Positions 1 through 64,000 of a stretch of DNA of 64,000 nt are shown here, one piece after another. The notes under the pieces were generated by a model. The model was not told the origin of the DNA. It did not search any database and worked only from the letters and a program-made list of their open reading frames with translations. Position 1 is the first letter of the stretch. Each line of letters begins with the position of its first letter. The translations under genes were made by a program, and so were the position numbers. Where the stretch lies: the NCBI GenBank assembly GCA_010909165.1, contig MU008209.1, positions 124,001 to 188,000 of the forward strand, in the 5' to 3' direction. Source of the stretch: Anthoceros angustus (taxonomy: Eukaryota > Plantae > Anthocerotophyta).

Positions 1-1972
1 TAGAGGAGTCAAGTGTATGATTTTGGAAATGAGGCCAATTTCCACGGTCCGAATCGTTCTTGAGATCCGTAAAGTGGATAAAACCGCCTTGTGTGCTTAG
101 TTCGAGAACCAAGACAAGGGTGATGTTGCCATCGAGGCACCCCGCCACTCCGGTGTGACTCTTATTTGTATGGTGGATCGGAGGTTAGGCGGTCTGGAGT
201 CTGTGAGTCGCTCCCGATCAGGAGAAGACCTTCATGAATCCGGAGCAGGCGTGATAGGCGCCAACTCACTGAGGTCGATGATGGGCCGTGGCTTGGGGGC
301 TAGGCGGACGATTCCACTGTATGTCCGGGAAGATGCATGAGGTTATGGTAGGAGAATACGAGACGAGCCATTGTGCCAAGCTTGGGGGGCAAAGTTTTAG
401 GACTTCATAGAGAGCTGCATCCCGGTCTAGTTTCCCATCCCCTTTCTGGATACATGTGGAGATCTCTTTGAGTTGGTTGATGAAGGTTCAGGGCCCTTCA
501 AGCTCGAGATCTTGTAGTATTGTCTCTGCAACGCATACAGGGGTGAAAGCAGAAGGAAGGGTGAGCTCCTTCCTCACCACAGTCTTTGTCCTTGACATTC
601 GCCACCCAATAACAAGAGTGGCCAGGCCTGGCCTCTAGTTCGAGCCGGCCCTAGAAACCATTGTGGAACCCACGGTCTTGCTAGTATCTCGTTTATCCGG
701 ACGGATGGGGACTCCGTTTGAAGGAGCGAGTTGGATCGGGCGCCCTAATGGGAGGTTACCTTGAGGCATTGAGAGGGGCCAATGTTTTGCAAGTATCTTC
801 GTGCTAGGTCATTGAGTAGAGAGCGGACCTTGAGCTCGAGGAGCTCCATGGTGGTGTAGTCAGCCGAGTTCCTTTGCAAGCGTCTCCATAAAGCATTTGA
901 TCATCGAAGGAGGCTTGTGACTTGTTTTCGAAAGCTTCCAACATTGTTCGGGTCGGGTCTGCACGTGAGGGCGATAGGGGAGAAGGTGAACCCTTCTGCT
1001 CGTTCCACTTGTGGCTCTAGTGCCAACTCCCCCAATGCGGGCTCGAGAGGAGTGTGAGGGCGTCGGTAACGGGACACATAGAGTACCCTCTTCTTTTGTT
1101 GAGTGTCGATCCATCTCTCTTTCAAGACGGACAGGAGAGCCTCGGCCATGGGAAGGGGCGAGGTGGTCATTGGTCCAAAGGGGCTCAAGGTCCCAGCCTT
1201 GAGGCCTCAGCTATATACAAGGGGCGTAACCTTGGGCGGGGTCCTCCTTGGGCCTGTGGTTGTGATGCCCACCCTAGGGGAGCGTGTTGCCTTCTTGTTA
1301 TCCTTTCCCATATTGTTCTTATCTCGGGAGAGGAGGCGGGGCGGGATGAGGCGGGATCGGGAGGCTCTTGGTCCCAAGGACTCGAACTTGCCCTCCCTTC
1401 CCGCACATTTCTCGATTGGTTGCAACTCTCAAAGGGTTCTTGTCTCACCGGTCGAGAGTCCAAGGGGTTTCGGCTTGGTTGTGGGACCTTGAGTCTTGAC
1501 CCTTTCTCTTCCTTCAACTTTCATCATCTATGCTTTTTGGGGCGGTTCGTCCTTCCTCCGAGTGTGGAGTCATGTCTCACAGGGGCAGGCGTATCTACCC
1601 TGTTTGAGCACATTTCTCGATTGTTCTAGTGTCTCATATGTTTTAATAGGAGATCCTTGTTATGAGTAGTCACCCTAGATTGTTTGGGCCATCTCATCAG
1701 GAGGGAAGGGACTTCTCCTTCACTCTTATCCATGGTTCCATGTTAAGTAGTTCGGGAGACTTAGTGCGAAGCCTTGGCGCCATGTCCCGAAGAGTGCAAG
1801 CAGGCTTGGAAGAGTGCACTTCTCTCCCGGCGGGTAAACCGCAGCGTGAGTTAGCTCGTCCAAGCGAGACCAGCCAGCCAAGGAGGCGCAGACCAAGTGT
1901 ATATACGCCGGAATTGAGACTCGACACAAAGTTGGATCAAGTCAACCGTTGTTGAGCGCCAGGACATCGGCG
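1..1972 (-). mobile_element. Non-LTR retrotransposon (NeSL/HERO-like RT), 5' portion, cut by the window edge
   Basis: Homologous to 9240-11335. 1-ca.850 is near-identical to 19695-20550. Confidence 0.8.
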
Positions 1973-2083
1973 CTAACCCCGACCCGTCACAACGCGGTCT
2001 AATCCCAACCCTCATGTTGCCTATTGGGTGAACAATCCAATACTTGGTGAATTCTTTCAACACAATGATAGGAAGAGTTGATA
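1973..2083 (-). rRNA. Degenerate 28S rDNA fragment (domain V, H89-H93) abutting the retroelement 5' end
   Basis: The reverse complement matches the conserved LSU sequence CTCTTCCTATCATTGTG..GAATTCACCAAG..TTGGATTGTTCACCCA..AATAGG..GAGCTGGGTTTAGACCGTCGTGAGAC. Confidence 0.9.
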
Positions 2084-2099
2084 AAACTCTTCGCGTATC

Positions 2100-2919
2100 A
2101 ACTCGATTGTTAATCATTCCGAGAATAAAATTCGTTTGCGCTTTCTAACGTCATAACGCTTTGTGGATTGGAATATGTCAACAGCTATACTCTCATTCCT
2201 ATACTCTCACTAGTAGTCATTCCGAGAGAATAAAATTAATTACGCTTCTAACGCCATAACGTTAGTGGTTGCATATCTCAACAAGCTGCAGCAAACGTGG
2301 CTCCATCAATGTGATGTAGTGTGACTTTGTCAAGGCCGAAATAAGAATGTGAAGTGCAAGCTGTCTTGTTTGATTCAAGAGTCGAGGCGGAAGAAGGACT
2401 AGAAGGCCGTTGTACAATGCCATCCACTATGCCAAGCAAGTCACGAGTGTTGAGCATGGGCAAGCGACGCTTGCTCCATATCTCAAACTTTGTGCCGTCA
2501 AATAGTCTTTTCTTTGAATTTAAGTAAAATTCATATAATTAATAATTGGTGTAGGTGGCATCGTCATAGGAGAGGACGTCGATGCCATTGTTGATGATCA
2601 AGCTATAATATGATAATATAAAAGAAGTTTATGACCAGAGAAGGCGTCTAATATAGTTATATAAAAAGCTTGATAAGCAAAATTACTATGAAAACAAAGA
2701 TTAAAGTCAAATAGCCCGATTGAACTATGCCCACGATCACTTGGGGCAAGATTGTAGCAAAGTCTTTGACTGCGTGTGAGTGATTGCACCAACTCGGCGG
2801 CGAAGATGATCCCAAAGATGGCGACACTCCAATTGGAATGTTCAACTCTTGAGCGATGCACTTGCTTGCTCATAAAGATAGCCCAGTGGCGATGTTGTCA
2901 AATAGTCATTCCAATGGAT
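2100..2919 (-). mobile_element. Ty1/Copia remnant (5' region plus gag N-terminus) inserted in the 28S relic
   Basis: Translation gives MASTSSP..FEIWS..MLNTRDLLGIVDGIVQRP..LHHIDGATFAAA..EFYSLGM, a UBN2/gag-like pattern. It sits between two collinear 28S pieces. Confidence 0.65.
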
Positions 2920-3200
2920 GGATCAAAGAGACGTTGCTATGAGCGCTTAGGCGCCAAGCGTTATCCACATGGTAACTTTTCTAATACGTCTAGCTTCAAA
3001 TTCGAAACTAAAGGATCAATAGGCCATGCTTTAGTTTGAATTCGTACTGAAAATCAAAATCAAATGAGCTTTTACCCTTTTGTTCCATACGAGATTTCTA
3101 TTTTCGTTGAGCTCAAAAGGATTTCTATCTTAGGACACCTCGTTGGTCCGATTTGGCTGGCGCGACACATGTGTTCGGCACATATGTTAAAAGATAACGC
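2920..3200 (-). rRNA. Degenerate 28S rDNA fragment (2920-3140 minus; 3152-3200 inverted P-loop piece on plus)
   Basis: Reverse complement matches AGGTGTCCTAAGAT..GAGCTCAACGA..GGAACAAAAGGGTAAAAGCTC..AAAGTTACCA..GGATAAC..TTTGATCC. The plus strand carries TTTGGCTGG..CGGCACAT.TGTTAAAAGATAACGC. Confidence 0.9.
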
Positions 3201-3227
3201 GCAAGAAGCACGCCTTAAGATCGGAAG

Positions 3228-3345
3228 CGGGGTAAAGCCCGCCTCCACCTCATGGAATAAATAAAATAACGTTAAAAGTAGTGGTAAGGGGCAAAGCCCC
3301 GCACCACCTCATGAAATAAATAAAATAACGTTACAAATAGTGGTA
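3228..3345. repeat. About 60-bp tandem repeat with a GGGGCAAAGCCCC hairpin (2 copies; also 12613-12732, 25746-25863; 3 copies at 38397-38580)
   Basis: The unit ggggcaaagccccgcctccacctcatggaataaataaaataacgttaaaagtagtg is directly visible. Confidence 0.85.
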
Positions 3346-3793
3346 TTTCACTTGCGCCTACGGCTCCCACTTATTCTACACCTCTTAAAGTCATTTCGCA
3401 ATGATTGCATGCCGCCATGCCTTCGTTTTATATTACCCTGTGAGCTCAAGGGTTTTCAGAGACGGCGCCTGTTGGGAATACCCTGCAAGAGGACGACCTA
3501 GTTTGCACACTCGCATAAGAACGTCCAATCGTTGGACCGGAAACCGCGGTGAAACCACGGGAGAAACTAGGAGAGGCAACTTCGAATACGTTAACAGGAA
3601 ACTACGAAGAGGCATGGAGAGAGACCAAATCAGAAACGTGCCACAGGAACTTCGTGGAATAACAGGACGGATAGAAGGACACGACGGAGGAGAGCTTACA
3701 AATTGCAGCCTAGCAAGTGTAGGAAGGAGGAGGTTGAATTGTAGAGTGCATCATTCATCGCTGCAGATCGAGTCGCCGATCGGAGCGGACAAC

Positions 3794-3876
3794 ATGACGC
3801 GCATCAACTACTTCGCGGAGCCATCTGAATCGGAGGCCAATGCACTCCGTTTCACGCTCCGGGAGGTGTGCTACGT
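3794..3876 (+). pseudogene. Duplicated BAHD 5' end (first 28 codons plus upstream region) fused to a GRDP fragment
   Basis: MTRINYFAEPSESEANALRFTLREVCYV matches the intact gene at 39028. Similarity ends after GTGCTACGT. Confidence 0.9.
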
Positions 3877-4762
3877 CTTCCAGATAGAAGAGGGGTCTGA
3901 AAGAGGTTGTAGTGACCGCCGTCTTGGTTCGTGTGACTTGGTGGACTCATCGTTTCGGACACAAATTTGCGTTAAGTATGACTGAAAATTGAGAGATTCT
4001 TTCGAGAGATCCTTCGTCTGGCCATGAACGTCCCGACCGTTGGGCTTCAGGTGTCTCGTGCTTACATGACGAACGCAAGGTTTCTGATAGTCTCCTACAT
4101 CTGGGTCGTGTGAAATAATCCAGCCAGGCAGGCGAGGTGTTTCTGGTGCCCACCTACGACATCGATCTCTTCTGGCACGCACATCAGCTGAGTCCTGTGG
4201 CTTATCAGGCTGACACGACGGCGATTTTGGGAAGAATCTTCAACCACGATGACACTGACGAAACCAGACCCAAAAGTCGTCGAACTGTGTCGATTCCAGC
4301 CAGGTAGTTAGGACTTGGAAATCTTGCAGGAGTTTTGTGTCCACTCTCGGGAGTTGTGCTGCCATGACCATGAACCAGGTCCAAAATCTAAAACGGCACA
4401 TGAAAAGCACAGAAATGACAAAGAGTAGGGAACCATTAGCATGGCGAGGAGACACCATGTGGGCTGGTTTTCGGCTTCTCAAGAAGGACGGCATGCTCAG
4501 CAAGCTCACGGCCTCCAAGCAAATTGGCGCACTGTCTATCTCGTGGAAGGAGCTGCTGGCTTCTCCAACCTTATCATTTGACAAGAGTTTTCCACTTTTG
4601 TCACCTAGACCAGGCGGAGGAGACTTGAAACCTGCTGCTCAGCGTCTTTCAGTCTCTGTGACTCCACCGACGAAAGGGCCATACCATCTTCGAACGGAAG
4701 CTCTGAGGCATGCCACGGATGATGATGGGCTTACTGTCATTTCCGGCCATCCATCATCAGGA
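3877..4762 (+). pseudogene. Glycine-rich domain protein (GRDP/DUF1399) fragment with a ca. 1.5-kb internal deletion
   Basis: Motifs QVSRAYM..FLVPTYDIDLFWHAHQLSPVAY..HDDTD and IGALSISWKELL..LRLSVSVTPP..PYHLR..TDDDG. The deletion junction near 4258 has TGA microhomology relative to copy 2. Confidence 0.8.
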
Positions 4763-4764
4763 AT

Positions 4765-6723
4765 TCTCAAAAGGGTAGATGGATCCTGTTGTGCAATATG
4801 CTCATTCCTTTCTCCCACCAGAAATCTATGTACCTGCTTTTTCACCTCCATAGTCGCCACAGCAGGTTTCTTGCTAGCTCCTGCTACCATTCTTTGTGTT
4901 TCAATCCTGTCTACAACGGTCCACATACCTGCATCTGCATAGGCGTTAGCCATGAGCACATATGCTGACGCCCGCTGAGGGTCCAGCCTAACAATGCTTT
5001 CCAAACACCACATCGCCTCTCTATATCCCCGTGACTTTTGCAGGCATTCAACAAAGACCTTAAGCCCACAACATTACTTTGGCCCTCACATGACAACAGC
5101 ATCTTCTCAGCCTCATCTAAATGGCCCGCACGCCCAAGAAGATCAATCATGCAATTGTAATGCTCAATAGTAGGTTCGATGCCATGCTGTTCAGCCATGG
5201 AATCGAAGTGCCGACCCCCTGGACCAGTCCCTCATGACTGCATGCTGCTAGAAGACAAATAAAAGTAGCACCATCAGGCTGAATGCCATCAACTAACATC
5301 TCCTCAAAACAAGCTAGGGCATTCTGACCATCGTCACAAATACCATACCCAGATATCAGGGCATTCCATGTGACCACATCCTTGGTGTTCAAGCTGTCAA
5401 AAACCTGGCGTGCATCTTCTAGTTCGCCACATTTTGTATACATGTCCACAAGGCAGTCACCCAACACTACGTCATCTAGCAGTCCTCTCTCAACAATCTG
5501 TGAGTGCTGCTTGCCCTTCTGTAAGGCACCAGTGCTTGCACAGGCCTTCAGAAGGCAAGAAACCTACAATGGTCAGCCAAAATCAGGCCCTCCTTCTCCA
5601 TTTGCCCATACAGACCAAGCGCCTCATGTCCAAGACCTTGCTGGGCATACCCAGCAATCAATGCCGTCCAAGTCACCACATTCTTAGTCGCCATGCTGTA
5701 GAATACCTGGCGTGCATCTTCCAGTTCACCACATCTTACATACCCATCAATCAAAGCATTCCATGTCACCACATCCTTTGTGTTCATGCTGTCAAAAACA
5801 TCGCATGCATCTTTCGGTTCGCCACATTTTTGCATACATGTCCACCAGGAAGGTACCAACGAACAAATTGAGAGGAATGCCACTGATACATCAAAGTGCA
5901 CCTTTCAGACTCCAAGTCAGCGGCAAATGCACAAGCTTGAAGGGCTGCTATGAAGACGCGAGCATCCGCTTTCACTCCTGACCTACGCATCTCATGGTAC
6001 AGTTGTATGGCCTCACCAGGCTTCCCATGCTTGGAGTAGGCAGAGATGATGGAAAACCACATGAAGGCATCTGGTTTAATTGCCCACCCTGGTGAACACA
6101 TCCATGGCCTCCTCTAGTCTACCTCCACGTGCATACATGCGCAAGATATGGTTCCCTCAAGTATGCATCCGACTCGTACCCGAGGTTAATAGTGAGGTCA
6201 TGAACTCGTCGCCCTAAAACAAGATCCTTCTTAGCTGTACACAGTTCCAGCAGAGTGTAAACCAGAGACCGAAATAGCAAAGTCTGTCAGCGCCAGAGAA
6301 TCCAGGGCTCCAACGGCCTCCAAAGCTTCCCATGCTGACATGACGTGCTCACGGTTACAGCAGTGACGACGCCCATTTCCGATTCTTCACGACTGCCAGG
6401 TTCAGGCTTATCCGGAGACCTGGACTCGGAGGAAGAGGTACCATGACCCATCAGCATATCTAAGGGAACGAGCTACTCATCAACCCAACCTGGCTTAAAC
6501 CTGTTTACCCACAGCACCTCCCCGGACCCGCCATCGCTGGATACCCGTCTCCACCCACGTATTCTCTCGCAAATGGAAATGCTCGGCTCCTTACACTGCT
6601 GCACCTGGAGGCTTGCTTGTTTGCCGGGAGATGAGCCCCTGAGGTGAGGTGAGCGGGAGCTCCTCGTACAACCCCTGTCCACACACCAATTTGTTGGGTC
6701 CACAGGAGTCCCCGCCGTCGCAT
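4765..6723 (-). pseudogene. PLS-class PPR pseudogene with E1/E2 and a truncated DYW:KP domain, copy 1
   Basis: PLS motifs, HYNCMIDLLGRAG, then KKPAVATMEV..VHRFLVGE, after which it runs into the GRDP fragment. An in-frame TAG (6473) and a frameshift near 6080 are shared by all three copies. Confidence 0.9.
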
Positions 6724-6885
6724 CGCCTGATCAGCCTGAGCGAGAACTGACACGCCGCAAGGCAATTGCAAGTGCAAATGGCGAACAGAATGGAGATTGC
6801 GGAGTGGCTTTCGAGCTACCTTGAGAATGAACTATCTTAGTGGCTTTCGAGCTACGTTGAAAATGAACTATCTTACCTTTCTATA

Positions 6886-7227
6886 ACCATGGATTACTGC
6901 AGTGGTATGTCTAGGTGCGTAGGGTGGATAGGTTTCGGGTTCATACCTCACAATCCCCCATCATTTTAAGGGTCCCCACCACACTCGGATATGCTAGAGC
7001 CGTCAGATCCGGACGGGGTTGGGACTTGACGGACCTGTTACCGCTAGGGCTGAACGGAACCAGGATCGGACGGAGCCGTTGGGACGGAACAGGCTCCTTA
7101 GGACTGAATGGGACCAACCATGGATTATTCCAGTGGTTTGTCTAGGTGCGTAGGGTGGATAGGTTTTGGGTTCATACCTCACAATCCCCTCTTATCATTT
7201 TAAGGGTCCCCACCACACTAGATATGA
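6886..7227. repeat. Pair of ca. 108-bp direct repeats around a ca. 125-bp spacer (also 17742-18084 and 30870-31214)
   Basis: ccatggatta..gtctaggtgcgtagggtggatagg..ttaagggtccccaccacact..gatatg occurs at 6886-6992 and 7117-7227. Confidence 0.85.
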
Positions 7228-7351
7228 ATTATTCATTAAGGATTAAAATTATTAAGTTAAGAATTCAAATTATCCATTAAGAAATACCCGACCTCATCCT
7301 AAATCCGCACCAATCAAGGTATGGCTTGAACCTAGAAACAATGTCTTTCTA

Positions 7352-8056
7352 ACCGTTGTTTTGAAAGCGTTGTTTTGGAGCGTTGTTTTGGAGCGTTGTT
7401 TTGGAGCGTTGTTTTGGAGCGTTGTTTTGGAGCCGTTATTTTGGAGCGTTGTTTTGGAGCGTTGTTTTGGAGCGTTGTTTTGGGCGTTGTTTTGGAGCGT
7501 TGTTTTGAGCGTTGTTTTGGAGCGTTGTTTTGGAGTGCCCAAATGATGAAACCGGCCGTGTTCGGATGCAAAATGTAGTAGTGAAACCGCCGTCGTGTTC
7601 GGATGCAAAAATGTAATAAAGCCCTTTTTTTGCAAAATGTAGTAGTGAAAGCGTTGTTTTTGCAAAATGTAGTGAAAGTTGTTTCGGGTGCAAATAGTAG
7701 TGAAAGCGGAGTTGTTTTCGAGTGCAAAATGTAGTAGTGAAAGGGCTGCTTTGGGGTGCAAAAGGTAATCGAAAGCGGCCGCTATTTTCGGTGCAAAAGG
7801 TAGCGGTGGCGCCATTGTTTTCGAATGTAGTGAAAAATTATTTTCATGTGCAAAATGTAGTAGTGAAAGCAGCTTTGATTTTAAAGAAAAGGTAGTAGTA
7901 AAAGTGGCCGTTGTTTGTGAAAGGTAGTAAAAAGTGGCCGTTGTTTTCGGGTGCAAAAGGTAGTAGTGAAAGCGGCCGTTTGTTTTGGGGTGCAAAATGT
8001 AGTAGTGAAAGCGGTCGTTGTTTTCGGATGCAAAATGTAGTAGTGAAGCGGCCGTG
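7352..8056. repeat. Compound minisatellite: 13-bp (cgttgttttggag)n followed by 38-bp (tgcaaaatgtagtagtgaaagcggccgttgttttcggg)n
   Basis: Directly visible. The periods are echoed by 13-aa and 38-aa repeats in the spurious ORFs. Confidence 0.95.
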
Positions 8057-11000
8057 CGGGGAAGCTGCAGAACGCGCTTGCCTTGTACATAGAGTTCTCC
8101 TTGGAGCTCGGATCCATGCGCCTTCAATCCTCACTATCCGCACTTTGTTATTTCGAATTCCATTCCCACCTAGTCGTAGTAGGCGGACTTCCGAAGGACC
8201 ATTACTTGGATGTCGCTCCAAGTACTGGAAATTTGAGCCCATTATCCACATAGTCCACCCCGTGGATCGCGATATCCATCGAATCGGGCAGCCTGCTCCA
8301 CCCATTTGGAGGGTGTCCGCCGAATGTGAGTAGAGTGGAGGTTCTTTGGGGATACCTCGTGAGATGAGGATTTCATTGGAGTGCTTTGGCCCTTGACGAG
8401 ACGCATCACGCCGCCGGACGGTCTCAAACCACATAGCTTTGAGCGAGGGGTGGAGAGGGTATCCTCGCGATCTATCGCGACCTATCACGCACGAGCGTGA
8501 GGCGGTATCCCTCGCGACGGCGTGAGAGGGCTTATAGTGTTCCCTTGGGGATGCCACGAGATATGAGGATCTCCTCCGAGGTATTTTGGCCTTTGAGGAG
8601 GCGCATCTTGCCTCGACGGTTTCAAGCTATTTGATCTTGAGCGATGAGTGTAGAAGGGTCAAGTGTATGATTTTAGAAATGAGGCCAATTTCAACTCAAT
8701 GCGCTTTTGAGATCCGTAAAGTAGACAAAAACCGCCTTGTGTGCTCGGCGGGTGTGTTTGAGAACCAGGGCAAGGGTGATGTTGCCATCGAGGCACCCTG
8801 CCACTCCGGGTGTGACTCTTATTTGTATGGTGGACCGGAGGTTGAAGAGGTCTATGTCGTTGTGAGTCGCTACCGCGATCAGGCTGGAGAATACCTTCAT
8901 GAATACTAGGAGCAGCGTGATAAGGCACCACCTCTGAGGTCTGATGAGGGCCTGGGGGCTGAGGCTGCGGCCAGATGTCCCCACTATGGGAATATGAGGG
9001 TTATTTGGTAGGAGAATACGACGTAGCCATTGTGTGTCAAGCTTGGGGCAAAGTTTTAGGACTTCATAGGAGAGCTGCCACCCGGTCCTCGTTCCCTCGT
9101 GACTAATGTGAGAGGGCTTATAGTGTTCACTTGGTGGATGCCACGAGATATGAGGATCTCCTCCGAGGTGTTTTGGCCTTTGAGGAGGCATCTTCCTCCT
9201 CGATCGGTTTCAAGCTATCCGATCTTGAGAGATGAGTGTAGAGGAGTCAAGTGTATGATTTTGGAAATGAGGCCAATTTCCACAGTCCCGAATGCGTTCT
9301 TGAGATCTGTAAAGTGGATAAAAACCGCCTTGTATGCTTAGCGGGCGTGTTCGAGAACCAAGACAAGGGTGATGTTGCCATCGAGGCACCCTGCCACTCC
9401 GGGTGTGACTCTTATTTGTATGGTGGATCGGAGGTTGAAGCGGTCTAGATCGTTGTGAGTCGCTCCCGCGATCAGGCTGGAGAAGACCTTCATGAATACC
9501 GGGAGCAGCGTGATAGGGCGCCAACTCTGAGGTCTGATGATGGGCCGCCGTGGCTTGGGGGCTAGGCGGACGATTCCCACTTTGAATGTCGGGAAGATGC
9601 GGCATGAGGTTATTTGGTAGGAGAATACGAGACGTAGCCATTGTGCCAAGCTTGGGGGGCAAAGTTTTAGGACTTCATAAGAGAGCTGCTCGTACCCTGG
9701 TCCTAGTTTCCCATCCCCTTTCGATACATGTGAGATCTCTTTAAGAGTTGGTGTGAAGGCTGGTTCTAAGGGCCCTTCACGGCTCCAGAGATCTTGTAGT
9801 ATTGTCTCGGCTGCAACGCCCTGGGGGGTGAAACCGACGGGGAAGGGGGTGAGCTCCTTCTCGGTCTGGTGCTGTCCTTGACATTGCGCCACCCAATATT
9901 CGGCAAGAGTGGCCATGTCCGCCTCTAGTTCGGGGGCCGTTTCGGCGGCCGGCCTAGAGAGCCATTTGTGGAACCTGCCACGGTCTTGCTAGTATCTCTC
10001 GTTATCTGGACTGTGGACCTGGTTTGAAGGAGCGAGTTCGGATCGCGTCCCTCGGAGGTTACCTTGAGGCATTGAGAGGGGCCAATGTTTGACCTGCAGT
10101 ATCTTCGGAGGTCATTGAGTAGAGAGCGGACCTTGAGCTCGAGGGAGCTCCATGGTGGTGTAGTCAGTTCCTTTGCGTCTCCATAAAGTATTTGATCATC
10201 GAGGAGGCTTGTGACTTGTTTTCGAAAGCTTCGAACATTGTTCGGTCAGATGCGTGAGGGCGATAGGGGAGAAGGTGAACCTTTCTGCTCGTTTCACTAG
10301 TGGCTCTAGTGCCAACTGCCCCAATGCGGGCTCGAGGGGTGAGGCGTCGTGAACACATAGAGTACCTCTTCTTTTGTTGAGTGTGTCGAGTGGTCCATTT
10401 CTCTTTTTGAGACGGGCGGGGAAAGCCTCGGTCATGGGAGGGGGTTGGCGAGGTGGTCATTGGTCCAAAGGGGGCTCAAGGTCCTAGGCCTTGAGGCCTC
10501 GTGGCTATATACAATAGGTGCATGACCTTGGGCGGGGTCCTCCCTGGGGCCTTGCGTGTAGTCGTGGTGCCCCACCCTGGGGAGAGGGGGGAGCGTGTTG
10601 CCTTCTTGTTATCCTTTCCCATATTGCTCTTATCTCGGGAGAGGAGGCGGGGCGGGCGGGATCGGGATCGGGAGGCTCTTGGTCCCAAGGACTCAGAACT
10701 TGCCTCTCCCCTTCCTGTCACATTTCTCGATTGGTTATATGTGCAACTCTCAAAGGGTTCTTGTCTCGGCTGGTCGAGAGTCCAAGGGGTTTCGGGTCTT
10801 GGTTGTGGGACCTTGAGTCTTGACCCCTTTCTCTCTTCCTTCAACTTTCATCATCTATGCTTTTTGGGTTCGTCCTTCCTCCGAGTGTGGAGTCATGTTA
10901 CGTCTTGCATGGGGGCAAGGCATTCTTACTCCTAGCACATTTCTCGATTGTTCTAGTGTCTCGTATGTTTTAATAGGAGATCCTTGTTCTCAGTAGTCAC

Positions 11001-11335
11001 CCTAGATTGTTTGGGCCATCTTACTGTGGGAGGGAAGGGGACTTCTCCCCTTCACTCTTATCCCAACAGTGGTTCCATGTTAAGTAGTTCGGGAGACTTA
11101 GTGCGAAGCCTTGGCGCCATGTCCCGAAGAGTGTGCAAGCAGGCTAGGCTTGGAAGAGTGCACTTCTCTCTCCCGGGCGGGTAAACCCTGCGCAGCGTGA
11201 GTTAGCTCGTCCCCAAGCGAGACCAGCAGCCAAGGGAGGCGCAGTAGACCAAGTGTATATCACTGCCGGGAATTGAGACTCCGACACAAAGTTGGATCAA
11301 GTCAACCGTTGTTGAGCGGCTAGGACATCGCGCCC
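8057..11335 (-). mobile_element. Degenerate non-LTR retrotransposon (NeSL/HERO-like RT), 5' leader to RT motif 7, with an internal RT duplication, 3'-truncated
   Basis: RT motifs GPGYEQLSYEVLK, WRPITLLPVFMKVFS, TPGVAGCLDG, FTDLKNAFGTV, ISRGIxQxNTISPL, VDYVDN and GMEFEITKC. Confidence 0.88.
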
Positions 11336-11446
11336 CTAACCTGACCTGTCTCACAACGGTCTAATCCCAGCTCATGTTGCCTATTGGTGGGTGAACAATC
11401 CAATACTTGGTGAATTCTTTCAACACAATGATAGGAAGAGTTGATA
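11336..11446 (-). rRNA. Degenerate 28S rDNA fragment (H89-H93) at the element 5' junction; best-preserved copy
   Basis: The reverse complement reads ..GGATTGTTCACCCACCAATAGGCAACATGAGCTGGGATTAGACCGTTGTGAGACAGGT, then element sequence. Confidence 0.92.
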
Positions 11447-11464
11447 AAACTCTTCGTATCATTG

Positions 11465-12303
11465 GACTCTCATTGTTAATCATTCCGAGAGAATAAAATT
11501 CGTTGCACACAGTTTCTAACGTCATAACGTTTGTGGATTGGAATATGTCAACAGGCTATACTCTCATTCCTATACTCTCACTAGTAGTCATTCCGAGAGA
11601 ATAAAATTAATTACGCTTCTAACGCCATAACGTTAGTGGTTGCATATCTCAACAAGCTGCAGCAAACGTGGCTCCATCAATGTGATGTAGTGTGACTTTG
11701 TCAAGGCCAAATAAGAATGTGAAGTGCAAGCCCTTGTTTGATTCAAGAGTCGAGAGCGGAAGAAGGACTAGAAGGCCGTTGTACAATGCCATCCACTATG
11801 CCAAGCAAGTCACGTGTTGAGCATGGGAACGCGTCACTCCATATCTCAAACTTTGTGCTCAAAATAGTCTTTTCTTTGAATTGAGAAGTAAAATTCATAT
11901 AATTAATAATTGGTGTAGGTGGCATCGTCATAGGAGAGGACGTCGATGCCATTGTTCTGATGATCAAGCTATAATATGATAATATAAAAGAAGTAAGTTA
12001 TGACTGTAGCCGAGAGGGCGTCTAATATAGTTATATAAAAAAGCTTGATAAGCAAAATTATTATGAAAACAAAGATTAAAGTCAAATAGCCCAGTGAACT
12101 ATGCGACGATCACTTGGGGCAAAGACTGTAGCAAGGTGCTAAACTGCGTGAGCAGCTGATTGCACCAACTCGGAGAGCTGATGAAGATGATTCCAAAGAT
12201 GATGACACTCCAATTGGAATGTTCAACTCTTGAGCAGTAGCACTTGCTTGCTCATAAAGATAGCGCTGAGTGGCGATGTTGTCAAATAGTCATTCCAATG
12301 GAT
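11465..12303 (-). mobile_element. Ty1/Copia gag remnant
   Basis: Copy of 2100-2919 (ORF 11743..11967, TRDLLGIVDGIVQRP). Confidence 0.65.
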
Positions 12304-12584
12304 GGATCAAAAAGGACGTTGCTATAAACACTTGGCCACAAGCCGCGATTATCCCACTAATTTTGATACCTCTAGCTTCAAATTCAAACTAAAGGATCAA
12401 TAGGCCATGCTTTCGTAGTTTGTATTCATACTGAAAATGAAAATCAAATGAGCTTTTACCCTTGTGTTCCACACGAGATTTTTATTCTCGTTGAGCTCAA
12501 AAGGATTTCTATCTTAGGACACCTTGTTGGTCCGATTTGGCTGGGGTGACACATGTGTTCGGCACATATGTTAAAAGATAACGC
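12304..12584 (-). rRNA. Degenerate 28S rDNA fragment plus inverted P-loop piece
   Basis: Copy of 2920-3200; TTTGGCTGGGGTGACACAT on the plus strand at 12536. Confidence 0.88.
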
Positions 12585-13177
12585 GCAAGAAGCACGCCTT
12601 AAGATCGGAAGCGGGGGTAAAGCCCCGCCTCCACCTCATGGAATAAATAAAATAACGTTAAAAGTAGTGGTAAGGGGGCAAAGCCCCGCACCACCTCATG
12701 AAATAAATAAAATAACGTTACAAATAGTGGTATTTCACTTGCGCCTACGGCTCCCACTTATTCTACACCTCTTAAAGTCATTTCGCAATGATTGCATGCC
12801 GCCATGCCTTCGTTTTATATTACCCTGTGAGCTCAAGGGTTTTCAGAGACGGCGCCTGTTGGGAATACCCTGCAAGAGGACGACCTAGTTTGCACACTCG
12901 CATAAGAACGTCCAATCGTTGGACCGGAAACCGCGGTGAAACCACGGGAGAAACTAGAGAGGCAACTTCGAATACGTTAACAGGAAACTACGAAGAGGCA
13001 TGGAGAGAGACCAAATCAGAAACGTGCCACAGGAACTTCGTGGAATAACAGGACGGATAGAAGGACACGACGGAGGAGAGCTTACAAATTGCAGCCTAGC
13101 AAGTGTAGGAAGGAGGAGGTTGAATTGGAGTGCATCATTCATCGCTGCAGATCGAGTCGCCGATCGGAGCGGACAAC

Positions 13178-15632
13178 ATGACGCGCATCAACTACTTCGC
13201 GGAGCCATCTGAATCGGAGGCCAATGCACTCCGTTTCACGCTCCGGGAGGTGTGCTACGTCTTCCAGATAGAAGAGGGGTCTGAAAGAGGTTGTAGTGAC
13301 CGCCGTCTTGGTTCGTGTGACTTGGTGGACTCATCGTTTCGGACACAACCCCTTGCGTTAAGTATGACTGAAAAATTGAGAGATTCTTTCGAGAGATCCT
13401 TCGTCTGGCCATGAACGTCCCGACCGTTGGGCTTCAGGTGTCTCGTGCTTACATGACGAACGCAAGGTTTCTGATAGTCTCCTACATCTGGGTCGTGTGA
13501 AATAATCCAGCCAGGCAGGCGAGGTGTTTCTGGTGCCCACCTACGACATCGATCTCTTCTGGCACGCACATCAGCTGAGTCCTGTGGCTTATCAGGCTGA
13601 CGACGGCGATTTTGGGAAGAATCTTCAACCACGATGACACTGATAGTGACAGAAGCTCCGGGCAGAAGCTGGATGTAGGATTCTCGGCAACATCTGAGCT
13701 GTGGGGACAGGTATACGGGTTTGAGTACTTGCGCTGCCGGAGAAAGTGATATTGTTTTCGCAAAGATCCTGGTTCCTCCTCCTTCACCATCGCCTGGGCC
13801 ATCGATTGGGTCATGCCCATCAACAGTGTGCACACATCTACCCACCAGAACCACCTCATTGCTCATTGCTCTCCGTGAAGCAGACAAAAGGTGGACCCTC
13901 GCATTCCACGGTCCACCCATAAGGACGGCAGGTCACCGACGATACAACACCTACCCGGTGGCAAAGCACTCGGCAAGTCCTGGGCTGTGGGGTCCGGCTC
14001 TCGCATCTGCTGCTACTAGGCCGTGCCCACGAAGCTGCTTCCAAGTTGCAAACCATCCTGTTTGTGGGGACAGGGAGTCATCAGCGACCCAGCAAACAGA
14101 CAGACGGAATCAAGTGTCCCTGTTCCGGCAGCATCTCCAGAGAGCGTTGTTGATAACCGCTGGGCTGCAGGGCTCATCAATCGGCTATTTCCGGCCGAGG
14201 TAACCACAAACAGCCCAGTTAACGCACCCCGCAGGTGCTTCGCTTTCCAAAGGTGTCGGGATCGGAGGTGACTCGCCACAGCGACACCTTCTGGATTCTA
14301 TTCCACCTGCGTCCAGATTGGCCCACCCGGAGGGGGAGGGGGAGGGGCAGCCCGGCAGGGCCTCCACGCTGAATGCGGTTACCACCGCCCTCTTAGTACT
14401 GTGCTTGGTGTCACTGTGGTCTCCAGTTCTGGCTGGACCGGCAGTTGGAATCCGCTACCTTTCTTCAGAATCTTTCCTCGTCAGGGGGCCACAGATGACG
14501 TGCTCGAGCTTGGAGTGCTGTGTGACACAACACGGTGCTTACCTGCTTATAGAACGTGGGCAAATCTCACCTTGGAAGCTCCTGCCTGCTACGGACTGTA
14601 GCATTATCTTAGTGGACTGTAGAACTAGTGAGCCGTGATGTCATGCAGCATTTTCGAGATTGATCTTCCCTGTGGGTTTCGGACAGGGCCCACGCATCCA
14701 GCCCTTCTTGACCGCTTTTATAAGCGCAGAACAAGGGTGAGCTCTCATTTGGTGCATTCCTGTCGTCGTCTGTTGCTTCTTGCCATCGTGCTGTTGACGG
14801 TTGTGGAGGGCCGAAGCCTTCATAAACTTATCCGTATTCCTGTCGTCACAATTCGTCAAAATTGCGGCTTATGCTCCAGCCTCATCCATGTGTCTTGTGA
14901 CATATCCGTAGCGAGAGCCGGGGCAGCTTTCCGATCATCAGTCGATGTTGATGAACCGTCAGGACTCTCATCATACATGTACAGCTGCCACGAAATGCCA
15001 CCACCGTACTGCTCGAATTCAAAAGAGAGGGTCACTGCATGTATTGGAATTCAGGCCACATTCAGCCGACCATGTGTCCAGAAAGAAAGGATCGGCGAGG
15101 GTTGAGGGAAAATATCACCTGGGATGACGAAACCAGACCCAAAAGTCGTCGAACTGTGTCGATTCCAGCCAGGTAGCTAGAATTTGGAAATCTTGCAGGG
15201 GTTTTGTGTCCACTCTCGGGAGTTGTGCTGTCCATGACCATGAACCAGGTCCAAAATCTAAAACGGCACATGAAAAGCACAGAAATGACAAAGAGTAGGG
15301 AACCATTAGCATGGCGAGAGACACCATGTGGGCTGGTTTTCGGGCTTCTCAAGAAGGACGGCATGCTCAGCAAGCTCACGGCCTCCAAGCAAATTGGCGC
15401 ACTGTCTATCTCGTGGAAGGAGCTGCTGGCTTCTCCAACCTTATCACTTGACAAGAATTTTCCACTTTTGTCACCTAGACCAGGCGGAGGAGACTCGAAA
15501 CCTGCTGCTCTGCGTCTTTCAGTCTCTGTGACTCCACCGACGAAAGGGCCATACCATCTTCGAACGGAAGCTCTGAGGCATGCCACGGATGATGATGGGC
15601 TTACTGTCATTTCCGGCCATCCATCATCAGGA
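13178..15632 (+). pseudogene. BAHD 5' end (13178-13260) fused to a GRDP/DUF1399 fragment, copy 2
   Basis: PTYDIDLFWHAHQL..HDDTDSDRSSGQKLDVGFS and the C-terminal VSVTPP motif. Confidence 0.8.
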
Positions 15633-15633
15633 A

Positions 15634-17581
15634 TTCCTCAAAAGGGTAGATGGATCCTGTTGTGCAATATGCTCATTCCTTTCTCCCACCAGAAATCTAT
15701 GTACCTGCTTTTCACCTCCATAGTCGCCACAGCAGGTTTCTTGCTAGCTCCTGCTACCATTCTTTGTGTTTCAATCCTGTCTACAACGGTCCACATACCT
15801 GCATCTGCATAGGCGTTAGCCATGAGCACATATGCTGACGCGCTGAGGTCCAGCCTACAATGCTTTCAAAACACCACATCGCCCTCTCTATATCCCGTGA
15901 CTTTTGCAGGCATTCAACAAAGACCTTAAGCCCACAACATTACTTTGGCCTCACATGACAACAGCATCTTCTCAGCCTCATCTAAATGGCCCGCACGCCC
16001 AAGAAGATCAATCATGCAATTGTAATGCTCAATAGTAGGTCGATGCCATGCTGTTCAGCCATGGAATCGAAGTTTGCGACCCTCCTGGACCAGTCCTCAT
16101 GACTGCATGCTGCTAGAAGGCAAATAAAAGTAGCACCATCAGGCTGAATGCCATCAACTAACATCTCCTCAAAACAAGCTAGTGCTGACCATCATCACAA
16201 GTACCATACCCAGATATCAGGGCATTCCATGTCACCACATCCTTGGTGTTCAAGCTGTCAAAACCTGGCGTGCATCTTCCAGTTCGCCACATTTTGCATA
16301 CATGTCCACAAGGCAGTCACCCAACACTACGTCATCTAGCAGTCCTCTCAACAATCTGTGAGTGCACCTGCTTGCCCTTCTGTAAGGCACCAGTGCTTGC
16401 ACAGGCCTTCAGAAGGCAAGAAAAGTAACATGGTCAGCCAAAATCAGGCCCTCCTTCTCCATTTGCCCATACAGACCAAGCGCCTCATGTCCAAGACCTT
16501 GCTGGGCATACCCAGCAATCAATGCCGTCCATGTCACCACATTCTTAGTCGCCATGCTGTCAAATACCTGGCGTGCATCTTCCAGTTCACCACATCTTAC
16601 ATACCCATCAATCAAAGCATTCCATGTCACCACATCCTTTGTGTTCATGCTGTCAAAAACATCATGCATCTTTCAGTTCGCCACATTTTGCATACATGTC
16701 CACCAGGAAGGTACCAACGAACAAATTGAGAGGAATGCCACTGCGATACATCAAAGTGCACCTTTCTGCCAGACTCCAAGTCAGCGGCAAATGCACAAGC
16801 TTGAAGGGCTGCTATGAAGACGTGAGCATCCTTTCACTCCTGACCTACGCATCTCAAGGTACAGTTGTATGGCCTCACCAGGCTTCCCATGCTTGGAGTA
16901 GGCAGAGATGATGGAAAACCACATGAAGGCATCTGGTTTAATTGCCCACCCTGGTGAACACATCCATGGCCTCCTCTAGTCTACCTCCACGTGCATACAT
17001 GCGCAAGATATGGTTCTCAAGTATGCATCCGACTCGTACCCGAGGTTAATAGTGAGGTCATGAACTCGTCGCCCTAAAACAAGATCCTTCTTAGCTGTAC
17101 ACAGTTCCAGCAGAGTGTAAACCAGAGACCGAGAAATAGCAAAGTCTGTCAGCGCCAGAGAATCCAGGGCTCCAACGGCCTCCAAAGCTTCCCATGCTGA
17201 CATGACGTGCTCACGGTTACAGCAGTGACGACGCCCATTTCCGATTCTTCACGACTGCCAGGTTCAGGCTTATCCGGAGACCTGGACTCGGAGGAAGAGG
17301 TACCATGACCCATCAGCATATCTAAGAAACGAGCTACTCATCAACCCAACCTGGAAACCTGTTTACCCACAGCACCTCCCCGGACCCGCCATCGCTGGAT
17401 ACCCGTCCCCACCCACGTATTCTCCCGCAAATGGAAATGCTCGGCTCCTTACACTGCTGCACCTGGAGGCTTGCTTGTTTGCCGGGAGATGAGCCCCTGA
17501 GGTGAGGTGAGCGGGAGCTCCTCGTACAACCCCTGTCCACACACCAATTTGTTGGGTCCACAGGAGTCCCCGCCGTCGCAT
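15634..17581 (-). pseudogene. PLS-PPR DYW:KP pseudogene, copy 2
   Basis: Copy of 4765-6723. Confidence 0.9.
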
Positions 17582-18215
17582 CGCCTGATCAGCCTGAGCG
17601 AGAACTGACACGCCGCAAGGCAATTGCAAGTGCAAATGGCGAACAGAATGGAGATTGCGGAGTGGCTTTTGAGCTACCTTGAAATGAACTATCTTAGTGG
17701 CTTCGAGCTACGTTGAAAATGAACTATCTCACCTTTCTATAACCATGGATTACTGCAGTGGTATGTCTAGGTGCGTAGGGTGGATAGGTTTCAGGTTCAT
17801 ACCACAATCCCTCCTTATCATTTTAAGGGTCCCCACCACACTCGGATATGCTAGAGCCGTCAGATCCGGACGGGGTTGGGACTTGACGGACCTATTACCG
17901 CTAGGGCTGAACGGAACCAGGGTCGGACGGAGCCGTTGGGTCGGAACAGCCTCCTTAGGACCGAATGGGACGAACCATGGATTATTCCAGTGGTTTGTCT
18001 AGGTGCGTAGGGTGGATAGGTTTTGGGTTCATACCTCACAATCCCCTCTTATCATTTTAAGGGTCCTCACCACACTTAGATATGAATTACTCATTAAGGA
18101 TTAAAATGATTCGTTAAGAATTACAATTATTCATTAAGAAATACCTGGACCTAGCCATCCTAAATCCGCACCAATCAAGGTATGGCTTCGAACCTAAGAA
18201 AAAAATGCCTTTTCT

Positions 18216-18526
18216 AACCGTTGTTTTGGAGCGTTGTTTTGAAAGCGTTGTTTTGGAGCGTTGTTTTGGAGTGCCAAATGTAGTAGTGAAAGCGACCGTC
18301 GTGGTTGGATGCAAAATGTAGTAGTGAAAGCGGCCGCAGTTTTGGGGTGCAAGATGTAGTAGTGAAAGCGGCCGCTATTTTCGGGTGCAAAATGTAGTAG
18401 TGAAAGCGGCCGCTGTTTTGGGGTGCAAAATGTAGTAGTGAAAGCGGCCGTTGTTTTGGGGTGCAAAATGTAGTAGTGAAAGCGGTCGTTGTTTTCGGAT
18501 GCAAAATGTAGTAGTGAAGCGGCCGT
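18216..18526. repeat. 13-bp/38-bp compound minisatellite, shorter allele
   Basis: Same units as 7352-8056. Confidence 0.95.
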
Positions 18527-21492
18527 GCGGGGAAGCTGAAGGACGCACTTGCCTTGTACATAGAGTTCTCCTTAGAGCTCGGATCCATGCGCCTTCAATC
18601 CCCACCATCCGCACTTTGTTATTTCGAATTCCATTCCCACCTAGTCGTAGTAGGCGGACTCGAAGGACCATTACTTGGATGTCGCTCCATCGGAAATTGA
18701 GCCTCATTATCCATAGTCCACCCGTGGATCGCGATGTAGATGCATCCCGAACTGCGTGGCGGTCATGTTCCACCCATTTGGAGAGGTGTCCGCCGACGGC
18801 CGAATGTGAGAAAATGGCGTTCCTTGGGGATACCTCGGGAGATGAGGATTTCATTGGAGGTGCTTTGGCCCTTGACGAGGCGCATCACGCCCGGACGGTC
18901 TCAAACCACATAGCTTTGAGCGAGGGTGGAGAGGGTATCCCTCGCGATCTATCGCGACCTATCACTGCACGAGGGCGTGAGAGCAGATCCTATCTCTGCG
19001 ACGGCGAGAGGCTTATAGTGTTCCTTGGGGATGCCACGAGATATGAGGATCTCCTCAGGTATTTTGGCCTTTGAGGAGGCGTATCTTCCTCCTCGAGCAG
19101 TTTCAAGCTATCGATCTTGGTGTAGGAAGGGTGTCAAGTGTATGATTTTAGAAATGAGGCCAATTTCCACAGTCTCAATGCGTTTTTGAGATCCGTAAAG
19201 TAGATAAAACCGCCTTGTGTGCTGGTGTGTTTGAGAACCGGGGCAAGGGTGATGTTGCCATCGAGCCCCTGCCACCCTGTGTGACTCTTATTTGTATGGT
19301 GGACCGAGGTTGAAGAGGTCATGTTGTGTCGCCACGCGATCAGTGGAGAATACCTTCATGAATACTAGGAGCGTGATAAGGCACCACCTCGAGGTCGATG
19401 GAGGGAGCGCTCGGGCCAGGCGGATCTAATCCACTTTGTATGTCGGAAGATCATGAGGTTATTTGTAGGAGAACAACACGTAGCCATTGTGCCAAGCTTG
19501 GGGGCAAGTTTTGGGACTTCATGGGAGCCGCCAGACGGGTCCTCGTTCCCTATGTGCCGAATGTGAGAGGGCTTATAGTGTTCCTTGGTGGATGCCACGA
19601 GATATGAGGATCTCCTCCGAGGTGTTTTGGCCTTTGAGGAGGCGCATCTTTCCTCCTCGATCGGTTTCAAGCTATCGATCTTGAGAGATGAGTGTAGAGG
19701 AGTCAAGTGTATGATTTTGGAAATGAGGCCAATTTCCACGGTCCGAATCGTTCTTGAGATCCGTAAAGTGGATAAAACCGCCTTGTGTGCTTAGTTCGAG
19801 AACCAAGACAAGGGTGATGTTGCCATCGAGGCACCCCGCCACTCCGGTGTGACTCTTATTTGTATGGTGGATCGGAGGTTAGGCGGTCTGGAGTCTGTGA
19901 GTCGCTCCCGATCAGGAGAAGACCTTCATGAATCCGGAGCAGGCGTGATAGGCGCCAACTCACTGAGGTCGATGATGGGCCGTGGCTTGGGGGCTAGGCG
20001 GACGATTCCACTGTATGTCCGGGAAGATGCATGAGGTTATGGTAGGAGAATACGAGACGAGCCATTGTGCCAAGCTTGGGGGCAAAGTTTTAGGACTTCA
20101 TAGAGAGCTGCATCCCGGTCTAGTTTCCCATCCCCTTTCTGGATACATGTGGAGATCTCTTTGAGTTGGTTGATGAAGGTTCAGGGCCCTTCAAGCTCGA
20201 GATCTTGTAGTATTGTCTCTGCAACGCATACAGGGGTGAAAGCAGAAGGAAGGGTGAGCTCCTTCCTCACCACAGTCTTTGTCCTTGACATTCGCCACCC
20301 AATAACAAGAGTGGCCAGGCCTGGCCTCTAGTTCGAGCCGGCCCTAGAAACCATTGTGGAACCCACGGTCTTGCTAGTATCTCGTTTATCCGGACGGATG
20401 GGGACTCCGTTTGAAGGAGCGAGTTGGATCGGGCGCCCTAATGGGAGGTTACCTTGAGGCATTGAGAGGGGCCAATGTTTTGCAAGTATCTTCGCTAGGT
20501 CATTGAGTAGAGAGCGGACCTTGAGCTCGAGGAGCTCCATGGTGGTGTAGTCACCGAGTTCCTTTGCAAGCGTCTCCATAAAGCATTTGATCATCGAAGG
20601 CTTGTGACTTGTTTTCAAAAGCTTCCAACATTGTTCGGAGTGCGCGCACGTGAGGCGATAGGGAGAAGGTGAACCTTCCGCCGTTCCACTTGTGGCTCTA
20701 GTGCCAACTCCCCCAATGCGGGCTCGAGAGGAGTGTGAGGGCGTCGGTAACGGGACACATAGAGTACCCTCTTCTTTTGTTGAGTGTGTCGAGCGATCCA
20801 TCTCTCTTTTCAAGACGGACAGGGAGAGCCTCGGCCATGGGAAGGGGCTGGCGAGGTGGTCATTGGTCCAAAGGGGGCTCAAGGTCCTAGGCCTTGAGGC
20901 CTCGTAGCTATATACAATAGGGGCGTAACCTTGGGCGGGGTCCTCCTTGGGGCCTTGCGTGGTTGTGATGCCCCACCCTAGGGGAGCGTGTTGCCTTCTT
21001 GCCATCCTTCCCTTATTGCTCTTATCTGGGGTCCCAGGACTCAGACTTGCTTCTCCCCTTCACCTCACATTCTCGATTATGTGTGCAACTCTAAAAGGGC
21101 TCTTGTCTTGGCCGGTGAGTCGGGTCGGGTGGGAGCTTGAGTCTTGACCCTTTCTCCCCTTCCTTCAACTTTCATCATCTATGCTTTTTGGGCGGTTCGT
21201 CCTTCCTCCGAGTGTGGAGTCATGTCTCACAGGGGCAGGCGTATCTACCCTGTTTGAGCACATTTCTCGATTGTTCTAGTGTCTCATATGTTTTAATAGG
21301 AGATCCTTGTTATGAGTAGTCACCCTAGATTGTTTGGGCCATCTTACTGTGGGAGGGAAGGGGACTTCTCCCCTTCACTCTTATCCCAACGGTGGTTCCA
21401 TGTTAAGTAGTTCGGAGAGTGCGAAGCCTTGGCGCCATGTCCCGAAGAGTGTGCAAGCAGGCTAGGCTTGGAAGAGTGCACTTCTCTCCCCG
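18527..21492 (-). mobile_element. Non-LTR retrotransposon copy; ca. 200 bp of the 5' leader deleted
   Basis: Collinear with 8057-11180. Confidence 0.85.
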
Positions 21493-21513
21493 GGTGGGTG
21501 AACAATCCAATTC

Positions 21514-23948
21514 GATTGTTCACCCACCAATAGAAACGTGTTTGGGTTTAGGCCGTCGTGAGGCAGTCGGGTTAGGCCTTGATGCCCTAGCCGCCCAAAG
21601 ACACTTGAACCATTCCAACTACGAGTCGGAGTTGATTCCGGCAATGATATACACTTGGTCTACTCCGCTCCCTTGGCCGGTGGTCTCGTTTCGGGACGAG
21701 CTAACTCACGCAGGGTTTACCCGATCGAGGGAGAGAGGTGTACTCTCCCAAGCCTAGCACGCTAACACACTTTCTATTACGCCGCCAGGCTCCGCACTAA
21801 GTCTCCCGAACCTTTCAACTCGGAACCAAAGCTAGAACAGAGGGAAAGGGGAGAAGTCCCCTTCCCTCTCACACTAAGATACCCTAAATAGTCTAGGGTA
21901 CCTGTTCGGAACCTGGTTCTCCCATCTGATACACACCAGACCCTTGGATACATCGAGAAATGTGCTAAGAATTGGAGGGCAAGAATGCAGCTTGCGCCCC
22001 CAAGACCCCAGCGCCGGACTACGCCGGGAGTCCACACCTAGTTGGAAGAAGAACCTCCCCACGAGACACGAATCGAGAAATGTGCTAAACCAGGGGGGCA
22101 AGAATGCAGCTTGCACCCCCAAAGACCTCAAAGCTGATCCACGCCGGGAATCCACACCTAGTCGGAAGATGAACCTCCCATGAGAGGCATGAATCGAGAA
22201 ATGTGCTAAGAGAGAGGGGCAAGAATGCAGCTTGCACCCCCAAGACCCCGAAGGTGGACTACGCCGGGAGTCCACACCTAGTTGGAAGATGAACCTCCCC
22301 ACGAGACATGAATCGAGAAATGTACTAAAACAGGGAGGCAAGAATGCAGCTTGCACCCCCAAGACCCCAAAGCTGGACTACGCCGAGCGTCCACACCTAG
22401 TCGGAAGATGAACCTCCCCACGAGGCATGAATCGAGAAATGTGCCGAATGGGAGGGAGGGGCCCAGACTTAAGGTCTCCCAGCCAAGACCAGCACCCCCC
22501 CCTGCCCCCCCTTGGATCCCCACACCTGGCTAGGACAAGAGAGACCCTTGGAGAGATGCACAAAAGCCAACCGAGAAATGTGCCAGGAGGGGGAGAGAGA
22601 CAAGTCCCGAGGTCTCACGACCAAGACCCCTCCCTCCCCGTCGCCCCCTCCCTCCCCTCCCACAAGAGAAGAGCACCAAGGAAAAGGGAGACAAGATGGT
22701 TGCTCACCCCCCGCCCCCCCCCCATGCTGGGGCACCACGTCCACACACAGGACTTAAGGGAGGACCCCGCCCATGGTCACACCCTATTGTATATGGCCAG
22801 GAGGTCGTAGGGCCTGAACCCGCAGGCCCCTTTGGAACGCCAAGATACCCGTTCCCACAGCGAGTGCCCTTCACCACTCAAAAAAAGCTTGCTATGCTCC
22901 TATCACGTCTACTAGATGTTTGTCAGAAAGGCCCCCCCCCCGGGAGGGTGCCGCCTAAGACCCTAACGCATTGATCAAACCAAGGAACTCCCAGCCAACC
23001 GGGAGGAGGAGAGGAAGTGATTCACCCACTCCACACAAACTCCCGGAGGGTGCGCTAGGCTATCAATACTAGCGCAGCGACTCCCTCTTGGCCTCCCATT
23101 CAAACGTGGAGACCCGCAAGCGGAAGACCGTAACCGCGACCAAGGAAAACGTGAGAATGAGGCCATCCGATGACCGTCTCTCCTTGACTCCGGCGTTCGG
23201 TCCACCGACTCGCTCCTAAGTGCCGTAACAGCGCCCCCTCCCCTTTCTCCCAAGGTAGAGGAGAGGCCTTCTGTGGTACATCCGCCTCGTGTCCCTAGGA
23301 CCCACCCTTGGGAGACATCCATCGACGCTGATCGGCAGGAATCGGGATAGGTGGAACCCATGCAACTCCTCATGACGACCATGGACCAAGCCCGAACCCT
23401 TTGAAAGGCACCCGAGGTCACGGTAGGGGCCGTGCCAGCCAATAGGGATGGGATGCTAACTCACATAGACGGTTGAACAGGGCCACCTTGACTCCCATCG
23501 AACGAGGAAATGCCTTCGCAAGGGAGAGGCCTGCGCCTTAAGTGAGTGCGCCACGAAAGTGAACCCAGCGCATCCGTTCCCTATCCCGCCCAAAAGAGTA
23601 GCCCGGTCCAAGTGGCCTTCACCGGTGTCAAAACCCAAAGGTATCTCCGCGAGGGAGTTTCTGGGCAAGCCGTCCCCCCGGGTCGACGCATGGGACACCC
23701 CCGAAGGTGGCACTAGGCACCCCCTAGAAGCCTATTTCACTCAGTGGGGCAAGCATCCCAGGGACAACCTACCCCACAAAAAGTCGCCGGGGTCGTGGAG
23801 GACGGAGCTAAACCCCGGGGTGTCGGGGCAAGCACAGGCCCGCCGGGTCCTAGGCGGCACCGTTCGCATTCCACTCGCTAGTTTGGCCGGACGAGTCAAT
23901 GATGGGATCTTGGCGATCGGGAAGCTGCCACTTGTGACGGACGATTAA
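21514..23948 (+). mobile_element. Diverged second subfamily of the element, RT-less, starting with ca. 55 nt of 28S-like sequence
   Basis: Starts GATTGTTCACCCACCAATAG..GGGTTTAGGCCGTCGTGAGGCAG, followed by a leader homologous to the reverse complement of 11000-11335. No RT motifs are recognisable. Confidence 0.8.
21950..22445 (+). repeat. About 120-bp tandem repeat (4+ units) inside the element (also ca. 35205-35655)
   Basis: atcgagaaatgt recurs at about 21952, 22072, 22193, 22312 and 22431. Confidence 0.92.
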
Positions 23949-24480
23949 GTCCAAGGGGTTTCGGGTCTTGGTTGTGGGACCTTGAGTCTTGACCCTTTCT
24001 CTTCCTTCAACTTTCATCATCTATGCTTTTGGGGCGGTTCGTCCTCCGAGTGTGGAGTCATGTTCTGGTCTTGCATGGGGGGCAAGCTGCATTCTTACTC
24101 CCTGTCTGAGCACATTTCTCGATTGTTCTAGTGTCTCGTATGTTTTAATAGGAGATCCTTGTTCTCGAGTCACCTAGATTGTTTGGGCCATCTTCATGGG
24201 AGGAAGGGACTTCTCCCTTCACTCTTATCCTATGATGGTTCCATGTTAAGTAGTTCGGGAGACTTAGTGCGAAGCCTTGGCGCCATGTCCCAAGAGTGTG
24301 CAGGCTAGGCTTGGAAGAGTGCACTTCTCTCTCCCGGGGTAAACCTGCGCGTGAGTTAGCTCGTCCTCAAGCGAGACCCGGCCGGCCAAGGAGGCGCGAG
24401 ACCAAGTGTATATCACCGCCGGAATTGAGACTCGCACAAAGTTGGATCAAGTCAACCGTTGTTGAGCGGCTAGGACATCG
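23949..24480 (-). mobile_element. Second copy of the element 5' region within unit 2
   Basis: Matches 10779-11335. Joined through AGTCCAAGG microhomology. Confidence 0.85.
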
Positions 24481-24585
24481 CTAACGACCTCTAGCGGTCT
24501 AATCCCAAACTCATGTTGCCTATTGGTGGGTGAACAATCCAATACTTGGTGAATTCTTTCAACACAATGATAGGAAGAGTTGATA
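24481..24585 (-). rRNA. Degenerate 28S rDNA fragment (H89-H93)
   Basis: Copy of 11336-11446. Confidence 0.88.
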
Positions 24586-24603
24586 AAACTCTTCGTATCA
24601 TTG

Positions 24604-25439
24604 GACTCTCATTGTTAATCATTCCGAGAGAATAAAATTCGTTGCACACAGTTTCTAACGTCATAACGTTTGTGGATTGGAATATGTCAACAGGCTATAC
24701 TCTCATTCCTATACTCTCACTAGTAGTCATTCCGAGAGAATAAAATTCGTTGCACACAGTTTCTAACGTCATAACGTTAGTGGATTGGCATATCTCAACA
24801 AGCTGCAGCAGCAAACGTGGCTCCATCAATGTGATGTAGTGTGACTTTGTCAAGGCCCGAAATAAGAATGTGAAGTGCAAGCCTGTCTTGTTTGATTCAA
24901 GAGTCGAGAGCGGAAGAAGGACTAGAAGGCCGTTGTACAATGCCATCCACTATGCCAAGCAAGTCACGAGTGTTGAGCATGGGCAACGTCGCTTGCTCCA
25001 TATCTCAAACTTTGTGCCGTCAAATAGTCTTTTCTTTGAATTGTAAAATTCATATAATTAATAATTGGTGTAGGTGGCATCGTCATAGGAGAGGACGTCG
25101 ATGCCATTGTTACGATGATCAAGCTATAATATGATAATATAAAAGAAGTTAGTAATGTGGCAGAGGGCGCCTAATATAGTTATATAAAAAAGCTTGATAA
25201 GCAAAATTATTATGAAAACAAAGATTAAAGTCAAATAGCCCAGTGAACTATGCGACGATCACTTGGGGCAAAAGGCTGTAAGGTGCTAAAGCTGCGTGAG
25301 CTGATTTACACCAACTCGGAGGCGATGAAGATGATTCCAAAGATGATGACACTCAATTGGAATGTTCAACTCTTGAGCGAGCACACTTGCTCATAAAGAT
25401 AGCGAGTGGCGATGTTGTCAAATAGTCATTCCAATGGAT
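24604..25439 (-). mobile_element. Ty1/Copia gag remnant
   Basis: Copy of 2100-2919. Confidence 0.65.
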
Positions 25440-25716
25440 GGATCAAAAGGACGTTGCTATAAACACTTGGCGCCCAAGCTTATCCACTGGTAATTTTTGA
25501 TACCTCTAGCTTCAAATTCAAACTAAAGGATCAATAGGCCATGCTTTCGTAGTTTGTATTCATACTGAAATGAAAATCAAATGAGCTTTTACCCTTGTGT
25601 TCCACACGAGATTTTTATTCTCGTTGAGCTCAAAAGGATTTCTATCTTAGGACACCTTGTTGGTCCGATTTGGCTGGGGTGACACATGTGTTCGGCACAT
25701 ATGTTAAAAGATAACG
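25440..25716 (-). rRNA. Degenerate 28S rDNA fragment plus inverted P-loop piece
   Basis: Copy of 2920-3200. Confidence 0.88.
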
Positions 25717-26311
25717 CGCAAGAAGCACGCCTTAAGATCGGAAGCGGGGTAAAGCCCCGCCTCCACCTCATGGAATAAATAAAATAACGTTAAAAGTAGT
25801 GGTAAGGGGCAAAGCCCCGCACCACCTCATGAAATAAATAAAATAACGTTACAAATAGTGGTATTTCACTTGCGCCTACGGCTCCCACTTATTCTACACC
25901 TCTTAAAGTCATTTCGCAATGATTGCATGCCGCCATGCCTTCGTTTTATATTACCCTGTGAGCTCAAGGGTTTTCAGAGACGGCGCCTGTTGGGAATACC
26001 CTGCAAGAGGACGACCTAGTTTGCACACTCGCATAAGAACGTCCAATCGTTGGACCGGAAACCGCGGTGAAACCACGGGAGAAACTAGGAGAGGCAACTT
26101 CGAATACGTTAACAGGAAACTACGAAGAGGCATGGAGAGAGACCAAATCAGAAACGTGCCACAGGAACTTCGTGGAATAACAGGACGGATAGAAGGACAC
26201 GACGGAGGAGAGCTTACAAATTGCAGCCTAGCAAGTGTAGGAAGGAGGAGGTTGAATTGTAGAGTGCATCATTCATCGCTGCAGATCGAGTCGCCGATCG
26301 GAGCGGACAAC

Positions 26312-28740
26312 ATGACGCGCATCAACTACTTCGCGGAGCCATCTGAATCGGAGGCCAATGCACTCCGTTTCACGCTCCGGGAGGTGCTACGTCTTCCAGA
26401 TAGAAGAGGGTCTGAAAGAGGTTGTAGTGACCGCCGTCTTGGTTCGTGTGACTTGGTGGACTCATCGTTTCGGACACAACCCCTTGCGTTAAGTATGACT
26501 GAAAATTGAGAGATTCTTTCGAGAGATCCTTCGTCTGGCCATGAACGTCCCGACCGTTGGGCTTCAGGTGTCTCGTGCTTACATGACGAACGCAAGGTTT
26601 CTGATAGTCTCCTACATCTGGGTCGTGTGAAATAATCCAGCCAGGCAGGCGAGGTGTTTCTGGTGCCCACCTACGACATCGATCTCTTCTGGCACGCACA
26701 TCAGCTGAGTCCTGTGGCTTATCAGGCTGACACGACGGCGATTTTGGGAAGAATCTTCAACCACGATGACACTGATAGTGACAGAAGCTCCGGGCAGAAG
26801 CTGGATGTAGGATTCTCGGCAACATCTGAGCTGTGGGGACAGGTATACGGGTTTGAGTACTTGCGCTGCCGGAGAAAGTGATATTGTTTTCGCAAAGATC
26901 CTGGTTCCTCCTCCTTCACCATCGCCTGGGCCATCGATTGGGTCATGCCCATCAACAGTGTGCACACATCTACCCACCAGAACCACCTCATTGCTCATTG
27001 CTCTCCGTGAAGCAGACAAAGGTGGACCCTCGCATTCCACGGTCCACCCATAAGGACGGCAGGTCACCGACGATACAACACCTACCCGGTGGCAAAGCAC
27101 TCGGCAAGTCCTGGGCTGTGGGGTCCGGCTCTCGCATCTGCTGCTACTAGGCCACTAAGCTGCTTCCAAGTTGCAAACCATCCTGTTTGTGGGGACAGGA
27201 GTCATCAGCGACCCAGCAAACAGACAGACGGAATCAAGTGTCCCTGTTCCGGCAGCATCTCCAGAGAGCGTTGTTGATAACCGCTGGGCTGCAGGGCTTA
27301 TCAATCGGCTATTTCCGGCCGAGGTAACCACAAACAGCCCAGTTAACGCACCCGCAGGTGCCTCACTCTCAAAGGTGTCAGAATCGGAGGTGACTCGCCA
27401 CAGCACTTTCTGGATTCTATTCAACCTGCGTCCAGATTGGCCCACCCAAAGGGGAGGCCGCCCGGCAGGGCCTCCACGCTGAATGCGGTTACCACCGCCC
27501 TCTTGGTACTGTGCTTGGTGTCACTGTGGTCTCCAGTTCTGGCTGGACCGGCAGTTGGAATCCGCTACCTTTCTTCAGAATCTTTCCTCTTCAGGGGCCA
27601 CAGATGACGTGCTCGAGCTTGGAGTGTTGTGTGACACAACACGGTGCTTACCTGCTTATAGAATGTGGGCAAATCTCACCTTGAAGCTGCTGCCTGCTAC
27701 GGACTGTAGCATTATCTTAGTAGACTGTAGAACTAGTGCGCTGTGATGTCATGCAGCACTTTCGAGATGATCTTCCTGTGGGTTTCGGACAGGGCCCACG
27801 CATCCAGCCCTTCTTGACCGCTTTATAAGCGCAGAACAAGGTGAGCTCTCATTTGGTGCATTCCTGTCGTCGTCTGTTGCTTCTTGCCATCGTGCTGTTG
27901 ACGGTTGTGGAGGGCCGAAGCCTTCATAAACTTATCCGTATTCCTGTCGTCACAATTCGTCAAAAATTGCGGCTTATGCGCTCCAGCCTCATCCATGTGT
28001 CTTGTGACATATCCGTAGCGAGAGCCGGGGCAGCTTTCCGATCATCAGTCGATGTTGATGAACCGTCAGGACTCTCATCATACATGTACAGCTGCCACGA
28101 AATGCCACCACCGTACTGCTCGAATTCAAAAGGAGAGGGTCACTGCATGTATTGGAATTCAGGCCACATTCAGCCGACCATGTGTCCAGAAAGAAAGGAT
28201 CGGCGAGGGTTGAGGGAAAATATCACCTGGGATGACGAAACCAGACCCAAAAGTCGTCGAACTGTGTCGATTCCAGCCAGGTAGTTAGGACTTGGAAATC
28301 TTGCAGGAGTTTTGTGTCCACTCTCACGTTGTGCTGCCCATGACCATGAACCAGGTCCAAAATCTAAAACGGCACATGAAAAGCACAGAAATGACAAAGA
28401 GTAGGGAACCATTAGCATGGCGAGGAGACACCATGTGGGCTGGTTTTCGGGCTTCTCAAGAAGGACGGCATGCTCAGCAAGCTCACGGCCTCCAAGCAAA
28501 TTGGCACACTGTCTATCTCGTGGAAGGAGCTGCTGGCTTCTCCAACCTTATCACTTGACAAGAATTTTCCGCTTTTGTCACCTAGACCAGGCGGAGGAGA
28601 CTTGAAACCTGCTGCTCTGCGTCTTTCAGTCTCTGTGACTCCACCGACGAAAGGGCCATACCATCTTCGAACGGAAGCTCTGAGGCATGCCACGGATGAT
28701 GATGGGCTTACTGTCATTTCCGGCCATCCATCATCAGGAA
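26312..28740 (+). pseudogene. BAHD 5' end fused to a GRDP/DUF1399 fragment, copy 3
   Basis: ORF 26654..26881 FLVPTYDIDLFWHAHQLSPVAYQAD..HDDTDSDRSSGQKLDVGF. Confidence 0.8.
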
Positions 28741-28741
28741 T

Positions 28742-30707
28742 TCCTCAAAAGGGTAGATGGATCCTGTTGTGCAATATGCTCATTCCTTTCTCCCACCAGA
28801 AATCTATGTACCTGCTTATTCACCTCCATAGTCGCCACAGCAGGTTTCTTGCTAGCTCCTGCTACCATTCTTTGTGTTTCAATCCTGTCTACAACGGTCC
28901 ACATACCTGCATCTGCATAGGCGTTAGCCATGAGCACATATGCTGACGCCCGCTGAGGTCCAGCCTAACAATGCTTTCAAAACACCACATCGCCCTCTCT
29001 ATATCCCGTGACTTTTGCAGGCATTCAACAAAGACCTTAAGCCCACAACATTACTTTGGCCTCACATGACAACAGCATCTTCTCAGCCTCATTTAAATGG
29101 CCCGCACGCCCAAGAAGATCAATCATGCAATTGTAATGCTCAATAGTAGGTTCGATGCCATGCTGTTCAGCCATGGAATCGAAGTGCTTGCGACCCTCCT
29201 GGACCAGTCCCTCATGACTGCATGCTGCTGGAAGACAAATAAAAGTAGCACCATCAGGCTGAATGCCATCAACTAACATCTCCTCAAAACAAGCTAGTGC
29301 ATTCTGACCATCGTCACAAGTACCATACCCAGATATCAGGGCATTCCATGTGACCACATCCTTGGTGTTCAAGCTGTCAAAACCTGGCGTGCATCTTTCA
29401 GTTCGCCACATTTCGCATACATGTCCACAAGGCAGTCACCCAACACTACGTCATCTAGCAGTCCTCTCTCAACAATCTGTGAGTGCACCTGCTTGCCCTT
29501 CTGTAAGGCACCAGTGCTTGCACAGGCCTTCAGAAGGCAAGAAAATACAATGGTCAGCCAAAATCAGGCCCTCCTTCTCCATTTGCCCATACAGACCAAG
29601 CGCCTCATGTCCAAGACCTTGCTGGGCATACCCAGCAATCAATGCCGTCCAAGTCACCACATTCTTAGTCGCCATGCTGTCAAAACCTGGCGTGCATCTT
29701 CCAGTTCACCACATCTTACATACCCATCAATCAAAGCATTCCATGTCACCACATCCTTTGTGTTCATGCTGTCAAAAACATCGCATGCATCTTTCAGTTC
29801 GCCACATTTTGCATACATGTCCACCAGGCAGGTACCAACGAACAAATTGAGAGGAATGCCACTGTGCGATACATCAAAGTGCACCTTTCTGCCAGACTCC
29901 AAGTCAGCGGCAAATGCACAAGCTTGAAGGGCTGCTATGAAGACGCGAGCATCCGCTTTCACTCCTGACCTACGCATCTCATGGTACAGTTGTATGGCCT
30001 CACCAGGCTTCCCATGCTTGGAGTAGGCAGAGATGATGGAAAACCACATGAAGGCATCTGGTTTAATTGCCCACCCTGGTGAACACATCCATGGCCTCCT
30101 CTAGTCTACCTCCACGTGCATACATGCGCAAGATATGGTTCTCAAGTATGCATCCGACTCGTACCCGAGGTTAACAGTGAGGTCATGAACTCGTCGCCCT
30201 AAAACAAGGTCCTTCTTAGCTGTACACAGTTCCAGCAGAGTGTAAACCAGAGACCGAGAAATAGCAAAGTCTGTCAGCGCCAGAGAATCCAGGGCTCCAA
30301 CGGCCTCAAGCTTCCCTGCTGACATAACGTGCTCACGGTTACAGCAGTGACGACGCCCATTTCCGATTCTTCACGACTGCCAGGTTCAGGCTTATCCGGA
30401 GACCTGGACTCGGAGGAAGAGGTACCATGACCCATCAGCATATCTAAGGAAACGAGCTACTCATCAACCCAACCTGGCTTAAACCTGTTTACCCACAGCA
30501 CCTCCCCGGACCCGCCATCGCTGGATACCCGTCCCCACCCACGTATTCTCCCGCAAATGGAAATGCTCGGCTCCTTACACTGCTGCACCTGGAGGCTTGC
30601 TTGTTTGCCGGGAGATGAGCCCCTGAGGTGAGGTGAGCGGGAGCTCCTCGTACAACCCCTGTCCACACACCAATTTGTTGGGTCCACAGGAGTCCCCGCC
30701 GTCGCAT
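28742..30707 (-). pseudogene. PLS-PPR DYW:KP pseudogene, copy 3
   Basis: ORFs 29654..30088, 29037..29411 and 28734..28937. Confidence 0.9.
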
Positions 30708-31349
30708 CGCCTGATCAGCCTGAGCGAGAACTGACACGCCGCAAGGCAATTGCAAGTGCAAATGGCGAACAGAATGGAGATTGCGGAGTGGCTTTTGAGC
30801 TACCTTGAAAATGAACTATCTTAGTGGCTTTCGAGCTACGTTGAAAATGAACTATCTCACCTTTCTATAACCATGGATTACTGCAGTGGTATGTCTAGGT
30901 GCGTAGGGTGGATAGGTTTCGGGTTCATACCTCACAATCCCTCCTTATCATTTTAAGGGTCCCCACCACACTCGGATATGCTAGAGCCGTCAGATCCGGA
31001 CGGGGTTGGGACTTGACGGACCTGTTACCGCTAGGGCTGAACGGAACCAGGGTCGGACGGAGCCGTTGGGTCGGAACAGCCTCCTTAGGACCGAATGGGA
31101 CGAACCATGGATTATTCCAGTGGTTTGTCTAGGTGCGTAGGGTGGATAGGTTTTGGGTTCATACCTCACAATCCCCTCTTATCATTTTAAGGGTCCTCAC
31201 CACACTTAGATATGAATTACTCATTAAGGATTAAAATGATTCGTTAAGAATTACAATTATTCATTAAGAAATACCTGGACCTAGCCATCCTAAATCCGCA
31301 CCAATCAAGGTATGGCTTCGAACCTAAGAAAAAAATGCCTTTTCTAACT

Positions 31350-31640
31350 TTTGGGCGTTGTTTTGGGCGTTGTTTTGGAGCGTTGTTTTGGAGTGCCAAA
31401 TGTAGTAGTGAAAGCGACCGTCGTGGTTGGATGCAAAATGTAGTAGTGAAAGCGGCCGCAGTTTTGGGGTGCAAGATGTAGTAGTGAAAGCGGCCGCTAT
31501 TTTCGGGTGCAAAATGTAGTAGTGAAAGCGGCCGCTGTTTTGGGGTGCAAAATGTAGTAGTGGCCGTTGTTTTGGGGTGCAAAATGTAGTAGTGAAAGCG
31601 TCGTTGTTTTCGGATGCAAAATGTAGTAGTGAAAGCGGCC
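31350..31640. repeat. 13-bp/38-bp compound minisatellite
   Basis: Same units as 7352-8056. Confidence 0.95.
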
Positions 31641-34600
31641 ATGCAGAAGGCGAAGGGCGCACCTTGTACATAGAGTTCTCCTTAGAGCTCGGATCCATGC
31701 GCCTTCAATCCCCACCATCCGCACTTTGTTATTTCGAATTCCATTCCCACCTAGTCGTAGTAGGCGGACTCCCGAAGGACCATTACTTGGATGTCGCTCC
31801 AAGTACTGGAAATTTGAGCCTCATTATCCACATAGTCCACCCCGTGGATCGCGATGTCGTGCATCCTGAATCCGTGGCAGTCATGTTCCACCCATTTGGA
31901 GAGGGTGTCCCGCGCGACGGCGAATGTGAGTAGAGTAATGGCGTTCCTTTGGGGGATACCTCGGGAGATGAGGATTTCATTGGAGGTGCTTTGGCCCTTG
32001 ACGAGACGCATCACGCCGCCCCGGACGGTCTCAAACCACATAGCTTTGAGCGAGGGGTGGAGAGGGTATCCCTCGCGATCTATCGCGACCTATCACGCAA
32101 GCGGCGTGAGGCGGTATCCTCGACGGCGAATGTGAGAGGGCTTATAGTGTTCCCTTGGGGGATGCCACGAGATATGAGGATCTCCTCTGAGGTATTTTGG
32201 CCTTTGAGGAGGCGTATCTTGCCTCCTCGAACGGTTTCAAGCTATCTGATCTTGAGCGATGAGTGTAGAAGGGTCAAGTGTATGATTTTAGAAATGAGGC
32301 CAATTTCCACAGTCTCGAATGCGTTTTTGAGATCTGTAAAGTAGACAAAAACCGCCTTGTGTGCTCGGCGGGTGTGTTTGAGAACCAGGGCAAGGGTGAT
32401 GTTGCCATCGAGGCACCCTGCCACTCCGGGTGTGACTCTTATTTGTATGGTGGACCGGAGGTTGAAGAGGTCTATGTCGTTGTGAGTCGCTACATCAAAT
32501 GAATACCTTCATGAATACTAGGAGCAGCGTGATAAGGCACCACCTCTGAGGTCTGATGAGGGAGCGCCGTGGCCTGGGGCTAGGCGGACGAATCCCACTT
32601 TGTATGTCGGGAAGATGCGACATGAGGTTATTTGGTAGGAGAATACGAGACGTAGCCATTGTGCCAAGCTTGGGGGCAAAGTTTTAGGACTTCATGGAGG
32701 CTGCTTTCGTGCCGGTCCTCGTTCCCTCGTGACGGGGAATGTGAGAGGGCTTATAGTGTTCACTTGGTGGATGCCACGAGATATGAGGATCTCCTCGAGG
32801 TGTTTTGGCCTTTGAGGAGGCGTATCTTCCTCCTCGATCGGTTTCAAGCTATCGATCTTGAGAGATGAGTGTAGAGGAGTCAAGTGTATGATTTTGGAAA
32901 TGAGGCCAATTTCCACGATCCGAATCGTTCTTGAGATCATAAAGTGGATAAAAACCGCCTTGTGTGCTCGGGTGTGTTTGAGAACCAAGACAAGGGTGAT
33001 GTTGCCATCGAGGCACCCGCCACTCCGTGTGACTCTTATTTGTATGGTGGATCGGAGGTTGAGGCGGTCTGGAGTCGTTGTGAGTCGCTCCATGGTGGGA
33101 AGACCTTCATGAATCTGGCGGCGTGATAGGCGCCAACTCGAGGTCGATGATGGGGTAGTGGCTTGGGGGCTAGGCGGACGATTCCCACTATGTCGGGAAG
33201 ATGCGGCATGAGGTTATTTGGTAGGAGAATACGAGACGTAGCCATTGTGCCAAGCTTGGGGGGCAAAGTTTTAGGACTTCATAAGAGAGCTGCTCGTACC
33301 CCGGTCCTAGTTTCCCATCCCCCTTTCTGGATACATGTGGAGATCTCTTTAAGAGTTGGTGTGAAGGCCGGTTCTAAGGGCCCTTCACGGCTCCAGAGAT
33401 CTTGTAGTATTGTCTCGGCTGCAACGCCCTGGGGGGTGAAACCGACGGGGAAGGGGGTGAGCTCCTTCTCGATGCAGTCTTGACCTTGACATTCGCCACC
33501 CAATATTCGCAAGAGTGGCCATGTCGCCTCTAGTTCGGGTTTGTTGACGGCCCTAGAAACCATTGTGGAACACCGCGGTCTTGCTAGTATCTCGTTTATA
33601 CGGATCGGGGACTCGTTTGAAGGAGCGAGTTCGGATCTCGTCCTAGGAGGTTACCTTGAGGCATTGAGAGGGCCAATGTTTGGTATTGCGAGTATCTTCG
33701 TGCTAGGTCATTGAGTAGAGGCGGACCTTGAGCTCGAGGAGCTCCATGGTGGTGTAGTCGGCCGAGTTCCTTTGCAAGCGTCTCCATAAAGCATTTGATC
33801 ATCGAAGGAGGCTTGTGACTTGTTTTCAGCTTCCAACATTGTTGGTCGTGCGCGTGAGGCGATAGGAGAAGGTGAACCCTTACACTTTCGTTCCAGTGGC
33901 TCTAGTGCCAACTCCCCAATGCGGGCTCGAGAGGGTGTGAGGCGTCGGTAGCAGGACACATGAGTACCCTCTTCTTTTGTTGAGTGTGTCGAGCGATCCA
34001 TCTCTCTTTTCAAGACGGACAGGGAGAGCCTCGGCCATGGGAAGGGGCTGGCGAGGTGGTCATTGGTCCAAAGGGGGCTCAAGGTCCTAGGCCTTGAGGC
34101 CTCGTAGCTATATACAATAGGGGCGTAACCTTGGGCGGGGTCCTCCTTGGGGCCTTGCGTGTGGTTGTGATGCCCCACCCTAGGGGGGGGGGAGCGTGTT
34201 GCCTTCTTGCCATCCTTCCCTTATTGCTCTTATCTCGGGGGGGTCCCAAGGACTCAGAACTTGCTTCTCCCCCTTCCTGTCACATTTCTCGATTGGTTAT
34301 GTGTGCAACTCTAAAAGGGCTCTTGTCTTGGCTGGTCGGGAGTCCAGGGGGTTTCGGGTCTTGGTTGTGGGAGCTTGAGTCTTGACCCCTTTCTCCCTTC
34401 CTTCAACTTTCATCATCTATGCTTTTTGGGGCGGTTCGTCCTTCCTCCGAGTGTGGAGTCATGTTCTGGTCTTGCCTGGGGGGCAAGCTGCATCCTTACC
34501 CCCTGTTTGAGCACATTTCTCGATTGTTCTAGTGTCTCATATGTTTTAATAGGAGATCCTTGTTATGAGTAGTCACCCTAGATTGTTTGGGCCATCTTAC

Positions 34601-34755
34601 TGTGGGAGGGAAGGGGACTTCTCCCCTTCACTCTTATCCCAACGGTGGTTCCATGTTAAGTAGTTCGGGAGACTGAGTGCGAAGCCTTGGCGCCATGTCC
34701 CGAAGAGTGTGCAAGCAGGCTAGGCTTGGAAGAGTGCACTTCTCTCCCCCGGGCG
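31641..34755 (-). mobile_element. Non-LTR retrotransposon copy (RT with internal duplication)
   Basis: ORF 31751..32041 ILISRGIPQ..IHGVDYVDN; ORF 32242..32424 FTDLKNAFETV. Confidence 0.88.
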
Positions 34756-34776
34756 GGTGGGTGAACAATCCAATTC

Positions 34777-37272
34777 GATTGTTCACCCACCAATAGAGCA
34801 TTTGGGTTTAGGCCGTCGTGAGGCAGTCGGGTTAGGCGCCTGCCTAGCCGCACCGATTGAACCATTCCAACTCTGAGTCGGGAGTTCCGATTCCCGGCAA
34901 TGATATACACTTGGTCTACTCCGCTCCCTTGGCCGGTGGTCTCGTTTCGGGACGAGCTAACTCACGCTGCGCAGGGTTTACCCGATCGAGGGAGAGAGGT
35001 GTACTCTCCCAAGCCTAGCCTGCTAACACACTTTTCGGGACACAGCGCCAAGGCTCCGCACTAAGTCTCCCGAACCTTTCAACTCGGAACCAAAGCTAGA
35101 ACAGAGGGAAAGGGGAGAAGTCCCCTTCCCTCTCACACTAAGATACCCTAAATAGTCTAAATTGCACGAACTGGTTCTCCATCGATACACACGGACCCTT
35201 GGATACATCGAAATGTGCTAAGAATTGGAGGCAAGAATGCGACACCCCAAGACCCGAAGGTGGACTACGGAGTCCACACCTAGTTGGAAGAAGAACCTCC
35301 CACGAGACACAGATCGAGAAATGTGCTAAACCGGGGCAAGAATCGACACCCCAAAGACCTCAAAAGGCGATCCTTGGGAATCCACACCTAGTCGGAAGAT
35401 GAACCTCCCATGAGAGGCATGGATCGAGAAATGTGCTAAGAGAGGGGCAAGAATCGACACCCCAAAGACCTCAAGGTGGACTACGGCAGGAGTCCACACC
35501 TAGTTGGAAGATGAACCTCCCACGAGACATGAGCAGAAATGCAAAGCAGGGAGGCAAGAATCGGCTTGCACCCCAAGACCCCAAAAGGCCGGACTCGCAG
35601 GCGTCCACACCTAGTCGGAAGATGAACCTCCCACGAGGCATGAATCGAAATGTGCCGAATGGGAGGAGGGCCAGACTTAAGGTCTCACGACCAAGACCAG
35701 CACCCCCCTTGGATCCCCACACAGCTAGGACAAGAGACCCTTGGAGATGCACAAAAGCCAGCAGAAATGTGCGGGAGGAGAGACAAGTCCCGAGGTCTCA
35801 CGACCAAGACCCCTCCCTCCCCGTCGCCCCCTCCTCCCCTCCCAGGTCGAGAGCACCAAGGAAAGGGAGACAAGATGGTTGCTCACCCCGCCCCCATCTT
35901 TGGGGCACCACGTCCACACAGGACTTAAGGGAGGACCCGCCCATGGTCACACCTATTGTATATGGCCGGAGGTCGTGGGGCTGAACCGCGAGCCTTTGGA
36001 GCCAAGATACCCGTTCCCAGTGATTGCACCACTCAAAAAGCTTGCTATGCTCCTATCCGTCTACTAGATGTTTGTCGGAAAGGCCCCCCAGGGAGGCTGC
36101 CTAAGACCCTAACGCATTGATCAAACCAAGGAACTCCCGATAGGGAGGAGGAGAGTGATTCACCACTCCACACAAACTCCGAAGTGCGCTGCTATCAATA
36201 CTAGCGGGGACTCCCTCTTGGCCTCCCATTCAAGCGTGGAGACCCATGGCGGAAGGCGTGCGACCAAGGAAAACGTGAGAATGAGGCCATCCGATGACCG
36301 TCTCTCCTTGACTCGGCGTTCGGTCCACTCGCTCCTAAGTGCTTGTGAGGCCCCGCCTCCCCTTTCTCCCAAGGTAGAGGAGAGGGAGAAATCTTGGTAC
36401 ATCCGCCTCGTGTCCCTAGGACCCACCCTTGGGAGACATCCATCGATGTCGACAGCTGGGGCGGGATAGGTGGAACCCATGCAACTCCTCATGACGACCA
36501 TGGACCAAGCCCGAACCCTTTGAAAGGCACCCGAGGTCACAGCCGGGGGCCGTGCCAAAGCCAATAGTGCGGGGATCAGATACTAACTCACATAGACGGT
36601 TGAACAGGGCCACCTTGACTCCCATCGAACGAGGAAATGCCTTCGCAAGGGAGAGGCCTGCGCCTTAAGTGAGTGCGCCACGAAAGTGAACCCAGCGCAT
36701 CCGTTCCCTATCCCGCCCAAAGGTAGCCGGTCCAAGTGGCCTTCACGGTGTCAAAACCCAAAGGTATCTCCGAGGAGTTTACAGGCAAGCCGTCCCGGGT
36801 CGGCATGGGACACCCAGAAGGTGGCACTAGGCACCCCTAGAAGCCTATTTCACTTTCGATGGGGCAAGCATCCGAGGACAACCTACCCACAAAAAGTCGC
36901 GGTCGCGGAGGACGGAGCTAAACCGGGGTGTCGGGGCAAGCAGCCCAGGTCCCTAAGCGGCTGCCGTTCGCATTCCACTCTTGCTAGTTTGGCGCGGACG
37001 AGTCAATGATGGGATCTTGGCGATCGGAAGCTGCCACTTGTGACGGACGATTAAGTCCAAGGTCTTGACTAAATAGAGCCCATGTCCGCCTTAGCACAAG
37101 TCGGGTCAGCAATTGGCCGTCTCGAGTGCGGCCTTGCACTCCTCGTGAGGCTTCTTCCCTCCGGCGGCGATGGGGAGGGACGCTAACTAGCGGGACCTGG
37201 ATAGAGCGGTGTTGCAGCGGGTTAAACATGCCGAAAGGCATCCACCATAGCATAACGCCAGGATTGATACAG
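34777..37272 (+). mobile_element. RT-less second-subfamily element including a putative structured 3' end
   Basis: Copy of 21514-23948 plus ca. 210 extra hairpin-rich bp (37060-37272). Confidence 0.75.
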
Positions 37273-37309
37273 AATGATGCGAAGAGTTGATAAAACTCTT
37301 CGTATCATT

Positions 37310-38075
37310 GGACTCTGATTGTTAATCATTCCGAGAGAATAAAATTCGTTGCACACGGTTTCTAACGTCATAACGTTTGTGGATTGGAATATGTCAACAA
37401 GGTGCAACAGCAAACATGGCTCCATCAATGTGATGTAGTGTGACTTTGTCAAGGCCCGAAATAAGAATGTGAAGTGCAAGCCTGTCTTGTTTGATTCAAG
37501 AGTCGAGAGCGGAAGAAGGACTAGAAGGCCGTTGTACAATGCCATCCACTATGCCAAGCAAGTCACGAGTGTTGAGCATGGAGCAGCGTCGCTTGCTCCA
37601 TATCTCAAACTTTGTCTTAGTCAAATAGTCTTTTCTTTGAATTCAGAAGTAAAATTCATATAATTAATAATTGGTGTAGGTGGCATCGTCATAGGAGAGG
37701 ACGTCGATGCCATTGTTCTGATGATCAAGCTATAATACGATAATATAAAAGAAGGAATAACGGCTGTAAGTTATGACTGTAGCCGAGAGGGCGTCTAATA
37801 TAGTTATATAAAAAAGCTTGATAAGCAAAATTACTATGAAACAAAGATTAAAGTCAAATAGCCCAGTGAACTATGCCACGATCACTTGGGGCAAAGATTG
37901 TAGCAAAGTGCTGAACTGCGTGAGCAGCTGATTGCACCAACTCGGAGAGCTGATGAAGATGATCCCAAAGATGACGACACTCCAATTGGAATGTTCAACT
38001 CTTGAGCAGTAGCACTTGCTTGCTCATAAAGATAGCGCTGAGTGGCGATGTTGTCAAATAGTCATTCCAATGGAT
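37310..38075 (-). mobile_element. Ty1/Copia gag remnant
   Basis: Copy of 2100-2919, lacking the internal ca. 100-bp duplication. Confidence 0.65.
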
Positions 38076-38110
38076 GGATCAAAAAGAGACGTTGCTATGA
38101 ACGCTTAGCT

Positions 38111-38144
<34 letters not shown>

Positions 38145-38368
38145 AATACGTCTAGCTTCAAATTCCGAAAAACTAAAGGATCAATAGGCCATGCTTTCGT
38201 AGTTTGAATTCGTACTGAAAATCAAAATCAAATGAGCTTTTACCCTTTTGTTCCATACGAGATTTCTATTTTCGTTGAGCTCAAAAGGATTTCTATCTTA
38301 GGACACCTCGTTGGTCCGATTTGGCTGGCGCGACACATGTGTTCGGCACATATGTTAAAAGATAACGC
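38076..38368 (-). rRNA. Degenerate 28S rDNA fragment (cleanest copy) plus inverted P-loop piece
   Basis: The reverse complement contains AAAAGTTACCACAGGGATAACTGGCTTGTGGCAGCTAAGCGTTCATAGC. Confidence 0.95.
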
Positions 38369-39027
38369 GCAAGAAGCACGCCTTAAGATCGGAAGCGGGG
38401 GCAAAGCCCCGCCTCCACCTCATGGAATAAATAAAATAACCTTTGAAAGTAGTGTTAAGGGGGCAAAGCCCCGCCTCCACCTCATGGAATAAATAAAATA
38501 ACGTTAAAAGTAGTGTTAAGGGGGCAAAGCCCCGCTCCACCTCATGAAATAAATAAAATAACGTTAAAAGTAGTGGTATTTCACTTGCGCCTACGGCCCA
38601 CTTATTCTACACCTCTTAAAGTCATTTCGCAATGATTGGATGCCGCCATGCCTTCGTTTTATATTACCCTGTGAGCTCAAGGGTTTTCAGAGACGGCGCC
38701 TGTTGGGAATACCCTGCAAGAGGACGACCTACTTTGCGCACTAGCATAAGAACGTCCAATCGTTGGACCGGAAACCGCGGTGAAACCACGGGAGAAACTA
38801 GGGAGAGGCAACTTCGAATACGTTAACAGGGAAACTACGAAGAGGCATGGGAGAGAGACCAAATCAGAAACGTGCCACAGGAACTTCGTGGAATAACAGG
38901 ACGGACAGACGGACACGACGGAGGAGAGCTTACAAATTGCAGCCTAGCAAGTGTAGGAAGGAGGAGATTGAATTGCAGAGTGCATCATTCATCGCTGCAG
39001 ATCGAGCCGCCGATCGGAGCGGACAAC

Positions 39028-40608
39028 ATGACGCGCATCAACTACTTCGCGGAGCCAGCTGAATCGGAGGCCAATGCACTCCGTTTCACGCACCGGGAGG
39101 TGTGCTACGTTGCGCCAGAGAAGCCGTCTGAGGTTGAGCAGATTCCTCTCACCAATCTCGACCTTCTGATGCCAGAGATGTGGGTGCCCGTCGTCCTCTT
39201 CTTCGCGAACAGAGCGCAAACTGCCGACAAGTTCCAAGAGCTGGTGCAGGAGCTCAAGAGCTCGCTGGCCAAGGTGTTGGTCGCCTTCTATCCCATGGCC
39301 GGACGAATTGTGTACCCTGACTCCACTGCCGAACGCCCGCACTTCTTGTGCAACGACGAAGGAGTGCCGTTCACGGAGGCGTGGATCGACGCCGAGATGA
39401 AGGATTTCTTCGGAGACCAAAACTTCAAGCCTCAGCCGCAGCTCTCGGGGATGAAGGCGGTTCTGGACCACTACAATCCGCGCTATGCTCCGGCGGTTGC
39501 CATCCAGGTGACTTGAATGTTTGCAAATCTGCCCTACCTGCTGCCAGCTGCCAGCTGCATCCATGGCATCCAATGTGTTCCCCCTCCGGCATTCCCTTCT
39601 CCGACCTCGCGCGTTGCTTTGCAGGTGACCTACTTCCAGAAGTGCGGGGGAGTGGCTGTGCAAGTCACGTGGAGCCACACGGCGGCTGACGGCTTCTCCG
39701 GATTCCATTTCTTCGGGTCCTGGGCCGAGATGACGCGGAAGGGAGACATCTCCCTGGCTCCGGATCACCGCAGGGAGCTCTTCCTCCCCCGAAACCCTCC
39801 CAAGTTTGATGACTCTCTGACGGGAGTGCGCATTGCTCCAGCCAACGAGAACTTCCGTGAGCTCGGAAACCAAGCTTTGTTCTTGTTTCCCGTTTCGAAG
39901 GAACAAACAGAGAAGATCAAGCAGGAAGCAATGTCCGCCATAGCCGGGAACGGAGAAGCAGAATCGGAGAAACCCTTCCCGCCGTATGTGACTACGGCCG
40001 ACTCTGTGTCCGCTTACATCTGGCAGAGAATCATACGAGCGCGCGGCTTGGATGCCAAGCACAAGGTGCGCTTCATGACCTTCGTGGACGGTAGAAAGCG
40101 GTTTCTGCCATCGCCGGAGAAAGCTTCCTCGTCGCTGCCACACAATGCCTACTTCGGAAACTTCGTGTGCTTTGCCGGCGCAACCACCACGGCCGGAGCT
40201 CTGCTCTCCAAGCCACTCGCTTTCTCGGCCGCTCTGATCCACGAGGCCGTGTCCTCAGTCACCAGTATTGAGCGATACCGCGCAACCATTGATTTCTCGG
40301 AAGCCCATGGAAGAGACCGGGTGGTGATCGGGAACAAGGATAGCGTCAGATTCAATCACGGGGAAGAAGGAGACTGGGTCTCTGAGTGCATTTCCTCCTG
40401 GTGGAGCCCTGGGTTCGTGATCTACGGCCTTGATTTCGGCTGGGGCCCCCCCGACTACGGAGCAAGGAACGGCATTCTTCCAGTCGAGTTTGGTGGTGCA
40501 TTCAATGTCATTCCTAGCAACACGGCCCCAGGGGACATCACCGTGTTTCTAAGTCTTGAACACGAGACAATGCCAAGCTTTCAAGCAAGCTTTCTCAGGT
40601 CTTATTAG
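39028..40608 (+). CDS. BAHD acyltransferase, exons 39028-39507 and 39625-40608
   Basis: LVAFYPMAGR, CNDEGVPF, the HxxxD motif (HTAAD) and DFGWG. A GT-AG intron lies at the conserved Q|VT position. Confidence 0.95.
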
Positions 40609-40706
40609 AGATGAGGATTCAGGATGAAATTTGGAACACAAGGATTCATGGCGGCTGTGACTGAGACATGTCCTAATTTCTATAAAGAAGGAGGACATGA
40701 CCACGG

Positions 40707-41589
40707 CTAGTACCTGCTCACTCCATTCACTTGTTGTGTGCCGAAGGTGTCTTCGTCCCCGTCCTTGATCTTCCTCCTCCTTTCTTTGATCATCTGGCTG
40801 TAGGCCTGCAGTTATGATCATTCACACATTCCACACTGTCAAATCACCATCAACGTAAGCATCCAGCAGCCCCACAGTGACGTCTTGCTGCTCAAGCAAC
40901 TGACCAGAGGATAGGAGTAGAGAAATATCCACCACCACGCAGAGATGACAAGCGACAGGATTCCTGTGACAATGGGAGCTTCGAACAGGCTCCATGATCC
41001 AGCGATGGCAATTGCTCCTGTGAGAAGGATTGTCCAAGGCTGGCACCTGCAAGTGCAGCACACAGAATACATTAGTACAAAAACCGAAGGATAAAGGCTC
41101 CATTTTCGAAGGGTTTAGGGTTTAAGAAAGCAACCAGCGCGGCAGCAGTAGTGCTGCTGCCGCCGATCGGGAGCAGATGGTGCCCAGTGTGCACATGGAA
41201 ACCAGGCATCTGATGCAAGAAGGGAAGCTGAAGAATGCAGAAAGAGCAAGGCAGGATTTTAGTCACCAGGCGGGCTTGGTGTCCCACACGCTCTCGTACT
41301 CCAATGACAGATCCGCCAGGTAGCTCTCCATATCCCGGATCACTCCCTCGTCATCTCTGTTGCTGCCTTTGCCCCCGTTGCTGGCACGCGATCTGGTGCT
41401 GCGGCATGCTGATCCAGGCTGATGCGCGCATCCGAGCAGTATAGCTTTGGCGCGATGCCCGCGGCCCGAGATGGAAGCTTCCCGGAATCTCAGGTGGAGC
41501 AGGGATGGCAAGCGTCCAGCTGCGCTACAACGGACGGGAGGGGAAGAGAAGGCAGCAGGGGAAGCATGGGCCACCTCGAAGGCCGCCAT
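40707..41589 (-). CDS. DUF6737-like plastid membrane protein; exons 41589-41267, 41046-40905, 40805-40707
   Basis: Spliced translation gives a transit-peptide-like N-terminus, then EYESVWDTKPAW|CQPWTILLTG..WWWIFLYSYPL|AYSQMIKERR. All introns are GT-AG and in frame. Confidence 0.85.
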
Positions 41590-41858
41590 GGCTTCCCGAA
41601 CTAGGATTCGTCGAATCGAGGTGAAACGCTGTTCCAGCCGAGAACGGAAATTCCTTTGCCTTTCTGTTGCTTCCCGAGTAGCCACTCGAGAAGCTATGGC
41701 GGGTAGTTGCCCAGACCAGCTTCATCCGGCGGCTGTGTATGCGGGTGCCAGCAATTACATGGCGGGCTTTAGGGATGTGTCCTGCACCTGGAATTCATCG
41801 CTCACGGTGCTCCGGGCGCCCGCGGTGAGCGCAGTGAGGCGGTAGCGGAGAGGCGGAG

Positions 41859-43105
41859 ATGATGGCTGCGCCCTTCCTGCCGGGATTGGATTTGGAGGAA
41901 GCCGAGGGATGGGCTGTGCAGGAAGCATCCCCGACGCGGCAGCGGAGACGGGAGCCCAGGAGTCGGAGCCGGAAGCCTGCCACGGAAATCAACTTCCTGG
42001 CGCAGCTGGAGCAGCGGGAGTTCCAGCCAGGGCGTGATGAGATTGCTGCCTACGACGAGGTTGAGGTGCAGGAGCCGAAATCCAAGCCGGAGCCCAGCAA
42101 GCGCTCCGGTGCCACCACCGGGAAGAGATCCAAGCCGGAGGCAACTGCGAAGGCTGAAGGAGCTTGTAAGAGGATAAGGCCACCCGCGAAGCGAGCTAAG
42201 CCGCAGGCGGAGGCTCCTCCTGCGGCCCAGCGGCAGCAGAAGGGGGTGCTGCTCATCAGGCCCCAGCCGAAGGCTGTGCGAGGGAAAGGTGCTTCCGCTG
42301 TTGGGCCGGATCCAGCTGCTGGAGATGACTCTGCTACGGAGTCCGAAGGGGAGATGGCGAGGCGGGCTTTGAAATCATCGCTCCCGGAGCAGGGTGGTGG
42401 TGGTGGTGCTGGCAAGAGCAGTAGCAGCACTTCTCATACTGTTTCATCTTCCGGGAATCGTGAAATTTTGAATGACCCGGCTCGGGAACAGGGTATGGTT
42501 TCTGGGCACATGTGGAGCTGTGTTGTGACGGGAGATTGAGCTTGTGATGTGTACTGTACTTGCAGCCTAAGTGAGGATGAGGGTGAGCACGAGCATGAGC
42601 ATCAATGTTTTATCTGACAAAGTTGGTGGTGGTTGTTGAACAGCTATTCTAGAGAGGAAAAAGGTTCTGAAAGCAATTGCTGCTACATTTCGGGACGAAT
42701 GCGTCTTGCTTAGTCGGAAGGTTCTCGCTCATCAGCGGCAGTGGAAGCAGGTTGGTTGGTTGCTTCATCTGTCATCTGTATGTCTTTTGACCGAGTTTCG
42801 TATTAGATTCACGGGACTAGACTGTCTTGTCTTGCTCTACTGATCGCGATGGTCTTGCTATTATCCCATGCGTAGTTGATCTCCCGTATGCTTATCCCTC
42901 TTATCTGATAAAACGGCAGGAACTTCAAACCCCTCATCCTGGTCTTGGGAGTGTGACAACGCTCGGAGATGATGGTGCAAAGGGACAAGCACCAAACTCA
43001 CGAGCAAGGGACAAACGCCCTCCCCCTCCTTCTGCAAGGAAGAAACCTGCGTCAAGGACCATCGTCACGTATGACCCGACCAGGAACCGTATTGCAGAGG
43101 TTTGA
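41859..43105 (+). CDS. Hypothetical low-complexity, K/R/P-rich protein (probably multi-exon or degenerate)
   Basis: A 226-aa GC-rich ORF with a plausible donor near 42494 and acceptor near 42565, plus a second ORF at 42827-43105. No domain recognised. Confidence 0.35.
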
Positions 43106-44493
43106 GGCGGTCTATTTGTCTCTTGGACAAATGAACTTCAGCCACCCTTCTGTCTCAGATGTGCCTGCAAGTGGGTAAGCAACTCTGAAAAACTCGATTA
43201 GTCCTTTCCTTCTTCCTGTTAGCCTTTTTGCATCAGACCATCAATCATCCGTATTCCTGCTGCCCAGGTGGTGCAAGGCAGGGGGGGAGAAGAACCGATG
43301 AAAGCTTGAACAGCTTGTTGCTTAGCAGAAGCTGATATTAGCCGGATGGGAAGGGATCTGAGGGCGTGGCTGTATGATGGATTGCCAGCTTTCCATCAGG
43401 ATGAGCACAGTATTTCAATGGCCCTCCTGGAGAAATTTGTCGACAACATCAAATGATGTACAATTTTCCAAGTTCACCAGTGTTTTTGGCGCTGTCTTTT
43501 CACGAGGGTGCAGCTGGATGAAGTTGGTCCTTGTTGGTGACAAAGGCAAGGCAAGGCTCAATTCCTGTGTGCCATCTCGTCCCACGGCCTTCCTCCGTGA
43601 TGTGTCAGGCTCTCAGCACAGCAACACCGTGCATGATCCATCTGTGTGAGTGGCAGGGTGTTTGAATGCAGGAGTAAATGCATGAGAGCAGGGGTCGCCA
43701 TCTCTCATGTCCTGCTGTCCCGCAGACTTCCTTCCCACATGCTTTGTCCGTCCAGTCGCATTAGTTACAGGACATCCCTACTGGGAGTGGGTGCTGATGT
43801 ACCTAACCCGCAGTGGGGACACGCAAACGGCGAGATTGCAGATGCGCGGGGTCGTGAACGCGTTTTGACCCCCCGGTTCACCTCTTTTGGCCCGCGTGTG
43901 CCCGAGCTCCTTCCGCTTTCCCGTCACACGGCCCGGCCGAGCCAGCTGCAGCTGCCACCCAAGCGCCTTCATTCGCACTGTCGCTGGCCCGCTTCCCCTC
44001 GCAGCGGTGGCGCTTGCTGTAAGTTGCACACAGGAGCGCCGGCCCGCCCGCCCCCGCCGCCAATGCTCCTACCCTGCTTCCGCCTGCGTCTCGCCTAGGG
44101 CCCCCGCCTCCGCGCAGTCTCCGGTGAGCGGCCATCGGGTGTGGTGCGTCTCAGCGCGGCAATGTGATGCTGTCTTGGTTTTTGCGCATTCTGTAGCTTG
44201 TTTGGGATTGTTCTGCGCTTAGAGCACGACAGATCTGGCGCTGTGACTTGTCCCTCACTTTCAGGTAAGATCACTCATGTTCTGCGCTGAATTGTGCTTG
44301 TTTTCTTGCGGTTCGTGAATTGTATGCCTCTCGACTCAGGAAGTCTGCATATGGTTAGCCAATTGGCATCGGGTTGGTTCCTGTGTAAGATTTGTAGACG
44401 GACTCGTGCTTACTGTTGCTGTCATTTTTTGCTCCCAGGCCTTGACCGGACATCTGCTGTCGTTGATAGCCTCTGTCTGATGGTTCAGTGACC

Positions 44494-44667
44494 ATGGACT
44501 CCACCGGGAGAATGGATGCGATTAAGCCAGGAAAGTCCTCGAAATCAAGCAACAGGCGAATGTGGAAATACACTTTCTACGACTATGAACATAAGATGAA
44601 GTTACAGGTCAAATCGAGCTGGCAGTGGCTCAAGAAGCAGTACCACACTGCCCTCGGACATGAGTAG
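44494..44667 (+). CDS. 57-aa DUF3511-like small protein (below the ORF-track cutoff)
   Basis: MDSTGRMDAIKPGKSSKSSNRRMWKYTFYDYEHKMKLQVKSSWQWLKKQYHTALGHE fits the RRxxxYxxYxxExKxKxxxxxSxxWxKxxY pattern. It has a ccATGg context and a likely 5'UTR intron at 44265-44438. Confidence 0.7.
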   Translation: MDSTGRMDAIKPGKSSKSSNRRMWKYTFYDYEHKMKLQVKSSWQWLKKQYHTALGHE

Positions 44668-45599
44668 CGGTTCTGGAAGTTAGCTGATGATGCAAGGCTT
44701 GCCTTTGGACAGTCGGAATTGTCCCTAGCGATTGTTCCACCATTTAGAGCTGCTCTAATGGCGCGGCGTTAGGCTGCTTTTGTAGCCTTGAGAATTGTGG
44801 ATTCCGGGAAGAATTGCTTGTTGCTCTCACAATTTTTGCTAGGCTCGCTCTTGGAGACTTTCGTTCTCTCCCTTTACCTTGTGAATATGGACTGTTCCGC
44901 ACAATTTCTACGTCTCTGTTTCCATCTTGTTGTAGCAACAACTGTAGTTACGGACGTCTCTGTTTTCACACAAGCGAGGCAGCGAGTATCAAGTTGACTT
45001 GGTTCAGAGGCTTCCAGAGCATGGACAGGAAACAGAAAAGAGACTGTTCCATGTAGTGACAGAGTGCGACAAAAAAGAACACTTTTAAGTTGCTGTGTAG
45101 TCGGATTTCTTGCCGATCACAGATTCAGCTGGCTGACAAAAGTCTGTTGTTCCATCATCGTGCCCTAAACCAAATTTTGAAAGAGACGCAAGCTGACACG
45201 TAACAACCAAGTGGACTGTAGTTACCAACCATGTTACCAGAGCATACTCTTATTCGAAAGCAGACCAGTGCTAAGGAAATTCTCTTAAAATTTGGTGGTA
45301 ATAAAAACATCAAGAAATGAAATGCCATTCCACTAAAAAAAGGAATGGAGTTCGTTCTAAGATACAGAAGATACAGGAGAGCCGGAGTCTAGGACTCCAG
45401 AACAGGTGGTACCCGGGCTGTCATGGAATTTTCAGTAACAGCAGACTGTGGGCCGAACTCGCCATAACACCATTTCCGGCAGAAGCCCAGGACTTCAGAA
45501 CCAAAAAATAACCAACTCAGTGTACCAGCTACATGAGCGCAAAAAGAGTTTTGAACCCCCATAAACTGCGAGAAAAAAGCCGCCGAAATGTACATAGCT

Positions 45600-47732
45600 C
45601 TACGTTGAGTCATCCTCGTCCACGTTAACCTTTTGCCTCTTCCACTTGTAAGCGGCTTCCAGAATCTTAATGTTGGGAACCATGCCTGCTTCCTCAGGGA
45701 AGATGTAGTCCGTGTACTCTTCGTACCCAGCTACAGTTCCATCTTCCGCAGAAATGGCACGCTTTCTCTTCACTCTTCTTGGCAACTTCCGTTGCACCAA
45801 AGTCACATCACCCAGCTCGTCAAAGCTTCGCTCCATCTCCAGCCATTCTTCAAGCAGCATTGCCCTCTCCTCTTTCTGTTCGGGTGCCCCTGACCGTAAG
45901 CTTTCAAAGGCCCTCTGAAATACATCTCTACACCGAAGCACCCTTTTTTGGTTGTGCTCCTGCAGAAGGCCTGCATCTGGCTCCCGGCCTTCTTCCTGTG
46001 CCCTTAATTCCTCTTGAGAAGACACAGCAGCTTCGAATTTTGCAAAACTTACCCAAACCTTGAGGTGTTTGGTACGGTTTAGCAACCGTTCATACAATTC
46101 CCTTGTTCTCTCATGTTCCCCTTCGGATATTTCAAACTCAATGTACGCCTTCCACAGCAACTCTGGCATATCCAAAACTGGCTGAGAAATGGCCAGCTCG
46201 AAAATAGCTCGTCCCCTTTCCGTTTCGCCCAGGGACCTCTCTAACTCTGCGAACTTGCTCCAAGCATAGCAGTTTGCCGGAGCCCAATCCAAGTACTTCT
46301 CGTACAGTGTTCTGCACCTGTCAATATTCCCCAGCTGCAGTTCTATCTCTATGTAAGTCTTGAATATCTTGTCCTTGGGAGCCATCCCGATGGCAGACCC
46401 CAATATCTGCCTGGCTGACTGCAGGTTCTTCTGTCGGATAGCAAACTGTGCAGCCATGAGCCAGATTTTCGCAAATGAAAACTGCTTATGTGGTATCAAC
46501 TTGAGGCACTCCTTGTACACATCCTTGGTCCGCTCCATGTCCTGAGCCTCCAGCTCTTCGTACAGAGCATAGTTTATCCACAAGTATATGTATCTTTGCC
46601 AGTACCTTTTCTCCTCTGCAGGTGGAACATTAGCCACAGCTCTCTCGTACACCTCCCTAACCTTCTCCTTCTCCCCAACACTCTCCTCCAGACGCACGTA
46701 GTCAAACCACGCATCATAGTTGAGCGGGTTTGCTTTCACCTGCTCCTCGTACTGAAACCTACGCTTCCCCACAATAACATCCTCTATTCCATCCCTGTCC
46801 CCAAACTGCCTCTCGAACGTGGCAAACTTCTTGTAAAGCTCCTCTGCCTGCGCCTTGGGGATGTGATCCAGAGCATACTTATAGATGCAACGAGCCCGTT
46901 CCACCTCCTTACACCGCTCCTCAAACTGGGCAAAGGCGACAAACAACTCCTCTGTCTGCCCGTCCTCCCCCAGCTGCTCCATGGCCCTCTCATAGCACTG
47001 TCTGGCACGCCCTATCTCCCCATTCTTCACTTCAAATTTTGCGTAACGTACCCAGGACCTCACAGTGGGATGACAATTCACATACCTATCGAACAAAGCC
47101 CTGGCCCTATCAACCTCGTTGTACCGGAGCTCAAACTTGATATAAGCCGCCCACCCGTGGTGGTCCGGCTCCCACATCATCCACCTCTCGAAAATCTGTC
47201 TGGCACCAGCGATGTTCCCCAGCATCTCCTCCATGTGGATGTACTTGTACCACAGCTGGTCTATCCTGGGCAGGAGAGACACAGCCCGGTCCCACACATT
47301 CCTGGCATGGTTCAAGAACCGGTTCTTCATCTCCATCTCCGCGTACTTGAGCCATAGCGTGGTGTTCCGGTAGTCCACCTCCAACGCCCTCTCCCAAATG
47401 GACCTGGCCCGGGCAAAGTCGTGCTGCTTCTCCTCCCACTGCGCGTACTTGACCCACACGCTGATGTTCCATCGCACCCGCCGAATTCGGTCTTCAAACT
47501 CCTTCCTCTGCCGCAACCTGTACTCCCCGAGCTCCTCAGCGTCGGCAATCTTCTGCTTGGGCGGCCGTATCTCCGCCTCCTGCCGCTCCCGGGCTTCCCT
47601 CAAAATCTGCTCCGCTGTAATCTGCACAGGCGCTGGCGTCTTGTTCTTTACCCTGGTCGGCCTCGGCAGCTTCACCTCCGTCTCCTTGGGCGTGAGGAAC
47701 CCCAGCGCCGGGTCTGCTTGTTTCGACGCCAT
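45600..47732 (-). CDS. CRN: Crooked neck / Clf1 / CRNKL1 HAT-repeat splicing factor, intronless
   Basis: 710-aa ORF with VKNKTPAPVQITAEQILREA, HAT repeats and C-terminal YIFPEE..KILEAAYKWK. Confidence 0.98.
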   Translation of the reverse strand: MASKQADPALGFLTPKETEVKLPRPTRVKNKTPAPVQITAEQILREARERQEAEIRPPKQKIADAEELGEYRLRQRKEFEDRIRRVRWNISVWVKYAQWEEKQHDFARARSIWERALEVDYRNTTLWLKYAEMEMKNRFLNHARNVWDRAVSLLPRIDQLWYKYIHMEEMLGNIAGARQIFERWMMWEPDHHGWAAYIKFELRYNEVDRARALFDRYVNCHPTVRSWVRYAKFEVKNGEIGRARQCYERAMEQLGEDGQTEELFVAFAQFEERCKEVERARCIYKYALDHIPKAQAEELYKKFATFERQFGDRDGIEDVIVGKRRFQYEEQVKANPLNYDAWFDYVRLEESVGEKEKVREVYERAVANVPPAEEKRYWQRYIYLWINYALYEELEAQDMERTKDVYKECLKLIPHKQFSFAKIWLMAAQFAIRQKNLQSARQILGSAIGMAPKDKIFKTYIEIELQLGNIDRCRTLYEKYLDWAPANCYAWSKFAELERSLGETERGRAIFELAISQPVLDMPELLWKAYIEFEISEGEHERTRELYERLLNRTKHLKVWVSFAKFEAAVSSQEELRAQEEGREPDAGLLQEHNQKRVLRCRDVFQRAFESLRSGAPEQKEERAMLLEEWLEMERSFDELGDVTLVQRKLPRRVKRKRAISAEDGTVAGYEEYTDYIFPEEAGMVPNIKILEAAYKWKRQKVNVDEDDST

Positions 47733-48714
47733 GGCAGCGATTGCCGCAGCTCCTGCGCCCGGCTTCTGCGCCCTAAGCTCCTACTTGTGAAGCAGGAGCA
47801 TGGGATTTCTATTAATTTCTTCTTATCCCAAACTTTTCTATACCTACTGTAGAGCAGACCCCGGAAAATCTAACCCTTTTAATTTTTGAGACAGGTTCGG
47901 CAGCCTAAATTTAGCCATTTTCCCGTTTTCAAAAATCTTCCCGAAGGCCTTCGATTCTCCTGCTCAATATCGCTGTGACGAGAGATCCCACACAAATGAA
48001 GGGAAGCAAAAACAAGAGCTTCATAATAGACAAAATAACGTGAAAGATCCACAAACAAGAACTAGGTGTTTGGGTTGTTCCTTTGGAGCTAGTGATACAG
48101 TCATATATATTGTACTATTTATATAGAGTACTATATGTAAAGAAGAATTTTTAAAATTTTAATATTTAAATAAAATAATTTCTTAAAATAGATTTTTAAT
48201 TTTTATAATTGATTTTTGCTAAACCGTCGCAATACATGTCCATATCTTCCCCTTCAACCAGCACTCTCTTAGAAATATGAAGAAGAAGGGAGAATCTTAA
48301 GCATCATTAAAAACTTTAATTTTTTTAGTTAAAACCACGTAGGAAAAGTGTCATAAAGAAATATGCCATGCTCACAATTCGTCAACAATATCTAGGAACC
48401 TTCGTCACCCTTGGCCGCATCATGTTTGGAACTAGATAACTCCTTAGATACGGGAACAATTCATAAATAACATATAAACTCATGAAAACTCCATTCATAG
48501 TTGCCAGAGTAGCATATTGAAATGCAATTATCTCTCCTTCTACCTTTTCCCCAATAATGAACATAAATATGTTTTGTATATTGATGAAAGGATTATGTCT
48601 AAGCCAGATAGAACCCTGACAATACGTGTTAAGAATAGTTGGTGTGGTCTAAGATGACCAAGCTCAGAAAGTAGAAGCCACAACCAAAATGCTCAAGGAC
48701 ACCAGTGAGTCTAT

Positions 48715-48851
48715 AACTAGGGATAACTCAAGCTATCTAGAAATGTGGCCAGGAACATCAACTAAGGATAACACAAACTATCTAGAAATGTGTTCAGGAA
48801 CATCAACTAAGGATAACACAAGCTATGTAGAAATGTGCTCAGGAACATCAA
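48715..48851. repeat. 45-bp tandem repeat x3
   Basis: aacta(a/g)ggataac.caa.ctat.tagaaatgtg..caggaacatc at 48715, 48760 and 48805. Confidence 0.9.
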
Positions 48852-49984
48852 TAAGTATGTAACGAGGGATAATCAAGTTTGCTAAGCATTTCGTCGGTTG
48901 GTGACCCATGCAAACGAGGCTTGATTGTGATGTGCACAATGCACTATTCAGGCATGCTATGGCTTGTTGGAATTGGCTCAACGAGTTCTTTTTCCGTAGA
49001 TTTCTCACGATTTTAGGAGCTGAAATTTGATCAGAATTGACGAGAAACTAACCATGCCCAAAACTTACAAGTTCAATTTCTAGCCTCTATTCGAAAATTT
49101 TGCATTCATTGCTAATGTAGTCTTGCTTAACATAAGAGTTACAAAGAGAAGATTTCTAAGGAAGAACTTAAATATTACAACAAGCCCCAATTGTAAATGG
49201 TATGTTAACCGAGGAGTTTCCTACCATATCACTAGCAATCGTGATTGCTTCTAAGTCATTTATTTCTCGTATTCATGAGTTTGATATTTATCTTGCTCAT
49301 AACTCATCTTATTTTATTGGAGGTGTAATAATATTGATGGTTTTATTGTAAAATATAATATTTACAGAGCAAGACTACTGTAAAGTTTTTTGTAATGGTT
49401 TGTTAATTCTCGAAGAATTCATTACCTGCTCATGTTATTTGTCACCATGGAAAACTTCTGAACACACCAAGAATAAACTCGTTCATAAAAAGTCTGCAAT
49501 TAAGCTCACTCGAGGGTGAATCACAAACTTACAAGGACGCGAGATCTAGACCTTCCTTCCCGGTACTCGGCAGGAGCTTGTGGATGCAAAACATTGCAAT
49601 CAAGCTGGTGTGCCAAGTTCAGCCCATTTATAGGTAACGCTCATAGTGTGCATCCATACATATCATGCAACCATCGTGTGGCTGACTGCAGCATGCACAT
49701 ACATAGGGCAGCTACTGCCAGTCCCGTGACAAATTTGAGCACACCGACGGTTCTAGCCTGTTTGTTCACACATGTGCACTACAGCGACCTCCAAGGTTGG
49801 TTGTAATACCTTCTACTCTCAACGATCAAATTCTGTTGCAAGAGGCACTTGTTGAGCCAGTGCTTTTCAAGCAGGCGAGGTAGAGAACACAGGTCTCTGG
49901 TTCTCAGAAACCTGAAGAGGAGTTGTTGCAAGTGATGCACCCAACCCACATTGTTGCTGCACATGAGGGTTTTTGCAAGCCAGG

Positions 49985-50380
49985 TGAGTGATGTTGGATA
50001 TAAATATGCTTTGCCCTTGAGTGGTGCACAGGGTTCTTGATCAATGCCTTGCTTCCCTGGTTGTCACTTTGAAGAACACTTGACTGCACTTGGTGATACC
50101 CAATTTCTTCCATGAACCTTCTCAACCAAATGGCTTCTTTTGTAGCTTGTGTGGATGCCATGTACTCAGCCTTCACCGTAGACATTGCAACAGTTGGTTG
50201 CTTTTATAGCACCTCCCCTTAGGATAAAAACATATCCGGTTGTGGACCTCCTATCATCAAGATCGCTCCCCCAATCCGAGTCACAATGTCCAAGCAGTAT
50301 ATGTCCTTCATTTGAACCTAAAACTCAAGGTACATGACTGTGCCTTTCAAGTACCTCATTATCCTCATTACTGCACTTTC
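49985..50380 (-). mobile_element. Ty1/Copia RT-RNase H remnant
   Basis: RIMRYLKGT..CDSDWGSDLDDRRSTTGYVF..KQPTVAMSTVKAEYMA..EAIWLRR..SDNQG..NPVHHSRAKHI. Confidence 0.92.
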
Positions 50381-50765
50381 CTACCCTGCCCGCCATCCCT
50401 CTCGGTTGCGCACAGAGTTTACATACGTGTTCCATGTTCAAGCTGTTGGCTGCTACAAGCACTGGACCTTTGAGTGGTTCTTCAACGTCCGACACCTTCG
50501 TCGATAGCTCACTGAAGAAAAAAAGGGTTTCCTGGCCCTGGCCCTGCTGGCAAGGGGCATGGCCTGCGCCTAGGAACGGTTCCCATACCTCATGAAAGAC
50601 GGCTTTCGTAATATTCGTTTGCATGTTTCAGTTTTGGCGCGTTGTCGAAGGACCGCAAAATTAGCTTACTATTTATCTGGAGTGAAGGAATGTCTGTCTT
50701 CGGCTATGCACGCAGCATGGCTGGGTCGCTCAGGGAGACCGCAATTTGGACGTGGCTAGGACGCG

Positions 50766-53651
50766 ATGGCCATGTTGCTCGAGCTCCCAACCAGGTTTCA
50801 GGTCTGCAGCAATTCCGCATTCCCGGAGTCTGGGGAAGCGTTGATCAAGCAATCCGCTGTACGGTCATGGATTCAGCCAAGCTCAGCCAAGCAAGGCTGT
50901 TGGGTGCGGGGAGGATATGGGGTTCACCCTTGCAGGAGACCACTGTGTGATTCGGGGCTAGTTTTTGCTGGAGGGGCCTATGCACTGGAAGGAGACGCAC
51001 AGAGGGATGTGCTAGAGTACTGGTGGCAACAATTCTTCCTGGATCCTGGACAGTGGTGGGACAACAGGATGGGTAAGAGCAGTCCCGGGCAGCCGGACTT
51101 CAGGCACAAGACGTCCAAGCAGGGCTTGTGGCTGCACAATTGTTGCAAGCCCAACTGGGTGCTTTCGAGGTTAGCACGGTGGGACGCTGACATTGGGAGT
51201 GGAGGAAGTGAAGGGGGTTTGGAGGTGGAGAGATTGAGCAGATGTTGTGAGGAGGGGGAGGTTGAGGCGGCTGTTGAAGCTTTGGACTTGTTGGTGGAAC
51301 GGGGATGGGAGGTTAGAGAGACTCTTGTTTATTGTGTGCTGAAGAAGTGTATGGGGCAGAAGGACTTGAGTTTTGGCAGGCGGGTTCATGCCTTTGCTGT
51401 CAGAAGTGGGCATGAGTTGAGCCCGTTCTTGGCAAACCACCTGATCTTGCTCTATGCCTCTCATAACAAGTTGGAGGAAGCAAGGCAGGTTTTTAGGAGT
51501 GTTGCTGCCCCGAATGCATACATGTGGGCTTCCATTGTCTTGGCTCATGCCCAGCATGAACAGCCTGCAGAGGCTATCGTGTTGTATCGGAGAATGCGGG
51601 ATTCAAGCTTGAAGCCAGACAACCATGTGTTCGTTGCGGTTCTTAAGGCCTGTGCCATGTCAGAGGATCTGGTTGCAGGGAGGGAAGTTTGTGCTGATAT
51701 CCTGGCAAGTGGTGTGAAAACCAATAAATTCGTGGGAAGCAGCCTTGTGAACATGTATGTAAAGTGTGGGAGCCTGGAGGAGGCTCGCGAAGTGTTTGAC
51801 AGTTTGCCCAAGAAAAGTGTGGTGACATGGACCGCTATGCTTGCAGGCTATGCGCAGCATGGCCTTGGTATAGAAGCTCTGGAACTGTATGCAAGTATGC
51901 AGCGGGAAGGTATAGTTCCACCCAATCATGTTACGTTTGTATGTCTGCTGCAGGCATGTGCCAGTGTCAGAGCCCTGCACCAAGGAAAGCAGCTGCATGC
52001 GCAAATTCAGCAGATGGGTCTGGAGGCTGATGTGGTTATTGGCAACTGCTTGGTGGACATGTATTCTAAATGTGGGAGCTTGCCTGACGCTCACAGAGTA
52101 TTTGAGACATTGTCCAGAAGGGATGTGGTGACATGGAATGCCATGCTCACAGGATATGCTCAGAATGGGCTTGGAAAAGAAGCCATTGCTCTTTATGCAC
52201 GCATGCAAGAAGAGGCAGCAACACCTGCTGATTCTGCCACCTTTGTGTCCCTTGTGCAAGCATGTGCTAACAGCAAGGATCTGCATCAGGGGAAGCAGCT
52301 TCACGCACAGATAAAGGAACAGGGTCTGGAAGCTGATCTGACAGTCGGAAACAGTTTGGTGGATATGTATTCGAAATGTGGAAGCATGGAAGATGCTCGG
52401 AGAGTCTTTGATGGCTTGCCGTCCAGAGATGTGGTGACATGGAATGCCTTGATCACAGGGTATACACAACAGGAGCTGGGCGGAGAAGCTCTGGCTCTGT
52501 ATGAAAGTATGCAAGGTGCAGGCACGACCGCAGGCAATCGTGTCACATATGTTGCCCTCCTTGGAGCATGTGCTAGCGTTGGTGCTGTGCATCAGGGGAG
52601 GCAGCTTCATCGACAAATAAGGGAAAGGGGACTGGAAGCTGATGTAGTCATTGGCAATGGCCTGGTTGACATGTACGTCAAGTGTGCCAGTTTGGACGAA
52701 GCTCGCCAAGTCTTCAATGAATTGCACACAAGAGATGTCGTAACGTGGAATGCTCTGCTCAATGGCTACGCAGAACATAGTGAGGCCGAGCTGGCTATGC
52801 AATCTTTCAAGGAAATGTGTCGTCAAGGCGTGCAGCCAGATGAGGCTACATTTATCTGCCTTCTTGTTGCTTGCAGTCATGCAGGCCTCGTGAACAAGGG
52901 CCTACAGTACTTCAGGATGATGATGGATGAGCATGGTATTGCACCCAACGACTATCATTATAACTGTTTAGTCGACCTCCTAGCACGAGCAGGCCATCTA
53001 GGTGAGGCAGAAGGCATCTTATGCAGCAAGCCATGTAGGAGTTCAGTGGCGGGTTGGACTTCACTTCTGAGTGCCTGCAAAGGCCATGGTGATGTAGATC
53101 GAGGAAGACGATGCTTTGACCACCTGATGAATCTGGATCCTCTAAACGGGAGCTACTATGTCCTCCTGGCAAACATCTATGCATCCGCAGGCAGGTGGGA
53201 CGAGGTCGACAGGATAGAAAGCTTGAGAAAGTCAGTGGGGGCTGTTAAGAAGCCTGCAAAGGCCTGCATCGAAGTGAACAACAAGGTACACGTGTTCACA
53301 GTAGGAGAAGAGAGGTACGATCTCTTACCAAAGCTGAGGAGCGTGAACTTGAGGTTGAAGGAGGAAGGGGGCCAAGTGCAAAAAACAGGGTTAGTTCTTA
53401 ACGACTTGTCCGAGGAGGATAGAAAAGACTCCTTGTGTGGACATGCGGAGAAACTTGCCTTGGCCTATGGTTTCCTGAACACTCCGGACGGCACAACTTT
53501 GTTAGTCACAAAAAATCTTCGTATGTGCTGCGAGTGCCACAGTGGCACCAAGATTATGTCACGTCTCGAGAAGCGAGACATCATTGTGAGAGACGCACAC
53601 CAAGTACACTGTTTTGTGAACGGCTCTTGTTCATGCGGGGATCGGCATTGA
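50766..53651 (+). CDS. PLS-class PPR protein with an N-terminal WW/PDF motif and a C-terminal DYW:KP (DRH-type) deaminase-like domain; candidate U-to-C organellar RNA editing factor
   Basis: 961-aa intronless ORF with QWWDNR..PDFRHK..GLWL, PLS triplets, E1/E2, KKPAKACIEV, HAEKLA..RMCCECH and C-terminal SCSCGDRH. Confidence 0.95.
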   Translation: MAMLLELPTRFQVCSNSAFPESGEALIKQSAVRSWIQPSSAKQGCWVRGGYGVHPCRRPLCDSGLVFAGGAYALEGDAQRDVLEYWWQQFFLDPGQWWDNRMGKSSPGQPDFRHKTSKQGLWLHNCCKPNWVLSRLARWDADIGSGGSEGGLEVERLSRCCEEGEVEAAVEALDLLVERGWEVRETLVYCVLKKCMGQKDLSFGRRVHAFAVRSGHELSPFLANHLILLYASHNKLEEARQVFRSVAAPNAYMWASIVLAHAQHEQPAEAIVLYRRMRDSSLKPDNHVFVAVLKACAMSEDLVAGREVCADILASGVKTNKFVGSSLVNMYVKCGSLEEAREVFDSLPKKSVVTWTAMLAGYAQHGLGIEALELYASMQREGIVPPNHVTFVCLLQACASVRALHQGKQLHAQIQQMGLEADVVIGNCLVDMYSKCGSLPDAHRVFETLSRRDVVTWNAMLTGYAQNGLGKEAIALYARMQEEAATPADSATFVSLVQACANSKDLHQGKQLHAQIKEQGLEADLTVGNSLVDMYSKCGSMEDARRVFDGLPSRDVVTWNALITGYTQQELGGEALALYESMQGAGTTAGNRVTYVALLGACASVGAVHQGRQLHRQIRERGLEADVVIGNGLVDMYVKCASLDEARQVFNELHTRDVVTWNALLNGYAEHSEAELAMQSFKEMCRQGVQPDEATFICLLVACSHAGLVNKGLQYFRMMMDEHGIAPNDYHYNCLVDLLARAGHLGEAEGILCSKPCRSSVAGWTSLLSACKGHGDVDRGRRCFDHLMNLDPLNGSYYVLLANIYASAGRWDEVDRIESLRKSVGAVKKPAKACIEVNNKVHVFTVGEERYDLLPKLRSVNLRLKEEGGQVQKTGLVLNDLSEEDRKDSLCGHAEKLALAYGFLNTPDGTTLLVTKNLRMCCECHSGTKIMSRLEKRDIIVRDAHQVHCFVNGSCSCGDRH

Positions 53652-53992
53652 CAAGCTTTTTGTGTCCAGTATCTGCAGGCGTTTGTACTCGTCTAAGACT
53701 GCCAGGTACCAAATATCAGAACTCTTAGCACTTCCAGCGGATGCGAAACGGTCTGTGCTACTTGACAACATATGTGACAACCGATCCTTGTAGCGATTTA
53801 AGTTTTGCAAATAAAATAGTGTAAAACTATAACAGAAGAAATGAAGTGAATTTAACTGTACAATTAAACGCTCATTTTATTTTATACAAAAAAATTAAAA
53901 TAATTATGAATTCCTGATTTTAAAATACTACACAATAAGTTAAGTTTATTGATAAGCGTCTCGCGCCATTGAACTCACACGAGGGAGTCTTG

Positions 53993-54410
53993 CACGCCCT
54001 TTCTAAGAAAGACTTCATGCGTACTATTGGTGGGGCCACGCCCTTTCTAAGAAAGACTTAGTGCGTTCTATTGGTGGGGCCAATTGTACAACGAGCCACA
54101 TTGACATCCCTCAACATTTGCTAGATTTCCACTCTAGATTGGATGCCATCCAACACGCAAAACAAATATGATACGCAAGTATAGGTGCAAACCAATATCG
54201 ATAGAAGAGAGGAGCTCGCACGTCGTGGCATAAACATACTCTCCCCACGAGAACAACACGCAAATTCCTCACACATCGCTCTCGGAGTCATAGCTTTGGC
54301 CTCCTCACAACACTCTTGCATTGCATATCTAGAGGGCCTCCTCATAACACACTTTGTATTGCATCTCTAGAGGGCCTCCTCACAACACTCTTGCATAATG
54401 CATCTCTAGA
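53993..54410. repeat. Short tandem duplications (44 bp x2 at 53993-54080; ca. 36 bp x3 at 54298-54410)
   Basis: cacgccctttctaagaaagactt..tattggtggggc x2 and ggcctcctca.aacact.ttg..ttgcat.tctagag x3. Confidence 0.8.
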
Positions 54411-54954
54411 GGACAAGCTATGATCTGAGCTTGTCCACTGTGAAAGAATCTATATATATACTAGCCCTTGGCATCGGCATATTCTAAGATATCCTATTGT
54501 CCAAATGGCTTAGGCCAAATGGATACATATTTTGTCATGATTAAGCATCCTAGGCTTAGATCGGTACTTAGATGGGGTGCCTAAAGGGAGTGGATGCCCT
54601 TGGTGCAAGTAGCTTAGGCACACCATGGTACAAGTTGTTAAGTACCAAGTCCTATGAAGGAAATCCGTCCTTAGTGAACTTAAATAAAATTCTTCTTCTT
54701 CTTCTTCTATTGGCATCAGCATATGCAGGAAATATTCTCAAAATACACTATAATATGCAAGGAATATGTTAAAGCATTTTACTTGTGCATATTGCTAACC
54801 ATGTTTAATTAACATAAGCACCTTAGATTAATTAATACTAATTACCTACTTAAAGATAAGTAATTAAATTAATTAATGCTAATCCAACACTAAAACCAAG
54901 TACAGAGATTAGTGTCACACGGTATGACAATGTCCTTCAATGCTACTTTTTTTA

Positions 54955-55370
54955 GCTCATGGCTGCAAGTCCTTCAACAGTTCAGGGTTGCAAGTCCTTC
55001 GATGCTAGTTTCACAGCTTAGGGTTGTAAGTCGTTCAACGTTACTTTTCACACCTCAGGGCTGCAAGTCTTTCACCACTACTCTTCACAATTGCATCTTA
55101 GGGTTGCAAGTCCTTCACCGCCACTCTTCACAACTGCACCTCAGGGCTACAAGCTGTCCTTCACCGCTACTCTGCAACTCAGGGGTGCAAGCCCTTGACT
55201 GCACTCTACAACTTAAGACTACAAGTCGTTTACTACTACACCACTGGAACTTGGCGCAACAAGTCCTTCAAAATTCACTGCTACTATGTAACTCAAGGTA
55301 GCTTCATCGCACTCTGTAACTCAGTCATCACAGAAGGCCTCATAGCCCCTCGCAGTCGCAAGTCTTGTAG
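54955..55370. repeat. Degenerate ca. 30-40-bp minisatellite (ctcagggctgcaagtccttca..ctact)
   Basis: The ggg(c/t)tgcaagtccttc motif recurs about 10 times. Confidence 0.75.
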
Positions 55371-56057
55371 ATCACTATAATTTGTGGAGTCACAAAGTTG
55401 GGACAACATTCTCATGCCTTCACTCCTCCATCAAGAAGCTTGCAAGTAGTGTTGACATATGTACAATATGCATTACTGCGCAAGGGATTTCCAGCCATCA
55501 AAAGTTCATACAAGCAACGAAATCTCAATCATCGATACACTCAACTCAGAAACTATAACCTCACTCAAACATATGAGATTGTAACACATCCACACTGCCA
55601 ACAAGATAGGGGCTCCTCCACAATTCCATTGAACCTTCAGCCGTATTTTCTTTTTTCACGTGACGATTGAGCTTTATAAAACGGAAGATTACAGAGTCAG
55701 CTCAGCACCGGAGAGCACAATATGAAGGGCAGATGAGTGCCCAAAGAACCCCCTTCTAAGGGGGTTGCAAAACCTAACCAGGTGCACATAACAGAAAAGA
55801 CAAAAACCAAAGAAGGCAGAGGGGCACCCCTCTCTATCAAGACAAGACACGCCCTTGAGGCCAAGCGAGAGCCCAGCAAGGCCTCGTATAGCATCACAAG
55901 TTTTCTCGTTGCGGACAAATCGATCCTTTAGCAATTTAACTTTTGTAAACAAAAACTATAAAACTCTAAGACATAATTAACCATACAATAAATCACTCAC
56001 TTAATTTTATATAAAAATTAAAATGATAAATTCATGATTCCAAGACACTCTACAATC

Positions 56058-56776
56058 AATCAAGTTGACATCCTTCAACATTTGGTTGGATGTACACTTT
56101 AGTGTTGATAACGTTGAAGGCTATGTATGTATCTCTTTGCGAAAAAATTCCTATCACATTCATTGAATTTGTGAAAAAATTCCTATCACATTCATTGAAT
56201 TTGCATGATCATCTTGCCTCATCCTGAGACAAAGTATATTCTTAATTGGATCACTATCTTGATAAGCTTTTAGCCATAAGTTCGAATGAGAATGATGCAT
56301 GTAATGGGATCGTCTACGGTATCAAATGCAAATGTGAGATCCACTAAGTCCCGATAAATGTCTTTTGATTCCTTGAAACATAAACTTCCGGGGAACCTCG
56401 AAGATGGTACTTCATGATATGACATTTGCCATCTTATCTCCTTGATAATAGCATCATATACTGCTCGAGTAACATAGGTCACTCCATATCCATTATCAAT
56501 GATCGTACCACTCCTCCCATTCGATTTGATCTTAAATTCATCTTGATCTATTGAAAGTTGATAGCGACCAACATAAATTTGCACAACTTGTACGTAATAT
56601 GTTGGGAACCTATCATTTTGCAAAAAGGAAATACTAATCAACTTATTTTTGGCAACAGGTAAAGCAACATCTCCCAATATTAGTTTACCGGTTTTTCCCA
56701 AGTTAGCTCCACCGCTTGTAACCAAGCAATACCCAAATAGATAACTAGTAAATGGACTCAATTGTGAAAAGAGGGA
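56058..56776 (-). pseudogene. A1 (nepenthesin/TAXi-type) aspartic protease pseudogene, C-terminal half
   Basis: SLFSQL..FGYCL..GKLILG..TYYVQV..GTIIDNG (DSG motif altered)..NVIGIFSQ. Confidence 0.85.
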
Positions 56777-56814
56777 GCAACAATGAATGACAATTATTTG
56801 CTTCCCTTAAACAC

Positions 56815-56931
56815 TGATTGTGCTAGTGTGTTGATTGGAACCCCGCCTCAAAGGTTGGCTCTCTCTTTGAATACAGGAAGCAATTTTGTATGGGTACAAT
56901 GAGATGGTTGCCTGAATTGTTTCAAAACAGG
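56815..56931 (+). pseudogene. Aspartic protease piece with the first catalytic motif (inverted segment, left of the insertion)
   Basis: ASVLIGTPPQRLALSLNTGSNFVWVQ*DGCLNCFKTG, with DTGS changed to NTGS. Confidence 0.85.
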
Positions 56932-57284
56932 TGTGACGAGACTTTCGCTGACGGTTAGCCGGGCGCGCACAATCCCGTGTCGTTGTAGTAAGGGGGTCCA
57001 TTCCCAAGAGAATGATAGGCTCCGTTTGCCACGTTTCAATCGTTTCTCACCTCACGTAGTACCCGTTTCAGACTCAACACACACATTCATCGTTTTACGA
57101 CTAACTACCTACGCTCACGGGCGTGGCCAAGCGTTTAAGGACCGTTCATCTAAGTATCATTTTGTCACTCGTTCCTCTAGTCCGCTCCTCTCACCATTCA
57201 CACTACGGTCATCATCCTTGGAAAATCGCGGGTGGTCATGCGGTCCGGACCTCCTCCGTCGCTCTGCCAGCCTCTCCCGTTTAC

Positions 57285-58062
57285 ACGCCTCCGGAGTTCC
57301 TCCGGCTTGCGGTCCGGTCGAGCCGGGCCGCGGACGAGCAAGGGTCCTTGGCCGCTCTTCTGCACACACCACCACACGTTGGGTCCGTCACGGGACCTTG
57401 ATCGATCTCTCCGGGGTATGTGCACTCGATGACTCGGGACTCACGCTAGCAAGAAGACGCACAAGGGTCTGCAGAAAAGCAGCATCAACACCAAGAGAAA
57501 GATACTTACTAGAGCAGCCTCAGCCCTCTTATACTACGCCGAAGGTCGGTGTCTTTATTACACTCTAATGCAGTGGTGACATTTCAGATGCCATCGCCTA
57601 CCATCTTATTCCCTTCCTCCTATCTTCGTCGTCGGTGGGCACAGGGATGACCTTGGTTCCGTCTCGGGTGGCCCAATTCCGCTCGGCTCACGCCTCCCGA
57701 GTTCCTCCGGCCATGCCCGGTCCGTCCGAAGCCGGGCCACGGACGAGCAAGGTCCTTGGCCGCTCTTCCCCGCACACCACCACATGCTAGGGTCCGCTCA
57801 CGGGACCTTGATCGCCTCTCCGGCCGCCGTGCCTCGATGACTCGGGACTCACGCTAGCAAGAAGACGCACAAGGTCTCGCAAGAAAACGCATCAACACCA
57901 AGAGAAAGATACTTACTAGAGCACCTCTCTTATACTACGAAGGTCGGTGTCTTTATTACACTCTATTCGAAATGGTGACCCGATGCTCTAATCGGCCGCC
58001 TACCATCTTATTCCCTTCCTCCTATCTATGGTGGGCACAGGGATGACCTTGGTTCCGTCTCG
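57285..58062. repeat. About 400-bp tandem duplication within the element, covering a TATA-like region
   Basis: 57285-57667 versus 57690-58062. Confidence 0.9.
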
Positions 58063-58440
58063 GCGCTGGTGGCCCACCTCGCTCGACGCATGCGACCAAT
58101 CGGATGATCGCGGGCGGACCCCTTCCGGAATCACATCGGGTTGGGCTACCATCGCGGTCGACAACCGCGGTAACCACCACATCTTCCTCTCCGGCCCCAG
58201 TGGGTCCCGCCCGATGGGACCACCGGTGCTCCCCTTGCGTAAGTCGGAGGGGGCTCCCCCTCACCTCCTGAGTCCGGACCTCGGTCGGTCTTGACTCGGT
58301 CCGAACTCGTGGTTCGCCTTATTCCTGCAGTCCGTCCTCCGGGTCCGGTCTCATCTTTGGGGTTCGGACCTCAGGGTCCGAACTTATTACCAGGGTCCGG
58401 TCCTCAAGTCCTGGACCCCTCATCCCCGGACCGCCTACTG

Positions 58441-61339
58441 TTAGGGGCCCATCCTCACCCACCGACCCTTGTCTTGGGTCGGGTTGGTTTCCTCCTTCCT
58501 CGCCCCTTTCGGGGCCCCCATCTCTATCCCTCGGCCAGTTGGTGGCTTTTGGGTTGCATTATTGCTCCCCCAGGGCTCTTCTCCACCGCTGCCGTCGTCC
58601 CCAAACAAGGCCACCAAGGCCCCCGTGCTGTCCCCGTGTCCTTCTTCCCCTTCCACTCCCTCTGAGCCTTCCGAAGGTCCGTCCCGTTGTAGCGAGCGCT
58701 AAGAGGCTTCCAACGCCTTAAGGAGCTCAACGTGGTAGTAAGCAAAATCCGAGTCAATTTGCTGGATTGCCTCTTCCACATGCGCCCGGAGCACCCGATA
58801 CTCCCTTCGCCATAGGTGCTCGGGGGGCGGTCTTGTCGGCTTCTTTGGACCATCTCTCCTGCCAGGTTTGACAAATTGAGTCGGGGAATCTCGTGAGGCC
58901 ACAAGGGAAGCCTCGGTTTTCACGTCGCTGTTGCTCACTTTGCTCCGGCTCCGTCGTTTCGCTCATTGCCGGCTTCCACCGCCATAACGCGCTCCCCTCC
59001 GCCTTCCTTAACTGGACCAGCAGCTTCTTTTCTGCGTCCAAGGCTCTCGCTCCCCCGTTCATCCTGGCCTCAAGCTCCGCCATCTCCCTCTCCAGACGGT
59101 CCGGCAACTCTGCCCGATTTCGTGCTTCGTCCAGGTCCTTCTCCATTTCGGCGACGTTCTGCTCCTTGTTCCATCGCCTTACCTCTTCTGTCCGCCAACA
59201 GAGCTGGAGTCGCTCTATCTCCCGCTCGTGATCCGCGATCACGCCCTGCAGATTCCCGTTCCGCTCAATTGTAACTTGGAGCTGCAGCTCCAAGGTCTCC
59301 TTGCGGTCTTCCATCTCCTGCCGCTGTTGCTCCACCTCACGCAACTGAGCTCGGAGATCCTCCATCTCCTTGTTGCTGGCCTCCTTCTCCTCTGCCTGGC
59401 TGGCCCGTGCCTGCTCCGCTGCCTCCTGTTCCGCCTTCAGGTTAGCCGCGGCTATCCCTGCCGTCTCCCTCCACCGGTTTCGATAATGATCCCGGTCGGC
59501 CTTAGCTGACGCCTCCTCCGCCTTCACACAGGCCTCACCGGCTTGGTGTTGGTCGGCCGCCTCGGCAGTCGCGAGCCTCTCCGCTTGCCCTTGGGCCTCC
59601 TCCGCCTCCTTCATGCTACCCCCTCCGCCTCGCAGAGGTCTTCGCCCGTGCTTGGGCCTCTCACAGACGCTTCACTGCTCGCAACAAGGATCTTGGTTGT
59701 CTTCGTGGGACCTCTCGCTCCGCCTCCCGTTTTCCTCCTCGATTGAGGGACTCCGCCTCCGCCTCTGGGCCGCCTCTACCTTGAGTTCCACCATCCTCCA
59801 CGGTGGCCTCCACTTCTTGGGTCTTCTCCGCTGTTCCGCAGAGACCCCAAAGCATACCGTCCATGACGGTGGCTAAAACCCGCCGCGTTTCTTCCACGGG
59901 CGCCGCTGGGGAGATGCCCAGGAAGTCCGCTGTGGGCGCGGGCATCTCTTGGTCTGTCGAGGACCGCCATACTGCAGTCCGGAGCGAGTCCGGACTGGGC
60001 TCTCCGGACCTAATCAGGACCCTCAGGTCCTGAGTGTTGTGGTCCGGAGCCTCGCCTTCCTTGGCCCTCTTGGCCGCTAACTCCTTCTCCGCCCTTCTCC
60101 TCCACGGGGCTCGGAGGTGGTGAAGGGTCCGGAGGCCCTTTTGCCTCTCCGGTCGGGGGCAGGGCAGGCTCGGTGGGGCTGGCGGCCTCCGCTCCTTGGC
60201 GGCGTCCCTTTCCGCCTCCGCCTCTTGCCTCCTCCGCTTCTTGCCACTCCGTTGGGGGCAAAAACCTGGTATCTTGCCGTTGGTAGGCGCTATCTTACGC
60301 CTCTTGGTTCCTTGGTCCGTGACTCGGCTATGTTGTTGTTGGTCAGCTGCCGAGTCAGAACCGCCAACTGCCGCCCTGTGGTCTCCTCCTCCTATGTCGG
60401 CTGCTCCGGTGGGGGCACCAAGAGGAGGGAAGCGGGGATATCTTCCCACACTTCCCTAGGTGGCGAGGGGGTTCGTTCCAAACGGATGGAGTCCGGGATC
60501 CCCTCCCAGTCGTCCTGGGAGGGGATCGGGCCTCCAAGGACGACTCCCGTTTGGCCATAGAGGGTCGGGCCTCAATTTGATGACTTTGGTGAGAAAATCT
60601 CATCAAAGTCAATGCCTGGCCTTTCCCGCTCTGCTTCCGGTAGGGCCGCAAGCCCTTTCCGGAGCGCCCGCTCTTCTTCCCCCTCCTTCAGGAAGTTGAA
60701 GTGTCCCCACACATGGATGAGGAAGGGGGACAGCCCTGACGAAGGCGGCTTCTCGCTCCGTAGTTTCTTGGCCTCTTGGTTGATCCGGGCGAGGATGATC
60801 CTCCCCCAGTCGGCCCTCTTCCCCCGCTGCAGAGCATGCAGGAACACCAGTAGATTGTCACCAAGGTGATCCACCTTGGTGAGCATGTTCCAGTGGACGA
60901 TGATTCTGGCCACTGCTCTCACTCGCCTGTCCAATAGGTCCGCCATCAACCAGTCGTTGGTCGTCCGTTGCGTCCCTGGCTTCAGCATTGTCGCCTTCGC
61001 CGCCTCTATCTTTCCCCTTGCCTTGAGGGGCTCCGGAACTGCGCCTACTTTTTCCTCCGGCGATACCGCCTCGGGACCTCCACCGCCCACCTCATGGGGT
61101 CCTCCCTTAGGCTCTTGAGCGCATTTTACACTGGCGATCGCCAAGATCTTCCGGCGATTCTCGACGAGCGTGACGCTGTCAAACGTCCAAACCGCTCTGA
61201 AGATGTCGAGGTGCCACTTCTCCACCAGGTCCTCTGCTTCCGCCAACCAAGGTCCGAAGTCGGGATATCTCCTGGTGACAATGTTGCTCTCCACCAGGCG
61301 CCATGGCTCTCACACCTCCGCAGCCTTCTTGGGTCCCAT
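58441..61339 (-). pseudogene. Frameshifted ca. 950-codon retroelement accessory ORF (plant-mobile-domain-like N-terminus, long coiled-coil C-terminus)
   Basis: MGPKKAAEV*EPW..ALQRGKRADWGRIILARI..LSPFLIHVW, a low-complexity linker, then an E/Q/R/A-rich coiled coil (58754..59614). Confidence 0.6.
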
Positions 61340-62065
61340 CGCCGCCTTCTTTTTGCTCCGCTGTAGGCGATTGTCTGATTCCGCGCGCCCCTCTCCCCCA
61401 CGCGTTGTTGCTCCAACCACGAAGGTGAGCAGCGAGTGCTGGCCGAAGAGATAGCGCTGAGGCGGGTGGCGAGCGCGAGACTGCGAAAATTGTCTCGAGG
61501 TCACAAAGAGAAATGACCCTCCCAGTCGGTCGCGACGTCGGAAGTAGTCGTTGGGCGGGAGGGTGCCTCTTCGATGTCCGTAACTGTCAGAGGTCTGCAT
61601 GGCTTACTCCCACCTTACGCTTCCGCTTACTCTGGTCTTACGCCGCCGCGTACTCGATATACACGCCCGCCTGTACAGGCGTGAATACCGCCCATAACGC
61701 CATCGGCACCCCACGGTCTGGTCGTACATGCCGATCCTCCTCTCGATCACACACGTGGCCTTGTCTATCTAATACACGCTCCAACTCCTAAGTTACTTTA
61801 CTTGGCGTACTTATCCCATCCTGCTTCGGAGTGTGGTCCGGACTTACCCGGGCATTTTTGTGTGCGATCCGGCCCGCCCCTTCGGTGTGCAGTCCGTGGC
61901 TTCTCCGGAGTGTACTCCGGAGTTCTTCAACCTACTCCGAAGTGTAGTCCGGAGTACTCCGGACCTATTCCTTCCTTTCCGCCTTATTTTCTACTCCGGA
62001 CCTACAAAAAAAACAAAACCCAACTCATTTCCTACCTCCGAGGAGAGTCTGTAGCCCACAACAGG

Positions 62066-62396
62066 GATGACACTTTTTTTTCCTCAAAACTCAGTTACTT
62101 ATAATGTAACAACTTGTGATGCTGCACATTGTTCAACTATGAATCCTACCAAGGATTAGATACGATCTTCTAAGGCAGGTATGCAGGGAAAGGGTGAAAA
62201 ATGTACTTATATACAAAGTTATCAAGACGAAGGAGCATTAGTTGGATGGATTGCCTCTAATGTATTATCTCATCCAAGCCCCAATGATCCATCTGACTAT
62301 ACTAATTTATTATTTATGTTTGGAATCGGGGATATGCAATTCGGATTTTTTTCTCAACAAGAGTCTAGAATACTTGGCCTTGGTAGAGGAGATTTC
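62066..62396 (+). pseudogene. Aspartic protease TAXi_N piece (inverted segment, right of the insertion)
   Basis: FPQNSVTYNVTTCDAAHC..CTYIQSYQD..FMFGIG..ILGLGRG. Confidence 0.85.
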
Positions 62397-62397
62397 G

Positions 62398-62755
62398 AGT
62401 GTTCCTTGGAATAATACGATCCATCCGTATATGATCTTGCAGGAAGGGTAATACTGTTCCCTTAAACAGGAAGGGTAATACTGCTCCCTTAAACAAATTA
62501 TCAATAATCAATCCATATTCAGTGAATGGATTGTGTTCCTGCATATCAAATTGTATAACCGGTTGTGTTCCTGCATATCAAATTGTATAACCGGTTGTGT
62601 TCCTGCATATCAAATTGTATAACCGGTAATTTTAGCTCCGAACTCTTGTTAACTGGTCTTGTCAAATTGTACAATATGGAAGCATGATATATTTATGGGC
62701 TCCCTAGAAATAAAATGGCACTGAATATTGTGAACAAACACCAAAAGGATTTCAT
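62398..62755 (-). pseudogene. Signal peptide and prosegment of the same aspartic protease gene, with 32-bp x3 and 27-bp x2 duplications
   Basis: MKSFWCLFTIFSAILFLGSP*IYHASIL..ELKLPVIQFD, starting from an ATG at 62755. Confidence 0.6.
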
Positions 62756-64000
62756 TTTGAAAATAACATTTGGGGAGACACCAAACACCAATAATACATC
62801 TATGGACAATGTTACCCACTTCTCCATATATTAAACATTTCATTAAATGACTCGATGTATCATCATACTTGTATGAGACATAATTTATTTTTTAAGATTA
62901 GGTTCAATTATCTTTGTAAGTCAGGGTTTATTAGAGGTCATCATATAGTTATCTTTATTAGGGTTTAGCATTTATCTTATAATACAATAGGTAGATAGGG
63001 GATTCAATACCCATACTAGATATTTATAGCCAAGGACTTCTTCGTTAATGGACATCCAGACGTAATGATTGAACATATCCAAACATAATATAAAATTTAT
63101 ATATATATATGCAAATTTTTATAATAAATATTATAAAATTATATATAATGGTACATACCTATGGACACACCTGCTCCGGATTTGGGATTCGGGCTCGTGT
63201 GATATAAAATACTCAAAAACAGCAAACCTAAATTCAAACCAGCTGCACAGGCGCACCAACGGCTACATTGCGGTAGCCACGCCGCCCAAATTCAAACCGA
63301 AGTGCACCCGCCCAAGCGCTACGTCCATTTTGTGCAGTCGAAGGCGCGTAAAACTGGCCTTCTAAGCCTGTGGCGCGAACGCAGGCCGCAACCACCTTAG
63401 CGCTACTCCCGTTCGGCAAGCACCATTTCGGGTCTTTCGGACGCGGTTAATCTTGGTGCCGTTCTTCGCTGCCAGGCCCCCACCTATAACACATCTCCTG
63501 TTTCCAGATGCAATTGACAGTTCTCCTCGCAGCGCTCCCCAGTCTGCTCATTGCGCTCCGTCTCCTCGGCATTTGTGTTTGCCCCATCTGTCTCTTACAA
63601 TCCGGTAGCTGGTCGGAAGCGGTGCACTCGCAGCTGGAGGTTGCTCGCTTGTGCGTCCTGCATTTTGTTGTAATCGGTGTGCCAAGTGTGTCTTTCTGCG
63701 GAAGCGTGATTTCCTGCTTTGCGCTTCAGCAGCGCATCAGGCTGTGCGGGTCTGATCCTCCTGTTTCTGACGCGGGTGAGGTTATGGTGCAGGCTCTTGC
63801 TTGGGAGTTGTGAGGCTGACGGCTTGCTTTGCAGCAGGTGCTTCTTTGGTTTTTGTTCTCGTGGCTTTCTCGCCTTGCTCGATGCAGTGTAACGTTGCAG
63901 CAGGGCTGACATATCCTGGAAAGTGTGCTTGTTCGTCCTGCAGGAAGGAATGGATAATTCTGCGAGGAGAGTTACGCGCAGCCAGGCACGGGCATCTGGC

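What the first reader, a model, noticed from the sequence alone, without database searches (positions are those of the whole stretch)
8057..12584. Candidate 28S-rDNA site-specific non-LTR retrotransposon in a land plant, targeting the peptidyl-transferase centre
Seen: the 5' end of a NeSL/HERO-like RT element (PGVAGCLD, DLKNAFGTV) joins 28S sequence at ...AGACCGTYGTGAGACAGGT|. About 400 nt of upstream 28S (P-loop to H93) is retained in pieces. A clearly diverged second subfamily (21514, 34777) starts with 28S-like sequence ending at the same site. Two subfamilies sharing one junction is what target specificity predicts. Known: the site lies just 3' of the A2602 equivalent, hundreds of nt downstream of the R2 site (TTAAGG|TAGC). 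rDNA-specific R elements are described mainly from animals; the insect APE-type RT elements insert in this general region, and I know of no land-plant example. Inference: this is a plant rDNA-targeting, probably RLE-type family, seen here as degenerate orphons outside the rDNA array. The endonuclease domain and a downstream 28S flank are not visible.
Basis: partly seen in the sequence, partly recalled or inferred. Interest (0 to 1): 0.85.

Follow-up and report, generated by a model that had tools for sequence, protein, structure and literature searches.

The report
Dead plant LINE at ribosome-gene site
A bryophyte-grade land plant (a hornwort, per an earlier scan note) carries dead, duplicated copies of a jumping gene joined to a fragment of the large ribosomal RNA gene, and its closest relatives, in sea anemones and corals, always insert at that same spot, so the plant lineage very probably targets or once targeted it.

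Summary
On the minus strand, a decayed non-LTR reverse-transcriptase element (8057-11342) abuts a decayed 28S fragment. Rfam places that fragment at LSU model 2402-2984, in two pieces split by an ~850-bp insert.

Every copy in the window belongs to a ~13.1-kb tandem plus inverted segmental duplication and shares the same 3' truncation and flank. The "second subfamily" differs from the first as much in its 28S flank as in the element. The window therefore gives no independent insertions.

- The element's closest relatives (tblastn E 3e-35) are a family in sea anemones, a coral and unidentified sequencing-run and metagenome contigs.
- Those relatives carry a C-terminal CCHC plus restriction-like endonuclease domain.
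- Six loci of that family show the same 3' junction (|TGTTCACCC). Three show the 5' junction (TTTAGACC|). Together these imply a ~40-bp target duplication.
- The plant 5' junction lies about 12 nt further along the 28S gene.

These are dead orphon copies outside the rDNA. The endonuclease half and the downstream 28S flank are absent here. The scan had already met this lineage elsewhere in this genome (s1-285894, s1-285866). I found no description of it in the literature I could search.

The parts
12296..12815 (-). Decayed 28S rRNA gene fragment, first piece (Rfam LSU model about 2402-2881)
   Evidence: RF02543, 177-190 bits, E 1e-45 or better
11447..12295 (-). Unrelated ~850-bp insert that splits the 28S fragment; it contains a 92-bp internal duplication (11466-11557 and 11574-11658); unclassified
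   Evidence: the 74-aa ORF inside it has no Pfam hit
11343..11446 (-). Decayed 28S fragment, second piece (model 2882-2984), ending at the element's 5' junction
   Evidence: 80-86 bits; 48 of 52 bases match the conserved 28S from TGTTCACCC to GAGACAG
9989..11342 (-). 5' region of the element (untranslated leader and decayed N-terminal coding part); no recognisable domain
   Evidence: no Pfam hit and no match to the anthozoan N-terminal profile. The 5' end is shared by copies A and B
8057..9988 (-). Decayed reverse-transcriptase region with an internal ~600-bp tandem duplication (8508-9096 and 9093-9711), truncated after the YVDD region
   Evidence: tblastn with the anthozoan family: E 3e-35, 33% identity over 295 aa at 9958-9098; duplication
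7841..8055 (.). 38-bp tandem repeat array abutting the truncated 3' end of the element; the same flank is present at every copy
1..2093 (-). Copy A1 (cut by the window start) with its 28S piece; junction near 1981
   Evidence: 88% identity to 9239-11460
18310..21503 (-). Copy 3: same element with the same 3' truncation and flank. Its first ~156 nt and most of the 28S piece are deleted, leaving about 17 nt of 28S (GGATTGTTCACCCACC) at its head
21510..22836 (+). Copy B1: inverted copy with about 58 nt of 28S-like leader and about the first 0.9 kb of the element, 68-80% identical to A. It forms a palindrome with copy 3 centred near 21510; junction near 21568
23948..24599 (-). Copy A3: 5' part of the element plus its 28S piece; junction near 24486
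31432..34758 (-). Copy 4: retains the most RT sequence (through VDYVDNEA, the YVDD equivalent, to about residue 485 of the 1043-aa relative)
34773..35159 (+). Copy B2: second inverted copy, junction near 34828. The DNA match runs to 35159, and weaker similarity continues to about 35967

Best explanation
These are dead, 3'-truncated orphon copies of a plant lineage of non-LTR retrotransposons of the restriction-like-endonuclease (RLE) type. The lineage is specific, or was once specific, for one site in the 28S rRNA gene, spanning the A-loop (H92) to H93 at the peptidyl-transferase centre.

Inferred mechanism, by analogy with the intact sister family and with R2:
- The element's endonuclease nicks the antisense strand of 28S at GGAT|TGTTCACCC.
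- The freed 3' end primes reverse transcription of the element RNA.
- The sense strand is opened 40-55 nt downstream, which leaves a target-site duplication.

Inferred history here: one such insertion, together with about 600 nt of upstream 28S, ended up outside the rDNA. It lost its 3' half and was then copied by an inverted duplication and by ~13-kb tandem duplications.

Shown: the RT kinship, the 28S/5' junction, the duplication history, and the site specificity of the sister family. Inferred: the plant element's endonuclease, its 3' junction and target duplication, and whether any live copy exists.
For: 1. 28S ends at 11343 and the element starts there.
2. The exhaustive protein search found only two hits below 1e-10. 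In the tblastn comparison with the window the clearly closest long hit was a sea-anemone protein, P0006 (E 6e-28 against 1e-15 or worse for the rest). Its family gives tblastn E 3e-35 against the window. Shared motifs are shown.
3. That family has a CCHC motif and an RLE-like PD...E...K block at the C-terminus. PDB R2 proteins are its only solved relatives (E 7e-20).
4. Six loci from Actinostola, two sequencing-run assemblies, one ENA assembly and two metagenome contigs share the 3' junction |TGTTCACCCACC. Three loci show the 5' junction TTTAGACC(G)|. Both ends could be read in L001, L003 and L004, giving a ~40-bp duplication.
5. The plant junction lies about 12 nt from the anthozoan 5' junction, in the same orientation. 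My rough estimate is that a random hit inside the ~585-nt 28S fragment would do this about 3% of the time.
6. The quick ML tree places the window RT as sister to P0002 plus the anthozoan clade (SH-aLRT 92), inside a starred (97) clade that holds the two rows whose C-termini match the family's endonuclease profile and the R2-annotated rows.
7. Duplication history.
8. An earlier scan note (s1-285866, not tested here) reports another copy in this genome whose 3' end is followed by 61 nt of 28S starting at the anthozoan insertion point.
Against: - The window holds no endonuclease domain, no 3' end and no downstream 28S flank.
- All copies here trace to one event, so specificity within the plant is not shown by this window.
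- RT identity to the sister family is only about 30-33%, over a decayed sequence on a long branch (1.62). The sister grouping has SH-aLRT 92 from a quick search and is not starred.
- No named reference sequences for NeSL, HERO, R4, R9 or CRE were available.
- No closer plant protein exists in the protein libraries, and no sequencing run could be listed. Live copies or copies inside rDNA are therefore unproven.
- The plant 5' junction is not identical to the anthozoan one.
Confidence: 0.72

Rival explanations
1. Chance insertion. A non-specific RLE-type LINE happened to land in a stray 28S fragment that was already outside the rDNA, and the block was then duplicated. The agreement with the anthozoan site is coincidence.
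For: Only one ancestral insertion can be inferred from the window. The junction is about 12 nt off the anthozoan one. Earlier notes list several other RLE-type LINEs in this genome with other targets.
Against: The nearest relatives are strictly site-specific at the same place and in the same orientation. My rough estimate is that a random hit within 15 nt of that junction in a ~585-nt fragment, in the right orientation, has about a 3% chance. 5' junctions of RLE elements are known to vary by a few to tens of nucleotides (established knowledge for R2).
Confidence: 0.12
2. Two diverged subfamilies (A, and B at 21514 and 34777) inserted independently at the same 28S site, which would directly show target specificity in this plant.
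For: The B copies are only 72-80% identical to the A copies yet share the junction. Their 28S leader keeps some true 28S bases that A has lost, such as GGGTTTAG.
Against: A-B divergence in the 28S flank (84-90% substitution identity) equals that in the element (82-85%). This is expected if one insertion was duplicated and both arms then decayed. B1 and copy 3 form a palindrome with a near-perfect 15-17 nt inverted repeat at its centre. B carries only about 0.9 kb of the element. Every minus-strand copy whose 3' end lies in the window shares the same 3' truncation and flank. The 28S comparison covers only about 52 nt, so its power is low.
Confidence: 0.1
3. The element is an APE-type rDNA element akin to the insect RT or R1-clade elements that insert in this part of 28S.
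For: Many weak hits to the RT piece are APE-type proteins of about 900 aa.
Against: Those hits are far weaker (E 1e-15 or worse, against 6e-28 to 3e-35 for the RLE family). No APE similarity lies upstream of the RT. The tree separates the window from every row that Pfam showed to carry an AP endonuclease.
Confidence: 0.03

Closest known systems
Unnamed anthozoan 28S-specific RLE family found here (Actinostola sp. QZH41_002839 = P0006/L001; Oculina patagonica LOC144628818 = P0155; run and metagenome contigs L002-L004, L006-L008)
   Same: It is the closest RT found (33% identity over 295 aa, E 3e-35). It shares the motifs WKIG..FLPKP, SWRPITL.P, AQKGG, HHRR and SYVDDEA. It lies in the same orientation in 28S, with a 5' junction within about 12 nt of the plant one.
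   Different: The anthozoan copies are intact (1037-1088 aa, with CCHC plus RLE) and have both junctions and a ~40-bp duplication. The plant copies are dead, lack the C-terminal half, lie outside rDNA, and join 28S at GAGACAG rather than TTTAGACC. I found no published name for this family.
R2 (28S-specific RLE non-LTR retrotransposon of animals)
   Same: Single-ORF RLE-type LINE, sequence-specific for 28S rDNA, sense orientation, presumably using target-primed reverse transcription. R2 proteins are the only solved structures that match the sister family (E 7e-20).
   Different: R2 inserts at E. coli positions 1928/1929 (PMC2048585), roughly 620-680 nt upstream of this site. R2 has N-terminal zinc-finger and Myb domains, whereas the sister family shows none. 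R2 makes little or no target duplication.
R9 of bdelloid rotifers (Gladyshev and Arkhipova 2009, cited in PMC13580325; details from my own knowledge)
   Same: An rDNA-specific RLE-type element that generates a long target-site duplication in 28S.
   Different: R9's duplication is about 126 bp and at another site. It was not compared by sequence here.
Utopia / NeSL-related target-specific families (PMC4640811)
   Same: RLE-type lineages with strict targets in multicopy RNA genes. Utopia is the precedent for one target specificity spanning eukaryotic kingdoms.
   Different: Utopia targets U2 snRNA genes. The planarian LIN families that target 28S do so at other sites (S6 Fig). Membership could not be tested for lack of reference sequences.
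Insect RT elements (Anopheles RT1/RT2, R1 clade; from my own knowledge, not verified)
   Same: Reported to insert in the 3' third of 28S, possibly near this region.
   Different: They are APE-type. The window element groups with RLE-type elements.

Membership tests
Non-LTR (LINE) reverse transcriptase | RT motifs 0 to C/D in LINE order | tested here: met
   Motifs run from APGY..L.Y through SWRPIT, AQKGG-equivalent, D..NAFG and SRGIPQGN to VDYVDNEA. Pfam RVT_1 does not fire on the broken pieces.
RLE-type (R2-superclade) site-specific LINE | C-terminal CCHC motif and PD-(D/E)xK restriction-like endonuclease | tested here: not met
   Absent from every copy in the window, because all are cut inside the RT. 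Present in the sister family. The absence is due to truncation, not to a different architecture.
RLE-type (R2-superclade) site-specific LINE | RT groups with RLE-type rather than APE-type elements | tested here: met
   Quick ML tree: the window lies inside a 21-row clade with support 97* that holds the R2-annotated rows (P0156-P0158) and the two rows whose C-termini match the family's endonuclease profile (P0099, P0047). Every row that Pfam showed to carry an AP endonuclease is on the other side.
RLE-type (R2-superclade) site-specific LINE | Independent copies in the host share the same target junctions | tested here: not met
All copies in the window are segmental duplicates of one event.
Anthozoan 28S A-loop/H93 RLE family | 3' junction at |TGTTCACCCACC of 28S | not testable with these tools
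   The 3' end of the element is missing from the window. The rest of the genome could not be searched.
Anthozoan 28S A-loop/H93 RLE family | 5' junction at TTTAGACC(G)| with a ~40-bp target duplication | tested here: inconclusive
   The plant junction lies about 12 nt further on (GAGACAG|), in the same orientation. A duplication cannot be seen without the 3' end.
Anthozoan 28S A-loop/H93 RLE family | Closest RT relatives | tested here: met
   tblastn E 3e-35 for the family against 1e-15 or worse for all other hits. Sister position has SH-aLRT 92.
R2 proper | Insertion at the R2 site (TTAAGG|TAGC, E. coli 1928/1929) | tested here: not met
   The junction is at Rfam model position about 2984, in H93. 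The R2 site position is taken from PMC2048585.
R2 proper | N-terminal zinc-finger and Myb DNA-binding domains | tested here: not met
   No Pfam hit and no CCHH pattern in the N-termini of the sister family. Nothing is recognisable in the window's 5' region.
APE-type rDNA elements (R1 clade, RT) | N-terminal AP endonuclease | tested here: not met
   No APE similarity upstream of the RT. The tree separates them.

The most novel reading that the evidence does not exclude
Hornworts carry, or recently carried, a live rDNA parasite of a kind so far described only in animals. It would be an RLE-type LINE lineage that enters the 28S gene at the A-loop/H93 core of the peptidyl-transferase centre with a 40-55-bp target duplication. 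It would share that target with a cnidarian sister family, either by descent from very early eukaryotes or by transfer between kingdoms. It lacks the zinc-finger and Myb domains that R2 uses to find its site, which would imply a different way of reading the target.
Probability: 0.35. Interest if true: 0.8.

Novelty: new variant of a known kind. Interest (0 to 1): 0.62.

Why it matters
Site-specific RLE retrotransposons of rDNA (R2 and its kin) are a model for target-primed reverse transcription and are being developed as safe-harbour insertion tools. The literature I could search describes them from animals only (PMC4640811, PMC13580325).

A plant lineage with a cnidarian sister family at one and the same 28S site would matter in three ways:
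- It adds a new, universally conserved target in the ribosome's catalytic core.
- It is a second case, after Utopia, of one target specificity spanning kingdoms.
- It is a family that finds its site without the R2-type N-terminal DNA-binding domains.

The intact anthozoan proteins make this testable in vitro. The plant copies in this window are fossils and show only that the lineage was once present.

Tried and rejected
- Pfam on ten stop-free pieces of the element: no hit.
- A profile of the anthozoan N-terminus against six-frame translations of all 5' regions: nothing significant.
- A search for AP-endonuclease similarity upstream of the RT: none.
- Rfam at a permissive threshold over 10900-13700: only LSU matches, so no known ribozyme family at the element's 5' end.
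- The P0002 clade (a third lineage, 37-39% identical to the anthozoan family and 30% to the window): all members come from one unidentified ENA assembly, ERZ25878582, whose DNA could not be served. Its host and flanks stay unknown.
- P0001, the top hit by E-value, is a brine-shrimp gene model with six RT stretches and is irrelevant.
- Sequencing runs: none was listed for 9341-11342.
- Metagenome scan with a 30-nt pattern conserved between the A and B copies: no match. The protein-pattern scan found only three more loci of the anthozoan family.
- Literature searches for a plant rDNA-specific RLE LINE, or for this anthozoan family, found none. The planarian 28S-targeting LIN families use other sites. 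The insect RT site could not be checked.
It was rerun using references only.
Full report
**What is in the window**

The window is plant nuclear DNA, not an rDNA array. It holds PPR and PPR-DYW genes, a BAHD-type transferase and a crooked-neck splicing-factor ORF. The closest named relatives of that ORF are mosses and liverworts at 80-84% identity. An earlier scan note calls the genome a hornwort; I did not verify the species.

Rfam finds five fragments of eukaryotic LSU rRNA, all on the minus strand and all from the same part of the gene, model positions about 2400-2995.

In the region of the finding, the 28S fragment runs as follows:
- Model 2402 to about 2881 at 12815-12296.
- An unrelated ~850-bp insert at 11447-12295.
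- Model 2882-2984 at 11446-11343.

At 11342 the similarity to 28S stops and a degenerate non-LTR element begins, running down to about 8057.

**Anatomy of the element**

About 1.35 kb of unrecognisable 5' sequence (9989-11342) precedes the RT. The RT starts at a methionine (MATLAEYW) that aligns with the corresponding methionine of its relatives.

The RT region carries an internal ~600-bp tandem duplication (8508-9096 and 9093-9711), along with stops and frameshifts. The best-preserved copy (31432-34758) keeps the RT up to the YVDD-equivalent box (VDYVDNEA), about residue 485 of a 1043-aa relative.

Every minus-strand copy whose 3' end lies in the window then breaks off into the same 38-bp tandem repeat and the same downstream segment. 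The thumb, CCHC and endonuclease parts are absent from the whole window, and so is 28S sequence downstream of the site.

**The copies are not independent**

Self-comparison shows a ~13.1-kb higher-order tandem duplication: 10779-23956 against 23948-37062, at 92% identity. Older duplications lie inside it.

Three copies keep the 28S/element junction on the minus strand, near 1981, 11343 and 24486. They are about 88% identical over the junction region, indels included.

Two copies (18310-21503 and 31432-34758) have lost the first ~156 nt of the element and most of the 28S piece. Each is followed immediately by an inverted partial copy on the plus strand: B1 at 21510-22836 and B2 from 34773.

The boundary between copy 3 and B1 is a near-perfect short palindrome made of the 28S bases GGATTGTTCACCCACC. 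B carries only about 0.9 kb of the element.

A and B differ by 10-16% in substitutions over the ~52 nt of shared 28S flank, and by 15-18% over the first 420 nt of the element. Each flank's distance to the conserved 28S sequence (8-11%) roughly adds up to the A-B distance. This is what one insertion, duplicated early and then decaying neutrally, would give. It does not require two subfamilies.

The comparison has low power because the flank is short.

**What the element is related to**

An exhaustive HMMER search with the best RT piece (216 aa) found only two proteins below 1e-10 and none that is close.

In the tblastn comparison with the window, the clearly closest long hit is P0006 (E 6e-28, against 1e-15 or worse for all others). 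P0006 is a hypothetical protein of the sea anemone Actinostola.

Its family includes a coral protein (Oculina) and several full-length ORFs of 1037-1088 aa from sequencing-run and ENA contigs. Against the window the family gives E 3e-35, with 33% identity over 295 aa.

Features of the family proteins:
- Pfam recognises only RVT_1, plus a weak zf-RVT match.
- There is no N-terminal zinc finger or Myb domain.
- The conserved C-terminus has a CxxC...HxxxC motif followed by a PD...E...K..KY block, which is a restriction-like endonuclease.
- R2 proteins are the only solved structures that match (E 7e-20).

A quick ML tree of 71 RT rows places the window sequence as sister to P0002 plus the anthozoan clade (SH-aLRT 92). 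This group sits inside a starred (97) clade that also holds the R2-annotated rows (P0156-P0158) and the two rows whose C-termini match the family's endonuclease profile (P0099, P0047). Every row that Pfam showed to carry an AP-endonuclease domain is on the other side.

The window row has a long branch (1.62), so its exact position is provisional.

**The sister family is strictly site-specific at this very place**

In the Actinostola contig, the element is flanked upstream by 28S ending ...GGGTTTAGACCG. Downstream, 28S restarts at TGTTCACCCACC and runs on to the 3' end of the gene. That is a ~41-bp target-site duplication.

The other loci agree:
- Locus L004 shows the same with TTTAGACC| and |TGTTCACCC.
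- L003 shows both ends.
- L002, L006 and L008 show the 3' junction.

In total, six loci share the 3' junction and three show the 5' junction. By my own alignment to E. coli 23S numbering (from memory, not verified), the 3' junction falls in the A-loop at about 2551/2552 and the 5' junction at about 2590.

The plant junction, about 12 nt further on at GAGACAG (just past A2602), is in the same orientation. It is blurred by a GGTTAG microhomology with the next 28S bases. Variation of this size at 5' junctions is ordinary for R2-type elements (established knowledge).

My rough estimate is that a random insertion into the ~585-nt 28S fragment would fall this close, and in the right orientation, about 3% of the time.

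**Reading**

The lineage is RLE-type, and its nearest relatives target this exact 28S region. The plant copies are therefore best read as fossils of a 28S-site-specific element.

These fossils left the rDNA together with about 600 nt of upstream 28S. They lost their 3' half and were amplified by inverted and tandem segmental duplication.

The mechanism is inferred from the intact relatives and from R2, not shown for the plant: an antisense-strand nick at GGAT|TGTTC, target-primed reverse transcription, and sense-strand opening 40-55 nt downstream.

The palindrome axis in copy 3/B1 lies about 9 nt upstream of the anthozoan nick site. That could mean a fold-back repair of an endonuclease break, but this is speculation.

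**What is missing**

- Nothing in the window shows a plant endonuclease, a 3' junction, a target duplication or a second independent insertion.
- No closer plant protein exists in the libraries.
- No sequencing run could be listed, so no reads were laid.
- Metagenome scans gave only more copies of the anthozoan family.
- A third lineage (P0002 and kin) sits between plant and anthozoan in the tree, but it comes from one unidentified assembly without accessible DNA.

**Earlier notes of this scan**

Notes s1-285894 and s1-285866 describe a broken RLE element elsewhere in this genome. Its only relatives were a sea anemone and a coral, and its 3' end is followed by 61 nt of 28S starting at their insertion point.

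I reached the anthozoan family independently from the RT of this window and verified its site specificity. I could not read the other locus. If the two are the same family, this window supplies the missing 5' junction and that locus the 3' junction.

**Literature**

The papers I could search describe rDNA-specific RLE elements from animals only and list no plant case (PMC4640811, PMC5035012, PMC13580325). The planarian 28S-targeting LIN families use other sites. I found no name for the anthozoan family. Repbase itself could not be consulted.

**Verdict**

The kind of element is known (site-specific RLE LINE). The target site and the plant host appear new. The copies here are dead.

Noticed in passing
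window 21490-21530 and 34753-34796: There is a short near-perfect palindrome (GGGTGGGTGAACAATCCAAT / TCGATTGTTCACCCACC) at the joint between the minus-strand copy and the inverted B copy. Its axis lies about 9 nt upstream of the point where the anthozoan relatives are inserted. It may be a fold-back repair of a break at the target site.
   Followed up: partly
window 11447-12295: An ~850-bp insert splits the 28S fragment at model position 2881/2882. It has an internal 92-bp duplication and a 74-aa ORF with no Pfam hit. It is also present in the other units (about 2100-2950, about 24600-25450, 37269-38100). It is unclassified and may be a fragment of an LTR element.
   Followed up: partly
window 7354-7535 and 7841-8055: A 13-bp array (14 copies) and a 38-bp array (about 6 copies) lie directly at the truncated 3' end of every element copy.
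   Followed up: partly
window 4256-7406, 15125-18271, 28233-31393: A 3.1-kb segment is repeated three times at 96-97% identity and contains broken PPR-repeat ORFs. PPR pseudogene fragments are therefore part of the same higher-order repeat.
   Followed up: partly
window 45603-47780 (-): There is an uninterrupted 726-aa crooked-neck (CLF1/CRN) ORF, 84% identical to the Sphagnum protein. An intron-free copy of this gene could be a retrogene or simply an intron-poor genome.
   Followed up: no
window 38827-40605 (+): A BAHD-type transferase (Pfam Transferase, E 3e-42) starts right at the edge of the repeat array. The upstream ORF 38827-39513 begins inside sequence shared with the repeated units.
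   Followed up: no
L001-L004, L006, L008 (anthozoan and metagenome loci): The intact family members share a conserved 3' end (GATATCAT ... CCCCAT in several) just before the 28S junction, and a ~40-bp target duplication. L008's downstream 28S is itself decayed, so orphon copies exist in animals too.
   Followed up: partly
L001 9739-13841: In the Actinostola contig, the 3' end of 28S (to model 3399) is followed only 2.1 kb later by the 5' part of another 28S (model 24-1888). No 18S match was listed between them in the Rfam scan. This is an unusual or rearranged rDNA arrangement.
   Followed up: no
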